Source: an uncultured bacterium (GTDB lineage: Bacteria > Patescibacteriota > Minisyncoccia > Phycocordibacterales > GWA1-40-21). From it: DNA of 64,000 nucleotides. Made by a program: the position numbers and the translations under genes. Positions 1-64,000 of this stretch are shown one piece after another. The stretch is from NCBI GenBank assembly GCA_963716205.1, contig OY970290.1, forward strand, positions 175,417 through 239,416. The letters are read 5' to 3'. Numbering within the stretch: the first letter of the stretch is position 1; the number at the start of each line of letters is the position of its first letter. Below the pieces are notes generated by a model, which saw only the letters and a program-made list of their open reading frames with translations, did not search any database and was not told the origin of the DNA.

Positions 1-453
1 AATGTCCTGACGAACTCAAAATCTAAGATCGGCGCGTATCAGTTCACCACTCTTGAACCGTATCTTGGCGACATGCATGGGTATATTTTGGCAGATATTC
101 CAGGACTTATTGAGGGTGCTTCGGAAGGCAGGGGGCTTGGACATAAATTCTTGAGACATATCAAACGAACAAAAATTCTTTTGCATTGCCTCTCGCTTGA
201 AAATGAGGATTTGGTCAAAGCATACAAAGTTATCCGCACAGAGTTGAAAGCATATAACGAAGAGCTTGCCGAGAAAAAGGAAGTGGTGATTCTCACAAAA
301 ACGGATTTGATAGACAAAAAAATACTCGATAAAGCGGTGAAGAAAATTTCAAAATTAAACAAGAATATTTTCTCAGTGACAGTGCTTGATGATAATTCGA
401 TCAAGAAATTGAAAGATAATCTGATAAAAATTTTGAGGAAAATGGAGAAATAA
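1..453 (+). CDS. obg: GTPase Obg/CgtA, C-terminal portion (5' end lies outside window)
   Basis: Frame-1 translation from nt 1 reads ...SKSKIGAYQFTTLEPYLGDMHGYILADIPGLIEGASEGRGLGHKFLRHI..., the Obg G-domain; open to the window edge, stop at 453. Confidence 0.8.
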   Translation, partial: NVLTNSKSKIGAYQFTTLEPYLGDMHGYILADIPGLIEGASEGRGLGHKFLRHIKRTKILLHCLSLENEDLVKAYKVIRTELKAYNEELAEKKEVVILTKTDLIDKKILDKAVKKISKLNKNIFSVTVLDDNSIKKLKDNLIKILRKMEK

Positions 454-457
454 AATA

Positions 458-490
458 GGTGGGCTTCTGCGAAGCCCACCCGTTTCTTTG
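458..490. terminator. Rho-independent terminator hairpin after obg
   Basis: ggtgggcttc-tgc-gaagcccacc perfect 10-bp stem directly after the obg stop, followed by a T-rich tract. Confidence 0.55.
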
Positions 491-497
491 AGAATTT

Positions 498-668
498 TTA
501 TTTAGCTGTGTACAACAATGCAAAAAGAACTGCTGACCAAACAAAAGCGCCAATCGAGGTGACGCCAAAAGCTACGGCAATTCCATAACTTTTTAAGTTG
601 GTCATAATTCCAGCAACGCCAGCATTGAACAATGCAAAACAAAGCAAGAGTAATTCAAGATTATGCAT
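498..668 (-). CDS. small hydrophobic protein (56 aa, two predicted TM helices), hypothetical
   Basis: Minus-strand ATG at 668 preceded by AAGGGGAAG SD-like sequence; product MHNLELLLLCFALFNAGVAGIMTNLKSYGIAVAFGVTSIGAFVWSAVLFALLYTAK; below the 60-aa cutoff of the ORF track. Confidence 0.35.
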   Translation of the reverse strand: MHNLELLLLCFALFNAGVAGIMTNLKSYGIAVAFGVTSIGAFVWSAVLFALLYTAK

Positions 669-806
669 TTTCTTCCCCTTATTTTTGATTTAATCAGATA
701 GGATTTTCCAATCCGTGTCCTTCAACTATTTCTTAATCATAATAACAAATTATATTTATTCTGTCAAGTATATAAAAACGCCTTAAAATAAGGTATATTT
801 GACCCA

Positions 807-2228
807 ATGAATACGGAAATGCAGAAAAAATACAAGACGACCATCGGTCTGGAAATCCACGCCGAGCTTGCGACTAAAACCAAGATGTTTTGCAATTGCA
901 AAAACGATCCGGACGAAAAGCGCCCGAATGTGAACATCTGTCCCGTCTGCACCGCGCAGCCAGGTACATTGCCTGTTTTAAATAAAGAAGCGATCAGTCA
1001 CGTTATCCGTGTCGGGCTTGCCTGCGGCTCTGACATCGCCGGCTTTACCGAATGGGACAGGAAAAATTATTTTTATCCCGATATTCCAAAGGGCTATCAG
1101 ATTTCTCAATATAAATATCCGCTCGTATCAGGCGGCGCGATAAACGGCGTGAAGCTTACGAGAATTCATCTCGAGGAAGACACTGCACGCTCGACACATG
1201 ATAAAGGAGATTTTTCGCTCGTGGATTTCAATCGCGGCGGTGTGGCGCTCATGGAGCTTGTAACCGAGCCAGTCATTCATGATGCAAAAACCGCGGCAAA
1301 TTTTGCCAAAGAGTTGCAATTGCTACTGCAATATCTCGGCGCAGGTGAGGCCAACATGGAAAAGGGCGAGATGCGCGTGGAGGCGAATGTCTCCGTCAGT
1401 AGCGAGGATGGAAAGCTCGGCACGAAAGTCGAGGTGAAAAATCTCAATTCATTCCGAACGGTGGAAAAAGCGATTGAATACGAAATAGAAAGACATATTG
1501 AAACGATTGAAGCTGGAGGAAAGATTGTCCAAGAAACGCGCGGCTGGGATGAAGGTAAACAGAAAACTTTTTCACAGCGATTGAAAGAAAGCTCGCATGA
1601 CTACCGATACTTTCCTGATCCGGATATTCCAAAGATGATGGTGCCGGAGATTTTTGATTTGCCAAAAATGAAAAAAGAATTGCCGGAATTGCCGTGGCAG
1701 AGGAGAGAGAAATATATGCAGTTTGGTATTAAAGCCGAAGATGCGGAAAGCTATGTGGGCGACCGCGAGCTCGGAGACTTTTTTGAAAAAGTCATTGCGG
1801 ATTTTGCAGGCGATGCGGAGCTCGTCAAAACCGCTTCAAATTATGTTTCGTCTGACCTCGTCGGACTGCTTTCCAAAGATAAAACTTTGAAATATCCGGA
1901 TCACAAAAATTTTGCAGAGATCATCAAAATGTTCAAAGCAGGTGAGATTTCTTCACGCGTTGCGAAAGATCTTGTTGTGCGGATTTTGAAAGAAAATATT
2001 GACCCGAGGAAAATCGCTGAAAAGGAAGGCTTGATTCAAAAGAGCGATGAAGGAGAATTGAAAACAATCATTGAAAAGTTGGTCGCGGAAAATCCAAAAG
2101 TTGTGGCGGATTATCGCGCTGGCAAGGAAGCATCACTCCAATTTTTCGTCGGTCAAGTGATGAAGATCACTAAAGGTTCCGCAAATCCGCAGATTATAAG
2201 GAAAGTACTATTGTCTGTTTTGAGTTAG
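807..2228 (+). CDS. gatB: Asp/Glu-tRNA amidotransferase subunit B
   Basis: 473 aa; N-terminus TIGLEIHAELATKTKMFCNC..., Cys cluster and C-terminal GatB/YqeY-like tail typical of GatB. Confidence 0.9.
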   Translation: MNTEMQKKYKTTIGLEIHAELATKTKMFCNCKNDPDEKRPNVNICPVCTAQPGTLPVLNKEAISHVIRVGLACGSDIAGFTEWDRKNYFYPDIPKGYQISQYKYPLVSGGAINGVKLTRIHLEEDTARSTHDKGDFSLVDFNRGGVALMELVTEPVIHDAKTAANFAKELQLLLQYLGAGEANMEKGEMRVEANVSVSSEDGKLGTKVEVKNLNSFRTVEKAIEYEIERHIETIEAGGKIVQETRGWDEGKQKTFSQRLKESSHDYRYFPDPDIPKMMVPEIFDLPKMKKELPELPWQRREKYMQFGIKAEDAESYVGDRELGDFFEKVIADFAGDAELVKTASNYVSSDLVGLLSKDKTLKYPDHKNFAEIIKMFKAGEISSRVAKDLVVRILKENIDPRKIAEKEGLIQKSDEGELKTIIEKLVAENPKVVADYRAGKEASLQFFVGQVMKITKGSANPQIIRKVLLSVLS

Positions 2229-2243
2229 TGATATAATGAGTGC

Positions 2244-2777
2244 ATGAAAAAACCTATCAATCTCGGCGTGAGATCCCACAAACCGAAAATTTATATCGGG
2301 ACGGATCACGCTGGTTTCAAATTGAAAAATCAGCTTATTCCATTCGTCAAAAGTCTCGGATACGAAGTTGCCGACTGCGGCGCGTATGTCGAAGATCCAA
2401 AGGACGATGATCCAAACTTCGTCTCGCAAGTGGCGCGCGCAGTGGCGCTCAATCCGGAACATGTCCGAGGAATAATTCTTGGCGGCTCGGGTCAGGGCGA
2501 GGCGATCGTAGCAAATAGATTTCCGAATGTCCGCGCCATCGTCTTTTACGGCAATCCGGGAATTTTCTCCAAGCTTGATGTGATCCGGCTCGGCCGCGAG
2601 CACAATGATTCAAACGTCCTTTCGCTCGGCGCGAGATTTTTGAGTGTGCAGGCAGCGAAAAAGGCGGTGAAAAATTGGCTTGAGATTCCATTTTCCAAAG
2701 CCGAGAGACATATTCGCCGGATCAAAGAAACGGAAGCGATCTCCCGCAGTGTGAAAAATAATTTGGAATTTAAATAA
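2244..2777 (+). CDS. rpiB: ribose-5-phosphate isomerase B (RpiB/LacAB family)
   Basis: 177 aa; KIYIGTDHAGFKLKNQLIPFVKSLGYEVADCGAY... matches the RpiB N-terminal signature. Confidence 0.8.
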   Translation: MKKPINLGVRSHKPKIYIGTDHAGFKLKNQLIPFVKSLGYEVADCGAYVEDPKDDDPNFVSQVARAVALNPEHVRGIILGGSGQGEAIVANRFPNVRAIVFYGNPGIFSKLDVIRLGREHNDSNVLSLGARFLSVQAAKKAVKNWLEIPFSKAERHIRRIKETEAISRSVKNNLEFK

Positions 2778-2778
2778 C

Positions 2779-3498
2779 ATGATAGACGTTATTCCTGCAA
2801 TCATTCCAGAAAGTTTCGAGGACTTGAAAGAAAAAATGCACCTCGTGAAAGGGCTTGCAAAAGTCGTGCAGATGGATGTTTGCGATGGGAAATTCGTTCC
2901 TTCAAAATGCTGGCCGTATGTGAATGATGACGGTGAATTTGAAAAAATCTTGCATGAAGACGACGGGTTTCCATTTTGGCAGGATATAGATTTTGAAGCA
3001 GACTTGATGATAGTCAATCCGGAGGATGGCGGCGCGGAGGATTTCATCAAAGCTGGCGCGAAACGGATTATTTTGCATATTGAATCATCCGATACAATTT
3101 TGGATTTCGTGAAAAAATTGCGCAAAGAATACGGCTATCCTCTCGAGTCGGCGGTGAGCGTGGAGATCGGTATCGGCATCGGTGTTGATACGCCAAATGA
3201 CGTACTTGATGTATTTTTTGAAAAAGATAAAGAGGGCAGGACGCTTGCGGATTTTGTGCAGTTCATGGGCATCAAAAAGATCGGCTACCAAGGGCAAGAA
3301 TTTGATCCGGAAGTCTTGAAAAAAATAAAATTCCTGCGAAAAAAATATCCTGAAGTGATCATTGGCGTTGACGGCGGAGTGAATTTTGAAAATGCGCATG
3401 ACCTTGTAAAAGCCGGCGTGAACAAGCTCGTCTCCGGCTCGGCATTGTATGAGCGTGAGGATATGAAAGAAGCGATTGAGGAGATGGAAAATAGTTAA
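2779..3498 (+). CDS. rpe: ribulose-phosphate 3-epimerase-like TIM-barrel protein
   Basis: 239 aa; VVQMDVCDGKFVP resembles the Rpe DxMDGxFVPN motif and the C-terminal GVDGG...AGVN phosphate-binding region; divergent and longer than canonical Rpe. Confidence 0.55.
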   Translation: MIDVIPAIIPESFEDLKEKMHLVKGLAKVVQMDVCDGKFVPSKCWPYVNDDGEFEKILHEDDGFPFWQDIDFEADLMIVNPEDGGAEDFIKAGAKRIILHIESSDTILDFVKKLRKEYGYPLESAVSVEIGIGIGVDTPNDVLDVFFEKDKEGRTLADFVQFMGIKKIGYQGQEFDPEVLKKIKFLRKKYPEVIIGVDGGVNFENAHDLVKAGVNKLVSGSALYEREDMKEAIEEMENS

Positions 3499-3507
3499 AA
3501 TAAAATT

Positions 3508-4377
3508 ATGAAAACCTTACGACAATATATACAAGAAGCAGGCGAGAAGGGAATTGCAATCGGGCATTTTAATATTTCCAATCTGGAAATGCTCCACGGG
3601 ATTTTCAACGCGGCGAAGAAATTAAATTTGCCGGTTATTATCGGCACAGCAGAAGGCGAGCGTGCATTTATCGGCACTGAGCAAGCCGCGGCACTCGTCA
3701 AAAGTCTTCGAGATGAATACGATTATCCGATTTTTTTGAATGGAGACCACACACATTCATTTGAAAGCGCGAAGGAATGCATCGATGTCGGATATGATTC
3801 TTTTATCATTGACGGCTCGGCAATGCCTTTTGAGGACAATATTAAAATGACAAAGCAATGCGTGGAATACGCGCGGGAAGTAAATCCGGAGATTATCGTG
3901 GAAGGCGAGATCGGTTTTATCGGCGGGTCGTCAAAAGTTCTTGATAAACTTCCCGAAGATGTGAAGATCACCGAAGAATTTCTGACCAAGCCTGATGAAG
4001 CAAAAAAATTTATTGAAGCGACTGGTGTCGATATACTTGCTCCCGCTGTCGGCAATATTCATGGAATGCTTGCGAGCGGAAAAGAACCGGCGCTCAATAT
4101 TAAAGTGGTGAGCAATTTGCGCAAAGCGATAGGAAAAACTCCGATGGTGCTTCACGGCGCTTCCGGAAATACCAAAGAAGATATCCAAGCGGCGATCAAA
4201 GCGGGGATGAATGTCGTGCATGTCAGTACGGAAATCCGCGTGGCTTTCAGAAAAGCGCTTGAAGACGAACTCAAATCAAAACCGGACGAAGTCGCACCGT
4301 ACAAATACATGGACAATGACATTATCGCCGTTGAAAAGCTTGTGGAGGAGAAATTGAGAGTTTTTAATTTTCTCTAA
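3508..4377 (+). CDS. fba: class II fructose-1,6-bisphosphate aldolase (FbaA/tagatose-bisphosphate aldolase family)
   Basis: 289 aa; GHFNISNLEMLHGIFNAAKKLNLPVIIGTAEGE... and NGDHTHS, LHGASG metal/phosphate motifs of class II aldolases. Confidence 0.8.
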   Translation: MKTLRQYIQEAGEKGIAIGHFNISNLEMLHGIFNAAKKLNLPVIIGTAEGERAFIGTEQAAALVKSLRDEYDYPIFLNGDHTHSFESAKECIDVGYDSFIIDGSAMPFEDNIKMTKQCVEYAREVNPEIIVEGEIGFIGGSSKVLDKLPEDVKITEEFLTKPDEAKKFIEATGVDILAPAVGNIHGMLASGKEPALNIKVVSNLRKAIGKTPMVLHGASGNTKEDIQAAIKAGMNVVHVSTEIRVAFRKALEDELKSKPDEVAPYKYMDNDIIAVEKLVEEKLRVFNFL

Positions 4378-4421
4378 TTAGCTCTTGATTTTTTACTGAA
4401 AATAGATATACTGTCTGTTCT

Positions 4422-5105
4422 ATGATTACATTGGAAGTAGAGAAGCGAGATATCAAATCGCCACTTGGCGAGATGAGAAAATCGGGCAAAATCCCGGCGG
4501 TTTTTTATGGCAAAAAAGAGAAATCAACGCCGATCGCACTTTCATTTGCTATTTTTGAAAAAACCCTTCAAACGGCCGGTGAATCCACCGTTTTGCATTT
4601 GAAAGGTGCTGGTATCGATGTTGACGTTTTGATCTACGACGTGGACCGGGATCCTGTCACCGACAAGCCGCGACACGTGGACTTTTATGCTATTGAAAAA
4701 GACAAGAAACTTGAAGTGAAAATTCCTCTCGAATTTATTGGCGTTGCCCCTGCTGTCAAAGACATGGGTGCAGTTTTGGTGAAAGTTATGCACGAGCTTG
4801 AGATTGAAGCACTGCCAAAAGATTTGCCGCATAATCTCGTCGTGGATCTTTCCACTCTTGCAACATTTGACAGTGTCATCAAAGTAAAGGATATCAAATT
4901 GCCAGCCGGCGTCGAGGTCAAAGGAAATGTCGAGGAAATCGTCGCATCTGTCTATGAACCGAAAGAAGAAGTTGAAGCAGCACCAGTTGATCTTTCAGCG
5001 ATCGAAGTAGAGAAGAAAGGCAAGGAAGCCAAGGAAGGTGCAGAGGGTACAGAACCAGCCGAAGTTCCAAAGAAAGAGGAAAAGAAAGAAGAGAAGAAAA
5101 AATAA
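4422..5105 (+). CDS. rplY: 50S ribosomal protein L25/general stress protein Ctc
   Basis: 227 aa; MITLEVEKRDIKSPLGEMRKSGKIPAVFYGKK... L25/Ctc N-terminal signature, Lys/Glu-rich C-terminal tail. Confidence 0.85.
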   Translation: MITLEVEKRDIKSPLGEMRKSGKIPAVFYGKKEKSTPIALSFAIFEKTLQTAGESTVLHLKGAGIDVDVLIYDVDRDPVTDKPRHVDFYAIEKDKKLEVKIPLEFIGVAPAVKDMGAVLVKVMHELEIEALPKDLPHNLVVDLSTLATFDSVIKVKDIKLPAGVEVKGNVEEIVASVYEPKEEVEAAPVDLSAIEVEKKGKEAKEGAEGTEPAEVPKKEEKKEEKKK

Positions 5106-5114
5106 TACAAACCT

Positions 5115-5342
5115 ATGAAAAAAGATATTCACCCAAAATATTTTGACAAGGCAAAGACGACCTGCGTATGCGGTGCGACGTATTCCTTTGGCTCAACGAA
5201 GCCGGAGATCCATGTTGAAATCTGCGCCAATTGCCATCCGATCTACACCGGCAATGAAAAAGTGCTTGATACCGCTGGACGTGTTGAGAAGTTCCGCGCG
5301 AGAAAAGAAGCCGGAGCAACCAAGGCAAAGAAAGGAAAATAA
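5115..5342 (+). CDS. rpmE: 50S ribosomal protein L31
   Basis: 75 aa; MKKDIHPKYFDKAKTTCVCGATYSFGST...CANCHPIYTG with C-x-C...C-x-x-C zinc motif of L31. Confidence 0.9.
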   Translation: MKKDIHPKYFDKAKTTCVCGATYSFGSTKPEIHVEICANCHPIYTGNEKVLDTAGRVEKFRARKEAGATKAKKGK

Positions 5343-5347
5343 CATTC

Positions 5348-5444
5348 ACAAGACCGCTCATTTTGAGGTACGCATAATTTCTTGCTAGAAATTTGCTCGA
5401 TACTCGCGCCACCGCTCGGTCGCCCTCAAAATGAGTGGTCTTGT
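5348..5444 (+). promoter_or_regulatory. long RNA hairpin with a 21-bp perfect stem (one G-U pair), 55-nt structured loop, between rpmE and prfA
   Basis: acaagaccgctcattttgagg (5348-5368) pairs with cctcaaaatgagtggtcttgt (5424-5444); loop contains a second 7-bp hairpin aatttct/agaaatt; the right arm covers the first in-frame ATG (5431) of the prfA ORF. Confidence 0.6.
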
Positions 5445-5460
5445 TTGTTATAATAAAACT

Positions 5461-6453
5461 ATGAACGAACAACTCGAAGAATTCAGAAAGAATAAAAAAA
5501 CCACGTATCTCGCCGAGGAATACGCGCGTCTTGAGAATGAGGAAGAATCCATCAAAAAGATGGCGGAGAAAGATCCGAGCATGCATGTGCTTGCTGAGGA
5601 AGAATTGAAAAGCATTGTAACGCAGAAAGAAACGTTGTTCGCGCAGATGAAAAATATTCTCGCAAGCGGAGAAGAGGAAGAGAAATTTCCGAACGAAGTC
5701 GTCATGGAAATCCGCGCCGGTGTTGGCGGGGAAGAAGCGGCGATCTTTGCCGAGGATTTGGCAAAAATGTACAAACGTTTCTGCGAGCTTCGCGGTTGGT
5801 CATTCAATGTGGTCGCCGAATCCAAGTCCGCGCTTGGCGGATACAAGGAAGCTTCGTTTGAGATCCGTGGCAAGGAAGTCTACAAAGAATTGCGATTTGA
5901 GACTGGTGTGCATCGCGTCCAGCGCGTGCCCGAGACAGAGAAATCCGGCCGCGTGCATACTTCGACTGCATCGGTTGCCATTTTGCCGATCCGCAAGAAA
6001 TCAAAAATAGAAATAAAACCATCCGACTTGCAGATGGAATTTTCCCGTTCAGGTGGCGCGGGCGGACAAAATGTGAACAAAGTTGAAACAGCAGTGAGGA
6101 TTATTCACGTGCCGACCGGCATTGATGCACGTTCGACTTCCGAGCGAAGTCAGTTGAAAAATCGCGAAAAAGCCATGGCTGTTTTGACTGCGAAGCTTGA
6201 ATTGAAAAAAGAGGAAGAGGATTTTAAGAAATTTGCCGGCGAGCGCAAAGAGCAGATTGGCACCGCAGACCGATCCGAAAAAATTCGCACCTACAATATT
6301 TTGCAAGACCGCGTGACCGACCATCGCGTGAAGCATTCCTGGTACAACATTGAAACGATTTTGGCGGGGGATGGTCTTATCCCTGTCGTTGATTATATTG
6401 TCAAAAACGACGGCAAGCCAGCTTCTGGTGATGCTGATGCGGACGAGGAATAA
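5461..6453 (+). CDS. prfA: peptide chain release factor 1
   Basis: GGQ motif ([14 protein letters not shown]), RF1-type [17 protein letters not shown] tripeptide region; start placed at ATG 5461 (MNEQLEE...) because the in-frame ATG at 5431 lies inside the upstream 21-bp stem. Confidence 0.85.
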
Positions 6454-6504
6454 AAGTCTTTTATCTCCTTGATATTTTAAAATATTCTGCTATACTCTCA
6501 CTTC

Positions 6505-7215
6505 ATGGTTACGGAAAACAAAACAAAAGAGGGCGATATGATCGGAGCTATGTTTACGGCAGGCGCTCATTTTGGCTATCAGAAATCACGCAGAAATGCT
6601 TCCACAGCGCCGTATATTTTCGGTTTGAAAAACAAAGTTGAAATCATCGACCTCGAACAGACTGAAAAACAACTCGAAAAAGCAAAAGAATTCATAAAAA
6701 GTATTGCTACGCTCGGCAAACAGATTCTTTTTGTCGGCGGAAAAAATGAAGCTCGCGAGATCATCAAGCTCGCTGCGATGTCTGTCGATATGCCATATGT
6801 GGCATCGAGATGGATCGGCGGAACATTGACGAATGCAGTCGAGATCAAAAAAAGAATTGCCAAATTCGAAGATCTCCAAAAACAGAAAGAAAAAGGCGAG
6901 CTTGCAAAGTATACGAAAAAAGAACGACTTTTGATTGACCGGGAAATTGCAAATCTCGACATGATGTTTTCCGGAATCGTTTCAATGAAAGAACTTCCGA
7001 AAGCACTTTTTGTCATTGATCCGAAAAAAGAATTCATCGCCGTTGCCGAAGCAAAGAAAATGAGTATTCCTGTCGTAGCACTTCTGAACACTGATTGCGA
7101 TGTCACTGAAGTCGAGTACCCGATTGTCGGCAATGACGCTTCCGTTTCAAGCATTGCGCTTTTCACCAATGAAATTGCAAAAGCATACAAAGCTGGCAAG
7201 GTAGCGAAAGCATAA
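6505..7215 (+). CDS. rpsB: 30S ribosomal protein S2
   Basis: 236 aa; MIGAMFTAGAHFGYQKSRRN... S2 N-terminal signature; followed by tsf as in the conserved rpsB-tsf operon. Confidence 0.9.
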   Translation: MVTENKTKEGDMIGAMFTAGAHFGYQKSRRNASTAPYIFGLKNKVEIIDLEQTEKQLEKAKEFIKSIATLGKQILFVGGKNEAREIIKLAAMSVDMPYVASRWIGGTLTNAVEIKKRIAKFEDLQKQKEKGELAKYTKKERLLIDREIANLDMMFSGIVSMKELPKALFVIDPKKEFIAVAEAKKMSIPVVALLNTDCDVTEVEYPIVGNDASVSSIALFTNEIAKAYKAGKVAKA

Positions 7216-7222
7216 AAGAAAT

Positions 7223-7810
7223 ATGGCAGTATCAATGGATCAAATAAAAGAATTGCGAGAGAAAACAGGCATTTCGATCATGCAGTGCAGAAAGGCATTG
7301 GAGGATGCGAAAGGCGATATGGGAAAAGCCATCATTCTTTTGCAGAAAAAAGGCGCTGAAGCCGCGGGCAAAAAAGCCGAGCGCGTGTTGAAATCCGGCA
7401 GAATCGTTTCTTATATCCATGGCACCGGCTCCGTTGGTGTGCTTGTCGAGCTGTGGAGCGAGTCGGATTTCGTCTCGCGAACGGATGAATTTGGAAAGCT
7501 CGGGCATGATATCGCGATGCAGATTGCCGCAGCAAGCCCGATGTATCTCAAGCGCGAGGATGTGCCGGAGGATGAAAAAGTAAAAGTGACTGATGCTTTT
7601 GCCGATGAAGTCAAAGGCAAACCACTTGAAATTCGAGAAAAGATTCTCAACGGCAAACTCGACTCATTTTTCAAGGAAAGAATTTTGCTCGAACAGGATT
7701 TCATCAAGGATCCTTCCGTTACCATCACTAATTTGCTTGAAACTGCCATCCAGAAATTCGGCGAAAAAATAGAAATAGGGAAATTCGTCCGGTTCAACAC
7801 GATGAAATAA
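7223..7810 (+). CDS. tsf: elongation factor Ts (short form)
   Basis: 195 aa; MAVSMDQIKELREKTGISIMQCRKALEDAKGDMGKAI UBA-like N-terminus typical of EF-Ts; operon position after rpsB. Confidence 0.9.
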   Translation: MAVSMDQIKELREKTGISIMQCRKALEDAKGDMGKAIILLQKKGAEAAGKKAERVLKSGRIVSYIHGTGSVGVLVELWSESDFVSRTDEFGKLGHDIAMQIAAASPMYLKREDVPEDEKVKVTDAFADEVKGKPLEIREKILNGKLDSFFKERILLEQDFIKDPSVTITNLLETAIQKFGEKIEIGKFVRFNTMK

Positions 7811-7836
7811 GTGCTCATTTTTGATATAATAACCTT

Positions 7837-8214
7837 ATGGCGATAGCTTTGTTTTACATAGCACTGATTCTTTTGGTCGGAATGATGACAGCCGAATATT
7901 TTGATGTATCGCCGTTTCATCATAAAGCGATTGCCGATATTGTTTCCGAGCAGGAGAAAAAGATCCGCACGATCGCAAAGACGAGCAGGCATTTTGCCTC
8001 GAAAATCCGGTTTGATAATTTCCACAAGCTTGTTGTCCGTATTGTTAATTACATCAAAAAAGAAATCATTTATTTGAAACGAAGATTCGATAGCCAGCAG
8101 CCGAAATTTTTCCTTCAAGCACAGAAACCGAGCGATGTGCACAAAAATTCTGTCTCATTTTTCCTCCGCAGCGTCACTGAGCACAAAAATTCCCTGAAAA
8201 AGAAAGATTTGTAA
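7837..8214 (+). CDS. hypothetical membrane-anchored protein
   Basis: 125 aa ORF with N-terminal hydrophobic helix (MAIALFYIALILLVGMM); no recognisable domain. Confidence 0.4.
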   Translation: MAIALFYIALILLVGMMTAEYFDVSPFHHKAIADIVSEQEKKIRTIAKTSRHFASKIRFDNFHKLVVRIVNYIKKEIIYLKRRFDSQQPKFFLQAQKPSDVHKNSVSFFLRSVTEHKNSLKKKDL

Positions 8215-8248
8215 TTTCTATTTTTTTCTGTTAAATTATCCTTACTAA

Positions 8249-8321
8249 GCCACCTTAGCTCAGTTGGTAGAGCAACGCTTTTGTAAAGCGAAGGTCCCCA
8301 GTTCAAGTCTGGGAGGTGGCT
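8249..8321 (+). tRNA. tRNA-Thr (anticodon UGU)
   Basis: Manual cloverleaf: acceptor GCCACCT/AGGTGGC (7 bp perfect), D arm GCTC-AGTTGGTA-GAGC, anticodon stem ACGCT/AGCGA with loop TTTGTAA (U33, anticodon TGT), T arm CCCAG-TTCAAGT-CTGGG, discriminator T then CC encoded. Confidence 0.8.
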
Positions 8322-8369
8322 CCGCAATCGAAGTTGGAAAAAGCCAACTTGTATCTTCAGACAAGCATC

Positions 8370-9905
8370 ATGGATTATAAAAACAGCATATATTATCGGG
8401 TAGGGAGGGCAAGCGATTTAACGGGCAAAGATCGCGCCATATATCGTTTCTTTGAAATGCTTCCGGGAATTTTGGCTTGGCTTACCATTATAGGAATTTT
8501 CTTTCTTTCTTTTTACAAGCCGTTTTATTGCGCGGTTTTCATTATCTTATTTGATATCTATTGGATTTTGAAAGTCGTCTATCTTTCGATATTTCTGCGC
8601 CAAAATTGGAAAAAGACGAAGCACAATATGTCCGTCAACTGGCATGAGATGCTTGCGAACATAAAATATGACCGGATTCATCAGATGGTTATTCTACCGT
8701 TTTATCACGAGTCGTGGGAAGTGGTCAAAGGAAGCCTCGATGCACTGCTTGATTGTGAATATGACAAGAAGAAATTCATTGTCGTCATCTCCGGCGAGGA
8801 AAGAAATAAATTATATTGTCTTGAAATCATTGAAAAAATAAAAAAGGAATATTCGGGGAAATTCGAACATTTGTTCTGCGTCATTCATCCTTCCAGTATA
8901 GCTGGCGAAATGCCGGGCAAAGGTTCCGCGATAGCGTATGCCGCGGAAGCAGCGCGAAAAGAAATTTTGGACAAAAACAATATTAAATACGAAGATGTGC
9001 TTGTTTCGGCATTTGATATCGACACGGTGGCGTATCCACAATATTTTGAATGCCTGACATGGAATTTCTTGACCTGCGAAGATCCACTCCATTCGTCATT
9101 TCAGCCCGTGCCGCTTTTCAACAATAATATCTGGCAGTCGCCGGCGCTTTCCCGCGTAGTTGCATTTTCCGCGACGTTCTGGCAGATGATCCAGCAGGAG
9201 CGCATCGACCGGTTGGTGACATTCTCATCACACTCGATATGTTTCAAAACACTTTATGAAATCGGCTATTGGCAGAAAAATATGGTTTCGGAAGATTCTC
9301 GTATTTTTTGGAATGCATTTATAGCAAACGACGGAAATTACAAAGTCGTGCCGCTTTGTTTCCCTGTATCGATGGATGCGAACCTCGCGCCGACATTCTG
9401 GCAAACGACTCAAAATGTCTATAAGCAGCAAAGGCGATGGGCATACGGCGTGGAAAACGGTCCGTATGTGTTCATGGGGTTTTTGAAAAACAAAAAAATT
9501 CCGAAAGCGAGAAAATTCAAATTGACTTTCATTCTTCTTGAAGGATATTGGTCTCTAGCGACAAATCCAATTGTTATTTTTTTTCTCGGATGGCTGCCAG
9601 TCGTTCTCGGCGGACGGGAATTCAATCGCACGGTTCTCTCATACAATCTTCCGATCATCACGCGAACGCTCATGACGATTTCCATGCTCGGTATTTTCCT
9701 TTCTTTGACTATTGCAATGAGTTTTCTACCGAAAGCGCCGACTGGAACGAAAAATATCAACAAAATAGCGATGGTCATTCAATGGATATTGATACCGATA
9801 ACTGTTATACTTTTCGGAGCAGTTCCGGCGCTTGATGCCCAGACACGCCTCGCGCTCGGCAAATATATGGGTTTTTGGATAACGCCGAAACACCGGAAAA
9901 AATAA
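8370..9905 (+). CDS. membrane-embedded family-2 glycosyltransferase, processive type (QxxRW motif)
   Basis: Start placed at ATG 8370 (ORF-track start 8316 overlaps the tRNA); N- and C-terminal TM helices flanking a cytoplasmic GT-A domain; YKQQRRWAYG = Q(Q/R)xRW motif of cellulose/chitin/hyaluronan-synthase-like GT2. Confidence 0.7.
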   Translation: MDYKNSIYYRVGRASDLTGKDRAIYRFFEMLPGILAWLTIIGIFFLSFYKPFYCAVFIILFDIYWILKVVYLSIFLRQNWKKTKHNMSVNWHEMLANIKYDRIHQMVILPFYHESWEVVKGSLDALLDCEYDKKKFIVVISGEERNKLYCLEIIEKIKKEYSGKFEHLFCVIHPSSIAGEMPGKGSAIAYAAEAARKEILDKNNIKYEDVLVSAFDIDTVAYPQYFECLTWNFLTCEDPLHSSFQPVPLFNNNIWQSPALSRVVAFSATFWQMIQQERIDRLVTFSSHSICFKTLYEIGYWQKNMVSEDSRIFWNAFIANDGNYKVVPLCFPVSMDANLAPTFWQTTQNVYKQQRRWAYGVENGPYVFMGFLKNKKIPKARKFKLTFILLEGYWSLATNPIVIFFLGWLPVVLGGREFNRTVLSYNLPIITRTLMTISMLGIFLSLTIAMSFLPKAPTGTKNINKIAMVIQWILIPITVILFGAVPALDAQTRLALGKYMGFWITPKHRKK

Positions 9906-9910
9906 ATCAC

Positions 9911-10801
9911 ATGGTTATTATCAAACGACAGATCAAAATTCTCATTTTTGTTTTATTATTCATTATTATCGCTCCGCTCGTAGTGCTTTATGCAAACGGC
10001 GACATTTTTGCCGATGGATGGAATATTCTTCCGACTGGCGGCATTTATGTGGAAAAAACCCCGACTGGCTCTGAAATATATTTGAATGGAAAATTAAAAG
10101 ATACGACAAGTTTTTTCAGCCGGAATTTTCTCATCAGAGATCTTGAGCCCGGGAATTATCAGGTTTCGGTCAAGAAAGATATGTATAATTCGTGGACGGA
10201 AAAAATCTCCGTTTCGACCAACTTGGTTGCCGATGCAAGCGTATTCATGCTGCCGGAAAAAGTGGATCAAAATGGCATTCTAAAATATTTGACTGCCGAT
10301 AATAATATTGCAACATCGACTATTACGAAAAAGAAAAATCCGGAGTATTCCGAAATATCGGAATTATTTGCCACCAGTTCGCTCGTCACTGTCGAGAAAC
10401 CTTTTTCGACTTCGACGATTGATTTTACGGATAATTTTGGCACAGATTATTCGCCGATCATGGATAATCAGCTCGGTTTGTGGCAGAAAAACGGAAAGAT
10501 ATATGTTCAATGGTTTGGCGATGACGATTCAGCGCCGGAATATCTCTGCAACAAGTTGGACTGCACCGAGTCACTACTCGTCTATGACAACGCAAGCGTG
10601 CCGACATCAATCGGTTTCCTGCCGGGATATTATGACGCCATTGTCATTGCTTCGGGAAATAAAATTTTTGCTGTTCAAGCGCAAAATTATTCCGCCAAAG
10701 TTCCACAAATAATTTATCAGGGCATTCATCCGGATTTCAGAATTCACGACGGAAATCTTTATATAAAAGACAACGGCGTTTTGTTGCAAGCGGTCATCTG
10801 A
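9911..10801 (+). CDS. membrane-anchored PEGA-domain protein, hypothetical
   Basis: Start at ATG 9911 (MVIIKRQIKILIFVLLFIIIAPL TM helix); FLIRDLEPGNYQVSVKKDMYNSWTEKISV resembles the PEGA domain; directly downstream of the GT2 gene. Confidence 0.5.
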   Translation: MVIIKRQIKILIFVLLFIIIAPLVVLYANGDIFADGWNILPTGGIYVEKTPTGSEIYLNGKLKDTTSFFSRNFLIRDLEPGNYQVSVKKDMYNSWTEKISVSTNLVADASVFMLPEKVDQNGILKYLTADNNIATSTITKKKNPEYSEISELFATSSLVTVEKPFSTSTIDFTDNFGTDYSPIMDNQLGLWQKNGKIYVQWFGDDDSAPEYLCNKLDCTESLLVYDNASVPTSIGFLPGYYDAIVIASGNKIFAVQAQNYSAKVPQIIYQGIHPDFRIHDGNLYIKDNGVLLQAVI

Positions 10802-10841
10802 AATCTTTTGATTTTCAGCCAATTTTCGCTATAATGGGCGG

Positions 10842-11582
10842 ATGGAGAAAGATGCTGAAAAAACGATTCATATCCACCCGATTACGCGGGTTATTGACGA
10901 TATCGCAAGGATTTTTTCTGAAATGGGTTTCGCCATTGTCGATGGACCGGAGCTTGAGACGGAATATTATAATTTCGATGCTTTGAACGTACCCAAAGAT
11001 CATCCGGCGCGCGACATGCAGGATACGTTTTGGATAAAAAACAAGCCGGGATTTTTGATGCGGACGCAGACGAGCAATGTGCAGATTCATTTCATGGAGA
11101 AAAACAAGCCCCCGTTCAAAATCATCTCGCCGGGAAGAGTTTTCCGGAATGAAGCGACTGACGCGCGGCATGAAGCAATGTTTCATCAAGTCGAGGGACT
11201 TTTGGTGGATAAAAATGTTTCCTTGGCGGATCTGAAATCAACCATTAATGCTTTTTTTGATAAATTTTTGGAAAAAGATGTCGATGTCAGATTTCGACCG
11301 AGTTATTTTCCTTTTGTCGAGCCCGGTGTTGAAGTCGACGTGACGTGCTTCAAATGCAAAGGAAAAGGCGAATGTCAGCTCTGCGGCAGCTCCGGCTGGC
11401 TTGAGCTCGGCGGAGCGGGAATGGTGTATTCGAAAGTTTTGAATGGTGTTGATATAAATCCAAACGAATGGCGCGGTTTTGCTTTTGGCGTCGGAGTGGA
11501 TCGGCTTGCAATGCTCAAATACGAAATAGATGATATCCGACTCTTATATTCTGGCGATCTGCGTTTAGTCAATCAATTTTAA
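10842..11582 (+). CDS. pheS: phenylalanine--tRNA ligase alpha subunit (short N-terminus, Bacillus-type Cys knuckle)
   Basis: 246 aa; [19 protein letters not shown]...[11 protein letters not shown]...[40 protein letters not shown]...[15 protein letters not shown] class II motifs. Confidence 0.9.
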
Positions 11583-11583
11583 T

Positions 11584-13950
11584 ATGAAAGTATCTTATAA
11601 CTGGCTCAATGAATATTTGAATGGCAAAGCGCCGAAGGCAGAAAAGGCGGCGGAGCTTTTGGATATGCATTCAATGGAAGTTGAAAATGTTGAAAAAGTC
11701 GGCAGTGATTTTGTCTTGGATGCGAAAGCGACGCCAAATTTGAATCACAGCTGCCTGTGTCATCGGGGGATTGCGCGGGAATTGGGAACCATCGTCGGAA
11801 TAAAAACAGAAAAATATTCGAGGAAGTTTAAGGATTTTGATACTGCAAAAACTTCAAAAAATTTTGTTGTAAAAATTGCTGACCCAAAATCATGCAGGAG
11901 ATATATTGGTAGGATCGTTGAAAATATCAAAGTCGGTCCGTCGCCAAAATGGCTTGCTGAAAAGCTTGAAATGATTGGTCAGCGATCGATCAACAATGTA
12001 GTCGATGCAACAAATTTTGTCATGCTCGAGATTGGTCAACCAATGCACGCGTTTGATGCAGATAAACTGGATAAAAAAGATATTTGTATCAACGTGCAGA
12101 ATGCAAAAACGGGAGATATGATAACAACACTTGATAAAAAGGAAATGGTTCTCAATGAAAATATTTTGTTGATTACCGACGGCAAAAATCCTTTGGCAAT
12201 CGCTGGCATCAAAGGCGGGAATTATGCGGAGCTTGATGCGAATACTACGAATATTGTTCTTGAATCGGCAAATTTTAATCCGGTTTTAATACGAAAAACC
12301 GCGCAAAAAATAAAGATTCAAACCGATGCTTCAAAACGATATGAAAATGATATCACTCCGGAGCTTTGCGGCGAAGCAATGGATATTTTGACGAAGCTTA
12401 TTGTGGAAATTGCCGGTACCAAAGATACAAAAGTTGGCGAGGCGATAGATAATTATCCGCGAAGAGCAAATCCGTACAAGCTTGGTATTTCTGCGCAGGA
12501 AGCAAGCGATATTATCGGTGTGAAAATATCTGATAAAGAAATCGAAAAAATATTCGACCGGTTTGATTTTGAATACAAAAAGGTAAAGCCGGTTGATGAG
12601 GTGTTGAAACTCGCTCAAAGTTTTGTCGGAGTTCCATACAAGCTTGGAGCAAGCATTTCCTATGATGCACCAAAAATTTTCGATTGTTCAGGTTTTGTCA
12701 GTTACTTATTTTCTCAAAGCGGAGTCCAAATTCCAAGAATATCTGCGGATCAATATATTTTTGGAAAAGAAGTGGTGGAAAAAGAATTACAGCCGGGCGA
12801 TATTGTTTTTTCAAATACCGGTGAAGGTAAAATATATTTTGAATCCATTGAATTTTTGCCGAAAACAAAAGTGCCTGGAGGCGTTGATCATTGTGGATTG
12901 TATCTTGGCGACGGAAAAGTGATTCATGCTTCTGAATTGACGAACGGAGTGACGGTAGAAGAATTAAAAAAGAGCAAAAGATTTGGGCATATTGTGGGTT
13001 GTTGCAGAATGTCTGATAATACTGGACGATTTGTCGTAACTGCGCCGGCGGAACGGCTTGATTTGCGGATCAAAGAAGATTTGGCGGAAGAAATCGGCAG
13101 AATCTATGGCTATGAAAAAATAAAAGATATTGAAATACCAAAATTGGCGAAGCCGGTAATGATAGATAAAAGTTTTGCATACAAAGAAAAAATCAGAAGA
13201 ATTCTTTATACTGAAGGTTTTTCAGAAGTAATGAATTATACGTTTGTTGCAAAAGGCGAGATAGAACTTGAGAATCCCTCATCACCAGAGCGGAAATTTT
13301 TGAGAGCAAACCTTGTGAATGGATTGGGTACTGCTCTTATATTAAACACATGGCATGCGGAGCTTATTGAGATGCCACAAATACGGATTTTTGAATTTGG
13401 ACACATTTTTACAGCAAAAGGGGAATACGATCATTTTGTTCTCGGCATTCAAACTCCCGGTATGAAAAATTCATCTGATAAAAAAGATCTCGAATCAATC
13501 ATCAAAATTCTTTCAGAAAAATTGGGCATTGAATTGAAAAAAATAAATACCGAAGAAAATATCGCTGAATTTGATTTTTCTGAAATAATTCAAAAATTAT
13601 CCGAACTCGCGGAATATGATTTCTCGGAAATCGGGAATGAAAATACAAAATTCAAAAAGATTTCCCAATATCCGTATATGATTCGCGACATTGCGGTATT
13701 CACTCCGGAAGGTACAAAAGCCGAAGCCGTGTTTTCAATTATCCAAAAAGAAGCGGGGAATTTGATGATAAAAAATCGCCTGTTTGATGTATTCACGAAA
13801 AAATTTTCCGATGGAAGCTCAAAAATTTCCTATGCGTATCGCCTGATATTCCAATCTTATGAGCGGACGCTTTCCGATGAGGAAATAAATACTATTATGG
13901 GAAAAATCACTAAAAAAATGAATGTTCATAATGGCTGGCAGGTCAGATAA
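11584..13950 (+). CDS. pheT: phenylalanine--tRNA ligase beta subunit with an inserted NlpC/P60 papain-like domain
   Basis: 788 aa; MKVSYNWLNEYL N-terminus, B3/4 (GQPMHAFDADKL), B5 and C-terminal FDX-ACB regions recognisable; residues about 335-480 (nt about 12585-13020) are an NlpC/P60 module (VGVPYKLG, DCSGFVSY, PRISADQY, LQPGDIVF, DHCGLYLGDGKVIHAS) inserted between B5 elements FDFEYKKV and RFVVTAPAERLDLRIKEDLAEEIGRIYGY. Confidence 0.85.
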   Translation: MKVSYNWLNEYLNGKAPKAEKAAELLDMHSMEVENVEKVGSDFVLDAKATPNLNHSCLCHRGIARELGTIVGIKTEKYSRKFKDFDTAKTSKNFVVKIADPKSCRRYIGRIVENIKVGPSPKWLAEKLEMIGQRSINNVVDATNFVMLEIGQPMHAFDADKLDKKDICINVQNAKTGDMITTLDKKEMVLNENILLITDGKNPLAIAGIKGGNYAELDANTTNIVLESANFNPVLIRKTAQKIKIQTDASKRYENDITPELCGEAMDILTKLIVEIAGTKDTKVGEAIDNYPRRANPYKLGISAQEASDIIGVKISDKEIEKIFDRFDFEYKKVKPVDEVLKLAQSFVGVPYKLGASISYDAPKIFDCSGFVSYLFSQSGVQIPRISADQYIFGKEVVEKELQPGDIVFSNTGEGKIYFESIEFLPKTKVPGGVDHCGLYLGDGKVIHASELTNGVTVEELKKSKRFGHIVGCCRMSDNTGRFVVTAPAERLDLRIKEDLAEEIGRIYGYEKIKDIEIPKLAKPVMIDKSFAYKEKIRRILYTEGFSEVMNYTFVAKGEIELENPSSPERKFLRANLVNGLGTALILNTWHAELIEMPQIRIFEFGHIFTAKGEYDHFVLGIQTPGMKNSSDKKDLESIIKILSEKLGIELKKINTEENIAEFDFSEIIQKLSELAEYDFSEIGNENTKFKKISQYPYMIRDIAVFTPEGTKAEAVFSIIQKEAGNLMIKNRLFDVFTKKFSDGSSKISYAYRLIFQSYERTLSDEEINTIMGKITKKMNVHNGWQVR

Positions 13951-13954
13951 ATAT

Positions 13955-14476
13955 ATGAAACTAAACATTCCTTATTATTCGCAATTTTTGGATGTTGATG
14001 ATCAATATTGGTCGCCGCGCGCATGCGGGCCTGTCAATTTATATACGGCGCTTATTTTTTTGAAAAAAGTGCCGGAAAATATGACGCTGATTGATCTCAT
14101 AAAAAAAATGAACAACGATGAAGGATATTATACGAACGGCTGGCGCCACGATGTATTTGTAAACACAGCGCATGAATTTGGTTTATTGAAAGCCCACCGA
14201 GAAGAAAAAATAGATTTTGATTCTGGACTTCTCAAAATAAAAGAAAATCTTGATGCAGGTTTTCCTGTTATTTTTTCTGTAATCAAAAGAACACTTGAGC
14301 AGACAAAATTTCACATGCTCCTTGCGATTGGATATGAACCAGAGAACAACAGGAGCATAAAAGGATTATATTATTACGATCCGGAAAGCACAGATAGAGA
14401 AAAAGGAAAAGATCATTTCGCAACAAAAGAAATGCTGGAAAAAGATTGGCGAAGAATGGCAATATTTTTTCAATAA
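13955..14476 (+). CDS. C39-like (papain-fold) cysteine peptidase domain protein, no signal peptide
   Basis: Start ATG 13955 (MKLNIPYYSQ...); IPYYSQ...W.PRACGPVNLYTALIFL (Cys) and KFHMLLAIGYEP...YYYDP (His) match the peptidase C39-like layout. Confidence 0.55.
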   Translation: MKLNIPYYSQFLDVDDQYWSPRACGPVNLYTALIFLKKVPENMTLIDLIKKMNNDEGYYTNGWRHDVFVNTAHEFGLLKAHREEKIDFDSGLLKIKENLDAGFPVIFSVIKRTLEQTKFHMLLAIGYEPENNRSIKGLYYYDPESTDREKGKDHFATKEMLEKDWRRMAIFFQ

Positions 14477-14510
14477 AAAAGCGCTGAATCCATAATGGAT
14501 CAGCGCTTTT
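14477..14510. terminator. bidirectional rho-independent terminator
   Basis: aaaagcgctgaatcc-ataatg-gatcagcgctttt: 10-bp stem flanked by A-run and T-run between convergent genes. Confidence 0.6.
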
Positions 14511-14521
14511 GCACAAAGTTG

Positions 14522-14794
14522 TTACTTCTTTTTTATCTCGTGTTTTTTCAAATATTGTTCATCCTCACGTTTCTTCACCTCTTTTTCCAGAAGATTCTTT
14601 ATATCTTTTTCCTTGAGATTGTGTTCTTTAGCAATATCTGAGATTTTCCAGCCGGATACATCTTTGATTTGTTTCTTCCACGTGATCATCCGCCGAGCCA
14701 GGTCCTCAATATCCATTTTGAGTTTTTCTTCCCCAATTTGTTTTGGATCTCTCGGTAATTCCTTCTTCCCAAAAAGAAGTCTTTTAATCACCAT
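14522..14794 (-). CDS. hypothetical small protein (possible HTH)
   Basis: 90 aa minus-strand ORF; WKISDIAKEHNLKEKDIKNLL resembles a helix-turn-helix; Lys/Glu-rich tail. Confidence 0.35.
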   Translation of the reverse strand: MVIKRLLFGKKELPRDPKQIGEEKLKMDIEDLARRMITWKKQIKDVSGWKISDIAKEHNLKEKDIKNLLEKEVKKREDEQYLKKHEIKKK

Positions 14795-14942
14795 AACGCG
14801 ACCCTCCCTTTTTAATGATTCTTCTACTTTTCACAATAACATATTATTATAAATAATGCAACTTTTTTATCACCTTTTTCACTTCCATTCTATTGTCAAA
14901 ATGCTATAATTAGAGCTATAAAAGCGATAAACGTTTTCATTT

Positions 14943-17018
14943 ATGCCTAAAGAAAAAGAGTCAAAAAAACTGCAAAATCAAGGAAGTTATGATGCCAGTT
15001 CCATTCAAGTCCTTGAAGGTCTTGAGCCGGTCAGAAAGCGACCGGGCATGTATATCGGTACGACGGGTCCGGATGGTTTGCATCATTTGATAACCGAGAT
15101 TTTTGACAATTCGCGCGATGAAGCGATGAATGGTTTTTGCAATCATATCGAGGTGGTTCTCCTGCCGCAAAACAGAGTGCGAGTGACGGACAATGGCCGA
15201 GGCATTCCCGTTGACATCATGAAGCAGACAAAAGTTTCCGCACTCGAGACGATCATGACGACGCTTCATGCTGGAGGCAAATTTGGCGGAGAAAAAACGG
15301 GATACAAAGCATCGGGTGGTCTTCATGGCGTCGGCGCATCGGTGGTCAATGCACTTTCCATTTATATGAAAGTCGTCGTGCACAAAGACGGCGGAATTTA
15401 TTATCAGGAATATTCAAAAGGAAAGAAAAAAGCGGCGGTGAAGAAAATCGGCAAGTCCGACCTGCACGGCACGATCGTCACCTTTGAGCCGGACGCGGAA
15501 ATTTTCAAAGAGGGAATCGTTTTTAATTTCAATAAAGTTATTTCGCACATGCGGCAGCAGGCGTATCTGGTGAAGGGATTGAAAATTTCGGTCATTGATG
15601 CGCGGGAAGTTTCGGCAAAAATAAATGACGAAGAAGTATTTTATTTTTCCGAGCTTGGAATCGAGACACCGTCCGAGTCATTTTATTTTGAAGGAGGACT
15701 TTTGTCATTTGTGAAATTTTATAACCAGATGCAAAAGCCGATCCACAAAAATGTTTTTTATGTAGAGAAAAAAGCGACCGGCGTAGAATCCGTCGAAATC
15801 GCACTGCAGTATGTCGACGATATCTCTTCGCGCATCATGGCGTTTGCAAACAATATTGAAAATCCGGAAGGCGGTGCGCATGTGACCGGCTTCAAAACAT
15901 CCCTGACGAGAAGTCTGAACAATTACGCAAGAAAAAATAATATCGTCAAGGAAAGCGAGGATAATTTTACTGGCGACGATGTGCTTGAAGGCTTGACCGC
16001 AGTCATTTCCGTCAAAATTCGCGAGATTCAATTTGAAGGACAGACGAAAGCCAAGCTCGGCTCGGTGGAGGCTCGCGGCGCGGTGGAAGAAGTCTTTAGC
16101 GAAGCATTTGGCGCATTTCTCGAGGAAAATCCAGATGATGCCAGGGCTATAATTTCCAAAGTCATTTTGGCTTTGCGCGCAAGAAAAGCGGCAAAGGCTG
16201 CAAAGGATTCCATTCTTCGAAAAGGCGCGCTTGAAGGCATGACATTGCCGGGCAAACTTGCGGATTGCCAGTCGAAAGACGCGACAGAGTCAGAACTTTT
16301 TATCGTTGAAGGAGATTCCGCAGGTGGTACTGCCAAGATGGGTCGCGACAGAAAGACGCAAGCTATTTTGCCTTTGCGCGGGAAAATTTTGAATATTGAA
16401 AGAGCTCGACTCGACAAAATGCTTGACTCGGAACAGATTAAAAATTTGGTGGTGGCGCTCGGCGCGGCGATCGGCGATACGTTTGATATTGAAAAATTGC
16501 GATACCACAAAGTGATTATTGCGACCGATGCCGACGTGGACGGTGCACACATCCGCACACTTTTGCTCACACTTTTCTACAGATATTTCAGACCGCTCAT
16601 TGATGGCGGACATATTTGCATCGCTCAGCCGCCGCTCTACAAAGTGAAGCTCGGTAAAGCAGTGCATTATTTTTATGATGACAAGGAAAAAGACGCGTTC
16701 TTCAAAAAAGAAAAAATTTCCGATTCTGAAGTTTCTGAAGAATCGAGCGAAGAAAATTCTGAAGTTGAAGCTGAAACGGAGACTGAAAATAAAAAATCAC
16801 CGAAGCTTTCTGTTCAGCGTTACAAAGGTCTCGGCGAAATGAATGCCGAAGAGCTCTGGGAGACGACAATGGATCCAGCGAGAAGAATGATGAAACGCGT
16901 GCGGGTGGAGGATGCGCACGAGGCGGACAAAATTTTTGATATGCTGATGGGCACGGATGTGCCTGCGCGAAAAGCGTTCATCCAATCGAATGCAAAGCTT
17001 GCGAATATTGATATATAA
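14943..17018 (+). CDS. gyrB: DNA gyrase subunit B (type IIA topoisomerase ATPase subunit)
   Basis: 691 aa; SYDASSIQVLEGLEPVRKRPGMYIGTTGPDGLHHLITEIFDNSRDEA (GHKL ATPase), EGDSAGG and PLRGKILN Toprim motifs, acidic insert before the C-terminal tail. Confidence 0.9.
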   Translation: MPKEKESKKLQNQGSYDASSIQVLEGLEPVRKRPGMYIGTTGPDGLHHLITEIFDNSRDEAMNGFCNHIEVVLLPQNRVRVTDNGRGIPVDIMKQTKVSALETIMTTLHAGGKFGGEKTGYKASGGLHGVGASVVNALSIYMKVVVHKDGGIYYQEYSKGKKKAAVKKIGKSDLHGTIVTFEPDAEIFKEGIVFNFNKVISHMRQQAYLVKGLKISVIDAREVSAKINDEEVFYFSELGIETPSESFYFEGGLLSFVKFYNQMQKPIHKNVFYVEKKATGVESVEIALQYVDDISSRIMAFANNIENPEGGAHVTGFKTSLTRSLNNYARKNNIVKESEDNFTGDDVLEGLTAVISVKIREIQFEGQTKAKLGSVEARGAVEEVFSEAFGAFLEENPDDARAIISKVILALRARKAAKAAKDSILRKGALEGMTLPGKLADCQSKDATESELFIVEGDSAGGTAKMGRDRKTQAILPLRGKILNIERARLDKMLDSEQIKNLVVALGAAIGDTFDIEKLRYHKVIIATDADVDGAHIRTLLLTLFYRYFRPLIDGGHICIAQPPLYKVKLGKAVHYFYDDKEKDAFFKKEKISDSEVSEESSEENSEVEAETETENKKSPKLSVQRYKGLGEMNAEELWETTMDPARRMMKRVRVEDAHEADKIFDMLMGTDVPARKAFIQSNAKLANIDI

Positions 17019-17030
17019 ATAAAATAATTC

Positions 17031-17066
17031 AAAAGAGCGGCGCCGAAGGCGCCGCTCTTTTTATTT
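17031..17066. terminator. rho-independent terminator (agagcggcgcc stem family, copy 1)
   Basis: aaaagagcggcgcc-gaag-ggcgccgctcttttt between gyrB and the convergent minus-strand gene. Confidence 0.65.
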
Positions 17067-17082
17067 TCAATTCATTTTTTGA

Positions 17083-18138
17083 TTAGTATACCATCGCACT
17101 GCACTCGACCGTAATCGTCTGGCCATTTGAGGTGACAGCCACGTTGGCAACTTGAAGTCCAGATGTATCATATGTATGAGTTGCAGTGTTGGTCGTTGAA
17201 TACAATCCATCACTTCCAGTCCAGTTGTATGAGAAGTATCCGTTTCCGCCGGAAGCTGCGACAAACCAGTTGATGGTGCCGCCAGGATAGGTGGTCTGCG
17301 GATTGGCATAGCAATTTGCGTTGATATTAGTCCACGTGTAGATAGTTCCATAACCGGAAGTTGTCGGGGTATATGTACTAGCCGGATACACAGTATATCC
17401 ATATCCGTTTGAATAACTCGTTCCTTCAATATTGAATGGAACGGTCAACGAATTGTTCATTTTATTTGATTCGTCGATAAGATTCAAAGGATCAACGGTA
17501 ATATAGCCGGTATTGATACCTTGTGCAATCGGACTGTCAAAACTTGCAGTGAAAATCATTTCATCGCCTGGATTAATCGATTGCTGATACGGAGAATCAT
17601 AGTTTGGAGTCGTTCGTGAAGGCATTGTCAATCGAAGCGTCCACGGACCAGAAACATTTGTGCCGATATTTCTAACTGCAAATTTGATACCGACAGTATC
17701 GTCTGCACCGGCATATGGAGTTTGGATAAACTGTCCGTTGGAAATGATACCAGTTCCAATCAAGCTGATAGCAAGATCAGGCAATCCATAATAGCTGGCA
17801 GCAGGAGCAACATATGTGTTGGTATTTTGCGGCACTGAATTATTTGCGGTTTTTGTTTGGGTTGGCTGAGTTGCTGAATTTGAATTTTGTGTTGCAGTTG
17901 ATGTTGCAGGAATCAAAGTTGACGAAAGGGTAGTGGCAACGTAGTTTGAACCGGTTGAGAAAAGAGCCGGAATCAATTTGAACGGTATCCAGATGAAAAG
18001 CGCGATGACAAGAATAATACCGGCAGCAATAGCTGCTGTTATAAAATGATGTTTTACCGTCATTGTTGGTGCTGTTTGTGGTGTTATTTTCTCAGGCATG
18101 ATAATATTTTGGATAAATCTATTAAATTTGTAACACAA
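17083..18138 (-). CDS. membrane-anchored Thr/Ser-rich surface protein with CARDB-like domain, hypothetical
   Basis: 351 aa; N-terminal TM helix, low-complexity T/S/N/Q linker, DLAISLIGTGIISNGQFIQTPYAGADDTVGIKFAVRNIGTNVSGPWTL resembles CARDB. Confidence 0.5.
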   Translation of the reverse strand: MCYKFNRFIQNIIMPEKITPQTAPTMTVKHHFITAAIAAGIILVIALFIWIPFKLIPALFSTGSNYVATTLSSTLIPATSTATQNSNSATQPTQTKTANNSVPQNTNTYVAPAASYYGLPDLAISLIGTGIISNGQFIQTPYAGADDTVGIKFAVRNIGTNVSGPWTLRLTMPSRTTPNYDSPYQQSINPGDEMIFTASFDSPIAQGINTGYITVDPLNLIDESNKMNNSLTVPFNIEGTSYSNGYGYTVYPASTYTPTTSGYGTIYTWTNINANCYANPQTTYPGGTINWFVAASGGNGYFSYNWTGSDGLYSTTNTATHTYDTSGLQVANVAVTSNGQTITVECSAMVY

Positions 18139-18204
18139 ACACTATACACTACTTGACTTTTATTGTCAAGAGATTATAATATGACACGTAAATAAGCCAA
18201 AAAT

Positions 18205-18858
18205 ATGAATGAAAATAAGCCCCAAAACAAAATAGGAATCAGGCAGCTCATTTGGAAGCATAAATTCCATTTTTTTCTCGATGTCATTATCGTGTTTTTG
18301 ATAACATTCGGGGTCTTGTACCTTTTTGGTTTCGTTCCGAATGAATTCAACAATACCATCGGCAGATATCCTGACCAGGAATCAAAAGGCAACCAAATCG
18401 GCGAGCTCCCACTTACATTAAGTGCGCCCGAAGTCGGCATTAACACACAAGTCTACAATCCGGACAGCACATCGACTGATGTGCTCGACAGCTGGCTTCT
18501 GAAAGGCGCGGTGCGCTATCCGGGATCCGGACTTCCGGGCGGACAGGGAAATGTTTATATCTTCGGACACAGCACCGGATTCAAAATCGTGCACAATCAA
18601 GCATATAAAACTTTTGTCGGACTTGATGATTTAAAGCCCGGCGATCCGGTCTACCTTGATTCTGCCGATTACCAATATACCTATAAAGTGCAGTGGGTAA
18701 AAATGGAAACTGCGAGCGAAGCGCTTGTCGTTTTCAATACCAATGTAAATCTTCTGACGCTTTCCACCTGCGATACCTTTGCCGCAAAAGAAGACAGGTA
18801 TGTCATGCAAGCGCAATATGTCGGCCGCACGCCGATACCGGCAAGCTCGCAGTCGTAA
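18205..18858 (+). CDS. sortase family transpeptidase
   Basis: 217 aa; N-terminal TM, NVYIFGHSTGF...LTLSTCDTF = sortase TLxTC active-site motif with upstream His. Confidence 0.75.
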   Translation: MNENKPQNKIGIRQLIWKHKFHFFLDVIIVFLITFGVLYLFGFVPNEFNNTIGRYPDQESKGNQIGELPLTLSAPEVGINTQVYNPDSTSTDVLDSWLLKGAVRYPGSGLPGGQGNVYIFGHSTGFKIVHNQAYKTFVGLDDLKPGDPVYLDSADYQYTYKVQWVKMETASEALVVFNTNVNLLTLSTCDTFAAKEDRYVMQAQYVGRTPIPASSQS

Positions 18859-18957
18859 TTTAATTGATTTGACTTTTTAAAGTTTTTATTTTAGTATCGT
18901 TATTCGATAAGTTGTTCTTTGTTGTTTTGTTGAAAACCAAAATAAAGGGAGTACACC

Positions 18958-19503
18958 ATGAATGTTGGAAATCCTCCAGTGTCTTATGATTCTTTAGTCA
19001 GTCAAGTAACGGATGCGGTTCGAATTTTTAGCACCATTCCAGGCTTTGGGCTCAGGAATTGTGGTTTTTTTACGATTCTTGAACCTGGCAAAAAGGCGAT
19101 CACATCTCAAATTGGTAAATGTCCCGTTGAAAGAGCCGAAAAGTATTTTTTACTTTCACAGGAAAAAGCAAAACGGCTTCTTTCTGAAAACAGTAAAGAA
19201 TTTATTGCAGAAGGTGATGCCCATTTGCTGAGTTGGGAAAGTAGAGATCCAACTGCAACCATTGCTGGCCAGCCAGTTGAAGAAAAACCATGGGGAAAAT
19301 GGGGAGGTGCGATTAGAGCGGGTGGCTGCTTCATTTCACTTTCTGGGCTTCCAGAATTGGGAGGTGAAGCGGCTATGATCTACACTGCTTTCAAAGTCGG
19401 ATGGTTGAACAATGAAGCAGTAGGAGCCTTTCATCGAATAAATAACAATGAGTTTTTAAGTTATTTTCCGCCGTTCAAAAACATACTTCAGAAAGTTAGC
19501 TAG
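18958..19503 (+). CDS. hypothetical protein
   Basis: 181 aa ORF with AAAGGGAG SD; no recognised domain; codon usage (tta/aga/gga) somewhat atypical for neighbours. Confidence 0.4.
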   Translation: MNVGNPPVSYDSLVSQVTDAVRIFSTIPGFGLRNCGFFTILEPGKKAITSQIGKCPVERAEKYFLLSQEKAKRLLSENSKEFIAEGDAHLLSWESRDPTATIAGQPVEEKPWGKWGGAIRAGGCFISLSGLPELGGEAAMIYTAFKVGWLNNEAVGAFHRINNNEFLSYFPPFKNILQKVS

Positions 19504-19517
19504 TTTTTACGCAAGAC

Positions 19518-19550
19518 ATAGCGGGGAATTAAATTCCCCGCTATTTTATT
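19518..19550. terminator. bidirectional rho-independent terminator
   Basis: agcgggga-attaaa-ttccccgct perfect stem with flanking A/T runs between convergent genes. Confidence 0.6.
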
Positions 19551-21285
19551 TCCTATTTTCTTTCTCTTCTTTTATTTTTTTAATAAATTCTTCAAGTTTT
19601 ATCTGTCCGAGCTGGCCTTTGTCCCGCGACTCGACGGAAATTTTACCAGCCTCAATATCTTTGTCGCCGATGATGACAGTGTAAGGAATTTTATTATTTT
19701 TTGCATCGCGGATTTTTCCGCCCATATTGCCTTCATTTGTGTCGCAGTCAATCCTGAAACCAGCAACTTTCAATTCCTTTGCGATTTTTTCCGCGTGTGC
19801 ATTATGATTTTCCCTGACAGGGACGATTTTGATCTGTGCCGGTGCGAGCCAAAGCGGGAAGTTGCCGGCATAATGTTCGATGAGAATTCCCATGAATCTT
19901 TCCGGAGAGCCGATGATCGCCCGATGAATCATCATCGGAGTTTTTATTTTTCCGTCTTTGTCCGTGTAAATCAATTTAAATCTTTCCGGCATGATTAAAT
20001 CGAGTTGTATCGTGGAAATCTGCCATTCTCTGTCGAGGGAATCTTTTGTCATGATATCCATTTTTGGTCCATAAATGGCGGCTTCTCCGACAGCTCGGAC
20101 ATATTCAATTTTATTTTCAACGAGAATTTCCTCGAGGATTTTCTGGGCTTTTTCCCAAATGTCAGCACTACCCAAATATGTTTCCGGATTTTCCGGATCC
20201 CAAAGCGAAAGGCGAATTGAATAATTCATTTTATATGTTTTGAGGGCTTTTTGGATAATTCCCAAAACATTTACAAACTCTTCTTTGATCTGGTCTTCAC
20301 GGCAAAAAGCATGAGCATCATCCTGACAGAAGCATCGCAATCTTGTCAGACCGGAAAGTTCTCCTGGCTTTTCATCTCTATACAGATTTGCAAAGTCGGC
20401 AATGCGCACCGGCAAATCCCGATAGCTTCTACTTTCCGATGCGTAAATCTGTGTGTGTTGTGGACAATTCATTGGCTTGAGGAAATATTCTTCTTTTGAA
20501 TAATTCGACATCACTTTCAGCATGCTGTCTTTATATTTTTCATAATGTCCGGAAACTTTGAAAAGCTCAGCTTTGTTGATATTCGGTGTATGGACTTCCT
20601 GATAGCCGATTGCTTCCTGCAGTTCGCGCGAATAATCCATTATTTCTTTTCTGACAATTGAACCTTTAAATGTATAAAGTGGAAGACCAGGACCTACAAG
20701 ATCGGAAAAAACAAAAAGCCCGAGCTCTTTGCCGAGTTTTTTGTGGTCGCGCGCTTTTGCCTCCTCAATCCTTTTTATATAACTTTCCAAATCTGCTTTT
20801 GTCTCAAATGCCAATCCATAAATGCGGGTGAGCATTTTATTTTTCTCATCACCGCGCCAATATGCGCCAGCGACACGGTCGAGCTTGAAAGCATCCTTTG
20901 CGATTTCTTTGATATCATCGACATGTCCGCCTGCGCAGAAGTCGAGGAATTCACCGGATTTGTAGGTCGTAAGCTTGTCGCCTTTTTCTGCGTGCTCCTT
21001 GATCAGTTCAAGTTTGTACGGATTATGAGAGAAAAATTTTTCAGCTTCTTTTTCGGTGACGTCAGTCTTTTCAAAACCTTTCCATTTCTTGAGAAGTTCC
21101 CGCATTTTCTGCTCTATCTTTCCCAAATCTTTGTCGGTGATCGGCTCTGCAAAATCAAAGTCATAATAAAAGCCGTTGTCGATCGCAGGACCGATGGCGA
21201 GCTTGGTTTCCGGCCAGATTTCAAGCACTGATGCACCGAGCAGGTGAGCCAGAGAATGTCGTATCTTTTTGAGTTTTTCGTCCAT
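19546..21285 (-). CDS. thrS: threonine--tRNA ligase (lacks N-terminal TGS domain)
   Basis: 579 aa; begins at the HSLAHLLGASVLEIWP second additional domain, class II core (FKPMNCPQH..., RIADFANLYRDE...) and anticodon-binding C-terminus. Confidence 0.9.
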   Translation of the reverse strand: MDEKLKKIRHSLAHLLGASVLEIWPETKLAIGPAIDNGFYYDFDFAEPITDKDLGKIEQKMRELLKKWKGFEKTDVTEKEAEKFFSHNPYKLELIKEHAEKGDKLTTYKSGEFLDFCAGGHVDDIKEIAKDAFKLDRVAGAYWRGDEKNKMLTRIYGLAFETKADLESYIKRIEEAKARDHKKLGKELGLFVFSDLVGPGLPLYTFKGSIVRKEIMDYSRELQEAIGYQEVHTPNINKAELFKVSGHYEKYKDSMLKVMSNYSKEEYFLKPMNCPQHTQIYASESRSYRDLPVRIADFANLYRDEKPGELSGLTRLRCFCQDDAHAFCREDQIKEEFVNVLGIIQKALKTYKMNYSIRLSLWDPENPETYLGSADIWEKAQKILEEILVENKIEYVRAVGEAAIYGPKMDIMTKDSLDREWQISTIQLDLIMPERFKLIYTDKDGKIKTPMMIHRAIIGSPERFMGILIEHYAGNFPLWLAPAQIKIVPVRENHNAHAEKIAKELKVAGFRIDCDTNEGNMGGKIRDAKNNKIPYTVIIGDKDIEAGKISVESRDKGQLGQIKLEEFIKKIKEEKENRK

Positions 21286-21343
21286 AGGTTTATTATAAAC
21301 AAAAATGCTTGAAAAACAATGAGATTTTAAGAAAATTTTATTC

Positions 21344-21372
21344 TTGACACCAAGTTTATTTTCTGGTACTCT
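21344..21372 (+). promoter_or_regulatory. sigma70-like promoter (TTGACA-17-TACTCT)
   Basis: TTGACA at 21344-21349, 17-nt spacer, TACTCT at 21367-21372, upstream of the 21440 gene. Confidence 0.4.
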
Positions 21373-21439
21373 CTGACCAAGTTGTTAACACTTAGTGATT
21401 ATTTTAAAAACTGAGTGAGTTTAAAAACAGGAGAAAAAA

Positions 21440-21730
21440 ATGATACAACAAATTGTTGGTTTTTTGTCGTTGATTGGAATAGTTTCATTCGGCATTTTTT
21501 TGAGCTATGTAATTAACGGCCCAAAACAATGCCAAAAATGCAATACGGTGACGACAAATCGTTTTTGCACGTCCTGCGGAATGAAAACCCTTCCTCTTCC
21601 GCGTTGCAAATATTGTTGGACACATATATATCCACATGACTTGCATTGTGGTGGATGTGCCGCTCACCGTACGAGTGCAATAAAAATTAAAAATCAACGA
21701 AGTGCACTAGGTGAGGTTACTCATTTGTAG
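21440..21730 (+). CDS. small membrane-anchored zinc-ribbon protein, hypothetical
   Basis: 96 aa; N-terminal TM helix then CQKCNTV...CTSCG...CKYC...CGGC four Cys pairs. Confidence 0.45.
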   Translation: MIQQIVGFLSLIGIVSFGIFLSYVINGPKQCQKCNTVTTNRFCTSCGMKTLPLPRCKYCWTHIYPHDLHCGGCAAHRTSAIKIKNQRSALGEVTHL

Positions 21731-21749
21731 AGTCCACCAGATGTTGTAG

Positions 21750-21788
21750 CACCCCTCGCAGAAATTTTGCGAGGGGCTATTTTTTTTA
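21750..21788. terminator. bidirectional rho-independent terminator
   Basis: cccctcgc-agaaattttg-cgagggg stem followed by TATTTTTTTT; sits between the convergent 21440 gene and dnaE. Confidence 0.55.
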
Positions 21789-24700
21789 TTCCAACTCCTT
21801 CAACCTTTCCAGCACCAAACTGATCTCGCCATTACGTTCTGAAACTTTGCAGATAGCAGCAATGCATTTGTCGACCGCAATGATATTTTTGTATTGGGCG
21901 TAGGTGCGCGGGAAGACGACCGCTTCAATGACGCTGGAAAGATCGGCGATTTTCAGAAATGCCATCACTTCATTATTTTTCGTCATGATCACACGCAATT
22001 CTTCAATGATCCCACCGATCGGCTTGCCGCCGTCGATTTCATTTTTCACTGCCGCAGTTTCTTCTTTGATCCGTTTTATATTGATCGGCTGTTTTTCCAA
22101 AATCGCTCTGAATTTATCAAGCGGATGTCCGGAAATATACAGTCCAAGCAATTCTTTTTCCCATAAAAGTTTGTCTTTCAACGTCGCCGGCTCGGCTGGC
22201 TCAAGGCGGAAGTTTTCATTTTTACCTCCATCGAACATTCCAAAAAGGGAATCCTGATCTTGATTTTTTGTCGCAACTTCTTTGCAATATTTGAGCATGT
22301 TTTCGAGATTGGCAAGCATCACGCCGCGGTCGGTGAATTCATGGAGTGCTCCGGCTTTTACTAGTGCTTCAAGCGATCGCTTATTAATATTTTTTCCCGC
22401 CATTCTTTCAAGAAAATCCGAGAGGGATTTGAATTTACCTTTTTCTTTTCTGTTGGTGATGATCGCATCGGAAATATCCGAGCCGAAATTTTTGATCGTC
22501 ATCAAACCAAATCTAATTTTATCTCTATTCTCGCCGGTATCATGCGGAGAAACACCCGGAGTTTTGACGACGGTGAAATCGCTGAAACTTTCATTGACGG
22601 ATGGCGAAAGAACGGGAATTCCCATTTTTTTGCAGTCCGCGATAAACTCGCCGATTTTTTCCACATCGCCCGAGTCGGCGGTCAGAACGGCAGACATATA
22701 TATGGCGGGGAAGTTGGCTTTCATGTAGGCGGTCTGATATGAGACGCGGCCATAGCTTGCGGCGTGGGCTTTGTTGAAACCGTAGCCTTGGAACGGTTCA
22801 AACAAATTCCAAAGCGTCTCCGCTTTTTTTGGCGTCATTTTGCCGTGCTTGACGCAGCCTTCGACGAATTTGACATGCTGTTTCAACATTTCCTCTGGAA
22901 TTTTCTTGCCGACGGCTTTTCTGAATTTATCCGCTTCGCCCCACGTGTAGCCGGCAATTTCAATGGCGGTCATCAACAAATCATCCTGATACACGAGCAC
23001 GCCAAACGTGGTGTCGAGATATTCTTTCATTTGCGAATGCATATAGGTCGCCGGTTTTTCGCCGTGCTTGCGGGCAATGTATTCGTAAATATTATCCATT
23101 GGTCCCGGGCGGTAGAGTGCGACCATGACATTGATGTCGTGAATGTTTGTCGGCACCAATTCCTTTAAAACTTTTGTCATGCCGGAGCCGTTGAGCTGAA
23201 ATACGCCGACGGTTTCTCCGCGTGCAAGCATGCCGTAAGTGAGCTTGTCGTCAAGCGCAATCTCCTCGATATCAAGATCGATATTTTCAATGATTTTTAC
23301 CCGATGCACCGCATCAGCGAGAATGGAAAGATTCCTGATGCCGAGAAAATCGAATTTCAAAAGTCCGACGCCGTCTTCACCGACAGAATTCATATCATAT
23401 TGAGTGATAATTTTATTTCCTTCTTTGGTGTCGTATTGCAAAGGGACATAATTAACGAGCGGACTCGGTGCAATGACGACTCCCGCAGCATGGACAGAAA
23501 TGTGCCGCGCGCAGCCTTCGATCTTTTTCGCCATATCCATGATTGTTTTCGCATCTTTGTCTTTTTCATATAGCTCATCGAGCTCCGGAACATCTTTGAG
23601 TGCTTTATCAATGGTCATCGGAAATCCTTGGGCTCCGAGTGGGATAAGCTTTGCAATTTTATCCGCGAGCGGCAAAGGAAAGCCCATCGCCCGTGCGACA
23701 TCGCGGCAGGCGCCGCGCGCCATCATGGTGCCGAAAGTTCCAATCTGCGCGACATTTTCCTTACCGTATTTTTCACGGACATAGTCAATCACTTCATCAC
23801 GCCTTTTGTCCGCAAGATCCATATCAATATCCGGTGCCGAGGGCCTTTCCGGATTGAGAAATCTTTCAAACGGAAGCTTGTATTCGATCGGATTGATTTT
23901 GGTGATGCCGGTCAGATACGAAACCATCGATCCTGCCACCGAACCTCTGGTATTTGAAAAAATATTGTGTTCCGTCGCGTATTTCAATAGATCTGCCACG
24001 ACCAAAAAGTATTGAGAATATTTTTTATTTTTAATGACCTCAAGCTCATATTCTAGCCGTTCAATAACTTCCTGCGAATGATGTAATTTTCTTTTATCGA
24101 TTCCTTCGTAAGCGATCCGTTTCAATTCCTCGTCGTATGAAAGCCCGTTTTCCGCGATGAATTTTGGAAAAACCCACGCATCTTTGCCGAGAACAATTTC
24201 CACGTTGCACATATCGGCAATTTTTTTTGTATTTGAAAGCGCGCTCGGCTCATCTTTAAAATATATTTCCGCCTGCTCGCTTGAAATGAAAGAAAAATCA
24301 TCGCTGCTTTCGCGTTCGCTTCGATCGGAAAAATCCGAGTGCGAATTGACCGAGACAAGCGTATCGCGTGCCTGCTTGTCCTCCGACTTCAAATAATACA
24401 CATCGTGCGCGGCGACAAGCTCGGTGTTTGTAGCTTTTGCAATTTTTGTAATCTGTTCTTTGAGCTCAAGCTGGCCTTCAATCTCCGGATGATGGGTGAT
24501 TTCCAAAAAGAAATTATCCGCGCCGAATATTTTTTTATGCCACGCTATCAGTTCATTCGCTTTTTCAACATCATTATTTTTCAAGGCGATTGAAATTTCT
24601 CCCGCAAAATGCGGCGAGACGGCAATGATCCCTTCGGAATATTTTTCAATCAGTTCATGATCAATTCTCGGCTTGTAATAAAATCCATCAAGGTATGAGT

Positions 24701-25025
24701 CAGTGACGAGCTTGATCAAGTTTTGATATCCATCATGATTTTTGGCAAGGAGCACAAGTCGAGTGCGGCGATTGTCCACTCCGCCTTGTTTGTCATTGCG
24801 TGTTCGCGCTGCGACATAAAAATCCACACCGATAATCGGCTTCACGCCATTTTTTTTGCATGATTGATAAAACTCAATCGCGCCGTACATGTTGCCGGCA
24901 TCAGTGAGTGCAAGCGCTGGCATTTCAAAATCTTTCGCGGCTTTTACAAGCTCTTTGATTTTTGGCAGAGCGTTGAGCAGGGAATAGTGCGAGTGAGTAT
25001 GGAGATGGATAAATTTTTCGGACAT
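21786..25025 (-). CDS. dnaE: DNA polymerase III alpha subunit
   Basis: 1079 aa; N-terminal PHP domain FIHLHTHSHYSLLNA..., polymerase core, OB-fold C-terminus. Confidence 0.95.
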   Translation of the reverse strand: MSEKFIHLHTHSHYSLLNALPKIKELVKAAKDFEMPALALTDAGNMYGAIEFYQSCKKNGVKPIIGVDFYVAARTRNDKQGGVDNRRTRLVLLAKNHDGYQNLIKLVTDSYLDGFYYKPRIDHELIEKYSEGIIAVSPHFAGEISIALKNNDVEKANELIAWHKKIFGADNFFLEITHHPEIEGQLELKEQITKIAKATNTELVAAHDVYYLKSEDKQARDTLVSVNSHSDFSDRSERESSDDFSFISSEQAEIYFKDEPSALSNTKKIADMCNVEIVLGKDAWVFPKFIAENGLSYDEELKRIAYEGIDKRKLHHSQEVIERLEYELEVIKNKKYSQYFLVVADLLKYATEHNIFSNTRGSVAGSMVSYLTGITKINPIEYKLPFERFLNPERPSAPDIDMDLADKRRDEVIDYVREKYGKENVAQIGTFGTMMARGACRDVARAMGFPLPLADKIAKLIPLGAQGFPMTIDKALKDVPELDELYEKDKDAKTIMDMAKKIEGCARHISVHAAGVVIAPSPLVNYVPLQYDTKEGNKIITQYDMNSVGEDGVGLLKFDFLGIRNLSILADAVHRVKIIENIDLDIEEIALDDKLTYGMLARGETVGVFQLNGSGMTKVLKELVPTNIHDINVMVALYRPGPMDNIYEYIARKHGEKPATYMHSQMKEYLDTTFGVLVYQDDLLMTAIEIAGYTWGEADKFRKAVGKKIPEEMLKQHVKFVEGCVKHGKMTPKKAETLWNLFEPFQGYGFNKAHAASYGRVSYQTAYMKANFPAIYMSAVLTADSGDVEKIGEFIADCKKMGIPVLSPSVNESFSDFTVVKTPGVSPHDTGENRDKIRFGLMTIKNFGSDISDAIITNRKEKGKFKSLSDFLERMAGKNINKRSLEALVKAGALHEFTDRGVMLANLENMLKYCKEVATKNQDQDSLFGMFDGGKNENFRLEPAEPATLKDKLLWEKELLGLYISGHPLDKFRAILEKQPINIKRIKEETAAVKNEIDGGKPIGGIIEELRVIMTKNNEVMAFLKIADLSSVIEAVVFPRTYAQYKNIIAVDKCIAAICKVSERNGEISLVLERLKELE

Positions 25026-25137
25026 AGTTGCTTTCAGTATAACAAAAATTTTTCAAAACAAACCGATTGACATAAAAGATTTTGATATATATAGTTGAGA
25101 GAAAGAAGTTCTTTAATTTAAAAATAGGGGTGAAGAA

Positions 25138-25485
25138 ATGAAGATTTCTCGAGGAATGACCCTTCGTCAATTTATACAAGTAGATAAAAAAGAGCTTATT
25201 CCGCAAGTTGGGAAAGAGAGCTTTGACTGGCAGCTTAAATGGGCTCAACAGGAAGAAAAAGAATCTTTGGAGTCTCCTCTCGCACATTTTTATTTCTTAT
25301 TCATGAGATCAGGAGAGAAAGAAAGATCATCAAGTTTTTTGTTGGCACACAAAGAAGAACTCATCAAAAAATTCGGTAAGGAAGCGATAGATCACATCCT
25401 TCATCCGAAAAGAAAAAAAAGAGAAGTAAAAAAAGAACATTGGTTTCAAAAGTTGTTTCAAAAAGTTTTCAAGGCGCACATATGA
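25138..25485 (+). CDS. hypothetical protein
   Basis: 115 aa ORF, Lys/Glu-rich, no recognised motif. Confidence 0.35.
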   Translation: MKISRGMTLRQFIQVDKKELIPQVGKESFDWQLKWAQQEEKESLESPLAHFYFLFMRSGEKERSSSFLLAHKEELIKKFGKEAIDHILHPKRKKREVKKEHWFQKLFQKVFKAHI

Positions 25486-25509
25486 TAAAATCAATGTGCG
25501 CCTTTTTGT

Positions 25510-26131
25510 ATGATGAAAAATAAACAAAAAATAAAATATATTATCGGCATCGATGAAGTCGGGCGGGGACCACTTGCCGGACCGGTTGCCGTGTGTACGT
25601 TCAAAATGCCGGTGGATTTTAACGCGAGGAAATTCGGCAAAATAAAAGATTCGAAGAAATTGAGTGCCGAAAATCGCGAAGCGATTTTCGGCATGCTTTG
25701 CGCTCTCAAAAAAATTAAAAAAGTTGATTACTCAGTTTGTTATGAAAGTGCACAAAGGATAGATGAGATCGGTCTCGGCAAGGTGGTTAAAAACTGCATA
25801 CAAAATTCCCTGAAGAATTTAAAATTGAAGCCGAATAAATGCATGGTTTTGCTCGATGGCGGACTTAAAAGCTCCAATCCGGTTTAAAAATCAAAAGACG
25901 ATTATAAAGGGGGATGAAAAAGAGCGGGCAATCGCTTTTGCTTCTATCGTTGCCAAAGTTTCCCGTGATGCTTTGATGCGTAAATTTTCCCAAAAATATT
26001 TCCAATATGGTTTTGAAATCCATAAAGGATACGGGACAAAAATGCACCGTGAAGCAATACAAAAACACGGTTTTTCAGTCGTTCACCGCAAATCTTTTTG
26101 CAGGAATATAACCATTGACAAATCCATATAA
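25510..26131 (+). pseudogene. rnhB: ribonuclease HII interrupted by a +1 frameshift in an A4 run (two ORF pieces 25510-25887 and 25856-26131)
   Basis: Piece 1 IIGIDEVGRGPLAGPV (DEVGRG) ends ...LLDGGLKSSNPV*; piece 2 in the +1 frame continues ...KAPIRFKNQKTIIKGDEKERAIAFASIVAK...HKGYGT...HRKSF; deleting one A of ggacttAAAAgctcc at about 25866-25869 restores LLDGGLKAPIRF... Confidence 0.75.
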
Positions 26132-26218
26132 GTATGTAAAATTACATGTAGATCTACTGAATCGTCATTGATTCACCCAGTTGTTTGATTTTGAAAATTT
26201 AGTTGAACCGAGGTTGCC

Positions 26219-26833
26219 ATGAGCCTATTTGAAAACTTTAACGTTGTGACTCACCACTCTGTGCTGTTTTGCACAAAGGAGTTTTCGGAAACAGGTTTGT
26301 GCATACTTGCTGTTTCTGAGGATAAATATGAGGGTGCTGCGCACAAAGCTCCGGGAGGAACGAATAAGAATCATCCTGACGAAACGCCGTTTAAAACTTT
26401 AAGACGCAAGGGAGATGAGGAAGCCAAGATTTTTATTAAAAAAGCAAGGATGTTTTTTAAAGAAGAAATACGATGGCATAAAAGAATGTATTTCTTTGTA
26501 GAAAAATATTCTCGCAAAATCCCTTTTGTATATCCTGCAGAAGTCTCAAATGGCGCGGGAATCACAGCATATTGGCTGCCAATCCGGGAATTTGTTGGTG
26601 ACGGACTTTGGAAAACGCAGCGGTCTGCCGTTGCAAAGCTTGTTTGTGAGATTTTGCCCGAGTATTATTCCAATTTTGCCAACGAATATGCGGATGTGAT
26701 TGAAAGAGTACAATCCGCAGATTTCATCAAAAACAGGGAAACGAGAAAGGAGGTAAAGCCGAACATCCTCGAGAGATTTTTCTTTTCTCCGCTCAAGGAT
26801 ACTTTGAGAGAATTTTCAGAAATGTGTTTTTAG
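26219..26833 (+). CDS. NUDIX-like hydrolase domain protein (tentative)
   Basis: 204 aa; GLCILAVSED...APGGTNKNHPDETPFKTLRRKGDEEAKIF approximates the Nudix box G-x5-E-x7-REUxEExGU. Confidence 0.4.
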   Translation: MSLFENFNVVTHHSVLFCTKEFSETGLCILAVSEDKYEGAAHKAPGGTNKNHPDETPFKTLRRKGDEEAKIFIKKARMFFKEEIRWHKRMYFFVEKYSRKIPFVYPAEVSNGAGITAYWLPIREFVGDGLWKTQRSAVAKLVCEILPEYYSNFANEYADVIERVQSADFIKNRETRKEVKPNILERFFFSPLKDTLREFSEMCF

Positions 26834-27000
26834 TTGAGGAATTTTAAACTTCCGGGAATCACTTTGTGTGGTTTCCGGATTTTTATTTGGCTAAAATAGC
26901 TTACTTGACAAATTTATATTTTAATGTATTATTATAAACAGAAGCACCGTATTCGGTTGAAAAATCGAATAAGAAGCTAGAAGGACAAATTGAAAATGAG

Positions 27001-27510
27001 GTGAAAGCCATGACTGTTATAAATAAATCAGTTTACGGACTTTTTGTTGATGAGCAAGTGGGAAAGTTATCCGTTCTGGCAGTGATGGATAAATGTTGCG
27101 CAGATCGGACTTTTTTGCCTGGAGGTTTAATTCAGGGGGTTGAACAGCCCGTTGAAGCTCTTGTGAGAAGAGTTTGGGAACAGACAAGACGCGTTGTTCG
27201 CAGATCCGAGTTTGTTCTTGAAGAGGATCGGAATGAAAGCAACGCCATTTCAATTAGCATTTTTCATCGCATATTTCGGATCGGGAAATTATCTGAATCT
27301 GCGAGAAGTAGGCATTTTCATGAAGGGAAACATGAGTATGCCACGGGCTTACTTGAAATAAATAGGTTCTCGGAAAAGTTGGATCCCAGTCAGGAAGAAG
27401 GTTTTTTGAAAGGACTAAGTCGGACACACTCCTTCCATGGGAATCCAGAGTTCTGTAGAAACAATCCAGAAGTTCTTAAAATTTTTTTGAAGAAGGTAAA
27501 ATTTCAATAA
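27001..27510 (+). CDS. NUDIX-like protein with degenerate Nudix box (tentative)
   Basis: 169 aa; LSVLAVMDKCCADRTFLPGGLIQGVEQPVEALVRRVWEQTRRVV (PGG...E...RRxxEQ in place of RExxEE). Confidence 0.35.
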   Translation: MKAMTVINKSVYGLFVDEQVGKLSVLAVMDKCCADRTFLPGGLIQGVEQPVEALVRRVWEQTRRVVRRSEFVLEEDRNESNAISISIFHRIFRIGKLSESARSRHFHEGKHEYATGLLEINRFSEKLDPSQEEGFLKGLSRTHSFHGNPEFCRNNPEVLKIFLKKVKFQ

Positions 27511-27598
27511 AATTTTAAAAATTACAAAAAGGCCGGGGAATCTAAAAAATTCCTCAGGCCTTTTCTTTTTATATAAAATAGGCTATACTCTTCCCACT

Positions 27599-27814
27599 AT
27601 GGTAAATCGAATGAGACACAACAGATCCCAAAGAGGATCTACCAGATCGCATCATGCACTTTCGGGAATTTCACTGACGAAATGCCCGGATTGCGGCAAG
27701 CCGGTCGCCAGACATCAAATCTGCCAGAATTGTGGCAAATATCGGGGCAAAGTCATAATCAATATGGAGCCGAAGAAAAAAGTTGAAAAGAAAGCGGTAA
27801 AAGGAAAGAAATAA
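27599..27814 (+). CDS. rpmF: 50S ribosomal protein L32 (zinc-ribbon form)
   Basis: 71 aa; MVNRMRHNRSQRGSTRSHHALSGISLTKCPDCGKPVARHQICQNCGKYRGKVI matches L32 N-terminus plus C4 ribbon. Confidence 0.75.
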   Translation: MVNRMRHNRSQRGSTRSHHALSGISLTKCPDCGKPVARHQICQNCGKYRGKVIINMEPKKKVEKKAVKGKK

Positions 27815-27829
27815 AAATACAATAATAAT

Positions 27830-27866
27830 AAAGAGCGGCGCCGTAGGCGCCGCTCTTTTCTTTTCT
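27830..27866. terminator. rho-independent terminator (agagcggcgcc stem family, copy 2)
   Basis: aagagcggcgcc-gtag-ggcgccgctcttttcttttc after rpmF; same stem as the 17031 and 36047 copies. Confidence 0.65.
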
Positions 27867-27912
27867 CATAAATTTGCTAGACTATATTCAGTACTTAATA
27901 TAGTCAATATAT

Positions 27913-28812
27913 ATGTCAAGCAGGCACCTTGCAAGATCAATAGTTCTCCAAACCGCCTTTGAGTGGGATTTTCGCAATCTGTCTCGGGATGAGGCCATTT
28001 CCTCGCTTTCGCGAAATGCAAAAGAATTCGGCGACGGCGATTCGGAAAAAACTTTTTCTGAAAATCTTTTGAAAGGCATCATTGATAAGAAGTCAGACCT
28101 TGATTCGATTATCGTCAAAGCTGCTCCGGACTGGCCGATTGAGAAAATTTCCATTGTCGACAGGAATATCCTGCGCATCGGGCTTTACGAGCTTCTTTTT
28201 TCCGACCGGAAAGAAGTGCCGGCAAAAGTCGCCATCAATGAAGCCATCGAACTTGCCAAAGTGTATGGCGGGGAAAAGTCCGGCGGTTTCATTAACGGCG
28301 TTCTCGGTACGATTTACAAAGAGCTCGGCGAGCCGGGCAAAGAAGAAGTTTCCAAAAAGCACAACAAAGACATTCCGTTTGAAAAAATGCCGATTAAGCG
28401 CCTTGCCGGTGCGGTCGTGTATGCTATCAAAGACAATAATATATATTTTGCTTTTGTTCATGATGTGTTTGGCAGATGGACGCTTTCGAAAGACAAAATA
28501 AAAGAGAATGAAGAACTTAAAGATGGCGCGATTCGAGGCGTAAAAGAAAAACTGGGCATTGATGTGACTATAGAAGAAGAACTTTTGAATAACGAATATA
28601 TTGCGAATCATCCGCAGGAAGGCAAAATCAGAAAGCAAGTCACATATTTTCTTGCACATGCAAAAATGGAAGAACTAAAACTTGGCGAGAGCGGCGGGCT
28701 TGACGATGCGCAATGGTTCAAGCTGCAGGATATTCAAACATTGAATTTTTACAACGACATCTTGCCGATTATCACAAAGGCGATTACCATCATCAGCAGC
28801 AGAAAGTCATAA
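27913..28812 (+). CDS. nusB: transcription antitermination factor NusB fused to a C-terminal NUDIX-like domain
   Basis: 299 aa; residues 1-140 NusB-like (ARSIVLQTAFEWDF..., VAINEAIELAKVYGGEKSGGFINGVLG); residues about 165-299 NUDIX-like (LAGAVVYAIKDNN...LSKDKIKENEELKDGAIRGVKEKLGIDV, degenerate Nudix box). Confidence 0.75.
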   Translation: MSSRHLARSIVLQTAFEWDFRNLSRDEAISSLSRNAKEFGDGDSEKTFSENLLKGIIDKKSDLDSIIVKAAPDWPIEKISIVDRNILRIGLYELLFSDRKEVPAKVAINEAIELAKVYGGEKSGGFINGVLGTIYKELGEPGKEEVSKKHNKDIPFEKMPIKRLAGAVVYAIKDNNIYFAFVHDVFGRWTLSKDKIKENEELKDGAIRGVKEKLGIDVTIEEELLNNEYIANHPQEGKIRKQVTYFLAHAKMEELKLGESGGLDDAQWFKLQDIQTLNFYNDILPIITKAITIISSRKS

Positions 28813-28814
28813 CT

Positions 28815-29519
28815 ATGCAACCGGATTTCTCAAAATTTGAAAAGACCATAGGAATAATCTTCAAGGATAAAAATCTCTTGAAGCAGGCTTTTACACATCG
28901 TTCATATTTGAATGAACACCGCGATCGCGAGCTCGTCCACAATGAACGTCTTGAATTTCTCGGCGACGCGGTGCTTGAGCTTATCGTGACTGAATATCTT
29001 TACCATAAATATCCGGATCAGACCGAGGGCGATCTAACTTCATATCGCTCGGCGCTCGTCAACGCCGTAACACTTTCCGATGCTGCAAGCAAAATCGACA
29101 TGAATGATTTTTTGCTTTTGTCAAAAGGCGAAGCGAAAGATATCGGCAAAGCAAGACAAATAATTCTGGCAAACACAATCGAAGCTTTGATTGGCGCAAT
29201 TTTCCTCGACCAAGGATACGAGACGGCAAAATATTTTATTTCAAACAACATTTTCATGCTGGTGGAAAAAATCGTCGAGGACAAAAGCTGGCTTGATGCC
29301 AAAAGCGAATTTCAGGAAAAAGCGCAGGATAACGAAGGTATTACGCCGTCATACAAAACGTTGAAAGAAGAAGGTCCGGATCACGACAAGAAATTCACCG
29401 TCGGAGTGTATTTGGAAGAGAAAAAAATTGCGGAAGGGGAAGGAAAGTCGAAGCAGGAAGCTGAACAGCTTGCCGCCAAAGCAGCACTCGAAGTGAAAGG
29501 ATGGGAAAATAATAAATAA
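28815..29519 (+). CDS. rnc: ribonuclease III
   Basis: Start ATG 28815 (MQPDFSKFEK...); RNase III signature ERLEFLGDAVLELIVTEYLY, C-terminal dsRBD (KSKQEAEQLAAKAALE). Confidence 0.9.
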   Translation: MQPDFSKFEKTIGIIFKDKNLLKQAFTHRSYLNEHRDRELVHNERLEFLGDAVLELIVTEYLYHKYPDQTEGDLTSYRSALVNAVTLSDAASKIDMNDFLLLSKGEAKDIGKARQIILANTIEALIGAIFLDQGYETAKYFISNNIFMLVEKIVEDKSWLDAKSEFQEKAQDNEGITPSYKTLKEEGPDHDKKFTVGVYLEEKKIAEGEGKSKQEAEQLAAKAALEVKGWENNK

Positions 29520-29520
29520 T

Positions 29521-29820
29521 ATGACTGAAAATTTTGATCCAAAAAAAGAAATTGGTCCTGAAGATAAAAAAGAAGTTTTTTTCCTGCTAGCCAGAATAAA
29601 GAATTTTTATTCACTAGAAGAAATTTATCCTCGAGCGAAAGAAATCGAAAAAAAAATAAAATCCAAAGGTGTAAAACCTGATCATTATAAACTATGGCAC
29701 ATGTTACTCGGAAGCACTATGACTCCAGAAGATGCACGAGACCTTCCGCTTGATACAGAGGAAAAAGATATCTTCAAAGAAATCCAAGCTACTTTTCTAT
29801 TGGAAGATAATATACAATAA
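29521..29820 (+). CDS. hypothetical small acidic protein
   Basis: 99 aa ORF starting 1 nt after rnc stop; no motif. Confidence 0.35.
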   Translation: MTENFDPKKEIGPEDKKEVFFLLARIKNFYSLEEIYPRAKEIEKKIKSKGVKPDHYKLWHMLLGSTMTPEDARDLPLDTEEKDIFKEIQATFLLEDNIQ

Positions 29821-29826
29821 ACAATC

Positions 29827-30075
29827 ATGAAAGAAGGATTTGAACAATCAGAAAATTTATCAGAAAAACAGCAGGAAATGCTCAATGCTTTTTCTAAGGA
29901 AGTCTTGCCACTCATCATACAGCTGAAGCAAACGAATGATTCAAGTTTTTCTGAACAGATTTTTGAAGCAACACGAGATTTCAAAGATGCACTCAAAAAA
30001 GAGGATATTTTTATTCCTGATAATCAGATAGAAAAAGTAATTCAAGATCTCTATAATGTCCAAGAAGCCGCCTAA
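29827..30075 (+). CDS. hypothetical small protein
   Basis: 82 aa ORF followed by hairpin gccgcc-taaa-ggcggt + T-run (30067-30092). Confidence 0.35.
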   Translation: MKEGFEQSENLSEKQQEMLNAFSKEVLPLIIQLKQTNDSSFSEQIFEATRDFKDALKKEDIFIPDNQIEKVIQDLYNVQEAA

Positions 30076-30132
30076 AGGCGGTTTTTTTATTTCAAAAATC
30101 TGGTAGAATGGACACTATAATATTTACCAGTA

Positions 30133-32415
30133 ATGTACTTAAAGAGCATCGAAATTTCCGGATTCAAGTCGTTTGGCAAAAAAAGCTCGCTTGATTTCAA
30201 CGTACCCATTTCTGCCATTGTCGGTCCCAACGGCTCAGGCAAGTCCAATGTCGCGGAAGCATTCCGTTTTGTTTTGGGCGAGCAATCCATCAAATCTTTG
30301 CGCGGCAAACGTGCGGAGGATCTCATTTTCAACGGCGGCAAAGACGCAGCTCGTTCCAACCGCGCTTCAGTAAAATTGGTTTTTAATAATATCCAAAGAA
30401 TTCTCAATATTGATTTTGACGAAGTTGCGATCGAGCGCGTGGTGAACCGCGATTCTTCCAGCGAATATTTGATCAATGACTCGCCGGTGCGCCTTAAAGA
30501 TATCATCGAGATGCTTGCTTCCGCGCATATCGGAGCATCAGGACATCAGATTATTTCTCAAGGTGAAGCAGACAAAATTCTCAATGCAAACATGCGCGAG
30601 CGACGGGAAATGATAGAGGACGCGCTTTCACTGAAAATTTTCCAATATAAAAAAGAAGAAAGTCAAAGAAAACTCGAGAAGACCGAAGAAAATATCAAAC
30701 AAGTCGAATCATTGCGCCGTGAGATCGCTCCGCATATCAAATTTCTTAAAAAGCAGGTAGAAAAGATTGAGAAAACGGTGGAGATGAAAAACAATTTGGT
30801 TTCTCAATACCATGAATATTTCCGCCGAGAAGAAACGTATATTGATTTTGAAAAGAAAAATATTTCCGCTGAAAAGATACCACTTGTTTCCATAAAAGAA
30901 AAATTGGAAAAAGATCTGGCAGAGGCAAGACAAGTGCTTGCAAGCTCGTCATCAAAGGATCAGAAGTCCGACGAAGTTATGCATGTCGAAGGGAAGCTCA
31001 AGGATATTCGCACGGAGAAAGATTTGCTAACACGCGCCATCGGCAGGATTGAAGGGGAAATTTCATCGCTCGTAAGACTTGTGAAAAAACAGCAGGAAGC
31101 GAGCACGAATGCATTGCATAAGACCGTGGAGCTTGGAAGCGTAGAAAATCTTGCGAAGGAAATTGATCTGGAAATAGACAGCGTGATGCAGAGTTCGGAC
31201 GCCGGCAAGATAAAAGAAATTTTCGCATCGATCAAGAAAATTCTGAAAAATTTCATTGAGAAACATAAAGAGACAGAGGCAAAGCAGGAAATCAACGATC
31301 TCGAAGATGAGATCAAAAAGCTTGAGACAGAAAAGAAAGGATATGAAAGTAAAATTGCCGAGACGAGCAAATCTGAAACGGAATTAAGTGAGCAATATAC
31401 CTTTCTCAAAAATGAAATTGAAAAAGAGCGCGATTCAAACCGTGATGCAGAGAAAGCGATGTTTCGGATTGTTGCCGAGCAGAATGACATTCGCGGCAAG
31501 CTGGCAACTATTGAAAATAGGGAAGCGCGACTGCGGCATGACGAGGAAGAATTGAAACGGGAACTTTCGGAAGGCTCGATGCTCGTCGGTGTTTCCGCCT
31601 TGCATTATAAGGATTTCTGGCCGACCAATGAAAGCGGTGCGACACTTTCTGTCGAGGAAATTGTAAAGGAAGACAGACAAATGCAGGAGGACCGACACCG
31701 TGCGATTGAAAAAATAAAAATCCGTTTGGAGGATGCCGGAGTTGCCGGAGGTGATGAGATCGTCAAAGAATTCAAAGAGACCGAGGAACGGGATACATTC
31801 CTTGCGCGTGAATTGGAAGACTTGATCAAGTCAGCAGAATCATTGAAAAACCTGATCAAAGAGCTTGATGAAAAATTGACCAGCGAGTTCAAGATCGGTG
31901 TTACAAAAATAAACAATGAATTCCAGAAATTCTTCTCGGCGATGTTTGGCGGCGGCTCGGCGGCACTTTCTGTGATGAAAGAAAAAAAGCGAAAGAAGTC
32001 AGATACCGAATTACCGATGGGTGATGATGAAGAAGAATTGGTTGAAGAAGAGGAAGGCGATGAAGGATTGGAAATCGAAGTTTCACTTCCACGTAAAAAG
32101 ATCAAGGGTCTGATGATGCTCTCAGGCGGCGAGCGTGCGCTCACATCGATCGCGCTTCTCTTTGCTATCTCTGCGGTCAATCCGCCACCATTTATCATTC
32201 TTGATGAGACGGATGCCGCGCTTGACGAGGCGAACTCTAAAAAATATGGCGATATGATCTCCGAGCTTTCCAAATATTCCCAGCTCATTCTCATTACCCA
32301 CAATCGCGAGACGATGGCCCGTGCCGGTGTCATCTACGGCGTGACCATGGGCGCCGACGGCGTCTCCCGCCTCCTTTCCATTCAGTTTGAAGAAGCAGTG
32401 CAGGTGGCGAAGTAA
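30133..32415 (+). CDS. smc: SMC-family chromosome partition ATPase, short form (no recognisable hinge)
   Basis: 760 aa; N-terminal Walker A MYLKSIEISGFKSFGKK...VGPNGSGKSNV, long Glu/Lys coiled-coil, C-terminal signature LSGGERALTSIALLFAI and Walker B FIILDETDAALD. Confidence 0.7.
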   Translation: MYLKSIEISGFKSFGKKSSLDFNVPISAIVGPNGSGKSNVAEAFRFVLGEQSIKSLRGKRAEDLIFNGGKDAARSNRASVKLVFNNIQRILNIDFDEVAIERVVNRDSSSEYLINDSPVRLKDIIEMLASAHIGASGHQIISQGEADKILNANMRERREMIEDALSLKIFQYKKEESQRKLEKTEENIKQVESLRREIAPHIKFLKKQVEKIEKTVEMKNNLVSQYHEYFRREETYIDFEKKNISAEKIPLVSIKEKLEKDLAEARQVLASSSSKDQKSDEVMHVEGKLKDIRTEKDLLTRAIGRIEGEISSLVRLVKKQQEASTNALHKTVELGSVENLAKEIDLEIDSVMQSSDAGKIKEIFASIKKILKNFIEKHKETEAKQEINDLEDEIKKLETEKKGYESKIAETSKSETELSEQYTFLKNEIEKERDSNRDAEKAMFRIVAEQNDIRGKLATIENREARLRHDEEELKRELSEGSMLVGVSALHYKDFWPTNESGATLSVEEIVKEDRQMQEDRHRAIEKIKIRLEDAGVAGGDEIVKEFKETEERDTFLARELEDLIKSAESLKNLIKELDEKLTSEFKIGVTKINNEFQKFFSAMFGGGSAALSVMKEKKRKKSDTELPMGDDEEELVEEEEGDEGLEIEVSLPRKKIKGLMMLSGGERALTSIALLFAISAVNPPPFIILDETDAALDEANSKKYGDMISELSKYSQLILITHNRETMARAGVIYGVTMGADGVSRLLSIQFEEAVQVAK

Positions 32416-32611
32416 GAATTAACATTAATTTAAGCCATATTTTAACTATTGACAATATATATTATCTATGCTACTATCTTAAGGCAGTTCTTTACAATGA
32501 ATTATTACATCAGCGATTTGGTCGAATAAGATATTTTACTAAGTCGCTGCTGTAATAGTGGCGTGTCAGGAGGAGCGATCTTCCGACATTCTTCTGTAAG
32601 AGGAGAGAAAA

Positions 32612-33055
32612 ATGGAAAAAAAATCAGAAGTTCATGCCTTGGAATATGCCGTCGTTGAGTTCTTAGTCGAGTTGCGTTTATTCCTTTATCACAATACAGA
32701 CGCAGTCAAAGTTGCTTTAACGGAATTGGATCTTGGCCGATGTGGGTTAAAAATTTCCACTGAAAAGGAAACCGACGACAGCCAAGATGACATGAGGATA
32801 GCAACGGTTCATTCTACTGGGTGGAACGACGATCAATTCTTTGAAATTCATTTCAAGAAGGATGAAATGGGTTGGCATGTCAAATCAGGTGCAGTTGAGG
32901 GATTTCGTGAATTTTTCAGGCTGTTTGACTGGGCTGGCGATGAAAAAATTTATTTTTCATGCTATCTTTGCCCGGCAACACATAAGTTTGAAAAACTGAG
33001 CTTTCAAACCCTTATCGGCGCAGAACGAACGTATCAAGTTACTAAAAAGGTTTAA
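32612..33055 (+). CDS. hypothetical protein
   Basis: 147 aa ORF with AGGAGAGA SD and upstream TTGACA-17-TACTAT promoter-like sequence (32449-32477); no motif. Confidence 0.4.
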   Translation: MEKKSEVHALEYAVVEFLVELRLFLYHNTDAVKVALTELDLGRCGLKISTEKETDDSQDDMRIATVHSTGWNDDQFFEIHFKKDEMGWHVKSGAVEGFREFFRLFDWAGDEKIYFSCYLCPATHKFEKLSFQTLIGAERTYQVTKKV

Positions 33056-33102
33056 GCAAACCTCTAAATAGCTTACATCAGACCGAAAGGTTTGGTGTTT
33101 TT

Positions 33103-35100
33103 TTATTCTCCAACTATCTCGTAATCCATCTGCCGCTTGTCCAAATCTGCGGAGACGAGTTTGATTTTCACTTTTTGTCCGAGCGAATAGACTTTTTTAT
33201 TTTTTTCTCCGACGATCGCATATTTTTTTGGATCAAGCACGTAGAAATCATCAGTGAGCGAGGAGAGCTTGATCATACCTTCGGCTTTTGTTTCCGTATC
33301 CTCGGCATAGATGCCCCATTCGGCGACGCCGGTGATCTGACCGTTGAAAGTTTGCCCGACTTTGTCGAGCATATATTCGATCTGTTTGTACTTTCTGCCA
33401 TCGCGCTCGGCTTCGGCGGCCTTGATCTCTTGTTCGGTCGAGTGAGAGCAGGCGTTTTCATAAAAGGAAATATTTTTCTCGGAGAGTGCGTGCTCGCTTA
33501 AAATATTGGCAAGCATGCGGTGCACGAGCATGTCCGGATAGCGGCGGATGGGCGAGGTGAAATGCGCGTAATATTCGAATGCGAGACCGAAGTGTCCGAT
33601 ATTTTTTACGGAGTAGATCGCTTTTGACATGGAGCGGATTGCCGCGGTTTTGACGAGGGCTTCCTCGGCTTTGCCTTCCACTTGAGCAAAAAGCGCCTGC
33701 ATGTCTTTGCCGGTTATCGAGCCATTTTTGCCGATCACGAGCTCATGACCAAGTGCTTTGACGAATACGGAAAGCTCCGCAATGCGTTCTCGGTCCGGGA
33801 AATCATGGATACGGTACGGAAGCGGGAAGCTCTTGCCGGATTTTTTCTCCGCCTTATAGACAAACTCCGCAACTTCTTTGTTTGCTAGAAGCATGTATTG
33901 CTCGACGAGCTTGTGAGTATCGAGATGCTCTTTTTTGTAAATCCGGATCGGCTTGCCAGTCTCATCGAGCTCAAAAGCGATCTCTTCTTGTTCAAAATCG
34001 ATCGCGCCTTTTTGCCATTTTTCTTTTTGCAGAAGTTTTGCAAGCCTGTTGAGCTCCGTTAGCTCTGCATGATACTCGCGAGACGGATTGTTGATCGCAT
34101 CTTGCGCGCTTTCATAAGTAAAGCGCTTGTTGGAATTGATGACAGTGCGCCCGAACCATTTTGAGTGAACATACGCCTTTGCGTCTATTTCAAATATCGC
34201 GGAGAAGGCGAGCTTGTCTTCGTTTTCATTGAGCGAACAGAGCTCATCCGAAAGCTCAAAGGGAAGCATGGGAATGGTCCGGTCAGGCAAATACACCGAA
34301 CAGCCACGTTTGTACGCTTCTTTATCGAGCTCGCTTTTTTCTTTTACATAATGCGAGACGTCGGCAATATGCACGCCGATCTCATAATTGCCATTCGGAA
34401 GCTTTTTGAATGAAATAGCATCGTCGAAATCTTTTGCAGTTTTCGGGTCGATGGTCGCGGTGAGCGTGCTTCGCATATCGCGCCTCTTTGCAATCTCTTC
34501 TGCCGGCACTTTTCGATTTTCTTCAAATATTTTTTTTGATTCCGCAAGAACTTTTTCCGGAAAGGTATATTCAAAGCCGCGGTCAAGTGCCATGGAATTC
34601 ATTTCGGTCGAATTGTCGCCTTTTTTGCCAAGGATAGTGACGATTTCTGCTTTCGAATTATTCGGCCATCCGACCCATTTGGTAATCTTCACACGAACTT
34701 TATCTTTATCTTCTGCCTTACTCGCTTTTTCTTTGGGAATGAAAACAGAAAGTTTTAGTTTCTTGTCATCAGGAATGAATTGAATACCTTTCGAGGAGAT
34801 TTCAATTGTGCCGACAAAAAGTGTTTTCGCCCGGCTGATTATTTTTGAAACTTCACCTTCCATTTTCCCGGCTTTATTTTTTTTGAAATAGACTGCAACC
34901 TCGACAGTATCGCCAGACATTGCGGTTTTCAGCTGGCGTGTGGAAATCTCCACCTCGGTTTTTTTATCAGCGGTAATAAAATAGGCAACATTGCCTCTGA
35001 TCGCTTTTATCGTGCCCGTCAAAACTGTACCTTCTCCACCCTTCAGTTTTTGAAAATGTGTATGTTTGCGGTCGCTTCCGGATTTGTTGTGTCGTTCCAT
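33103..35100 (-). CDS. rnr: ribonuclease R (RNB-family 3'-5' exoribonuclease)
   Basis: 665 aa; N-terminal cold-shock/OB region, RNB catalytic domain (DFDDAISF..., HFGLAFEYYAHFTSPIRRYPDMLVHR), C-terminal S1 domain. Confidence 0.9.
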   Translation of the reverse strand: MERHNKSGSDRKHTHFQKLKGGEGTVLTGTIKAIRGNVAYFITADKKTEVEISTRQLKTAMSGDTVEVAVYFKKNKAGKMEGEVSKIISRAKTLFVGTIEISSKGIQFIPDDKKLKLSVFIPKEKASKAEDKDKVRVKITKWVGWPNNSKAEIVTILGKKGDNSTEMNSMALDRGFEYTFPEKVLAESKKIFEENRKVPAEEIAKRRDMRSTLTATIDPKTAKDFDDAISFKKLPNGNYEIGVHIADVSHYVKEKSELDKEAYKRGCSVYLPDRTIPMLPFELSDELCSLNENEDKLAFSAIFEIDAKAYVHSKWFGRTVINSNKRFTYESAQDAINNPSREYHAELTELNRLAKLLQKEKWQKGAIDFEQEEIAFELDETGKPIRIYKKEHLDTHKLVEQYMLLANKEVAEFVYKAEKKSGKSFPLPYRIHDFPDRERIAELSVFVKALGHELVIGKNGSITGKDMQALFAQVEGKAEEALVKTAAIRSMSKAIYSVKNIGHFGLAFEYYAHFTSPIRRYPDMLVHRMLANILSEHALSEKNISFYENACSHSTEQEIKAAEAERDGRKYKQIEYMLDKVGQTFNGQITGVAEWGIYAEDTETKAEGMIKLSSLTDDFYVLDPKKYAIVGEKNKKVYSLGQKVKIKLVSADLDKRQMDYEIVGE

Positions 35101-35183
35101 GAAAGCATTATGATAGCAGAAAAAGAGTTACTTGTATATTCACCTTGCAAATTTGGCGTTTTTTGCTAGTATAGCGCCTACAT

Positions 35184-35588
35184 ATGTTAATAATCAGATT
35201 ACAGCGGGTAGGAAGAGTCCACGAGCCGGTTTTCCGTATCGTTCTTACCGATTCAAAATTCGGACCAAAATCCGGCAAACCCGTCGAGGTTCTCGGCTCG
35301 TATGATGCGCGAAAAGGAAAGGGAACAAATAAAATTGACGCCGAGAAAGCAAAATATTGGATCTCAAAGGGCGCGCAGGTTTCCGAGACAGTCCATAATT
35401 TCCTCGTTGATCAAAAAATCATTTCCGGAAAGAAGATCAACGTTCTCCCAAAGAATAAAATCATCAACGCCAAAAAGGCAAAGGAGGCAGAAGAAGCCGC
35501 AAAGAAAGCAAAAGAAGCACCTGCGCCAGCGGAAGCTCCGGCAGCCGCCGCAGAGCCAGTAGCAGAAGCGGCACCAGCACAAGCATAA
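35184..35588 (+). CDS. rpsP: 30S ribosomal protein S16 with Ala/Lys-rich C-terminal extension
   Basis: 134 aa; MLIIRLQRVGRVHEPVFRIVLTDSKFGPKSGKPVEVLGSYDARKGK S16 signature. Confidence 0.9.
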   Translation: MLIIRLQRVGRVHEPVFRIVLTDSKFGPKSGKPVEVLGSYDARKGKGTNKIDAEKAKYWISKGAQVSETVHNFLVDQKIISGKKINVLPKNKIINAKKAKEAEEAAKKAKEAPAPAEAPAAAAEPVAEAAPAQA

Positions 35589-35604
35589 AACAAAAAATTC
35601 CGCT

Positions 35605-36027
35605 TTGCGGAATTTTTTCATTATGATAAACTTCAAACAAGCAGTTTTATTACATAATCCGCTGGACGAACTGCTGCGGATTTCAGAACATAATGCAATG
35701 GCAGAACAAGATGCAAAATTCCTGGAGCTTGTCATAAAGTCTCTGGTTGATTCGCCGGATAAGGTGAAAATTACAAGAACAGTGGATGAGATGGGCGTAC
35801 TGCTTACTCTCGTCGTCGACAATGCTGATATGGGCAAAGTCATCGGACGATCGGGCAATACCGCAAAAGCAATCAGAACGCTTTTGAGAGTTGTCGGAAT
35901 GAAAAACAATTCCCGCGTGAATTTGAAGATTGAAGAGCCGGAAGGCGTCGCGCCGAGAATGGCGACAGTCTCAAAGGAACAGCAGACAAAGACCGTCGAT
36001 GAAGCGATGGCAGATTTGAAATTATAA
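35605..36027 (+). CDS. KH-domain RNA-binding protein (YlqC/UPF0109-like)
   Basis: VVDNADMGKVIGRSGNTAKAIRTLLRVVG = KH GxxG loop; conserved position after rpsP; alternative start ATG 35623. Confidence 0.7.
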   Translation: MRNFFIMINFKQAVLLHNPLDELLRISEHNAMAEQDAKFLELVIKSLVDSPDKVKITRTVDEMGVLLTLVVDNADMGKVIGRSGNTAKAIRTLLRVVGMKNNSRVNLKIEEPEGVAPRMATVSKEQQTKTVDEAMADLKL

Positions 36028-36046
36028 TTTTAAATTCAAAATAGAA

Positions 36047-36080
36047 AAAGAGCGGCGCCTACAGCGCCGCTCTTTTTATT
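36047..36080. terminator. rho-independent terminator (agagcggcgcc stem family, copy 3)
   Basis: aaaagagcggcgc-ctaca-gcgccgctctttttatt after the KH gene. Confidence 0.65.
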
Positions 36081-36115
36081 TGTATTTTTTCATTTTTTAT
36101 TGTATTTTGAATCTA

Positions 36116-36832
36116 ATGAATTTCCATATCATCACCTTGTTTCCGGAATCCTTCAGCTCATATCTCAATGAGTCGATCTTGGCGCGTGCACAGGAAAATA
36201 AAAAAATAAAATTTTCTTTCTATAATCCCCGCGAAGTTGTCATTCCGACAAAAGCACAGAAGAAAAATAAAAAGCCTTATTTGCGAGTGGACGATAAGCC
36301 ATATGGGGGCGGAGCAGGAATGGTATTGCAAGCGGAACCTATTTTGAAAACGTTTGCAAAGGTTGAGAAAAAAATGAAAAGCAAAAAAAGAAAAGTCGTC
36401 ATTTTTTCCGCAAAAGGGAAATTTTTCAACCAGAAAATCGCCTATGACTGGGCGAAAAAATATGAAGAAATCGTTTTTATCACCGGCCGTTACGAAGGCA
36501 TTGATGAGCGGGTGAAGGATGCTCTGAAAGCTGAAGAAATTTCAATCGGTCCGTATGTACTCACGGATGGAGACGTTGCTGCAATGGTTGTTTCTTCTGC
36601 TGTAGCCAGGCTTGTGCCGGGCGTTATCAGATTGGAATCGCTCAAGGAAGAGTCATACTGGAATTTATTATTAAAGAAAGAGAAAGACGGGGCGATCGGT
36701 GAGAATGGTTTGGAATATCCGCATTATACTCGACCGGAAGTTTTGGTTTATAAAGGCAAAAAATATTCCGTGCCGAAAGTTTTACTCTCCGGCAATCACA
36801 AAAAGATTGAGGAGTGGAGAAAAAACAAATAA
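36116..36832 (+). CDS. trmD: tRNA (guanine37-N1)-methyltransferase
   Basis: Start ATG 36116 (MNFHIITLFPESF...); YGGGAGMVL and SPOUT-knot GRYEGIDERV motifs. Confidence 0.85.
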   Translation: MNFHIITLFPESFSSYLNESILARAQENKKIKFSFYNPREVVIPTKAQKKNKKPYLRVDDKPYGGGAGMVLQAEPILKTFAKVEKKMKSKKRKVVIFSAKGKFFNQKIAYDWAKKYEEIVFITGRYEGIDERVKDALKAEEISIGPYVLTDGDVAAMVVSSAVARLVPGVIRLESLKEESYWNLLLKKEKDGAIGENGLEYPHYTRPEVLVYKGKKYSVPKVLLSGNHKKIEEWRKNK

Positions 36833-36872
36833 AAAAGCCCTGCAAAGAAAAGCGGGGCTTTTGCTTGAAAAA

Positions 36873-37220
36873 TCAAATAGGATGTTTTTTGAGAAAATTT
36901 TTTAAAACATAGTCTAACGATTCTTTGGCCTCTTTGTTGAGGCCAGCGAGAAATTCGTTATCAAAAAGGACTTCTTTCTCGTAAAATCTGTATCTCTCAT
37001 CCTCAACCTTGGTGATTTTTTCTCCTGCATCTCGAAATAAACCAGGATAATTGATCATCGCTGAGTCGATCGAATCTTCCGAGATATCAATTAACAGATC
37101 AGAATCTTTCATCAACAGCTCGTCTCTGAACCTGCGAATCTCGGAAAGTTTGATTTCTTTCATTCCCAGTTTTATGGTCAGAAGCGCAAGGATACTGTCC
37201 GCCTCTAATTTGTAATGCAT
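36873..37220 (-). CDS. hypothetical protein
   Basis: 115 aa minus-strand ORF, no motif. Confidence 0.35.
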   Translation of the reverse strand: MHYKLEADSILALLTIKLGMKEIKLSEIRRFRDELLMKDSDLLIDISEDSIDSAMINYPGLFRDAGEKITKVEDERYRFYEKEVLFDNEFLAGLNKEAKESLDYVLKNFLKKHPI

Positions 37221-37433
37221 AACAACCTCCTGATACTTTCGATTTTATGTGATTGAACTACCGACTTAATATTAGCATATAAAAGAATTTTTCAAAATGA
37301 AGGAAAAATAAAATTCCAAAAAATTATTTTTGAGTTATCAACAGTTTTTTTGTTTTCGCTCTGTCATATATTGCAGCTGGTGATACAATTTAAGTGAAAG
37401 TCGATTATTAGCAACTAATATAATCTTACTCCC

Positions 37434-37499
37434 ATGAAGAAAAAAATGAAGAAAGCTACAAAGAAGACCACGAAGAAAGCAAAGAAAGGAAAAAGATAG
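37434..37499 (+). CDS. tiny lysine-rich peptide ORF (21 aa) with its own terminator; speculative
   Basis: ATG...TAG encoding MKKKMKKATKKTTKKAKKGKR, followed by perfect terminator aaaacatccgc-acaa-gcggatgtttt + T-run (37505-37536); no SD. Confidence 0.2.
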   Translation: MKKKMKKATKKTTKKAKKGKR

Positions 37500-37504
37500 T
37501 TCGA

Positions 37505-37536
37505 AAAACATCCGCACAAGCGGATGTTTTGATTTT
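37505..37536 (+). terminator. rho-independent terminator
   Basis: aaaacatccgc-acaa-gcggatgttttgatttt. Confidence 0.6.
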
Positions 37537-37556
37537 GTGTATGCTAGAATGTTTCC

Positions 37557-39224
37557 ATGACCCAAAAGGAAGCGATGGAAATTTTGAAGATGGGATACAA
37601 CTGCTATGTCACCGGTGCGGCGGGAAGCGGCAAGACGCATCTGCTCAATGAATATATAAAATTCCTCAAAAACAAAGGTGTGGAAGTCGGTGTCACGGCT
37701 TCAACCGGCATTGCGGCGACGCACATGGGCGGCATGACGATTCACTCATGGAGCGGGCTCGGCATTGCCGATACATTGACCGAATATGATTTGGAAAATC
37801 TCGAGACAAAAAAATATTTGCAGGAGAGATTGAAAAATACCGAGGCGCTTGTCATTGACGAGGTTTCAATGATTCATCACTTTCGTTTGGATTTGATAGA
37901 ACGAATTGTGCGCCATCTCAAAAAAAATCAACTTCCGTTTGGTGGAATGCAAATTATTCTCTGTGGAGATTTTTTTCAGCTTCCGCCGGTTTCCCGGATA
38001 GGCGAGCGGGAATCGCTTTTTCCGTATCGATCCGAGACATGGAAGAAATTAAATCTGAAAATCTGTTATCTTGAGGAACAATATCGCCATAAAGACGACA
38101 AATTCATCAAAATTTTGAATGGAATCAGAAACGGTTTTGTCAGCGATGAATCGCTTGCGCATCTCAAAGAAAGATTTAATGTAAAATTTGGAAATGGAAT
38201 AATTCCGACCAAGCTTCACACGCACAATATCAATGTCGACTCTATCAATGATTTTGAATTGAACAAATTGCCCGGGCAAATGTTCACATTTCAAATGGAA
38301 TCAAAAGGCAGAAAGGCGTTGGTGGATGCTTTGAAAAAAAGCTGTCTGGCACCGGAAATTTTGCGGCTGAAAATCGGTGCGAGTGTTATGTTTGTCAAAA
38401 ATAATTTTGATGCCGGATATGCCAATGGCACACTGGGAAAAGTGATTTCCTGTGATACGTACGGTCCGAAAGTCATGCTGGTTTCCGGCAAAATAATCAT
38501 TCTGGAAAAAGAATCATGGGTGATTGAGGAAGAAGGAAAAACAAAAGCGATTATCACGCAGTATCCGCTCCGCCTCGCATGGGCGATTACCGTGCACAAA
38601 AGCCAGGGCATGAGCCTGGATGCTGTCGAAGTCGACCTCTCGAAATCGTTTGAAAAAGGAATGGGCTACGTGGCGCTTTCGCGCGTGAGAACTTTGGACG
38701 GATTGAAATTGCTCGGTTTGAATAAAAATGCGCTTGAGGTCCGCGAAGATATTGCGCTCTTTGATGAAGAACTGCGAGACTTGTCGGCAAAAGATAAAAG
38801 CTGGCTGCATTCGCTCGATGACAGAGAGATAAAAGAAAAGCAGGAAGAATTTTGGGAAAAAATTGCGCCGGCTGACGGCATAAAAAAGAAAAATAAGAAA
38901 AATCGCATCTCGCCGATCGAAGAAACCCGGAATATGCTGGGAGAGGGAATGGGATTGAAAGAAATTTTGGAAATAAAAGGCGTGAAGCTCGGCACGATCC
39001 TCGATCATATTGAAAAAATTTTAGAAAAAGAACCGGATTTTGACATCAATCATTTAAAGGACGAGGTGCCGCCGGGAAAATTCAAAAAAGCGTATATGAT
39101 GTTCCGCGAAATGTATGGCGAGAACCGCGATTTTCTGCTCGCACCGGTCAAAAATAAACTTGGTGACGGATTTTCCTATGAGGAGTTGAGAATTGTAAGA
39201 TTATTTGTAAAAAAGAATCTATAA
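37557..39224 (+). CDS. Pif1/RecD-family ATP-dependent DNA helicase with C-terminal HTH extension
   Basis: 555 aa; Walker A YNCYVTGAAGSGKTHLL, AAA_30/UvrD_C-like motifs (AWAITVHKSQGMSLD, GYVALSRVR), C-terminal helix-turn-helix-like region (MLGEGMGLKEILEIKGVKLGTILDHIEKI). Confidence 0.8.
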   Translation: MTQKEAMEILKMGYNCYVTGAAGSGKTHLLNEYIKFLKNKGVEVGVTASTGIAATHMGGMTIHSWSGLGIADTLTEYDLENLETKKYLQERLKNTEALVIDEVSMIHHFRLDLIERIVRHLKKNQLPFGGMQIILCGDFFQLPPVSRIGERESLFPYRSETWKKLNLKICYLEEQYRHKDDKFIKILNGIRNGFVSDESLAHLKERFNVKFGNGIIPTKLHTHNINVDSINDFELNKLPGQMFTFQMESKGRKALVDALKKSCLAPEILRLKIGASVMFVKNNFDAGYANGTLGKVISCDTYGPKVMLVSGKIIILEKESWVIEEEGKTKAIITQYPLRLAWAITVHKSQGMSLDAVEVDLSKSFEKGMGYVALSRVRTLDGLKLLGLNKNALEVREDIALFDEELRDLSAKDKSWLHSLDDREIKEKQEEFWEKIAPADGIKKKNKKNRISPIEETRNMLGEGMGLKEILEIKGVKLGTILDHIEKILEKEPDFDINHLKDEVPPGKFKKAYMMFREMYGENRDFLLAPVKNKLGDGFSYEELRIVRLFVKKNL

Positions 39225-39239
39225 TATATATTATAAGAT

Positions 39240-40118
39240 ATGACTTTTAATCAAAAGCAGATGAAAAAGATTTTGCTTTCAGAGTTGAAAAAAGCTGAAG
39301 CAAAAGTTACTCATAGACGGGTAGCTTGTCTTCTTGAAAGTTTCAAGGGAAGTGTATATACAGGACATAATTTTGAGAAAACTATTCCAATGCATTTTTA
39401 TCATGCGGAAGATATGGCTATAAACAAAATGGAAAGATCAAAAGATAAATCCGGTATTAAAAATATAATAATGGCTGGTTATGGTAGGTTGAATAAATAT
39501 AGACAAGTCAGCCCTTGCGAGAATTGTTTCAAATTACTTAAGCCATATTTTAAAAAACAGACAAAATTAACGATATATGAACCGAATACTCATAAATATC
39601 CCTTAAAGTTTTCATTGAAAGAAATTCTTAAATCATATGCCAAAATTGGTTATTCAAAAATTTCTGGAAATAATCTTTCAAGTATTAAAAAATCTTTAAA
39701 AGAAAAAACTTTATTAAAAAGGAAAGATATACTGTTTGCAGCCGGCCTTAGACTTCTTGGTTTAAAAAATCATATCAAATTTTATCTTACAGGGAGTAGT
39801 TCTGGGCGGACAGGGCTGGTGAAGTTGATAAAAGAAAAACAGAAAAAGTCTTATGACGATATAGATATCGTTATTATATCTAAAATAAATAATAAAAGAA
39901 TTGAATCAATTATAAGTAAATACATTGGAAAGGTTTACAACGGGATATATTTAAAAAGAAAAAAACATATTATTTACATTAAAAATGCACCTAAGGAAGA
40001 ATTGAATTATTTTTTAGATTCTAAAAAAATAGTGAGTATAACTATAGGGAAAAATCCGAGAGGAGCTTTTACAAGAATGGATTATTTCAGGAATAATTGG
40101 TTTCATCAGTTATCATAA
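39240..40118 (+). CDS. cytidine-deaminase-fold (CDA) protein with second uncharacterised C-terminal domain; AT-rich, foreign-looking
   Basis: 292 aa; N-terminal domain VACLLESFKGSVYTGHNFEKTIPMHFYHAEDMAINKM...YRQVSPCENCFKLL = HAE / PCxxC zinc motifs of Cdd-type deaminases; C-terminal about 160 aa contains FYLTGSSSGRTGL...SYDDIDIVIISK; gene about 30% GC with tta/aga/ata codons versus roughly 42-48% in neighbours. Confidence 0.55.
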   Translation: MTFNQKQMKKILLSELKKAEAKVTHRRVACLLESFKGSVYTGHNFEKTIPMHFYHAEDMAINKMERSKDKSGIKNIIMAGYGRLNKYRQVSPCENCFKLLKPYFKKQTKLTIYEPNTHKYPLKFSLKEILKSYAKIGYSKISGNNLSSIKKSLKEKTLLKRKDILFAAGLRLLGLKNHIKFYLTGSSSGRTGLVKLIKEKQKKSYDDIDIVIISKINNKRIESIISKYIGKVYNGIYLKRKKHIIYIKNAPKEELNYFLDSKKIVSITIGKNPRGAFTRMDYFRNNWFHQLS

Positions 40119-40129
40119 TAGAAATAAAA

Positions 40130-40161
40130 AATGTCCCAAGAAATCTTGAGACATTTTATTT
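40130..40161. terminator. bidirectional terminator between convergent genes
   Basis: aatgtcccaag-aaat-cttgagacatt (11-bp stem, one mismatch) with A-run upstream and T-run downstream; serves both 39240 (+) and 40156 (-) genes. Confidence 0.55.
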
Positions 40162-40344
40162 CCAGCAATTCGGACATAAGCCATTTTCGTCCAAATATGC
40201 TTTTTTTGCTATGCTTCCGCACTCTTTGCAAAGCATGGCGAGTTTCAATTTAACAAGAATACTTATTTCGACATTACTCATACCAGTTTCTGAGGCACGA
40301 CATAACCACTTGTCTTCGCAGTTATGCTTTTTCTTGCGGTCCAA
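40156..40344 (-). CDS. small zinc-ribbon protein (62 aa, TTG start), hypothetical
   Basis: Minus-strand ORF MDRKKKHNCEDKWLC...CKECGSIAKKAYLDENGLCPNCWK (CxxC...CxxC); TTG start preceded by GAGAGGTGAT SD; own TTGACA-17-TACTAT promoter on the minus strand (about 40394-40422) and shared terminator. Confidence 0.5.
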   Translation of the reverse strand: MDRKKKHNCEDKWLCRASETGMSNVEISILVKLKLAMLCKECGSIAKKAYLDENGLCPNCWK

Positions 40345-40443
40345 AGCGGATCACCTCTCTCTTATGCAATGAGTCACTTCTGAGGCCCAATAGTATTCTC
40401 AATAGTGTTGATTGTCAAATAAAACCTTAATTTTTCGCTGTAT

Positions 40444-40472
40444 TTGACAACATTGGACAAGTCCTGTATGAT
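40444..40472 (+). promoter_or_regulatory. sigma70-like promoter (TTGACA-17-TATGAT) for the RRM-protein gene
   Basis: TTGACA 40444-40449, TATGAT 40467-40472; its -35 box forms a 10-bp inverted repeat (ttgtcaaata/tatttgacaa) with the divergent minus-strand promoter. Confidence 0.45.
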
Positions 40473-40569
40473 GGTAGCAATTAAGAAATTTGGATATCCA
40501 AGAGATTAGTCGTCTTTTTGTTTCAAAAGAGTCTTAAGGTTTTATAAAGTGCGAGTAATTATTTAGAGA

Positions 40570-40836
40570 ATGAAGAAATTATATGTAGGTGGCGTCGCGT
40601 ATGCTACCAGTGAGGATGGATTGAGATCAGCTTTTTCAAAAGCTGGAGAGGTTACTTCGGTCGCTATTATCATGGACAAAATGACCGGCCGATCAAAAGG
40701 ATTCGGTTTTGTCGAAATGGCCACAGAAGATGCAGCGCAAGCCGCCATCGAAATGTGGAACGGCAAGGAGCTTGACGGAAGAAAATTGACCGTCAACGAA
40801 GCCCGACCAAAAGAAGAGAGACCAGCACGATACTAA
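40570..40836 (+). CDS. RRM (RNP-1/RNP-2) RNA-binding protein
   Basis: 88 aa; KLYVGGVAY (RNP-2) and KGFGFVEM (RNP-1) motifs. Confidence 0.85.
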   Translation: MKKLYVGGVAYATSEDGLRSAFSKAGEVTSVAIIMDKMTGRSKGFGFVEMATEDAAQAAIEMWNGKELDGRKLTVNEARPKEERPARY

Positions 40837-40859
40837 ATTTTAACTTTTAGTTTTGACAA

Positions 40860-40895
40860 AAGGTGCGCCGCTTCGCGGCGCGCCTTTTGATTTAT
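40860..40895 (+). terminator. rho-independent terminator
   Basis: ggtgcgccgc-ttc-gcggcgcgcc 10-bp GC stem followed by TTTTGATTTATTTTTT. Confidence 0.6.
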
Positions 40896-40927
40896 TTTTT
40901 TGGAATTTTTCTGTTATACTGAATTAA

Positions 40928-41644
40928 ATGATTATGGATAAACTTATTTTTCTCGATACGGAAACGACAGGCAATGAAATCGGCAAAGATCGGCTGTGCC
41001 AAGTGTGTTTTTGGGTTGATGATAAAATAGAAACGGAATATTTCAAACCACCACTTCTTGTCTCGGTGAAGTCATCGAGTATTACACACATTACCAATAA
41101 AATGCTTGCTGACAGAGAAGTATTTATTGGCAGTAAAATGGCAGAGGAACTCAAGGGTCTCTTGCAAGAAGGAATACTTATTGCTCATAATGCCAAGTTT
41201 GACATTGCGATACTCGAAGCGGAAGGACTTTCTGTTCCAAAATTCATCTGCACGCTGCGTACTGCACGATATCTTGACCGTGAAAATAAAATTCCGGAAT
41301 ATGGTTTGCAATTTCTCAGATATTATCTTGATCTCAACGTGGAAGGACATGCACATGATGCGGAAGGAGATGTAAAAGTGCTCCGGGCGCTTTTTCTCAG
41401 TCTTTTATCAAAATTAAAAGAAGAAATACCGGATGAAGAAAAAGCGATTGAAAAAATGGTGGAAATTTCAAGCGTTCCGGTAGTGCTTCATAAAATTAAT
41501 TTCGGAAAATACAAAGACAAATCCTTTGATGAAATACTGAAAATCGACCGGCAATATCTGGAATGGCTTTTGAAATCGAAAATTGAAGGCAAGGATAATG
41601 ACGAAGATTTGATTTTCACCTTGCGACATTATCTGGGAAAATAG
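40928..41644 (+). CDS. DEDD-family 3'-5' exonuclease (DnaQ/PolIII epsilon-like) with C-terminal extension
   Basis: 238 aa; Exo I FLDTETTG, Exo II LIAHNAKFDIAILEAE, Exo III HDAEGDVKVL motifs. Confidence 0.75.
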   Translation: MIMDKLIFLDTETTGNEIGKDRLCQVCFWVDDKIETEYFKPPLLVSVKSSSITHITNKMLADREVFIGSKMAEELKGLLQEGILIAHNAKFDIAILEAEGLSVPKFICTLRTARYLDRENKIPEYGLQFLRYYLDLNVEGHAHDAEGDVKVLRALFLSLLSKLKEEIPDEEKAIEKMVEISSVPVVLHKINFGKYKDKSFDEILKIDRQYLEWLLKSKIEGKDNDEDLIFTLRHYLGK

Positions 41645-41687
41645 TTTTTCTTTTCATTTTTTCTTTTTTCATGTAATGTAGATAGCT

Positions 41688-43139
41688 ATGCCGCCGCAGA
41701 AAGAAACCATACTGTCATTTGAAGACGTGTCGTTCGGATTTGGACACAACAAGCCTATTTTAGAGGAGGTTTCTTTTTCCCTGCGTCGAGGCGCCAAGCT
41801 CACGCTCATGGGACAAAATGGCTCGGGGAAAAGCACTATTTTCAATCTGATCATGCGCAATTTCAAGCCCGAGTCCGGCAAGATCCATATCGGTAATGGC
41901 ATCTCAATCGCCACGGCAAAACAAGTGATAGCGCGAAGCGATATGATTTTCACGGTGCGTCAGTTTTTTGAAAATTGTTTTAAACAGAAAATCTATAATA
42001 TCGAGCCGAAGATCGAAGAAGTTTTGGAAATCGTCAACCTTAAAGCTCCGCTTGAGAGGGAAGTCAGAACATTTTCCGGCGGTCAGCAGGCACGGCTTTT
42101 GCTCGCATCAGCTTTGATCCAGGATCCGGATATTTTGCTCCTTGATGAGCCAACAAATAACTTGGACAAAGCAGGGATCGCTCATCTGACGAAATTTATC
42201 ATGGAATATCAGAAAACGGTCATCGTTATTTCGCATGATGCGGATTTTCTCAATGCGTTCACGCACGGAGTTTTGTATTTGGATGTGTATACGAAAAAGA
42301 TTGAGCAATATGTGGGAAACTATTTTGATGTTGTCAAACAAATCACCGCTCGGATTGAAAAAGAAAATATGAAAAATGCCCAGCTGGCAAAACAGATTCA
42401 GGAAAACAAAGAGAAAGCCAATTTTTTTGCCATGAAAGGAGGACAAATGCGTCTCGTGGCAAAACGCATGCGGGAAAAAGCTGAGGAAATGGAAGAAGAA
42501 AAAGTCGATGTCAGAAAAGAGGATCGCACCATACGACCATTTCAAATACCGGCGCAATATGTGCTCGGTGAGATCGTGCATATTTCGGAATTTTCCATTT
42601 TTAAAAATCACAAAAAAGTTGCGCGGAAGGTAAATATATCACTGAAGAAAAATCAGCACCTGCTCATGACCGGTCCAAACGGTATTGGTAAAAGCACATT
42701 GCTTGAAACACTGGCAAAAGGGGATTCAAAGGGAGTAAAAATAGCAGACGGAGTGAAAGTCGGATATTATCGACAGGATTTTTCCACACTGAACTTTGAC
42801 GATACTATCTTCCAGGCGCTCATGTCCGCGATGGACAAGGATATTGAACAAGAGATGCGATCTGTCGCTGCAGGATTCCTCATCACGGGCGACATGATGC
42901 ATACGAAAATTGGCTCGCTTTCCGAAGGACAAAAAGGTTTGGTTGCGCTCGCCCAGCTTGTGCTTCTGAAACCCGGACTTCTCATCCTTGACGAGCCGAC
43001 GAACCACATCAATTTCCGCCATCTGCCGATTATTGCAAAAGCTCTTTCCGACTATGAAGGTGCGATGATCCTCGTCTCCCATGTGCCTGAATTTGTCAAA
43101 CAGATCAGGATTGATGAAACATTTGATTTGGAGAAATAG
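41688..43139 (+). CDS. ABC-F family ATPase (tandem ABC domains, no TM; EttA/translation-factor-like)
   Basis: 483 aa; two Walker A (GQNGSGKST, GPNGIGKST), two signatures (LSGGQQARL, LSEGQKGLV), two Walker B (LLLDEPTN, LILDEPTN) separated by a charged linker. Confidence 0.85.
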   Translation: MPPQKETILSFEDVSFGFGHNKPILEEVSFSLRRGAKLTLMGQNGSGKSTIFNLIMRNFKPESGKIHIGNGISIATAKQVIARSDMIFTVRQFFENCFKQKIYNIEPKIEEVLEIVNLKAPLEREVRTFSGGQQARLLLASALIQDPDILLLDEPTNNLDKAGIAHLTKFIMEYQKTVIVISHDADFLNAFTHGVLYLDVYTKKIEQYVGNYFDVVKQITARIEKENMKNAQLAKQIQENKEKANFFAMKGGQMRLVAKRMREKAEEMEEEKVDVRKEDRTIRPFQIPAQYVLGEIVHISEFSIFKNHKKVARKVNISLKKNQHLLMTGPNGIGKSTLLETLAKGDSKGVKIADGVKVGYYRQDFSTLNFDDTIFQALMSAMDKDIEQEMRSVAAGFLITGDMMHTKIGSLSEGQKGLVALAQLVLLKPGLLILDEPTNHINFRHLPIIAKALSDYEGAMILVSHVPEFVKQIRIDETFDLEK

Positions 43140-43142
43140 ATC

Positions 43143-43171
43143 TTGACAATCAAATCATCTCTTGCTATACT
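43143..43171 (+). promoter_or_regulatory. sigma70-like promoter (TTGACA-17-TATACT) with about 130-nt structured leader ahead of the DEAD-box helicase gene
   Basis: TTGACA 43143-43148, TATACT 43166-43171; leader contains hairpins agttcc-attt-aggaact and atgtcgca-gaatccg-tgcgacat. Confidence 0.4.
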
Positions 43172-43301
43172 AGCCAAGTAAATAAGTTCCATTTAGGAAC
43201 TGATCTCACTGAGTCTCGCGTGAACATGTCGCAGAATCCGTGCGACATTTTTACAATAATATAAATTAAGTGGCGAATACATAGCTGCTTAGTAGTTTGA
43301 A

Positions 43302-44690
43302 ATGTATAGAAAACAAGTAAGAAATGTCGGACCTTTTAGCTTTCGCGATGCGAAACCAAAAAGATTTCCCGCACAAAGAAGTGACAGACCGGCTCGACCG
43401 AGCGCAAGTCATTCAACAAGCGAAAAGCCCGCATTCAAAAGCGGAGGATTTTCGTCTGCGCGAGGACCGTCTTTTGGCGGCGCGGCAAGACCTACGTTTG
43501 GCGGAAGGCCGTCATTTACAAATCGACCACGAAATACCTTCGGACGCGGAGGATTTCGTGGCGGCAGAGGCAGCGGAAGAAATATCGGCTCGGATATTCA
43601 TTTTTCCAAATTTATCAATAAAGCGGTCATCACGGAAGAAGTGGTAAAATTTATCCCCGAACATTTGTTTAAAGATTTGAATATTGATGACCGGATCAAA
43701 GTAAATATTTTCAAGAAAGGATATAACGATCCGACGCCGATCCAGGACAAGATTATCCCGCATGTTTTGCGCGGAGAGGATGTCGTGGGAATTGCAAATA
43801 CCGGCACCGGCAAAACTGCGGCATTTCTGATACCGCTCATTAATAAAGTTTTGCTTAATCCGAAAGAAGAAATTCTTATCGTCGTGCCAACGAGAGAACT
43901 CGCCCAGCAGATAGAAAGCGAACTGAAAACATTTACGCAAGGTATGAAAATTTATTCTGTCTGTTGTGTTGGAGGTGCACCGATTGGCAGGCAGATTTCC
44001 ATGCTGCGATTTTGGAATAATTTCATTATTGGAACGCCGGGACGGTTGAAAGATCTGATAGAACGAAGAGCTTTGAACCTCACGCCATTTTCCACGATCG
44101 TGCTTGATGAAGCGGACCGGATGCTTGATATGGGATTCATCGCCGACATGAAACTAATCATGTCAAAAATGTCTGCGAAAAGACATACACTTTTTTTCTC
44201 GGCAACGATGTCTCATGAAATCGAGCAGATGGTCAAAGCATTTTTGAAAAATCCCGTGACTATTTCTGTTAAAACAGGCGATACATCAAAATCGGTAGAT
44301 CAAGATATTGTCAGGATGCAAGGAAAAGAAAAAATCGATGTTCTTTCGGAACTTTTGAAGAGTCCTGAACTTTCCAAAGTTTTGATTTTCGGCAAAACAA
44401 AACACGGAGTCGAAAGACTTTCCAAAACTTTGACAGAAAAAGGATTTAAAGCAGATTCGATTCATGGAGACAAAAATCAATCGGCGCGACAGCGAGCACT
44501 CGGCAAATTCAAGGATGATCAGATTAAAATACTCGTGGCGACCGATGTTGCAGCGCGAGGACTTGATATTCCTGACGTTACTCATGTCATCAATTATGAT
44601 ATTCCTGCGACATATGACGATTATGTCCATCGTATTGGCAGGACCGGCAGAGCCGGCAAAAAAGGAAAAGCATTGACATTTGTCGGATAA
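43302..44690 (+). CDS. DEAD-box ATP-dependent RNA helicase with N-terminal Arg/Gly-rich extension
   Basis: 462 aa; Q motif GYNDPTPIQ, motif I ANTGTGKT, DEAD (VLDEADRMLDMGF), SAT, HRIGRTGRAG; first about 95 aa are RGG/FGG-rich low complexity. Confidence 0.9.
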   Translation: MYRKQVRNVGPFSFRDAKPKRFPAQRSDRPARPSASHSTSEKPAFKSGGFSSARGPSFGGAARPTFGGRPSFTNRPRNTFGRGGFRGGRGSGRNIGSDIHFSKFINKAVITEEVVKFIPEHLFKDLNIDDRIKVNIFKKGYNDPTPIQDKIIPHVLRGEDVVGIANTGTGKTAAFLIPLINKVLLNPKEEILIVVPTRELAQQIESELKTFTQGMKIYSVCCVGGAPIGRQISMLRFWNNFIIGTPGRLKDLIERRALNLTPFSTIVLDEADRMLDMGFIADMKLIMSKMSAKRHTLFFSATMSHEIEQMVKAFLKNPVTISVKTGDTSKSVDQDIVRMQGKEKIDVLSELLKSPELSKVLIFGKTKHGVERLSKTLTEKGFKADSIHGDKNQSARQRALGKFKDDQIKILVATDVAARGLDIPDVTHVINYDIPATYDDYVHRIGRTGRAGKKGKALTFVG

Positions 44691-44749
44691 TGGAAAAATG
44701 TTAGAATATAAACGAAAGGTCGTTTAGACAATTACAATTTTAAGCACAA

Positions 44750-44965
44750 ATGACAAAACTCAATTGGCTGGATTGGCTGACACTTATCCTCGTCATTATC
44801 GGCGGTTTGAACTGGGGCTTCACAGCGCTCGGCTGGAATCTTGTTGATAATGTTTTCGGCGCGGGTTCGACTCTCGCCACAATCATCTATCTTTTGGTGG
44901 GATTATCAGCTCTCTATGTTATTTTTTTGGCACGAAAGCTGATGAAAGGAACGGTGACGGCATAA
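44750..44965 (+). CDS. DUF378-like small membrane protein
   Basis: 71 aa; LTLILVIIGGLNWGFTALGWNLV matches the GGLNWG signature, two TM helices. Confidence 0.55.
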   Translation: MTKLNWLDWLTLILVIIGGLNWGFTALGWNLVDNVFGAGSTLATIIYLLVGLSALYVIFLARKLMKGTVTA

Positions 44966-44987
44966 GAGAAAATTTTTCTGTAATTAT

Positions 44988-45521
44988 TTATATTTTATTC
45001 GCGACAATATTGGCAAGTGATTCAACGTCTTGCGCATCAGGTCCGATGATAACGATATAATAATCGCCTTTGGCAAAGTTGAGCGCAACTCGATTATTAT
45101 CGAGTTGCGCTTCTTGCGCTGCCTGCGCACCAGTTACATTTACGAGATGGGTGCTTGTGCCGTAGCTGAACAAATCCGCAGTGTATGGAGTGCCGTCGGT
45201 ATATTGAGCGATCATAAGAAGATTTAAGGTATCGCCTGACATTTTGTTGGATTCACTGGCATTATTGACCCAGAAATAGCTATTAGGAAATTGATAATCG
45301 GTTCCTTCCGGCTGCTGCTCTGTAATTCCCATATAGCCCGCATTTTTAATGTCATCCATTGTGACGGTCAGATAATGTTCTCGGGACGGCACATTAGCGG
45401 TCACACCGTTTTGCATCACGTAAACAGATTGGTTTTTATGGGGCTGTAAAACAAAAGCAAGAATAACAAGGAGAACGACTACCAAAACAATAGGAATCAC
45501 TTTTTTATAATTTACATTCAT
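44988..45521 (-). CDS. hypothetical membrane-anchored/secreted protein
   Basis: Start ATG 45521 (MNVNYKKVIPIVLVVVLLVILAF TM/signal); the longer ORF-track start 45761 would overlap the ATPase gene. Confidence 0.4.
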   Translation of the reverse strand: MNVNYKKVIPIVLVVVLLVILAFVLQPHKNQSVYVMQNGVTANVPSREHYLTVTMDDIKNAGYMGITEQQPEGTDYQFPNSYFWVNNASESNKMSGDTLNLLMIAQYTDGTPYTADLFSYGTSTHLVNVTGAQAAQEAQLDNNRVALNFAKGDYYIVIIGPDAQDVESLANIVANKI

Positions 45522-45588
45522 GGATTTATTATATAGTAAAAGAATCAAATAGTAAAAACAGGTTATTCTGATACAATAGGGATTAGTT

Positions 45589-48105
45589 ATGAAAAAGCAG
45601 GATATTGCGAAAGCTTCATCAACTGAAGTATTCAACAAACTCACGAGTTCCGCAGCCGGATTGTCTGAAGAAGAGGCAAATAAAAGATTATCGGAGCATG
45701 GAGAAAATACATTCAAGAAAGACAGCAATACTGCTATCACAATATTCGTGAGCCAATTCAAAAGCTCGCTGATTTATCTTTTGATTATTGCCGCTGCGAT
45801 TTCATTTTTTCTGCAAGACTTTGTAGACGGTATTATTATTCTTGTTATTTTATTGCTCAACGCATTTCTCGGATTTTTCCAAGAATACCGTTCCGAAAAA
45901 GCTGTGGAGAAACTATCCAAACTTGTCGAAAAGAAAACCCTGGTGATTCGAGGCGGAGAGAAAAAAATTATTGACGAAAAATCAATTGTTATTGGGGACA
46001 TTGTCATAGTGCGGGAGGGTGACATCATACCTGCTGATATGAAACTGTTTGAAACGGACGATCTTTTGGTGAATGAATCTCAATTGACCGGAGAATCCGC
46101 CTCTCTTCTCAAAGCCGCCGATGCAAAAGAAGATACAACGCTTCTTTTTGCGGGAAGCATTGTTGAAAAAGGTGCCGGAAAAGGAATTGTCTATGCGACG
46201 GGAAATGACACTGAGCTGGGCACAATCGCAGCACTCTCGCAGAGTACAAAAAAGACAACACAATACGAAAAATCATTGCGTGATTTCAGCAATTTTCTCA
46301 TGCGGATCATCTTGCTCGTGCTCGCTATCGTTTTTATCGGAAAAATAATCATTACTCATGATTTTTCCCACATCACCTCGATGTTTCTTTTTGTCGTTGC
46401 ACTTGCGATTACGGTTATTCCGGAAGCGATGCCGGTCATTGCCATTGTGACGCTGTCGAAAGGCGCACTTCGCCTTGCGGAAAAGCACGTTGTTGTGAAA
46501 AGACTTTCGGCGATTGAAGATTTGGGAAATATCAATTTATTATGCACCGACAAAACGGGAACACTGACTGAGAATACTTTGAAAATCACCGATATCGTAT
46601 CCGTCAACAAAGAACTTTTTGAAACGTTTGCGTATGCTTCGATTGACACTTTTGGAACAAAAAAGAAAAAAATAACCGATGCATTTGATATCGCATTTTC
46701 CAATTATCTTTCCGCTGAAATAAAAAAGAAAGCATCATCATTTATCCAATTGAAAGAATTGCCGTTTGATCCGAGTTCGCGGCGCCGATGGGTCATTTTG
46801 GAAAATTCAAAAGACAAAAAGAACTACCTGATTGAAATAGGCTCGACAGAATCTCTCCTCGACATTGCAAAAAGTGAGAATAAAAAAGAAATTCTGGACA
46901 ATCTGAAACAGGATGGTATGCAGGGAGTACGGCATTTGGCCATCGCGTATAAGGAAATTGTTTATACGGAAAATTTTGATATTCTCAAAAATGAAGATCA
47001 CCTCATATTTTTGGGATACGCAAAAATGGTTGACCCGCTTCGATCAACGGCAAAAGAAACGATCAGACTTGCCGAAACGCTCGGCGTCCGCATCAAGATT
47101 TTGACCGGCGACAGCAAAGAGGTCGCGAGATATGTCGGATTAGAAGTCGGTCTTTTATCAAATACGAACGATCCGGTCTACACCGGAGATGAGTTTGAAA
47201 AGATGTCGAATGAAGAAAAAAGCAAAGCAGTGCTCGCCTGCACTATTTTTGCGCAGGTTACTCCCGAGCAGAAATACGCCATTATCGGACTTCTGAAAAA
47301 TACTTATGTGATTGGCTACCAAGGAGACGGCATCAATGACGCGCCGTCGCTCAAGCTTGCCGATGTGGCGATCGCCGTTGATAATGCGACGGATGTTGCA
47401 AAAGACAGCGCTGACATTATTTTGCTGAAAAAAGATTTGGAAGTGGTCGTGAGCGGGATAAAATACGGAAGGGAAATTTTTGTCAATATCAATAAATATA
47501 TCAAACATACGATGGTGGGAAATTTTGGCAGTTTTCTTTCCATCGCGATACTCTATCTGGTCGCCGTCAGTTTGCCGCAGTTGCCGATACAGTTGCTTCT
47601 CGGAAATCTTCTGCAGGATCTTCCATTATTGAGCGTTTTTTCGGACAATGTCGATCTCAATGAAGTCAAACAGCCGGAAAAATACGATATTCGCTCGCTC
47701 ATGTTCATTTCCTTGTTTCTCGGAACATTTACTGCCATATATTATTTTATTTATTTTGCTTTTCTTGGATTTAATTTTTCCATTCCTGCCTTGCAAACAA
47801 ATTTATTTATTTTTCTGACCTTTACCCAATTGATCGTCATTCTTTCGGTCAGAAATAAAAGGCATCTCTGGCAAGGCAAGAAACCATCGCTGCTTGTTCT
47901 CGGATCAGTCACCGGATTTCTTCTTCTTACACTCGCCATGATATACATAACGCCGATCGCGCATCTTTTCTCATTTGCACCTCTTCCGCTCGTTTCGATT
48001 TGTACCATTCTTATTTTTAGTATCGGATACATCCTTTTGCTCGACTATATCAAGGTGTATTATTTCTCATTTCAAGAACGCAAAAAGCAAAAAGTGTTTT
48101 CATGA
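45589..48105 (+). CDS. cation-transporting P-type ATPase (type II/III; Ca2+ or Mg2+ family)
   Basis: 838 aa; phosphorylation motif CTDKTGTLTEN, TGDSK and hinge GDGINDAPSLKLADVAIAV motifs, 10 TM architecture; TM4 motif PEAMP. Confidence 0.9.
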   Translation: MKKQDIAKASSTEVFNKLTSSAAGLSEEEANKRLSEHGENTFKKDSNTAITIFVSQFKSSLIYLLIIAAAISFFLQDFVDGIIILVILLLNAFLGFFQEYRSEKAVEKLSKLVEKKTLVIRGGEKKIIDEKSIVIGDIVIVREGDIIPADMKLFETDDLLVNESQLTGESASLLKAADAKEDTTLLFAGSIVEKGAGKGIVYATGNDTELGTIAALSQSTKKTTQYEKSLRDFSNFLMRIILLVLAIVFIGKIIITHDFSHITSMFLFVVALAITVIPEAMPVIAIVTLSKGALRLAEKHVVVKRLSAIEDLGNINLLCTDKTGTLTENTLKITDIVSVNKELFETFAYASIDTFGTKKKKITDAFDIAFSNYLSAEIKKKASSFIQLKELPFDPSSRRRWVILENSKDKKNYLIEIGSTESLLDIAKSENKKEILDNLKQDGMQGVRHLAIAYKEIVYTENFDILKNEDHLIFLGYAKMVDPLRSTAKETIRLAETLGVRIKILTGDSKEVARYVGLEVGLLSNTNDPVYTGDEFEKMSNEEKSKAVLACTIFAQVTPEQKYAIIGLLKNTYVIGYQGDGINDAPSLKLADVAIAVDNATDVAKDSADIILLKKDLEVVVSGIKYGREIFVNINKYIKHTMVGNFGSFLSIAILYLVAVSLPQLPIQLLLGNLLQDLPLLSVFSDNVDLNEVKQPEKYDIRSLMFISLFLGTFTAIYYFIYFAFLGFNFSIPALQTNLFIFLTFTQLIVILSVRNKRHLWQGKKPSLLVLGSVTGFLLLTLAMIYITPIAHLFSFAPLPLVSICTILIFSIGYILLLDYIKVYYFSFQERKKQKVFS

Positions 48106-48273
48106 GAAAATCACATACAGACGATATCTTAAAAAGGAAAAAATTATTTACAATAAAAAAATCTCCCACAAGCTTGCGCTCATGAGAGGTTTTCTTTCAA
48201 CATATTTAGGTACTTTGTTTTAAAACTTGCAATTGCTGCGATGTCCAGAGTTTCAATTTGTCAGCGACGAACA

Positions 48274-48450
48274 CTAAACTGCCGGCAAGAACTGCGCCTG
48301 TGATGCCACACATCCAAACTTTTCCGAGAAATAATCCGATTCCAGTAGGAATCCGAATACAATCCCAATTGCATTGAACCATGAATTAAATTGAATTCCG
48401 ACAGCCCAGCTAAGGAAGGCACATAGCCTAGCAAAGAAAAATCGTTTCAT
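48274..48450 (-). CDS. small hydrophobic/secreted protein (58 aa), hypothetical
   Basis: Minus-strand ATG at 48450 preceded by AAAGGAGAAAAG SD; MKRFFFARLCAFLSWAVGIQFNSWFNAIGIVFGFLLESDYFSEKFGCVASQAQFLPAV; below the 60-aa ORF-track cutoff. Confidence 0.4.
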   Translation of the reverse strand: MKRFFFARLCAFLSWAVGIQFNSWFNAIGIVFGFLLESDYFSEKFGCVASQAQFLPAV

Positions 48451-48576
48451 TTCTTTTCTCCTTTTTATTTTCTACAGAGTTTTCAAAAACAATCCACCTG
48501 AATATCAAGGTACAAACCTATTTGGACTTCACCGTTTTATATGGCAGATGTCAAATTTTTGTGATATAATTTCCGC

Positions 48577-49662
48577 ATGAAATTGATGTTCAAAAAATGG
48601 CTCAAAATATCAACTTTTTTCCTTTTTATTTTGCCAATATTCTTTTTTGCTAATGTTTCCGTCGCGAAAGCGGATATTTTTTCCGAGATGTCGAATGGCG
48701 TGGCGACATTTGTCCATTTCATTGCTCTCGGTTTTTCTGGAGTCCAGCAAAGCATTTGCAATCTTTCGGTGTCTCCGGAGGACCAGTCAAGCTTCGGCCA
48801 GATGAAAATAAATCTGCAGAAAACATTTTGTGGCGGGTATGTTTCGCCGACTTTACTTAGCAACAATACTAATACTGCAACTTCAACAGATTTTTTCAAT
48901 TCCGATAATTTATTTACTTTTTCAATTCCCGGTGCGCTTCTGCCGACTGCGGTGCCGAATGTATCTGATACTAGTTTATTTATTTCAAGCTCTTCGGCTG
49001 GAACTTCCGTCTCTGTTGTTGAAAATGTAACTTCAACTTCAACACCAACTCCGATTTCGATTCCGGCGACAACAACCGACACAGCATATCTTCCCGGCGG
49101 ACTTTCCGGAACGACAACTCAAAACGGCGTTGATCTCAACAGTAGTGAAATTATTTATTGGACAAATATAAACAGGGGAGACAACGGACTTCCATCTCTT
49201 GATGAAAATAATACATTGGATACAATTGCGGCAATCCGCGTTGCTGATATGTTTGCCAAGCAATATTTTGACCACTATTCTCCGACCGGCGACAATGTTT
49301 CGCTTGAAGCAAATGCAAATGGATATCAATATATAACAATCGGCGAAAATATTGCACTCGGCAATTTTGGAAGCTCGCGAGATTTGGTAGATGCATGGAT
49401 GGCGAGCCCCGGACATCGCGCAAATATTTTGAATACGAGCTATATGGAAATTGGCGTTTCGGCGGAGGAGGGGATGTATCAAGGAAACGAAGTCTGGATA
49501 GCATCCGAGGTTTTTGGCGAACCGCTTTCGAAATGCACCGAGCCTGATGGATCTCTCAAACAAGAAATTGCGAGCAGCACAGGAATGACAAATACAGAAC
49601 TGCAAACTTTGGTAAATGAATACAATCAACAAGTCGCGGCGTTCAATGCTTGCATCCAATAA
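48577..49662 (+). CDS. secreted CAP/SCP/PR-1 (YkwD-like) domain protein with Ser/Thr-rich linker
   Basis: 361 aa; signal peptide, low-complexity T/S region, C-terminal CAP domain (AWMASPGHRANILNTSYMEIGVS). Confidence 0.7.
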   Translation: MKLMFKKWLKISTFFLFILPIFFFANVSVAKADIFSEMSNGVATFVHFIALGFSGVQQSICNLSVSPEDQSSFGQMKINLQKTFCGGYVSPTLLSNNTNTATSTDFFNSDNLFTFSIPGALLPTAVPNVSDTSLFISSSSAGTSVSVVENVTSTSTPTPISIPATTTDTAYLPGGLSGTTTQNGVDLNSSEIIYWTNINRGDNGLPSLDENNTLDTIAAIRVADMFAKQYFDHYSPTGDNVSLEANANGYQYITIGENIALGNFGSSRDLVDAWMASPGHRANILNTSYMEIGVSAEEGMYQGNEVWIASEVFGEPLSKCTEPDGSLKQEIASSTGMTNTELQTLVNEYNQQVAAFNACIQ

Positions 49663-49668
49663 ATTTTC

Positions 49669-50163
49669 ATGACTCTCACACCGCATTCCATTGTCGGCGC
49701 CGCTATTGCCAACCTTATGCCGGGGAATCCCGAGCTCGCTTTTGCGCTTGCTTATGCCAGCCATTATGCGCTCGATACGATACCGCATCGCGATTACGAT
49801 ATCGATCATTTTTTTGACAAGGATGAAAAAAATTTCAGATCCGTTTTTACCAATGCAAAAGCCCGACTGAATTTATTGACCATCGGGCTCGATGTTGTCA
49901 TCGGAGTCGGCATCTGTTTTTTGTTATTCGTCAGAAACAGGCAAAGCTGTATTCTCACCTGCATCGGAATTTTCGGCGGATTACTGCCGGATTTTTTCCA
50001 GTTTTTATATTACAAATTCAAGAATCAGCCGTGGATATTTTTCCAAAAAATCCACAATTTTTTCCACAGCTATAATAAAATGGAAGACAAACCAATCCGG
50101 GGAACCCTCATCCAGTTCGTCGCACCAATAGTATTTATTGCGATTTATTTTTGCTTACGATAA
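49669..50163 (+). CDS. membrane protein, possibly DUF457/YdjM-like metal-dependent hydrolase
   Basis: 164 aa; MTLTPHSIVGAAIANLM...HYALDTIPHRD resembles the His-rich start of membrane-bound metal-dependent hydrolases; weak. Confidence 0.35.
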   Translation: MTLTPHSIVGAAIANLMPGNPELAFALAYASHYALDTIPHRDYDIDHFFDKDEKNFRSVFTNAKARLNLLTIGLDVVIGVGICFLLFVRNRQSCILTCIGIFGGLLPDFFQFLYYKFKNQPWIFFQKIHNFFHSYNKMEDKPIRGTLIQFVAPIVFIAIYFCLR

Positions 50164-50874
50164 CGATTTCAAAAGTTTTTTCAGTTCTTCGCCTTCGATT
50201 TTCCTGAATTGCCCCGGTTTGAGATTGCCAAGCTCTATATTCATGACACGGGTTCTTTTCAAGCTTTCAATGGCAATGGCAAACGCATCGCACATCCTTC
50301 GTATCTGATGTTTCTTGCCTTCAGAAAGGGTGATGGCGAATGCATGATCACCGAGATATTTTGTTTTGCATGGTCTCGTCTGGATGCCGCCCTCGAGATT
50401 CATGCCGCGCTCCATGACTTTGAGCTGGTGCTCTTTTATCGGCGTTCGTGTTTTTACGACATATTCTTTGTCATGATCATAGACAGGATTTAAAAGTTTA
50501 TCGGTAATCCTGCCGTTGTTTGTCAGGAGAATCAATCCCTCCGAATCTTTATCAAGCCTGCCGATTGGGAAAACACCCTTGATATTGACGCTATCAGTGA
50601 CGTCTTTTTCTCCTTTTTTCTGTTTGTTGGTGATCAGTCCGCGTGGTTTGTAATAAGCGTAATACGAAAAATCATTTTTGATTTTTTCCCGGAGTTCAAC
50701 TTTATCTGCTAACTTCACTTTGTCGCCGAGCACTGCTTTGCGGTCATTGATAAAAACTCTTCCGGCTGCAACTTTCTTGTCGGCATTTCTGCGGGTAAGA
50801 TTGTATTTGTCAGCAAGAAATTTATTGATCCTGGTTTCCGCCGGTTTCATTTCTTTTTTTTCGGGAGTTATCAT
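50155..50874 (-). CDS. rRNA pseudouridine synthase (RsuA/RluB family) with N-terminal S4 domain
   Basis: 239 aa; S4 region RINKFLADKYNLTRRNADKKVAAGRVFIND, catalytic PIGRLDKDSEGLILLTNNG (conserved Asp). Confidence 0.85.
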   Translation of the reverse strand: MITPEKKEMKPAETRINKFLADKYNLTRRNADKKVAAGRVFINDRKAVLGDKVKLADKVELREKIKNDFSYYAYYKPRGLITNKQKKGEKDVTDSVNIKGVFPIGRLDKDSEGLILLTNNGRITDKLLNPVYDHDKEYVVKTRTPIKEHQLKVMERGMNLEGGIQTRPCKTKYLGDHAFAITLSEGKKHQIRRMCDAFAIAIESLKRTRVMNIELGNLKPGQFRKIEGEELKKLLKSLS

Positions 50875-50903
50875 GGATAGACTCTAGCACGAATGCCAAG
50901 AAT

Positions 50904-51545
50904 TTGAAATTATGCTACTATGTTTCGGTCATGCACGAAGCGTACGTCATCAGCACCATAGAACAATTTTCTTACATCGCGATATTTCTTTTTGCGCTCG
51001 GCGCGGGGTATGTTGTTCCGGTTCCGGAAGAAATCATCCTGCTCATCACCGGATACATGGCGAGTAATTACATCATTCATCTCACCCCGGCGATTTTCAT
51101 TGTCATTATTGCGTTTATTATCGGCGATAATATTTTATACCGGCTCACACTTAAAAATAACAAACATGTGACAAAGCTCATCAATGAAGTGCTTTCCATT
51201 AAATTTATCACCAAGCACAAACCATGGTTGGAAAAACACATCAATACGACGATTTTCTTCACGCGCTTCGTGCCATTTCTGCGCTTTGTCGGTCCGGTTT
51301 TTGCCGGATATACCAAGACGAAAGAAAGGACATTTATGATTTTTAATACTTTGGCGATTGCTATTTATGCGCCGTTTGTCATCTGGGTTGGATATTTTTT
51401 TCACAATGATTACACGTTGATTGTAAACAGCATCGGCAGAGTACGGCACGTGATAGTTATTTTTGCATGGATCATTGTCGGGCTTATCATCACCCGCATC
51501 GTGGATTATTTCTTTCAGAAAGATGAAAAAGCAAACAGAAAATAA
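50904..51545 (+). CDS. DedA/VTT-domain membrane protein
   Basis: 213 aa; FALGAGYVVPVPEEIILLITGYMAS matches the DedA signature, multiple TM. Confidence 0.7.
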   Translation: MKLCYYVSVMHEAYVISTIEQFSYIAIFLFALGAGYVVPVPEEIILLITGYMASNYIIHLTPAIFIVIIAFIIGDNILYRLTLKNNKHVTKLINEVLSIKFITKHKPWLEKHINTTIFFTRFVPFLRFVGPVFAGYTKTKERTFMIFNTLAIAIYAPFVIWVGYFFHNDYTLIVNSIGRVRHVIVIFAWIIVGLIITRIVDYFFQKDEKANRK

Positions 51546-51548
51546 TTT

Positions 51549-52289
51549 TTACTCTTGTCGGTATGGAGCGGCTTTGATGATATCGATGATTTCATCTTCG
51601 GTATCGACGACGGTGTAAATATTCATGTCTTCTTCGCCGATCGTGCTATTTTCCACAAAAAGTTTCTGTTTGATGACTTTCATGAACGGCATCCAGAATT
51701 CGCTGCCGACGAGAATGACCGGCGTCCGCTCGATTTTATTTGTCTGGATCGAAGTGACAAGGGAAAACAATTCGTCAAACGTTCCGAATCCTCCTGGATA
51801 ATAGACGTAAGCTTCGGCAGCAAAAAATAAAAGCGTTTGGCGATCGAAAAAATATTGGAAATCCGCCGTTTCAGTGACATACGGATTTGTTTTTTGCTCT
51901 TTCGGAAGCTCTATGGTAAAGCCGATGGAAACGCCGCCGGCTTCAAACGCACCTTTATTCGCCGCTTCCATGATTCCCGGACCGCCACCGGTAACGATTG
52001 CGTATTTGAGTTCGGTGACGATTCTTTTTGCGGTTGATTCGGCATGTTTGTAATATTTGCTGTTTTGAGCGAAGCGCGCCGAGCCGAGAATGCTGATCGT
52101 CCGCGGATATTTTTTTATCAGAGCATAGCCGCGATCGAGCTCTGCAAGGGTGATTTTCTCGCGATTTTTAATAACCATTTCCATTTTTGCAATGGTAATG
52201 GGTCCTGCTTCAATATGATTGTCTCGAACAATTTCCCGGTCTTCACTGACTCCCATGTCTTTTTTTGAAAACAAGTTTTTTAATTTCAT
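51549..52289 (-). CDS. LOG-family protein (cytokinin riboside 5'-monophosphate phosphoribohydrolase-like)
   Basis: 246 aa; SILGSARFAQNSKYYKHAESTAKRIVTELKYAIVTGGGPGIMEAANKGAFEAGG...PGGFGTFDELFS. Confidence 0.8.
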   Translation of the reverse strand: MKLKNLFSKKDMGVSEDREIVRDNHIEAGPITIAKMEMVIKNREKITLAELDRGYALIKKYPRTISILGSARFAQNSKYYKHAESTAKRIVTELKYAIVTGGGPGIMEAANKGAFEAGGVSIGFTIELPKEQKTNPYVTETADFQYFFDRQTLLFFAAEAYVYYPGGFGTFDELFSLVTSIQTNKIERTPVILVGSEFWMPFMKVIKQKLFVENSTIGEEDMNIYTVVDTEDEIIDIIKAAPYRQE

Positions 52290-52395
52290 AAAGGAAAGTA
52301 TAACATATCATATGTGAAAAACGAGCATTGTTATTTTTTTTCGTCTTGGTATAATAGGACGAATATTAGTATTAACAATAATTTAATTTTTAATT

Positions 52396-52911
52396 ATGGA
52401 TAAAAAAACAGGAATTGCTGTCGCCGTTGCGGTCGTCGTCGTACTCATCATATTTGGCGGATACAATTTAATCAGTGGCATGTTTGGTGGAACAAGTGCA
52501 AATAATACCAGCAATATAAATAACGCGAATACTCAAGCTTCCGATACCGGCACGAGTACTCTAAATACAACAACAATGCAAAATCCAACACAATTAGAGA
52601 TACAAGATGTGACAGTGGGAACGGGCACAGAAGCAGTCGCTGGAAATCAGGTTACGGTCAATTACACCGGTGAGCTTACCGATGGAACCGTTTTTGACAG
52701 TTCGCTTAATCCCGGAAGAACCCCGTTTACGTTCACACTTGGCGCGGGACAAGTCATCCAGGGATGGGACGAGGGTGTTGCCGGCATGAAAGTCGGAGGC
52801 AAAAGAATTCTCGTGATTCCGGCATCGCTCGGATATGGAGCTCAAGCAAACGGTCCGATCCCTGCAAATTCCACTTTGATTTTCCAAGTTGAATTGCTGA
52901 GTGTGAAATAA
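52396..52911 (+). CDS. FKBP-type peptidyl-prolyl cis-trans isomerase, membrane-anchored
   Basis: 171 aa; N-terminal TM then FKBP domain VTVNYTGELTDGTVFDSS...GAGQVIQGWDEGVAGMKVGGKRILVIPASLGYG. Confidence 0.85.
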   Translation: MDKKTGIAVAVAVVVVLIIFGGYNLISGMFGGTSANNTSNINNANTQASDTGTSTLNTTTMQNPTQLEIQDVTVGTGTEAVAGNQVTVNYTGELTDGTVFDSSLNPGRTPFTFTLGAGQVIQGWDEGVAGMKVGGKRILVIPASLGYGAQANGPIPANSTLIFQVELLSVK

Positions 52912-52913
52912 AA

Positions 52914-53042
52914 GCTCGCTCGGCGGCGCATTTCAAAAGCACGATAAAATCGCACTCACCAGTGCGATTTTTCTCTGCTCAAAAAATTTCCTACTGAAAA
53001 TTTTTCTTCGCACGTCTTTTGAAATGCGCCGTCTCGCTCGCG
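52914..53042. repeat. about 130-bp element bounded by 16-26-nt terminal inverted repeats, enclosing the fkbp terminator
   Basis: Left arm gctcgctcggcggcgcatttcaaaag (52914-52939) and right arm cttttgaaatgcgccgtctcgctcgcg (53016-53042): 16 contiguous complementary nt plus flanking partial pairing; the enclosed terminator 52947-52976 is listed separately. Confidence 0.5.
52947..52976 (+). terminator. rho-independent terminator after fkbp
   Basis: aaatcgcact-cacc-agtgcgattt 10-bp perfect stem followed by TTTTCTCT. Confidence 0.65.
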
Positions 53043-53048
53043 ATTTAA

Positions 53049-54293
<1,245 letters not shown>

Positions 54294-54298
54294 AAAAA

Positions 54299-54321
54299 AG
54301 GTCGCGACGAATGTCGCGACC
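54299..54321. terminator. terminator hairpin (T-run on minus strand) between tgt and the convergent minus-strand gene
   Basis: ggtcgcgac-gaat-gtcgcgacc perfect 9-bp stem; A8 run upstream gives a T-run for the minus-strand transcript. Confidence 0.5.
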
Positions 54322-54333
54322 AGTGGGCAAATG

Positions 54334-54801
54334 TTATAACTGCTGATGTTTGAATGTTTCTTCCACAGCAGAAAAAAACTTCATTTGCTCGTTGAACGGT
54401 AAAAACGCAATGAACATTAATGATTTATCATTGTTTTGAGCAGCTTTCACATGAAGCTTCTCAAGATACGCTTGTTCAAGACATTGGCTAAACGCATCAT
54501 GATTATAAGCTCTTTTGCGTTTTTCAATAAAATCTCGCAGGAATATGAGCTGACCCTTTTCTGACGGAGTATTTCCTGGATAAACGAGATCATACAGATC
54601 AAGACATTCCCATATTTCATTTGCAGTCATTTTCGTGGGAATGACAAATGGTAAAAATAATTTTTCCAGTCGATTCAACTCAATTTTATACAAGCTGTAT
54701 TTTCCTTGATACAGCATTTTTGTTTTTTGTTGGGTTGAATGCCATATTTTTATTGCATTGTACGCGCGCAAAAGCAGTTTTTTCTTCTGATTATTTATCA
54801 C
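54334..54801 (-). CDS. hypothetical protein
   Basis: 155 aa minus-strand ORF, no motif. Confidence 0.4.
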   Translation of the reverse strand: MINNQKKKLLLRAYNAIKIWHSTQQKTKMLYQGKYSLYKIELNRLEKLFLPFVIPTKMTANEIWECLDLYDLVYPGNTPSEKGQLIFLRDFIEKRKRAYNHDAFSQCLEQAYLEKLHVKAAQNNDKSLMFIAFLPFNEQMKFFSAVEETFKHQQL

Positions 54802-54924
54802 GAGCGTCCCCCTTTACAAAGATCACAAGTATCCTTTTCCACTATCTACAATACCACATAAGTGTTGTCGGTCAATCAAGAAAAATGGCATCACCGCAAG
54901 CGGTGATGCCATGAAAATCATTTC

Positions 54925-55311
54925 TTATTTTGGACCGAAGACTGAACTTTCCATAGCTTGTCCTCTTAAATTCTTCACCCGTTGTCCGGTGAGATTCAAA
55001 TTTTTTGCTTGTTCTTGCACAAATTTTTCAACGTCTGCTCTCTTCCTCGCTTTTTTGGAAAGGGGAGCTTTTTTCTTTTGTCCATTCTGTGACATCAACT
55101 TCCTCATTTTTTTTAATTTCGCGCGACGTTTTCTTGCGACCTCGCGGATAAAAATACTATTTTTTCTCGTCGTTTTTTCAAAAAGATCTTGAAATGTTGA
55201 TTTAAATCCTGTCAGATTTTGACTGATGCTTTCTGGATTCTCGAGATTAACATTAAACCTTTTTTCATACCTTCTGCTTGTCAATCTCGCCATATCTAAA
55301 TTCATTGTCAT
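54925..55311 (-). CDS. hypothetical basic (Lys/Arg-rich) protein
   Basis: 128 aa minus-strand ORF, strongly basic C-terminal half (ARKRRAKLKKMRKLMSQNGQKKKAPLSKKARKRA). Confidence 0.4.
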   Translation of the reverse strand: MTMNLDMARLTSRRYEKRFNVNLENPESISQNLTGFKSTFQDLFEKTTRKNSIFIREVARKRRAKLKKMRKLMSQNGQKKKAPLSKKARKRADVEKFVQEQAKNLNLTGQRVKNLRGQAMESSVFGPK

Positions 55312-55384
55312 GATTTTTCTCCAAGGAACGAAATTTTCAAAAAGCTTGAACTTCTATTCGAAATGCTACATAATCACGGAGTAA

Positions 55385-57424
55385 ATGTCAAAATTCAATC
55401 TCAAAGCACAATACGCCCCAGCAGGCGACCAGCCGCAAGCCATCAAAGAGCTTGTGGAAGGCATCAATAAAGATCTGAAAAAACAGACGCTTTTTGGCGC
55501 TACTGGCACGGGAAAGACATTCACTATTGCCAATGTTATCAATCAAATCCAAAAGCCGACCTTGGTCATCGCCCACAACAAAACGCTCGCTGCCCAGCTC
55601 GCCCAGGAATACAAAGAATTTTTTCCCGACAATGCCGTGCATTATTTCGTCTCATACTACGACTACTATCAGCCGGAGGCGTACATGCCGATCACCGACA
55701 CATATATAGAGAAGGAAGCGATGATCAACGAAGAGATTGACCGGCTTCGCCATGCTTCGACTCAAGCGCTTTTGACGAGAAAAGATGTCATCATCGTCGC
55801 ATCAGTTTCCTGCATCTACGGCTTGGGCAATCCGGAGGAATATGAAAAAGTGAATATCAAATTGGTGAAAGGTGAAAAAACCACTCGCCAAGAATTGATC
55901 AAGAAATTGATCCATGTGCATTTTGAACGGACGAATTCCGATATCAAGACAGGCACATTCCGCGCCATCGGCAACGCCATCGAAGTTATGCCGGTCAATG
56001 AAAAGATTCTCATCCGCATTGATATGGAAGATGATTCCATAAAAAATATTTCCCGCATCGATTCCGTTTCCCGCAAGCTTGTCGAGGAAGATATCAAAAC
56101 CATTTTTATTTTCCCGGCGAAACATTTCATCACCGATGCCGACCAGCAAAAGCGGGCGATAGAAAGTATTAAATTTGAATTAGAGGAACGCGTGGCAGAA
56201 TTGAAAAAAGACGGCAAGATGATTGAAGCAGAAAGACTGCGCCGACGCACTACGCACGATCTTTCGCTCATTCGTGAAGTCGGCTATTGCAATGGTATTG
56301 AAAATTATTCCCGCCACTTTTCCGGCAAAGCTGCAGGCGAAGCGCCGGATTCGCTTCTCGAATATTTCCCGAGAAAGGCGGACGGCACGCCGGATTTCCT
56401 CACCGTCATCGACGAGTCGCATGTGACCATCTCCCAGCTCAAAGGCATGTATGCCGGCGATGCTTCGCGCAAAAAAACTTTGATTGATTACGGTTTCCGT
56501 CTGCCATCTGCTCGGGACAACAGACCGCTCAAGTTTGACGAATTCGGCAAAAGGATAAATCAAGTCATTTATACGACCGCCACGCCCGGGGATTATGAAA
56601 AAGAAAATTCAGAAAAAATTGTGGAGCAGATTATCCGCCCGACGGGTCTCATCGATCCGATCGTAGATATCAAGCCGATCACCGAGGTCAAAGGCAAAAA
56701 CAAATCCCAAGTCTATGACTTCATCGACGAAGCGGAAAAAGTAGTAAAAAACGGCGGACGCGTCATCGCCACGACACTGACCAAAAAGATGGCGGAGGAT
56801 TTGAGCGCATATTTGAAAGAAAAAGGTGTGAAGGCGGAATATTTGCACAGTGAGATCAAAACCATCGACCGCATTGATATTCTGACCAATTTCCGCAAAG
56901 GTAAGTTTGACTGTCTCGTCGGCGTGAACCTTTTGCGTGAAGGACTTGATTTGCCCGAAGTAGAATTCATCGGCATACTTGATGCGGACAAAGAAGGTTT
57001 CCTGCGCTCGGATACTTCGCTCATCCAGACTATCGGCAGGGCAGCGAGAAATATTGCCGGGCGCGTGGTGCTCTATGCGGACAGGATGACGGGCTCGATG
57101 GAGCGGGCGATCGAGGAGACCAACAGGCGCCGCGAAAAGCAGCTTGCGTATAATAAAAAGCACGGCATCACGCCAAAGACGATCGTCAAAAAGATCCACG
57201 ACATCACGGAGCATATGCGCAGCGACCACGACAAAGCGGTGGCAGAACTCGTGCGCATCGATGAGCAAATGATCGCGAAATCTCCGGCGAAATTGATCAA
57301 GCAAAAAGAGATCCAAATGAACGCCGCAGTGAAAATGCTGGATTTTGAATCCGCCGCAATTTTGCGCGATGAGATCAAGATTTTGAAGGAGAGGACGGGG
57401 AAGAAGGATATTAAGAAAAAATAA
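55385..57424 (+). CDS. uvrB: excinuclease ABC subunit B
   Basis: 679 aa; Walker A GATGTGKTFT, helicase motifs, beta-hairpin region, C-terminal UvrB/UvrC interaction helix (AAILRDEIKILKE). Confidence 0.95.
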   Translation: MSKFNLKAQYAPAGDQPQAIKELVEGINKDLKKQTLFGATGTGKTFTIANVINQIQKPTLVIAHNKTLAAQLAQEYKEFFPDNAVHYFVSYYDYYQPEAYMPITDTYIEKEAMINEEIDRLRHASTQALLTRKDVIIVASVSCIYGLGNPEEYEKVNIKLVKGEKTTRQELIKKLIHVHFERTNSDIKTGTFRAIGNAIEVMPVNEKILIRIDMEDDSIKNISRIDSVSRKLVEEDIKTIFIFPAKHFITDADQQKRAIESIKFELEERVAELKKDGKMIEAERLRRRTTHDLSLIREVGYCNGIENYSRHFSGKAAGEAPDSLLEYFPRKADGTPDFLTVIDESHVTISQLKGMYAGDASRKKTLIDYGFRLPSARDNRPLKFDEFGKRINQVIYTTATPGDYEKENSEKIVEQIIRPTGLIDPIVDIKPITEVKGKNKSQVYDFIDEAEKVVKNGGRVIATTLTKKMAEDLSAYLKEKGVKAEYLHSEIKTIDRIDILTNFRKGKFDCLVGVNLLREGLDLPEVEFIGILDADKEGFLRSDTSLIQTIGRAARNIAGRVVLYADRMTGSMERAIEETNRRREKQLAYNKKHGITPKTIVKKIHDITEHMRSDHDKAVAELVRIDEQMIAKSPAKLIKQKEIQMNAAVKMLDFESAAILRDEIKILKERTGKKDIKKK

Positions 57425-57430
57425 TATGGA
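57409..57430 (+). repeat. 22-bp direct repeat, copy 1 (uvrB stop / NTase start junction)
   Basis: tattaagaaaaaataatatgga; identical copy at 57848-57869; each copy spans IKKK-stop, 1-nt spacer and ATG-G of the next gene. Confidence 0.8.
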
Positions 57431-57863
57431 TATTTTTGAACGAATTAAAGAATTAAATCTTCCAAAAGGTGAATACATGATATGCGGAAGCGCAATCCTC
57501 GCAGTTCTTGGTATCCGTGAAGCAAAAGACATTGATATTTTGGTATCACCAAAACTTTTTGAAGAATTAGAAAATAAACATGGATGGTTCAGGCATCCGA
57601 AATACAATGACTCTCTTGAACATCCGGAACATATTGCTGGAGCAAAAGCAAACTTGGATTTTATGAAAGAAAATTATACTCTCGATGAAGCACTTTCTCA
57701 GGCGGAAGTAATAAATGATATTCCTTTTATGAATCTTCAAGTGCTCGTGGAAGCAAAAAAACAGCTTGGTAGAGAAAAGGATTTAAAGGATATCGAATTG
57801 ATAGAAAAATTTTTGAAGGAGAGGGTGGAAAAAGGAGAGAAAAAAGTTATTAAGAAAAAATAA
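57426..57863 (+). CDS. minimal nucleotidyltransferase-fold protein, LinA(Lnu)/ANT(2'')-like
   Basis: 145 aa; LPKGEYMICGSAILAVLGIREAKDIDILVSP parallels the h-G-[GS]...R-E-x-x-D-I-D-I core of small lincosamide/aminoglycoside NTases; C-terminal LGREKDLKDIELIEKFL; AT-rich gene with atypical codons; 1 nt after uvrB stop. Confidence 0.55.
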   Translation: MDIFERIKELNLPKGEYMICGSAILAVLGIREAKDIDILVSPKLFEELENKHGWFRHPKYNDSLEHPEHIAGAKANLDFMKENYTLDEALSQAEVINDIPFMNLQVLVEAKKQLGREKDLKDIELIEKFLKERVEKGEKKVIKKK

Positions 57864-57869
57864 TATGGA
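57848..57869 (+). repeat. 22-bp direct repeat, copy 2 (NTase stop / TIR start junction)
   Basis: tattaagaaaaaataatatgga identical to 57409-57430; the two copies precisely bracket the 438-bp NTase ORF. Confidence 0.8.
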
Positions 57870-58542
57870 ATACACAAAACCTTATATAGATAGAGTTTTG
57901 CGAATATTTATAAGTTACTCTTCGAATGACAAGGTTTTGGCGGGTGATTTAAAAGCTGATTTAGATACATATGGTTTCGATACTTTTCTTGCACACGAAG
58001 ATATTGATTTTGCCACTGATTGGGAGAAACAAATACTTCGAGAACTAAAAAGTTGTGATATATTTATTCCAATTCTCTCTGAATCTTTTAAAGAGTCTGA
58101 TTGGGCTTCTCAGGAAATAGGAATTGCAATTGAACTTCAAAAAAAGATTTTACCTTTAAGTCATGGAATTGATCCATACGGATTTATTCGTGGGATTCAA
58201 GCAATGCGAATTGGGGGTAAGGGCAAATATCAATATATTTTTCAAGTTACTAATGAAATTGTTAATCATCTTAAAAATGATGAAAAATATCTGAAGGATT
58301 TAACTGATACCGTAATCAGAGAATTTGTAAATTCTGGTAGCTTCGATTCTGCAAATATTAGAGCAAAAATTTTAAAAACATTTAATGTGTTTAATGAAAA
58401 TCAGGCAACTGAAATAGCCAGGGGATATTTAATGAACTCTCAAATCAGGGGAGGTTTTGATTCTAAAGCTACAGCAGAAAAAATAATTAATGATAACAGA
58501 ACTAAAATTAATCGTGAAATATTAAAGGAGATTAATTTATAA
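57865..58542 (+). CDS. TIR-domain protein with uncharacterised C-terminal domain
   Basis: 225 aa; RIFISYSSNDKVLAGDLKADLDTYGFDTFLAHEDIDFATDWEKQILRELKSCDIFIPILSESFKESDWASQEIGIAIE matches TIR hallmarks (FISYS, G-F...D, W..I, C..FI.ILS, S.W...E with candidate catalytic Glu); about 30% GC. Confidence 0.75.
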   Translation: MEYTKPYIDRVLRIFISYSSNDKVLAGDLKADLDTYGFDTFLAHEDIDFATDWEKQILRELKSCDIFIPILSESFKESDWASQEIGIAIELQKKILPLSHGIDPYGFIRGIQAMRIGGKGKYQYIFQVTNEIVNHLKNDEKYLKDLTDTVIREFVNSGSFDSANIRAKILKTFNVFNENQATEIARGYLMNSQIRGGFDSKATAEKIINDNRTKINREILKEINL

Positions 58543-58604
58543 TTTACTAGACTTTTTCTAATTTTGTGATATAGTTTGTGGGAAGCAGTTCTATATCATC
58601 GCGG

Positions 58605-58856
58605 ATGCGAGAAAGGAAACAATCCTTGAGCCAAAGGAATAAACCGGAAGTGAAGAAAAAACCCTGGTTGTGCGGCGGAAAAAGAAAACTCGATACCAAA
58701 GAGCAGGCGGAAACACGAGCGCACTTTCTTGAGGAATCATCTCGTAAAGATGGCAAGAAAGTTTTTTACAAAGTTAAACCTTGCGAAAAGTGCGAAGGAT
58801 GGCATGTTCTGCTGGATCGTCAAGCAGTGGCAGTTGCTGTGCGAGCAATCGCCTGA
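58605..58856 (+). CDS. small basic Cys-containing protein, hypothetical (start at ATG 58605; ORF opens at TTG 58578)
   Basis: MRERKQSLSQRNKPEVKKKPWLCGG...FYKVKPCEKCEGWHVLL; preceded by 7-bp inverted repeat gatatag-N16-ctatatc; followed by terminator-like hairpin 58879-58907. Confidence 0.4.
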   Translation: MRERKQSLSQRNKPEVKKKPWLCGGKRKLDTKEQAETRAHFLEESSRKDGKKVFYKVKPCEKCEGWHVLLDRQAVAVAVRAIA

Positions 58857-58878
58857 AGTTAGTTCACGTTTACCAAAA

Positions 58879-58907
58879 CCCGTTCTCATTTCAGAGGCGG
58901 GTTTTTT
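58879..58907 (+). terminator. terminator-like hairpin + T-run
   Basis: cccg-ttctc-atttca-gag-g-cggg then TTTTTTATTT. Confidence 0.4.
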
Positions 58908-58909
58908 AT

Positions 58910-58938
58910 TTGCCAAAATCTCAAACTCGGCGTAGTAT
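58910..58938 (+). promoter_or_regulatory. sigma70-like promoter (TTGCCA-17-TAGTAT)
   Basis: TTGCCA 58910-58915, TAGTAT 58933-58938; the motif TTTTTTATTTGCCAAA recurs at 59367-59382 ahead of uvrA. Confidence 0.4.
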
Positions 58939-58980
58939 TTAGGCAGAAGCAAAATTGAAATCCATCCCAAGGAGACAGTG

Positions 58981-59193
58981 ATGAAAAAGTCATTCATGGC
59001 ATTCTTGTTGTATGTCGTTACGCTCATCAGAAATTTCTCAAACAAAGCGGGCTCACCTGTATTTTCAAACGGAAGCACAAGTTTGCTTCCATCGAAGTTG
59101 ATGCGCATCATCTGGATGCCCGGTGCGAATTATGTCGCACAGAACTCCGTGATGCAAAATCTTCGGCCGAATATAGGCGTTTGTTTCAAATAA
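58981..59193 (+). CDS. small protein with hydrophobic N-terminus, hypothetical (competes with antisense ORF 58737-59111)
   Basis: ATG 58981 preceded by AAGGAGA SD and the 58910 promoter; MKKSFMAFLLYVVTLIRNF...; stop overlaps the next ATG as TAATG. Confidence 0.3.
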   Translation: MKKSFMAFLLYVVTLIRNFSNKAGSPVFSNGSTSLLPSKLMRIIWMPGANYVAQNSVMQNLRPNIGVCFK

Positions 59194-59318
59194 TGAGTAT
59201 GACGATATCAAAGGATGGCTATGCCGCCGATGTTGTTTTTAGGACAGGTAGCGGTGTTCATTCAGTTCACGTCATGACGCACAAAGCCATGAAGCGAATG
59301 CTTGGACAAGATGAATAA
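59193..59318 (+). CDS. 41-aa ORF translationally coupled (TAATG) to the preceding small gene, hypothetical
   Basis: MSMTISKDGYAADVVFRTGSGVHSVHVMTHKAMKRMLGQDE; followed by terminator 59343-59372. Confidence 0.25.
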   Translation: MSMTISKDGYAADVVFRTGSGVHSVHVMTHKAMKRMLGQDE

Positions 59319-59342
59319 GAAAGTTGCCAATTTTCGGCAAAA

Positions 59343-59372
59343 AGCATCGACCTTCGGGTACGGTGCTTTTTT
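59343..59372 (+). terminator. rho-independent terminator (UUCG tetraloop) upstream of uvrA promoter
   Basis: agcatcgacc-ttcg-ggtacggtgct stem (one G-U, one bulge) followed by TTTTTT. Confidence 0.5.
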
Positions 59373-59373
59373 A

Positions 59374-59401
59374 TTTGCCAAACTCTGAAATGAAGTATAA
59401 T
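59374..59401 (+). promoter_or_regulatory. sigma70-like promoter for uvrA (TTTGCC/TTGCCA ... TATAAT)
   Basis: TTGCCA 59375-59380, perfect TATAAT 59396-59401 (15-16 nt spacer). Confidence 0.45.
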
Positions 59402-59449
59402 ATGCTCGTATACAACCCCTAGCGGCAAGCGAGGGGCGATTAATGTTAT

Positions 59450-62056
59450 ATGACACCACAAAAACCAACAAAAACAGGCTTCAATGAAGAAGCGAAAGAG
59501 ATCATCGTCAAAGGCGCGCGGACGCACAATCTGCGTGATATTACCGTGCACATGCCGCGCAATAAAATGATCGCGGTGACGGGCTTGTCCGGAAGCGGCA
59601 AGTCATCTTTTGCTTTTGATACGATCTTTGCGGAAGGGCAGAGACGATACGTGGAGTCACTTTCTTCATACGCAAGGCAATTCCTCCATCAGATGCAGAA
59701 GCCGGATGTGGACGAGATCATCGGACTTTCACCCGCGATCGCCATCGACCAAAAGTCGCGTTCCAACAATCCTCGCTCAACGGTCGCGACCATCACTGAG
59801 ATCTATGACTATTTGAGAATTCTCTATGCGCGTATCGGCAGGCCGCATTGTTTGGTGTGCAATCGAGAGATCAAGAAATTATCGAAAGAAGAAATTCTCG
59901 AGACGATCATTCATACGGTGACTCATTTAAAACAAGCAAAAAATTCCAAAGAAATTCTCGGCGTGGAAGTGAGCAATGACAAAGTGAAGATATTTTCTCC
60001 GGTCATCGTGGGACGAAAAGGGGAATACTATCAATTACTCTATGATCTTTTGGAAAAAGGATATGAGACGGTCAAAGTGGACGGCGAGCTGAAGAAATTG
60101 AGGAATCAGATCGTTCTTGCAAAAAATAAAGCGCACGATATCGATGTGCTCGTGGACGAATTTTATATTTCAGAATTCAAGGAGAAAAAATCCGGAATAA
60201 AGGAGCGATTGAGCGATGCAGTGGAAAAAGCAATCGAAGAATCAAAAGGTTTATTGAAAATCGAGACGCCCGAAGAGACGAAAATGATATCGGTGAAATT
60301 CATGTGCCCGTACGACGGATATTCGTATCCGGAGATTGAACCGCGGCTTTTCTCTTTCAATTCTCCGTATGGCGCTTGTCCTGAATGTCACGGACTCGGT
60401 ACAAAAGATTTCTGGACGGACGAGGTCTGCGATATGTGCCATGGAAAAAGATTGCGCGAGGAAGCATTGCATGTTTTGATTGGAGGAATAAACATTGTGG
60501 ACTACACGGTAAAGTCCATCACTGATGCGAAAATTTTCCTCGAAGGCGTGAAATTGACCGAGACTGAAATGGAGATCTGCAAAGTCATCTTGAAAGAGAT
60601 CGATGCGCGGCTGCGTTTTATGAGCGATGTCGGTATTGAATATCTTTCACTCGACAGACGGGCAAATACACTCTCGGGCGGAGAAGCACAACGTATTCGC
60701 CTGGCTAGTCAGCTCGGAAGCGGACTCGTCGGTGCGCTTTATGTGCTCGATGAGCCGACGATTGGTTTGCATCAAAGGGACAATGACAAACTCATAAAAA
60801 CATTGATAAATCTGCGTGATTTGGGAAATACCATTCTCGTCGTCGAGCATGACGAAGATACGATGTATGCATCGGACTATATCGTAGACATCGGTCCGGG
60901 CGCAGGAGTACACGGCGGCAAAGTTGTCGTTTCCGGCTGGCTCGATGAACTTTTGACTGCAAAGACGAACAAAAGTGGTTCGGTGACGCTTGATTATTTG
61001 CGCGGAGATCTGCAAGTGGAAATTCCGAAAAAAAGACGAGACCAGGACAAAGGCAAGCTGAAAGTGCGCGGCGGGAAGATTTTCAATATCAAAAATATGG
61101 ACGTGGATGTGCCGCTCGGCAAGCTCGTGATGATCACCGGCGTTTCTGGCTCGGGCAAATCTTCATTTGTGTATGAGATCCTTTACAAAAATCTGCAGGC
61201 GCGGCTTGAGCGCAAATATCGCTCGGCGAATATTTATAATTGCGGATCTTTTACCGGATCGGAATATGTTTCGCGCACGATCATGATCGACCAGTCGCCG
61301 ATCGGCAGGACTCCGCGCTCAAACCCGGCGACGTATATCGGCGCGTGGACATTCATCCGCGACATGTTTGCAACGACGGTGATGGCACGAGAAAGAGGAT
61401 GGAAATCAAACAGATTTTCATTCAATGTCAAAGGCGGCAGATGTGAGAACTGCGAAGGCAACGGCATGATCGAAGTGGAAATGCATTTCTTGCCGACGGT
61501 CTATGTGCCGTGCGATGTCTGTCATGGAAAAAGATTTACCAAAGAAACTTTGGAAGTGAAATATAAAGGCAAAAATATTCACGAAATATTGGAAATGACT
61601 GCGGAGGAAGCCCAGGAATTTTTTGCCGACTTGCCGGCAGTATATGATCGCATTAAATGTTTGAATGAAGTCGGTTTGGGATATCTGACCCTTGGTCAAT
61701 CTGCGACAACTTTGTCCGGTGGAGAAGCACAGCGCGTGAAAATTGCTTCGGAACTCTATCGTCCCGGTTTGCACAAGACCATTTACTTTTTGGATGAGCC
61801 GACGATAGGTCTACATTATGAAGATGTCAAAAAGTTGATCGAGATCTTGCAGAAGCTCGTGAATAACGGCAACACGGTCGTAGTCATCGAGCACAACATG
61901 GACATCATCAAATCCTCTGACTATATTATTGATATTGGTCCGGAAGGTGGGGACAAAGGCGGACAGATTGTTGCACGCGGCACGCCGGAAGACGTGGCAA
62001 TGAATGAAAAAAGCTATACGGGAAAATATTTGAAAAGGGTTTTGAAGAAGAAATAA
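59450..62056 (+). CDS. uvrA: excinuclease ABC subunit A
   Basis: 868 aa; tandem ABC ATPase modules (GLSGSGKSS, GVSGSGKSS; LSGGEAQR x2; LDEPT x2), Cys zinc fingers (CPECHG, CENCEG...CDVCHG). Confidence 0.95.
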   Translation: MTPQKPTKTGFNEEAKEIIVKGARTHNLRDITVHMPRNKMIAVTGLSGSGKSSFAFDTIFAEGQRRYVESLSSYARQFLHQMQKPDVDEIIGLSPAIAIDQKSRSNNPRSTVATITEIYDYLRILYARIGRPHCLVCNREIKKLSKEEILETIIHTVTHLKQAKNSKEILGVEVSNDKVKIFSPVIVGRKGEYYQLLYDLLEKGYETVKVDGELKKLRNQIVLAKNKAHDIDVLVDEFYISEFKEKKSGIKERLSDAVEKAIEESKGLLKIETPEETKMISVKFMCPYDGYSYPEIEPRLFSFNSPYGACPECHGLGTKDFWTDEVCDMCHGKRLREEALHVLIGGINIVDYTVKSITDAKIFLEGVKLTETEMEICKVILKEIDARLRFMSDVGIEYLSLDRRANTLSGGEAQRIRLASQLGSGLVGALYVLDEPTIGLHQRDNDKLIKTLINLRDLGNTILVVEHDEDTMYASDYIVDIGPGAGVHGGKVVVSGWLDELLTAKTNKSGSVTLDYLRGDLQVEIPKKRRDQDKGKLKVRGGKIFNIKNMDVDVPLGKLVMITGVSGSGKSSFVYEILYKNLQARLERKYRSANIYNCGSFTGSEYVSRTIMIDQSPIGRTPRSNPATYIGAWTFIRDMFATTVMARERGWKSNRFSFNVKGGRCENCEGNGMIEVEMHFLPTVYVPCDVCHGKRFTKETLEVKYKGKNIHEILEMTAEEAQEFFADLPAVYDRIKCLNEVGLGYLTLGQSATTLSGGEAQRVKIASELYRPGLHKTIYFLDEPTIGLHYEDVKKLIEILQKLVNNGNTVVVIEHNMDIIKSSDYIIDIGPEGGDKGGQIVARGTPEDVAMNEKSYTGKYLKRVLKKK

Positions 62057-62061
62057 AAAAA

Positions 62062-62085
62062 GCCCAGAACCTTGCGGTTCCGGGC
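62062..62085. terminator. terminator hairpin shared by uvrA (+) and the minus-strand 62102 gene
   Basis: gcccagaacc-ttgc-ggttccgggc; preceded by A8 run that gives a T-run for the minus-strand transcript. Confidence 0.5.
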
Positions 62086-62101
62086 ATGTATTGATGGTTT
62101 A

Positions 62102-62392
62102 CTATTTTATTTTAGCTATTCCTTTAGCAAACCAATCATTCTTTTTTCTTAGTCGTTCAAAAATTCTTCTCTTTAGATATTCCTTACTTTTTCGCCGGAT
62201 CCATTCGGCGGGCGTCTCAGAAGGAATTTTTACGGTGAAATCTGCAGATTCTATTTGTACCAAGGTTAAAACTTCTTTCACGGTCTTTTTCCACAATTTC
62301 TCGTGAAAGGGTAAATTTTTCTGGAACTCTTTCAAGAGTCCATTAACCTTTTTCTCTAACTTTTTGAGTTTCTTTCTTTTTCCCTTTATCAC
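62102..62392 (-). CDS. hypothetical basic protein (96 aa, GTG start), AT-rich cassette gene 2
   Basis: MIKGKRKKLKKLEKKVNGLLKEF...; GTG start 4 nt after GGAGGT SD which itself follows the stop of the upstream 66-aa gene; AT-rich. Confidence 0.4.
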   Translation of the reverse strand: MIKGKRKKLKKLEKKVNGLLKEFQKNLPFHEKLWKKTVKEVLTLVQIESADFTVKIPSETPAEWIRRKSKEYLKRRIFERLRKKNDWFAKGIAKIK

Positions 62393-62405
62393 ATGAACCT
62401 CCTTT

Positions 62406-62606
62406 CTAATTTAGATAAACTGAAAAAACAAAAACTTCCTCTTCGCGAAACTCTTTGTTAATGACTGTCAAAAACTTCTTCACATCAGCAAGACATTTTT
62501 TACTTTCTTGGCTGATTTCGCGAGCCTCGACAAGAATATCTTTTAATGTTTTCAAGAAATCCTCCAGAGTTGAGTTGATCCGTTTGCTATGGTATAACAC
62601 TAACAA
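62406..62606 (-). CDS. hypothetical small protein (66 aa), AT-rich cassette gene 1
   Basis: MLVLYHSKRINSTLEDFLKTLKDILVEAREISQESKKCLADVKKFLTVINKEF...; divergent from uvrC; AT-rich. Confidence 0.4.
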   Translation of the reverse strand: MLVLYHSKRINSTLEDFLKTLKDILVEAREISQESKKCLADVKKFLTVINKEFREEEVFVFSVYLN

Positions 62607-63814
62607 TGAACAGTCAAGATTTCAAAAAAATCAATCTGCCGGATGAGCCGGGAGTTTATCTCTTCAAAAAAGGGAAGGAGATTTTGTATATCGGCAAAGC
62701 GACGTCGCTCCGTGAACGGGTAAAAAGTTATTTTGCTGCCGACTTGATCGCCACACGCGGACCGTTGCTTGTCGATATGGTTTTCCAGGCGGACAAAATC
62801 AATTTCATCCAGACCGACTCTGTTATCGAAGCGCTTATTTTGGAAAGTAATCTGATCAAAAAGCATCAGCCGCGATACAACACAAAAGAAAAAGATGATC
62901 GCAGCTACAATTATGTCGTGATCACCAAAGAAGATTTCCCCAGAGTTTTGATAGAACGGGGGAAGAATTTGAAGATGAACACCCTGAAACTGAAAGCGAC
63001 ATACGGACCGTTCACGAATGGTACCCAGCTCAAAGACGCGATGAAAATCATCCGCAAGATTTTCCCTTTTCTTGATAATTATTCCGAAAAGAAAACCGGC
63101 TATAGATTTTACCGGGAGATCGGACTCGCACCGGAAGTTGGAAGCAGTGAAGCGAAAAAAGAGTATGCACAGACGATCAAAAACCTCATGTTATTTTTTG
63201 CAGGCAAGAAAACGAGTATTATTAAAAAATTGGAAAAAGAAATGAAAATATATGCCACAAAACAGGAATTCGAAAAAGCTGATGCGGTGAAAAAAACAAT
63301 ATTTGTGCTCAATCATATTCAGGACGTCGCGCTTATCAAATCTGATTTTTCCGGAGAAAAATTACAGGATACTTTCCGGATCGAAGCGTATGATGTGGCA
63401 CATACGAGCGGGACAAATACTGTCGGCGTGATGACGGTTATAGAAAACGGAAAGATAAATAAAAATGAATACAGAAAATTTAAAATAAATAACAGCATTC
63501 AAAATGACGTTGCTGGACTTTCTGAAATGCTTGAACGACGGCTCAAACACAACGAATGGCAATTCCCAAATATGATTGTTGTCGATGGATCAATTGCTCA
63601 GAAAAATATTGCGGAAAAAATTGTGAAAAATTTTAGAGCAAAAATTGCAGTTATTGCCGTAACGAAAGACGAACGACATCGACCAAAAAGCATTCAGGGC
63701 AGGGAAGATATTATCGAAAAATATAAAAAAGACATTTTGCTTGCCAATAGCGAAGCACATCGCTTTGTCGTCAAATATCACAGGGAAAAGAGAAACAAAA
63801 GTTCTCTTTTGTAA
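62606..63814 (+). CDS. uvrC: excinuclease ABC subunit C, short form (GIY-YIG + UvrB-binding + RNase H-like endonuclease domain; no C-terminal HhH)
   Basis: 402 aa; GIY-YIG PDEPGVYLFKKGKEILYIGKATSLRERV...N, UvrBC domain, endonuclease region RIEAYDVAHTSGTNTVGVMTVIENGK...YRKFKI, MIVVDGSIAQ. Confidence 0.85.
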   Translation: MNSQDFKKINLPDEPGVYLFKKGKEILYIGKATSLRERVKSYFAADLIATRGPLLVDMVFQADKINFIQTDSVIEALILESNLIKKHQPRYNTKEKDDRSYNYVVITKEDFPRVLIERGKNLKMNTLKLKATYGPFTNGTQLKDAMKIIRKIFPFLDNYSEKKTGYRFYREIGLAPEVGSSEAKKEYAQTIKNLMLFFAGKKTSIIKKLEKEMKIYATKQEFEKADAVKKTIFVLNHIQDVALIKSDFSGEKLQDTFRIEAYDVAHTSGTNTVGVMTVIENGKINKNEYRKFKINNSIQNDVAGLSEMLERRLKHNEWQFPNMIVVDGSIAQKNIAEKIVKNFRAKIAVIAVTKDERHRPKSIQGREDIIEKYKKDILLANSEAHRFVVKYHREKRNKSSLL

Positions 63815-63820
63815 TGTTTC

Positions 63821-63849
63821 TTGACAAGTTTAATATTATTTGCTATAAT
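63821..63849 (+). promoter_or_regulatory. sigma70-like promoter (TTGACA-17-TATAAT)
   Basis: TTGACA 63821-63826, TATAAT 63844-63849, upstream of the partial ORF at 63912. Confidence 0.45.
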
Positions 63850-63911
63850 TAAATCAGATGAATGAAAAATTTTGATCAATTTCATTCGAATTTGAAATGA
63901 GGAGGAAACAA

Positions 63912-64000
63912 ATGAAAATGTTAAAGATTTTATGCCTTTTTTTCTTGGGTGTTACGGTATTTTCCACAGTAGAATTTTCTCTCGGATTTTATCCACTCAT
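63912..64000 (+). CDS. 5' end of a secreted/membrane protein gene (partial, runs off window)
   Basis: GGAGGAAACAA SD then ATG; MKMLKILCLFFLGVTVFSTVEFSLGFYPL signal-peptide-like start. Confidence 0.3.
   Translation, partial: MKMLKILCLFFLGVTVFSTVEFSLGFYPL

What the first reader, a model, noticed from the sequence alone, without database searches (positions are those of the whole stretch)
12585..13020. NlpC/P60 papain-like thiol hydrolase domain inserted in-frame into the B5 domain of PheT
Seen: PheT (11584-13950, 788 aa) is a single uninterrupted ORF. Between the B5 elements ...FDRFDFEYKKV and RFVVTAPAERLDLRIKEDLAEEIGRIYGY lies a segment of about 145 aa with all NlpC/P60 hallmarks: VGVPYKLG, catalytic DCSGFVSY, PRISADQY, LQPGDIVF, DHCGLYLGDGKVIHAS. 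This PheT also lacks the usual N-terminal OB-fold tRNA-binding domain.

Established knowledge: NlpC/P60 domains are Cys-His-His/Glu peptidases, amidases or acyltransferases that normally act on cell wall in secreted proteins. The PheT B3/4 domain performs editing.

Inference: a cytoplasmic papain-like hydrolase grafted onto an essential aminoacyl-tRNA synthetase. This is an unusual architecture that could add an editing, deacylase or unrelated moonlighting activity.
Basis: partly seen in the sequence, partly recalled or inferred. Interest (0 to 1): 0.75.

Follow-up and report, generated by a model that had tools for sequence, protein, structure and literature searches.

The report
Cysteine peptidase nested inside PheRS beta
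In many ultra-small Patescibacteria the essential phenylalanyl-tRNA synthetase beta subunit carries a complete, apparently active cell-wall-type cysteine peptidase inside one of its domains, and this module travels with a second peptidase gene and survives as a mini-protein where the rest of the subunit has been lost.

Summary
PheT (11584-13950, 788 aa) holds a 149-aa NlpC/P60 domain (aa 334-482, nt 12583-13029). It replaces a 4-residue beta-turn in the B5 domain. Pfam E=9e-22; AF2 pLDDT 96; best PDB matches are peptidoglycan D,L-endopeptidases. It is not an assembly artefact: 91 of the 120 best PheT homologues carry it at the same site, and more than 100 clusters at 50% identity do so. All named ones are Patescibacteria. 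Cys368 and His436 are invariant.

New findings:
- A cytoplasmic Peptidase_C39_2 gene sits directly downstream in 10 of 14 insert-carrying loci and in 0 of 5 insert-less loci. In other genomes it is fused to the module.
- Where PheRS has become a PheS::FDX-ACB fusion (mitochondrial-like), the pheT position holds only a roughly 200-aa "B5::NlpC/P60" mini-gene.
- The insert is absent from several scattered PheT lineages, and the PheT editing site is intact.

Best reading: an autonomous cytoplasmic peptidase pair, probably acting on gamma-D-glutamyl or muropeptide-type substrates, hosted by PheRS rather than serving it. A role in aa-tRNA editing is disfavoured. The substrate is unknown. I found no published description.

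The parts
10808..10835 (+). Promoter-like site (TTGATT-16-TATAAT) just upstream of pheS; a candidate start of a pheS-pheT-C39_2 operon
   Evidence: This is a consensus match only, and the number of such sites in the region equals the shuffle expectation.
10842..11582 (+). pheS, the PheRS alpha subunit. It is short (246 aa) and lacks the N-terminal ~68 residues of the TIGR00468 model
   Evidence: tRNA-synt_2d 3.9e-97; TIGR00468 305.8 bits, above the 237.45 cut-off, matching profile positions 69-322.
11584..13950 (+). pheT, the PheRS beta subunit (788 aa) and host of the insert. It starts 2 nt after the pheS stop
   Evidence: TIGR00472 436.8 bits; the full model matches solved bacterial PheRS beta chains at E ~1e-50.
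11893..12417 (+). B3/4 editing domain (aa 104-278). Its editing-site residues N144, H155, G211, E227, T247 and A249 are retained
   Evidence: Pfam 9.2e-63. Residue mapping comes from the alignment to 7n8y_B. N144, H155, G211, E227 and T247 are invariant in 68 sequences.
12472..12582 (+). N-terminal half of B5 (aa 297-333), ending in the strand FEYKK
   Evidence: Alignment to E. coli-type PheT up to residue 436; collinear with L172 up to 12582.
12583..13029 (+). NlpC/P60 (MEROPS C40) domain insert, aa V334-R482 (149 aa). It replaces a 3-7 residue beta-turn of B5
   Evidence: Pfam 8.7e-22; AF2 on the segment alone gives pLDDT 96.4 and pTM 0.91; Foldseek best hit 7cfl (E 3e-12, TMt 0.89); 447 nt here against 12 nt in L172.
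12685..12687 (+). Codon of the catalytic Cys368 (motif FDCS)
   Evidence: Conserved in 91 of 91 carriers. A Cys motif FxC[SA] is present in 163 of 166 PheT-type proteins (one more reads FVCY), 71 of 71 minis and 13 of 13 fusions.
12889..12891 (+). Codon of the catalytic His436 (motif VDHCG)
   Evidence: Conserved in 91 of 91 carriers.
12925..12927 (+). Codon of His448 (motif VIHAS), the third triad residue
   Evidence: At least 90% conserved among carriers. Invariant in the 25-sequence window-plus-mini alignment A4 (H152).
13030..13119 (+). C-terminal half of B5 (aa 483-512): strand FVVTAP, then the helix carrying the inferred Mg2+ ligands D493, D499, E502 and E503 at the alpha/beta interface
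   Evidence: Pfam B5 profile 31-67. Aligned with E. coli-type D454/D460/E463/E464. That these residues are Mg2+ ligands is recalled from UniProt annotation, not tested here.
13120..13947 (+). Catalytic-like module (aa 513-690) and FDX-ACB anticodon-binding domain (aa 691-788)
   Evidence: PF17759 3.1e-09; PF03147 4.3e-20.
13955..14476 (+). Partner gene: a cytoplasmic Peptidase_C39_2 (173 aa from the ATG at 13955), starting 5 nt after the pheT stop. The catalytic-type Gln, Cys, His and Asp are conserved
   Evidence: PF13529 4.9e-11; invariant S9, Q10, C24 and H120, and D142 at 90% or more. Found downstream of insert-bearing pheT in 10 of 14 loci and 0 of 5 insert-less loci. Fused to the module in P0352 and related proteins.

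Best explanation
The segment is a complete, catalytically competent NlpC/P60 (C40) cysteine peptidase domain. It is nested at the tip of a beta-hairpin of the B5 domain of the housekeeping PheRS beta subunit.

**Shown.**
- It folds as an independent domain and leaves the PheT domains, editing residues and inferred Mg2+ motif intact.
- It is an old, largely vertically inherited trait of a large group of Patescibacteria.
- It is under purifying selection with its catalytic residues preserved.

**Inferred.**
- The domain works in the cytoplasm as an autonomous hydrolase together with the co-transcribed C39-like cysteine peptidase encoded immediately downstream.
- PheRS serves as a constitutively expressed, stable carrier rather than as a functional partner in aminoacylation or editing.
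- By homology to D,L-endopeptidases, including cytoplasmic YkfC, the most likely chemistry is cleavage of gamma-D-glutamyl-diamino-acid (muropeptide-type) or similar isopeptide bonds. The C39-like enzyme would cut a second bond.
- This would be a two-step breakdown of cell-wall-derived or imported peptides, to recycle or salvage amino acids in these auxotrophic bacteria.

**Evolutionary series.** In lineages where a PheS::FDX-ACB (mitochondrial-like) PheRS occupies the pheS position, only a B5::NlpC/P60 mini-gene (with or without C39_2) remains at the pheT position. In most such loci that is absent too.
For: - **Family and fold.** Pfam NLPC_P60 8.7e-22. NCBIfam partial hits are only to peptidoglycan endopeptidases (RipB, p60, RipC, MepS). 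The AF2 domain model has pLDDT 96.4 and pTM 0.91. Its best PDB matches are Acd24020, YkfC 3h41, AvPCP/NpPCP, MepS, LytE and CwlO.
- **Catalysis retained.** C368 and H436 are invariant in 91 of 91 carriers and H448 is at least 90% conserved. Insert identity (0.59) is comparable with the other PheT domains (0.45-0.80). The Cys motif is present in 163 of 166 PheT-type proteins, 71 of 71 minis and 13 of 13 fusions.
- **Cytoplasmic.** No hydrophobic segment occurs in PheT or C39_2. The C39_2 and mini proteins start directly at their domains.
- **Partner gene.** C39_2 lies immediately downstream in 10 of 14 insert-bearing loci and 0 of 5 insert-less loci. The closest carrier/non-carrier pair differs by exactly these two indels. 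At least 9 proteins of about 392-399 aa carry both PF00877 and PF13529, and for L006 the module-plus-C39_2 fusion was checked directly. Sixteen carriers share an exact contig length with a C39_2 hit, against 0 of 29 insert-less proteins.
- **Autonomy.** At the syntenic locus, PheS::FDX-ACB is followed by a 194-247 aa B5::NlpC/P60 gene (L007/L024, L008, L022, L092-L096, L098, L099, L114, L116). Minis nest within PheT-embedded diversity. One fusion is located away from pheS (L006).
- **PheRS does not need it.** Insert-less PheTs at 75-79% identity sit at the same locus. The editing residues and inferred Mg2+ motif are invariant in carriers and non-carriers.
Against: - No biochemical evidence exists, and the substrate assignment rests on homology only.
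- The family has its own signature (GAS..DAP..FDCS) and a roughly 20-residue hairpin before the catalytic His, so its specificity may differ from known D,L-endopeptidases.
- The C39_2 partner has no characterised close relative.
- C39_2 is missing from 4 of 14 carrier loci, and the association statistic (one-sided Fisher about 0.01) ignores phylogenetic non-independence.
- The module has never shed its B5 halves, even as a stand-alone protein. Minis are often start/stop-overlapped with PheS::FDX-ACB. Both facts could mean it still docks to PheRS for a PheRS-related purpose.
- No muropeptide transporter or recycling gene was seen nearby.
Confidence: 0.5

Rival explanations
1. The NlpC/P60 domain is an extra aa-tRNA-directed activity of PheRS: a thiol hydrolase or transferase acting on the aminoacyl ester. 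Examples would be additional or trans editing, D-aminoacyl or N-acyl-Phe-tRNA deacylation, or transfer of Phe to an acceptor through a Cys thioester.
For: - The insert sits 11 residues before the first inferred Mg2+ ligand of the alpha/beta interface helix.
- Minis keep the B5 halves and lie directly after PheS::FDX-ACB, which lacks any editing domain, with overlapping stop and start codons.
- Papain-like thiol enzymes hydrolyse esters readily, and the superfamily includes acyltransferases (LRAT). This point is established knowledge, not tested here.
Against: - The B3/4 editing residues are intact and invariant in carriers.
- The module is mildly acidic (mean net charge -2.8, pI ~6), whereas the tRNA-binding FDX-ACB has pI 9.7.
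- About 60 of 80 PheS::FDX-ACB loci have no mini at the locus.
- The insert is absent from several scattered PheT lineages.
- It is fused to a C39-like peptidase, and one fusion sits away from pheS.
- All profile and fold matches are to peptidoglycan endopeptidases. None is to YbaK, AlaX, DTD or LRAT.
Confidence: 0.13
2. The domain is a peptidoglycan hydrolase that acts outside the cytoplasm, on the organism's own wall or on the host cell's wall. It would reach that site by non-classical release or by lysis of some cells, with PheRS as an abundant vehicle.
For: - The closest solved structures are autolysins.
- Patescibacteria are epibionts that must breach host envelopes (background from PMC11665869 and PMC10633639, listed).
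- In one insert-less locus the slot downstream of pheT holds a VanX-like M15 peptidase, so wall-peptide enzymes do visit this position.
Against: - There is no signal peptide, TM segment or wall-binding domain (LysM, SH3b, CW_binding) in PheT, the minis or C39_2.
- An enzyme buried in an essential cytosolic heterotetramer is a poor secreted effector.
- The stand-alone minis also lack export signals.
Confidence: 0.1
3. The domain has a non-catalytic or regulatory role. It would bind a muropeptide or other small ligand and tune PheRS or translation to cell-wall or nutrient status, or simply stabilise B5.
For: - Non-catalytic NlpC/P60 domains exist: RipD appears among the fold and profile matches.
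- The position next to the alpha/beta interface could transmit a signal.
Against: - The Cys, His and His residues are almost universally retained over deep divergence, unlike RipD-type pseudoenzymes.
- The module is retained where PheT itself is gone.
- It is coupled to a second enzyme with an intact catalytic set.
Confidence: 0.07
4. It is a selfish or neutral insertion (intein-like or a mobile domain cassette) with no cellular function, or an assembly or annotation artefact.
For: - Presence and absence are patchy among close relatives.
- One pair has near-identical inserts in diverged flanks (P0113/P0119).
Against: - There is no Hint or intein profile hit. The junction residues (K333|V334 ... 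R482|F483) are not intein splice junctions (read from the sequence).
- No terminal repeats flank the insert.
- Its GC content is like the rest of the gene.
- Insert and flank divergences correlate (r = 0.67).
- Length is strongly conserved (146-152 aa) and so are the catalytic residues.
- It is found on dozens of independent contigs from four sources.
- It is retained as a stand-alone gene.
Confidence: 0.03

Closest known systems
NlpC/P60 (MEROPS C40) gamma-D-glutamyl-diamino-acid endopeptidases, especially cytoplasmic YkfC (PDB 3h41) and AvPCP/NpPCP (2hbw, 2evr); also the autolysins Acd24020 (7cfl), LytE, CwlO and MepS
   Same: - Same fold: Foldseek E 3e-12 to 1e-9, TMt up to 0.92.
- Same Cys-His-His triad and Asp-Cys-Ser motif.
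- Pfam PF00877 is well above its cut-off.
- YkfC shows that the family includes cytoplasmic muropeptide-recycling enzymes. That point is recalled from the literature.
   Different: - It is not a separate or N/C-terminally fused domain. It is nested inside a beta-hairpin of an aminoacyl-tRNA synthetase domain.
- It has no SH3b, LysM or signal peptide.
- It has its own sequence signature (GAS..DAP..FDCS) and a conserved extra hairpin of about 20 residues before the catalytic His.
- Sequence identity to solved structures is only 22-34%.
Bacterial (alpha-beta)2 PheRS beta subunit (PheT; T. thermophilus 1pys/2iy5, E. coli 3pco)
   Same: - B3/4, B5, catalytic-like module and FDX-ACB are in canonical order.
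- It passes the TIGR00472 equivalog cut-off.
- It lies adjacent to pheS.
- The editing-site residues and the inferred interface Mg2+ motif are conserved.
   Different: - It carries a 149-aa foreign enzyme in the B5 hairpin (the E. coli 'GQDE' turn at about residues 440-443).
- It lacks the OB-fold tRNA_bind (B2) domain.
- PheS lacks its N-terminal coiled-coil region.
Inserted editing domains of other aaRS (CP1 of LeuRS/IleRS/ValRS, INS of ProRS) and appended trans-editing-like domains (AlaX, YbaK)
   Same: A hydrolytic domain is inserted in-frame into a synthetase polypeptide and folds independently.
   Different: - There is no sequence or fold relation.
- Those domains act on aa-tRNA and are near-universal in their families.
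- This one belongs to a peptidase family, is absent from several lineages, has a peptidase partner gene and survives without the synthetase.
Mitochondrial-type monomeric PheRS (FARS2; PDB 3cmq; TIGR00469). This is relevant to the related loci, not to the window gene
   Same: In related Patescibacteria the PheS catalytic core is fused to the FDX-ACB domain (378-400 aa) at the pheS locus, and no pheT-type gene lies beside it in any of the loci held.
   Different: - The scores fall just below the cut-offs: TIGR00469 248.9 against 258.35, and NF051887 SrmL 261 against 300.
- The proteins are bacterial.
- In one subclade the gene is followed by a vestigial pheT that encodes only B5::NlpC/P60.
Peptidase_C39_2 / YvpB-like C39-like cysteine peptidases (PDB 3erv). 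This is the family of the partner gene
   Same: PF13529 matches in 12 of 12 members, with conserved catalytic-type Gln, Cys, His and Asp.
   Different: - It is a small single-domain cytoplasmic form confined to Patescibacteria.
- It is specifically linked, by adjacency or fusion, to the B5::NlpC/P60 module.
- Its function is uncharacterised.

Membership tests
NlpC/P60 (Pfam PF00877, MEROPS C40) | Profile match above the curated gathering score | tested here: met
   77.5 bits (segment alone) and 72.5 bits (in PheT) against a cut-off of 23.
NlpC/P60 (Pfam PF00877, MEROPS C40) | Catalytic Cys at a helix N-terminus, a catalytic His, and a third polar residue (His/Glu/Gln/Asn) | tested here: met
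   C368 and H436 are invariant in 91 of 91 carriers and H448 is at least 90% conserved. The Cys motif is retained in 163 of 166 PheT-type proteins, 71 of 71 minis and 13 of 13 fusions.
NlpC/P60 (Pfam PF00877, MEROPS C40) | Papain-like alpha+beta fold superimposable on solved members | tested here: met
   The predicted model (pLDDT 96.4) matches 7cfl at E 3e-12, TMt 0.89-0.92 and rmsd 1.6-2.4. Sixty-three PDB hits reach E<=1e-3, and the 50 listed are essentially all NlpC/P60 domains.
NlpC/P60 (Pfam PF00877, MEROPS C40) | Hydrolysis of gamma-D-Glu-diamino-acid (or related) amide bonds | not testable with these tools
   Needs an enzyme assay.
Bacterial PheRS beta subunit (TIGR00472 pheT_bact) | Equivalog score above the cut-off and the canonical domain set B3_4, B5, CLM and FDX-ACB | tested here: met
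   436.8 bits against 402.65; all four Pfam domains are present.
Bacterial PheRS beta subunit (TIGR00472 pheT_bact) | Encoded next to pheS at the conserved locus, as the apparent housekeeping copy | tested here: met
   pheS ends 2 nt upstream. The same rpsB-tsf...pheS-pheT-gyrB synteny holds in carriers and non-carriers. No second copy lies in the 64-kb window. The rest of the genome was not searchable.
Bacterial PheRS beta subunit (TIGR00472 pheT_bact) | Editing-site residues of B3/4 (E. coli N254, H265, G318, E334, T354, A356) | tested here: met
   They align to N144, H155, G211, E227, T247 and A249. Five of them are invariant in 68 sequences. Their identity as editing residues is recalled from the literature.
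Bacterial PheRS beta subunit (TIGR00472 pheT_bact) | N-terminal OB-fold tRNA_bind (B2) domain | tested here: not met
   There is no PF01588 hit, and E. coli residues of about 43-154 are unmatched. The domain is typical of the family but not essential. One carrier, P0115 (901 aa), has it.
Intein / mobile in-frame element | Hint domain, with a Cys/Ser N-terminal and a His-Asn + Cys/Ser/Thr C-terminal splice junction, with or without a homing endonuclease | tested here: not met
   There are no Hint, intein or endonuclease profile hits. The junctions read KK|VKP and NTGR|FVV. No terminal repeats are present.
aa-tRNA editing/deacylase domains (B3/4, YbaK/INS, AlaX, DTD) | Sequence or fold similarity of the insert to any of these | tested here: not met
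   Only NlpC/P60-type families are hit in Pfam and NCBIfam, and only NlpC/P60 structures by Foldseek.
Peptidase_C39_2 (PF13529), the partner gene 13955-14476 | Profile match above the cut-off and a conserved Gln/Cys/His(/Asp) catalytic set | tested here: met
   43.8 bits against 24; 12 of 12 orthologues match. Q10, C24 and H120 are invariant and D142 is at least 90% conserved.
Mitochondrial-type monomeric PheRS (TIGR00469), for the related loci L007, L008, L022 and L092-L171 | PheS catalytic core fused to FDX-ACB in one chain, with an equivalog score above the cut-off | tested here: inconclusive
   The architecture is met. The score of 248.9 is below the 258.35 cut-off, and NF051887 SrmL scores 261 against 300. 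Absence of pheT elsewhere in those genomes could not be checked.

The most novel reading that the evidence does not exclude
The B5::NlpC/P60 module may remain a true PheRS subunit in every state: embedded in beta, or as a vestigial mini-beta bound to the monomeric PheS::FDX-ACB. Its thiol active site would then act on the Phe-adenylate or Phe-tRNA made a few tens of angstroms away. It could serve as a new kind of proofreading or deacylase site, or as an aminoacyl-thioester relay that passes Phe to a peptide or cell-wall-precursor acceptor processed by the C39-like partner. That would be a previously unknown class of aaRS-coupled chemistry. The locus series would also document, step by step, how a heterotetrameric bacterial PheRS turns into a mitochondrial-type monomer.
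Probability: 0.1. Interest if true: 0.92.

Novelty: new variant of a known kind. Interest (0 to 1): 0.66.

Why it matters
Aminoacyl-tRNA synthetases are among the most conserved proteins known. Foreign enzymatic domains nested inside them are rare, and the known ones (CP1, INS) serve fidelity. Here a cell-wall-type cysteine peptidase has lived inside an essential synthetase across a large part of the Patescibacteria. It has a dedicated partner peptidase and outlives the subunit that hosts it.

- **Gene function.** It points to an unrecognised cytoplasmic two-peptidase system in organisms whose physiology (auxotrophy, epibiosis, wall turnover) is largely unknown. Two currently uninformative annotations, 'PheT-related protein' and 'hypothetical or C39 peptidase', would gain a testable function.
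- **Evolution.** Four states occupy one syntenic locus: pheT without the insert, pheT with the insert plus C39_2, PheS::FDX-ACB plus a mini-beta, and PheS::FDX-ACB alone. This is an unusually clear natural series for reductive evolution of PheRS toward the mitochondrial-type architecture.
- **Annotation.** It also explains why NCBI labels these essential genes 'beta subunit-related protein' or 'C40 family peptidase'.

Tried and rejected
- **Assembly chimera: rejected.** The identical architecture occurs on many independent contigs, including contigs longer than 700 kb.
- **Intein or mobile element: rejected.** There are no Hint or endonuclease hits, no splice-junction residues, no terminal repeats and no GC anomaly.
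- **Short hits as gene fragments: rejected for most.** They start at the B5 N-terminus with their own Met and end after the B5 C-terminal helix, with diverged tails. P0123 does look like an internally deleted PheT remnant.
- **Mini as an obligate partner of monomeric PheRS: rejected.** About 60 of 80 loci lack it.
- **Replacement of a decayed editing site: rejected.** The editing residues are intact.
- **Failed or unhelpful attempts.**
  - The look-up of encoding contigs for the window protein itself returned nothing.
  - Four literature searches found nothing on this architecture, on monomeric bacterial PheRS in CPR, or on SrmL.
  - The PheRS mention in PMC13622651 is only a pheS counter-selection marker.
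  - The PDB sequence search for the C39_2 partner gave only an uncharacterised 'putative C39-like peptidase'.
- **Not possible.** Model coordinates and PAE are not exposed, so the orientation of the NlpC/P60 active site relative to the editing and synthetic sites could not be measured.


Full report
**1. The observation**

The window holds pheS (10842-11582, 246 aa). Two bases later comes one uninterrupted ORF of 788 aa, 11584-13950.

Pfam finds these domains in that ORF:
- B3_4 at residues 104-278 (9e-63).
- NLPC_P60 at 349-464 (3e-20).
- Only the C-terminal half of the B5 profile (positions 31-67), at 475-510.
- The catalytic-like module at 528-615.
- FDX-ACB at 694-788.

The protein passes the NCBIfam equivalog model for bacterial PheT (436.8 bits against 402.65). 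The excised segment alone hits NLPC_P60 at 8.7e-22 (77.5 bits; cut-off 23). In NCBIfam it hits only peptidoglycan endopeptidase families: RipB, p60/Iap, RipC, MepS and EntFM.

No tRNA_bind (OB-fold) domain is found, and E. coli-type residues of about 43-154 have no counterpart.

The exact boundaries come from a DNA alignment with the closest insert-less relative (L172). Window 10801-12582 and 13030-13961 are collinear with L172. The 447 nt at 12583-13029 (V334...R482) stand in place of 12 nt encoding SSNS.

**2. Anatomy**

Insert-less relatives read ...FEWKK-EGDE-IVIAVPNERLDLRIKEDL. The 149-aa domain therefore replaces a 3-7 residue beta-turn between the two strands of a B5 hairpin. In the E. 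coli-type PheT 7n8y_B this corresponds to the 'GQDE' turn at about residues 440-443.

Eleven residues after the insert begins the helix whose D493, D499, E502 and E503 align with E. coli D454, D460, E463 and E464. I recall these as the Mg2+ ligands shared with the alpha subunit in UniProt's annotation. The alignment is; the ligand assignment is from memory.

The AlphaFold2 results are as follows:
- The whole protein is confident: mean pLDDT 90.7, and 91-97 across the insert.
- The insert modelled alone gives pLDDT 96.4 and pTM 0.91, so it is an independently folding globular domain.
- Foldseek places the insert among solved peptidoglycan D,L-endopeptidase catalytic domains. These are C. difficile Acd24020 (7cfl; E 3e-12, 33% identity, TMt 0.89-0.92), B. 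cereus YkfC (3h41), AvPCP/NpPCP (2hbw, 2evr), MepS, LytE, CwlO and RipB.
- The full model separately matches bacterial PheRS beta chains (E ~1e-50) and NlpC/P60 domains (E ~1e-10). That is what a nested-domain protein should give.

The canonical editing residues of B3/4 are present. E. coli N254, H265, G318, E334, T354 and A356 align with N144, H155, G211, E227, T247 and A249. Five of them are invariant in a 68-sequence alignment of carriers and non-carriers.

Neither PheT nor the downstream protein has a hydrophobic segment that could be a signal peptide or TM helix.

**3. Distribution and selection**

The insert is a lineage trait, not a chimera. Of the 120 best PheT homologues, 91 carry it at the same site. 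Its length is tightly constrained (146-152 aa, rarely 156 or 168), and carriers reach down to 47% overall identity. The other 29 have only the short turn.

All source names are Patescibacteria: Paceibacterota, Minisyncoccia, Taylor-, Yonath-, Zambryski- and Wolfebacteria, and Parcubacteria.

An exhaustive HMMER search of a 50%-clustered library with the insert alone gave 101 hits at E<=1e-30. Most of these are proteins of 770-820 aa with the domain at about residues 330-480.

In species-representative genomes, every locus that matched across the B5 flanks was Patescibacteria.

Among the 91 carriers, C368, H436, D367, S369, R385, D389, G405 and D406 are invariant. H448 is at least 90% conserved. 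Mean pairwise identity of the insert (0.59) lies within the range of the other PheT domains (0.45-0.80). In the broader set, the Cys motif FxC[SA] is present in 163 of 166 PheT-type proteins, 71 of 71 minis and 13 of 13 fusions.

**4. Gain, loss and mobility**

Insert-less PheTs are scattered in at least eight places among carriers in a neighbour-joining tree of the flanks. Several are closer to a carrier than to any other insert-less sequence. For example, P0088 is 0.136 from carrier P0012 but 0.203 from its nearest insert-less relative.

The insert and flank divergences correlate (r = 0.67), which fits mainly vertical descent. A few outlier pairs suggest occasional recombination, or chimeric short contigs. 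P0113/P0119 is the clearest: the flanks are 26% divergent and the inserts 1.3%.

There are no terminal repeats at the junctions, no compositional anomaly, and no intein or endonuclease signatures.

Ranking by bit score favours carriers, so this sample cannot establish the polarity of the ancestral state. A single origin followed by repeated loss or allelic replacement is the simplest reading.

**5. A partner gene**

Five bases after the pheT stop begins a 173-aa Peptidase_C39_2 protein (13955-14476; PF13529 4.9e-11). It has no signal peptide.

Its orthologues keep Gln10, Cys24 and His120 invariant and Asp142 nearly so. The only solved relative is an uncharacterised 'putative C39-like peptidase', 3erv.

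The evidence that this gene is linked to the insert:
- **Adjacency.** Across loci at the conserved position rpsB-tsf-...-pheS-pheT-X-gyrB, X is this C39_2 gene in 10 of 14 insert-carrying loci: window, L001, L010, L012, L013, L014, L016, L017, L020 and L023.
- **Absence from insert-less loci.** X is C39_2 in 0 of 5 insert-less loci (L004, L089, L090, L091, L172). In those, X is a VanX-like M15 peptidase, a small ORF or nothing. A one-sided Fisher test gives about 0.01, without correction for shared ancestry.
- **Closest pair.** The window and L172 differ by exactly two indels, the insert and the C39_2 region.
- **Shared contigs.** Sixteen further carriers share an exact contig length with a C39_2 family member, against none of the 29 insert-less proteins. 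This is a proxy for being on the same contig.
- **Fusion.** At least nine proteins of about 392-399 aa carry both PF00877 and PF13529. For L006 (P0352) I confirmed that the B5::NlpC/P60 module is fused to C39_2 in one polypeptide. This is Rosetta-stone evidence of a functional link.
- **Restricted family.** The C39_2 partner family is small and confined to Patescibacteria.

**6. The module outlives PheT**

The search with the insert turned up proteins of 186-247 aa. They begin exactly at the B5 N-terminus (M..YKIGFS), contain the NlpC/P60 domain with Cys, His and His intact, and end shortly after the B5 C-terminal helix. This stand-alone family has at least 120 clusters at 90% identity.

Their genomic context is decisive. 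In L007/L024 (Parcubacteria bacterium C7867-005), L008 and L022, the same syntenic locus encodes a 382-395-aa PheS fused to FDX-ACB. Next comes the mini-gene, overlapping by ATGA in L007. In L022 C39_2 follows, and then gyrB.

The PheS::FDX-ACB protein scores just under the cut-offs of both TIGR00469 (mitochondrial PheRS; 248.9 against 258.35) and NF051887 ('PheS-related mystery ligase SrmL'; 261 against 300).

A metagenome scan found 80 loci with this protein:
- The mini follows it in the subclade closest to L007: L092-L096, L098, L099, L114 and L116.
- C39_2 is also present in five of those loci.
- About 60 loci run straight into gyrB.

In an NJ tree of catalytic cores, all B5-linked domains separate from ordinary secreted NlpC/P60 proteins. 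Most minis and all fusions form a derived clade nested within PheT-embedded diversity. That tree has no bootstrap and short internal branches, so it is only suggestive.

The simplest history runs as follows. A monomeric-type PheRS made pheT dispensable. pheT was then trimmed from both ends to the B5::NlpC/P60 module, which was kept for its own sake. In most lineages it was eventually lost from this locus or moved away from it.

**7. Mechanism**

*Shown:*
- The domain is an intact, independently folding C40 peptidase domain in the cytoplasmic PheRS beta subunit.
- The PheT functional motifs are untouched.
- The module is under purifying selection.
- It is genetically coupled to a C39-like peptidase.
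- It is retained without PheT.
- It is absent from several PheT lineages that are otherwise intact.

*Inferred:* The domain acts as an autonomous hydrolase together with the C39-like enzyme, with PheRS as carrier.

By homology the likeliest chemistry is cleavage of gamma-D-glutamyl-diamino-acid or similar isopeptide bonds in muropeptide-type substrates, as for cytoplasmic YkfC. The partner would cut a second bond. The result would be recycling or salvage of wall-derived peptides in auxotrophic cells.

I put about 0.5 on the 'autonomous peptidase pair' statement. Within that, I put perhaps one-third on muropeptides specifically.

The main rival, an aa-tRNA-directed hydrolase or transferase, is kept alive by two facts. 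The module has never lost its B5 halves, and the mini is translationally coupled to the monomeric PheRS. The following weigh against it:
- the intact editing site;
- the acidic character of the module, with mean net charge -2.8 against +6 for FDX-ACB;
- the C39_2 fusions, one of which has relocated away from pheS;
- the absence of the mini from most monomeric-PheRS loci.

**8. Comparison with what is known, and novelty**

The parts are members of known families. PheT and NlpC/P60 both pass their membership tests here.

The combination is not described in any paper I could find. Public annotation only calls these proteins 'phenylalanine--tRNA ligase beta subunit-related protein' or 'C40 family peptidase'.

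The architecture resembles the inserted editing domains of other synthetases, but not in family, distribution or, probably, purpose. I rate it a new variant of a known kind.

Interest is 0.66. It would surprise an aaRS specialist. It points to an unrecognised two-peptidase system in Patescibacteria. It also exposes a natural series toward a mitochondrial-type PheRS. The function, however, remains inferential.

Noticed in passing
L007:4856-6004, L008:4813-6000(-), L022:3833-4981, L092-L171: A bacterial PheS::FDX-ACB fusion of 378-400 aa, with the architecture of mitochondrial-type monomeric PheRS, sits at the pheS locus in many Patescibacteria. No pheT lies beside it. It scores just below the cut-offs of both TIGR00469 and NF051887 ('SrmL mystery ligase'). 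I found no paper describing it.
   Followed up: partly
window 10842-11582: PheS is only 246 aa. It lacks the N-terminal ~68 residues (the coiled-coil tRNA-binding arm) of the TIGR00468 model, and PheT lacks the OB-fold B2 domain. This PheRS has therefore lost two tRNA-contacting elements.
   Followed up: partly
L004:7936-8595: In one insert-less relative, the slot between pheT and gyrB holds a 219-aa Peptidase_M15 protein. It has weak VanX / D-Ala-D-Ala dipeptidase similarity and starts 7 nt after the pheT stop. Different wall-peptide enzymes seem to occupy this position in different genomes.
   Followed up: partly
L119 and L121 (gyrB ORF from 4923, 1091 aa); L001:9764-11852; L008:6641-8701: gyrB downstream of the locus varies. 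In L119 and L121 it is a 1091-aa ORF, against about 690 aa elsewhere, which may mean an intein or other insertion. In L001 and L008 it is split into 2-3 ORFs.
   Followed up: no
L003:4521-5522: In one carrier, pheS and pheT are separated by a SAM-methyltransferase gene and a PemK-family toxin gene.
   Followed up: no
P0123 (233 aa): This protein joins B5::NlpC/P60 directly to the last ~10 residues of PheT (...MNAHKALQV). It looks like an internally deleted pheT, and may be an intermediate in the reduction to a mini-gene or a pseudogene.
   Followed up: no
P0113 / P0119: These two PheTs have flanks that are 26% divergent but NlpC/P60 inserts that are only 1.3% divergent. Either the insert region recombined recently between lineages, or these short metagenomic contigs were assembled as chimeras.
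   Followed up: no
Alignment A4: The stand-alone minis fall into two subtypes. One replaces the Asp before the catalytic Cys with Ser (FSCSS) and has AVYKNPSSMR instead of GKPYKRGASV. The other carries an extra 19-residue loop (IIHTEGSYFSKVLGKEVKEE) before the catalytic His.
   Followed up: no
window 27913-28812: A single ORF combines a NusB domain (residues 7-136) with a NUDIX hydrolase domain (187-281), which is an unusual fusion. The next ORF (RNase III, 28713-29519) overlaps it by about 100 nt as listed.
   Followed up: no
window 8249-8321 and 8316-10801: A tRNA gene lies directly upstream of a family-2 glycosyltransferase (529 aa) and a PEGA-domain protein (308 aa). This pair precedes pheS in many related loci, so the GT2-PEGA-pheS-pheT synteny is conserved.
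   Followed up: partly
window 14522-14794 (-): A 90-aa Lys/Glu-rich ORF lies on the minus strand between C39_2 and gyrB, in a region of strongly negative GC skew. Its counterpart in L172 (83 aa, minus strand) is unrelated in sequence.
   Followed up: no

Follow-up and report, generated by a model that had tools for sequence, protein, structure and literature searches.

Two small genes lie between the host genes uvrB and uvrA in the 64,000 nt window (the whole stretch of DNA analysed here), one encoding a nucleotidyltransferase (NTase; gene 1) and the other a TIR protein (gene 2). The features of this part of the locus are:

55346–55374, + strand: promoter-like site upstream of uvrB; no other candidate promoter precedes genes 1 and 2
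55385–57424, + strand: uvrB, host gene, 679 aa (ORF list)
57381–57430, + strand: direct repeat copy 1, comprising the last 14 uvrB codons, the stop codon, 1 nt and ATGGA (gene 1 start)
57426–57863, + strand: gene 1, 145 aa, stand-alone Pol-beta-fold NTase
57811–57869, + strand: direct repeat copy 2, comprising the gene 1 3′ end (FLKERVEKGEKKVIKKK and stop), 1 nt and ATGGA (gene 2 start)
57865–58542, + strand: gene 2, 225 aa
57901–58218, + strand: TIR domain of gene 2 (approximately aa 13–118), with the candidate catalytic Glu84 in SDWASQE
58225–58539, + strand: all-helical C-terminal domain of gene 2 (aa 121–225)
59450–62056, + strand: uvrA, host gene, 868 aa
62606–63814: uvrC (ORF list)

The ORF coordinates agree with the gene positions given in an initial annotation of this DNA, and leave spacers of 1 nt both between uvrB and gene 1 and between gene 1 and gene 2. 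Such tight packing is also compatible with a functional operon. The uvrB product is 60–70% identical to UvrB of the closest Parcubacteria-group relatives (L009–L026), and 54–60% identical to that of more distant candidate-phylum loci.

The base composition of the two genes differs sharply from that of their neighbours. The GC content across 57400–58600 is 0.28–0.34, compared with 0.43–0.55 in uvrB and uvrA, and GC3 falls to 0.27 in gene 1 and 0.19 in gene 2, against 0.59 in uvrB and 0.53 in uvrA. The codon bias that had been claimed for both genes is borne out: TTA accounts for 34% of the insert's Leu codons versus 4% in uvrB and uvrA together, ATA for 29% versus 9% of Ile codons, CGC for 0% versus 41% of Arg codons, and GCG for 9% versus 38% of Ala codons. 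The AT-rich insert had been put at approximately 2 kb; this stands for the 1.1 kb from 57426 to 58542, but not for the remaining 0.9 kb or so, which has a host-like GC content of 0.42–0.47. Rfam and tRNA scans of the region gave no matches.

The segment between gene 2 and uvrA contains a series of small open frames and putative regulatory sites:

58514–58575, + strand: an overlapping pair of promoter-like sites (GTGAAA-18-TATAAT and TAGACT-16-TATAGT; consensus matches only), at the gene 2 3′ end and upstream of ORF92
58578–58856, + strand: ORF92, putative orphan frame; basic, with four Cys and host-like GC
58875–58905, + strand: terminator-like hairpin followed by a U-tract, the first after uvrB (fold −14.8 kcal/mol, z = −3.7)
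58902–58925, + strand: repeat copy 1, T-tract plus −35 box (TTTTTTATTTGCCAAA...), part of a promoter-like site at 58910–58938
58978–59193 (71 aa) and 59193–59318 (41 aa), + strand: two TAATG-joined putative open frames, overlapping a minus-strand 124-aa ORF
59340–59370, + strand: second terminator-like hairpin (UUCG loop, U-tract directly after it; fold −21.0 kcal/mol, z = −3.4)
59367–59403, + strand: repeat copy 2 plus promoter-like site TTGCCA-17-TAATAT, upstream of uvrA

The earlier description of promoter/terminator-delimited small frames is accurate in so far as the frames are open and the two + strand hairpins and the promoter-like sites are real. ORF92 had no Pfam, PADLOC or NCBIfam match and its homologue search was empty, tblastn of all four small ORFs against every locus collected by that stage gave no match, and the small downstream ORFs are absent from a 15-billion-protein collection, for which gene callers chose the 124-aa ORF at 58737–59111 on the minus strand. 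The T-tract/−35 repeat is identical at 22/24 positions between 58902–58925 and 59367–59390; these are its only two matches in the window, with 0 matches in 100 shuffles.

Our scans detected no + strand terminator-like site between the uvrB stop codon and the hairpin at 58875–58905, and neither gene 1 nor gene 2 has a promoter-like site where it begins, so that the read-through from uvrB proposed in the initial annotation is plausible. Given the 1 nt spacings and the lack of a promoter or terminator of their own, genes 1 and 2 are probably co-transcribed with uvrB from its promoter, and their translation is probably coupled. A link to the SOS response through a Cheo-type box at uvrB was also considered. 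There is one such site, with 1 mismatch, at the uvrB promoter, but the pattern is not enriched (18 matches in the window versus 26.8 expected), and the candidate was dropped because the matches fell below expectation.

The 3′ end of uvrB is duplicated in this locus. The two copies, of 50–59 nt, are identical at 46/48 aligned columns in a local alignment that scores 65, compared with 21 ± 3.5 (maximum 38) for shuffled sequences. An exact 21-mer of the repeat occurs twice only in the window, and two matches were found in 0/100 shuffles. As a consequence of the duplication, residues 128–145 or so of gene 1 are encoded by the uvrB-tail duplicate, and NTase homologues stop approximately 10 residues before the gene 1 C-terminus; the original 3′ end of gene 1 was probably replaced by a duplicate of the last 14 uvrB codons. 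The duplicate is a recombination scar between genes 1 and 2, and the presence of a uvrB-tail copy at the end of gene 1 thus points to a microhomology-type recombination that separates gene 1 from the TIR gene. The tail duplication shows that recombination took place here, but it is not strict proof of a separate arrival of genes 1 and 2.

Gene 1 does encode a nucleotidyltransferase of the Pol-beta fold. The NTase core motif reported earlier is real: motif I consists of G21-S22...D35-x-D37, all four of these residues being conserved or invariant across the 40-member family, and a C-terminal motif follows at K111...R116-E-K-D119. The family comprises stand-alone NTases of approximately 135 aa that are widespread in metagenomes; the search for it gave 165 NTase hits. 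The structures nearest to gene 1 are TM1012, MenT1, ANT(2'') and LnuA, and the toxins MenT1 and TglT are among the NTases closest to it in fold. A likeness to LinA/ANT(2'') had been proposed earlier; ANT(2'') and LnuA are among the closest structures, and the NCBIfam and Pfam resistance models were not matched. No match above threshold was obtained for gene 1 with profiles of the TM1012-like, MenT1/AbiEii-like, LnuA or ANT(2'') families, and its clade differs from all of these in having Gly at the position of the third carboxylate. This usual catalytic residue is Gly in 13/15 near-clade sequences and Glu/Asp in 22 of the 25 more distant members, and because of the Gly in the near clade the catalytic competence of gene 1 is uncertain. 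When PDB sequences were searched with the NTase profile, the sole match was insignificant (E 0.77). The deaminase-domain ORF at 39240–40118 has an NTase-like C-terminus, to which gene 1 is unrelated by hhalign. Judging from the structural neighbours, our best guess is that the substrate is either a small molecule or the 3′ end of an RNA.

Gene 2 was correctly recognized as a TIR protein. It matches Pfam TIR_2 (PF13676) over aa 14–114 with 62.9 bits (cut-off 28, E 5.3e-17). All 23 members of its family also match TIR_2, and FLAHED, W80 and E84 are invariant among them. The candidate catalytic Glu pointed out in SDWASQE is this E84; in phmmer alignments the motif pairs with KDWVHKE of SARM1, whose aligned Glu is known to be the catalytic E642. 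Gene 2 has a flavodoxin-like TIR fold that is superposable on solved TIR NADases, and its structure is nearer to the NADase-type TIRs (SARM1, plant TIRs, SpbK and AbTIR). Gene 2 belongs to a small conserved family in which an N-terminal TIR domain is joined to a helical C-terminal domain of approximately 105 aa; the latter sits after the TIR_2 domain in 8/10 relatives tested, and 42 representatives of it were collected. SpbK of Bacillus subtilis, AbTIR and the SARM1 TIR lack this extra all-helical domain, and gene 2 differs from them also in its host, a candidate-phylum bacterium whose genome is tiny. Searches of the C-terminal domain found no SAVED, STING or Pycsar-effector-type sensing domain, and neither profiles nor sequence inspection revealed HEPN matches or an Rx4-6H motif. 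Where positions are given for the CAP12-PCTIR_TIR matches of family members, these fall at the beginning of the TIR domain. Relatives of gene 2 adjoin a restriction-modification pair, or integrase, resolvase and NERD genes. Viral contigs yielded no relatives of either gene 1 or gene 2.

The C-terminal domain has one counterpart in a characterized system. PD-T7-3 from Escherichia coli ECOR30 (RCP48690.1) is an experimentally validated single-gene anti-phage defence (PMC9519451), with a HEPN/DUF4145-like N-terminal domain at residues 19–148 according to HHpred (PMC9519451, Table S3). Residues 121–216 of gene 2 match the PADLOC PD-T7-3 profile with E 1.3e-7, a match that rests on one profile HMM and covers positions 320–417 of 432 rather than its full length. 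In 6/23 family members the C-terminal domain matches this profile (best E 1.7e-8). In each of the two proteins the common C-terminal region is preceded by an N-terminal domain of the effector type, but PD-T7-3 is about twice as long and has a HEPN-like domain where gene 2 has a TIR domain.

Gene 2 is probably a single-gene phage defence, a stand-alone TIR protein of the predicted NAD-cleaving type. The C-terminal domain would sense or regulate, the TIR domains would self-associate, and Glu84 would catalyse NAD+ cleavage, leading to depletion or to production of a signal. The protein most likely acts alone in this way as an abortive-infection or defence effector, much as other defences do that combine an effector and a sensor in one gene.

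The comparison with relatives addresses the origin of the insert. In the 26 relatives that carry uvrB and uvrA on one locus, the gap between the two genes is <200 nt in 9/26, 334 nt in one, and 0.75–7.2 kb of unrelated genes in 16/26; neither the NTase nor the TIR gene is present at the junction in any of the 26. The suggestion that the genes are foreign and that the insert is missing in relatives thus gains support from both composition and context, and the insert is lineage-specific, at a junction that is variable across the group. In most of the other loci checked, members of both families likewise have a higher AT content than the DNA around them, as for the TIR gene in locus L170 (GC 0.35 versus 0.60 in the rest of the locus).

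Whether the two genes belong together was assessed in 87 NTase-family loci, which encode 75 distinct proteins, and in 10 TIR-family loci, several of them short. Many of the NTase loci are short contigs, but 68 of the 87 extend for at least 500 nt beyond the gene on its downstream side. Neither tblastn nor a family HMM detected a TIR gene in the NTase loci (0/87), and this NTase is present in 0/10 TIR loci; the pair, within this sample, never recurs. The genes beside the NTase vary widely (SecA, PBP, ITPase-like, Nudix, GNAT), with no conserved neighbour among the 254 flanking ORFs of the 87 loci, and no conserved neighbour is common to the 10 TIR loci. The closest homologues of each gene (74–75% identical) are found in other contexts. 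The two-gene NTase+TIR module favoured in the initial annotation is not supported, given this lack of co-occurrence and the uvrB-tail duplicate between the genes, and its fallback of two unrelated cargo genes is the better supported on the same evidence, together with the lack of conserved neighbours. We consider it likely that the uvrB–uvrA interval of this Parcubacteria-like (candidate phyla radiation) genome was built up as a mosaic from separate insertions, and that it contains two AT-rich, horizontally acquired and functionally independent genes.

Several known systems were compared and rejected. CBASS and Pycsar share with this locus an NTase-fold gene beside a TIR gene. The CD-NTases of CBASS are cGAS/DncV-like proteins of about 300–400 aa; a CD-NTase membership test placed gene 1 outside this group, as the initial annotation had held, and the C-terminal domain of gene 2 matched no nucleotide-sensing domain. 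A HEPN-MNT or MenT-type toxin–antitoxin pair was discarded, as the 87 loci contain no conserved NTase partner or antitoxin-like gene; gene 1 is also smaller than MenT1, whose solved chain has 195 aa, and than the 290–292-aa chains of MenT4/TglT. Thoeris was rejected because ThsA is lacking and the ThsB scores are sub-threshold. Gene 2 resembles ThsB as a stand-alone TIR protein whose TIR core is matched by ThsB profiles, but it has no ThsA partner and scores far under the curated cut-offs (14.8 bits against 21.2 for Pfam ThsB_TIR, and 45.9 against 220 for NCBIfam ThcB4). The genes around it are uvrB, the NTase, orphan ORFs and uvrA, with no adjacent ThsA-type effector gene. Among the ten ORFs scanned in 45.6–55.3 kb, one (51549–52289) matches Lysine_decarbox and the SLOG-type LDcluster4, and SIR2, Macro and TIR domains are absent from all ten.

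It is nonetheless conceivable that genes 1 and 2 form a lineage-specific functional two-gene system expressed with uvrB, in which the NTase makes a nucleotide signal, modifies the TIR protein or its target, or acts as an antitoxin, and the TIR protein is an NAD+-consuming effector. The shared strand, the 1 nt spacing without an internal promoter or terminator, the AT-rich and foreign character of both genes and the toxin-related NTase fold speak for such a system, but in view of the co-occurrence results we regard it, and each of these roles, as very unlikely. Scarcely probable is the more specific proposal that the two were joined under the uvrB transcript, for example with the NTase nucleotidylating or gating the TIR NADase and so linking DNA damage or phage stress to NAD+ depletion; if true, this would be a new minimal NTase–TIR architecture, recently assembled by recombination at the uvrB 3′ end. 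It is highly improbable that gene 2 is the ThsB-type sensor of a Thoeris-like system, its product activating a ThsA-like effector encoded elsewhere: the profile matches are limited to the generic TIR core, no ThsA-like gene (SIR2, Macro or SLOG-effector) occurs beside gene 2 or in the 10 family loci, and gene 2 lies structurally nearer to SARM1, plant TIRs, SpbK and AbTIR. Neither gene need have an immune function, gene 2 being a TIR-fold housekeeping enzyme or scaffold (in NAD/nucleoside metabolism or protein–protein interaction), gene 1 a housekeeping or antibiotic-modifying NTase, and the position in the uvr cluster incidental. We judge this unlikely, the suggested housekeeping roles of gene 2 included, given the patchy distribution, the foreign composition, the absence from 26/26 relatives, the defence or mobile contexts of TIR relatives, the conserved catalytic Glu, the C-terminal domain in common with PD-T7-3, and the lack of any match to the NCBIfam Lnu or ANT resistance models.

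Overall, the reading of the locus as two independent acquisitions removes a tempting false lead, as a small NTase beside a TIR gene is not, on present evidence, a new CBASS- or Thoeris-like architecture. As well as bringing to light a small uncharacterized TIR family with a helical C-terminal domain, our analysis suggests that this domain is a shared module carrying different effector domains, because the gene 2 family and PD-T7-3 have the C-terminal region in common under different N-terminal domains. A candidate-phylum bacterium, represented by a contig of approximately 0.68 Mb, keeps a TIR gene inside a core DNA-repair cluster, where it probably depends on the uvrB promoter, and the uvrB-tail scar at the NTase C-terminus illustrates how operons of such genomes take in individual genes.

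The open reading frame map of the uvr locus agrees with the coordinates of the initial annotation, with 1 nt separating uvrB from the small nucleotidyltransferase (NTase) gene, gene 1, and 1 nt separating gene 1 from the TIR gene, gene 2. The encoded proteins have exact matches on a contig of 681,747 bp.

Features of the uvr locus (window coordinates)
55385-57424, + strand, uvrB
57381-57430, uvrB-end repeat copy 1 (last 14 uvrB codons, stop, one base, ATGGA)
57426-57863, + strand, gene 1 (145 aa)
57811-57869, uvrB-end repeat copy 2 (end of gene 1)
57865-58542, + strand, gene 2 (225 aa)
58578-58856, ORF92, a basic open frame with four Cys
58737-59111, - strand, 124-aa ORF, the sole frame of this stretch in public gene calls
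58875-58905, + strand, first good terminator hairpin (RNA fold -14.8 kcal/mol, z -3.7)
58978-59318, TAATG-linked open frames of 71 aa and 41 aa
59340-59370, + strand, second terminator hairpin (RNA fold -21.0 kcal/mol, z -3.4)
59450-62056, + strand, uvrA
62606-63814, uvrC

The GC content of 57400-58600 is 0.28-0.34 (window mean, 0.417), and from about 58600 onwards it is back up at 0.42-0.47. GC3 is 0.27 in gene 1 and 0.19 in gene 2, compared with 0.59 in uvrB and 0.53 in uvrA. The codon-preference contrast previously drawn between the insert and its neighbours is upheld: TTA encodes 34% of Leu in the insert versus 4% in uvrB and uvrA together, and CGC encodes 0% versus 41% of Arg. An AT-rich insert of about 2 kb had been described, but foreign composition is limited to the 1.1 kb with genes 1 and 2; the other 0.9 kb, up to uvrA, resembles the host.

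The minus strand has small, AT-rich orphan ORFs bordering uvrB (54334-54801 and 54925-55311) and lying between uvrA and uvrC (62102-62392 and 62406-62606). None of the four has a significant Pfam match (62406-62606 has weak, sub-threshold matches only), and the two upstream of uvrB have no significant match in PADLOC. At 402 aa, UvrC is short; it contains GIY-YIG, UVR and RNase H-like endonuclease domains, and the domain search gave no match for a C-terminal helix-hairpin-helix region. Parcubacteria relatives align with UvrC end to end, and the short form therefore seems typical of the group.

The promoter scan found no promoter-like site ahead of gene 1 or gene 2, and the terminator scan found no + strand terminator-like site downstream of the uvrB stop, the first good hairpin starting at 58875. 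Both genes are thus likely to be expressed through the uvrB promoter with translational coupling, in line with the read-through suggested by the initial annotation. A Cheo-box-type pattern was not enriched. For the mini-operon proposed downstream, the promoter and terminator punctuation is present, but mini-operon status is not established. ORF92, the 71-aa and 41-aa frames and the minus-strand 124-aa ORF gave no family matches where scanned and no tblastn match in the fetched loci; a homologue search with ORF92 found none, and codon usage does not separate the small + strand frames from the minus-strand ORF.

Elsewhere in the window, a further AT-rich island, with GC 0.297 across 39001-40000, carries a 292-aa ORF (39240-40118, +), located 15 nt after a PIF1-like helicase gene (37557-39224, +). 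The encoded protein starts with a cytidine/dCMP deaminase domain (36.2 bits, cut-off 25); its C-terminus, which has an NTase-like GSSS...DDIDIVII motif, matched no profile and showed no relation to gene 1 in hhalign. In another AT-rich stretch, the 3' end of a 788-aa ORF (11584-13950), by eye resembling the phenylalanyl-tRNA synthetase beta subunit, is overlapped by a 184-aa Peptidase_C39_2-like ORF (13922-14476, +).

Gene 1 is best supported as a stand-alone small nucleotidyltransferase. No curated profile matched it at threshold (best, NTP_transf_5, E 0.028), and its homologue family of approximately 135-aa proteins comprises 58 matches with identity down to 34%. Residues D35, D37, K111, R116, K118 and D119 are invariant in this family, and the NTase signature has a conserved G-S. 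The AF2 model reaches pLDDT 90.4, and in the fold comparison CD-NTases score approximately 3.3. The earlier description, of a small LinA/ANT(2'')-like enzyme and not a CD-NTase, stands for the fold; membership of the LinA/ANT(2'') resistance families is unsupported by profiles. The strand position where the third catalytic carboxylate usually lies (residue 72) is Gly in 13 of 15 near-clade sequences and Glu/Asp in 22 of 25 distant family members, and E65, K74 and D78 are conserved in the near clade only. In the near clade, including gene 1, the active site may therefore be relocated or altered, with different chemistry. At locus L001 (6500-10665), a 66%-identical homologue lies beside a GmrSD_N, HNH, MazG and DUF4145 gene cluster that looks like a defence island; the cluster is on the opposite strand to the homologue, and the other NTase loci do not conserve it.

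The TIR identity claimed for gene 2 is borne out, and gene 2 is a real TIR protein. Residues 14-114 match Pfam TIR_2 (62.9 bits, cut-off 28), the AF2 model is confident (pLDDT 91.5), and FLAHED, W80, E84, P104, G106, F107 and N191 are invariant in A2, the alignment of the 23-member TIR family. A phmmer search of the PDB paired SDWASQE with KDWVHKE of SARM1, the glutamate of which is known to be catalytic, so E84 occupies the position of the catalytic glutamate. Gene 2 is a stand-alone TIR protein and plausibly a single-gene defence effector, and we lean, modestly, towards a defence NADase. A 338-aa family member (L170, 3926-4942; Patescibacteria MAG GCA_028712155.1, contig JAQTQO010000011.1) lies between dnaK and dnaJ and is followed by a MazG-like gene of 110 aa and two unknown ones; its GC content is 0.35 versus 0.60 in the remainder of the locus. 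It is a further case, in a candidate-phylum genome, of a TIR gene inserted into a conserved cluster of stress genes.

The initial annotation proposed that genes 1 and 2 form an NTase + TIR module, with two unrelated cargo genes as the fallback. We assembled 87 NTase loci (80 from a metagenome scan and seven from exact look-ups; 75 distinct proteins), 68 of which had at least 500 nt downstream, and ten TIR loci (L008, L169-L174 and L176-L178). Within this available sample, the module finds no counterpart: no TIR gene was near the NTase in any of the 87 loci (tblastn with 25 TIR-family queries, and an HMM built from the same queries), and no NTase was near the TIR-family gene in any of the ten. 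The NTase has no recurrent partner in its 87 loci, where it is flanked by varied genes, largely of housekeeping type (SecA in nine loci, ITPase-like in six, a PBP, Nudix and GNAT). The TIR-family gene has no conserved neighbour across its ten, where contexts include a methyltransferase + MvaI/BcnI restriction pair, an integrase/resolvase/NERD region and a dnaK-dnaJ interval in another Patescibacteria genome. The closest homologues of gene 1 and gene 2 (74-75% identical each) sit in unrelated contexts. Neither family was found on viral contigs; both tend to exceed their surroundings in AT at most other loci checked, as expected of mobile accessory genes.

The repeats flanking gene 1 bear on the same question. 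Of 48 aligned bases in the two uvrB-end copies, 46 agree, and the copies differ by a net insertion of 9 nt. Their alignment scores 65, whereas shuffles gave 21 +/- 3.5 (maximum 38); in the 64 kb, just two sites carry the exact 21-mer ATTAAGAAAAAATAATATGGA, both in this repeat. As a result of the duplication, the gene 1 ending ...FLKERVEKGEKKVIKKK mimics the uvrB ending ...ILKERTGKKDIKKK. Gene 1 homologues end about 10 residues sooner, and the extra tail is disordered in the AF2 model; this tail is encoded by a duplicate of the last 14 uvrB codons and looks like a microhomology-type insertion scar. The simplest reading would be a microhomology-mediated insertion or template switch that used ATGGA at one boundary and TTTTGAAGG at the other, which would leave gene 1 between two copies of the uvrB/next-gene junction. 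Such an arrangement argues against delivery of the two cargo genes as one native unit. A shorter repeat, TTTTTTATTTGCCAAA... (58902-58925 and 59367-59390, 22/24 identical), is a duplicated T-tract and -35 box; it brackets a 465-bp stretch with small ORFs, which suggests that a further insertion took place in a similar way.

The junction itself is variable. The nearest UvrB proteins (60-70% identity) come from the Parcubacteria group within the candidate phyla radiation, and among 26 relatives with uvrB and uvrA on one locus the uvrB-uvrA-uvrC order is kept whilst the uvrB-uvrA gap varies: below 200 nt in nine, 334 nt in one and 0.75-7.2 kb in 16, where it is filled by unrelated genes. Their products include response regulators, DedA-like and DUF218/SanA-like proteins and a cupin, and the GC of these genes is mostly host-like; a small secreted protein recurs among them (loci L009-L046). 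No relative of gene 1 or gene 2 lies in the gap of any of the 26. Candidate-phylum genomes have therefore gained genes repeatedly at the uvrB-uvrA junction, and the present insert is lineage-specific. Two unrelated cargo genes is the best-supported picture, and we consider it quite probable that genes 1 and 2 are independent accessory genes at a variable junction.

Gene 1 clearly illustrates a cargo gene taking its 3' end from the upstream host gene. Gene 2 encodes a known kind of TIR protein with an uncharacterized C-terminal module that partly matches the PD-T7-3 profile. Residues 121-225 form a separate seven-helix bundle, for which a search of 1.84 billion representatives returned only 42 relatives. 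The domain follows a TIR_2 domain in eight of ten relatives tested; the remaining two are multi-stretch matches in proteins with other domains, and were taken as spurious. It matches positions 320-417 of the 432 in the PADLOC PD-T7-3 profile (E 1.3e-7), and six of the 23 TIR-family members match this profile (best E 1.7e-8). PD-T7-3 is a single-gene Escherichia coli system with experimentally demonstrated protection against T-even and T7 phages, and its HEPN/DUF4145-like region spans residues 19-148 (both from the main text and Table S3 of PMC9519451). Judged by this partial profile match, gene 2 and PD-T7-3 therefore appear to have a C-terminal module in common behind different N-terminal effector-type domains, TIR in the former and HEPN/DUF4145-like in the latter.
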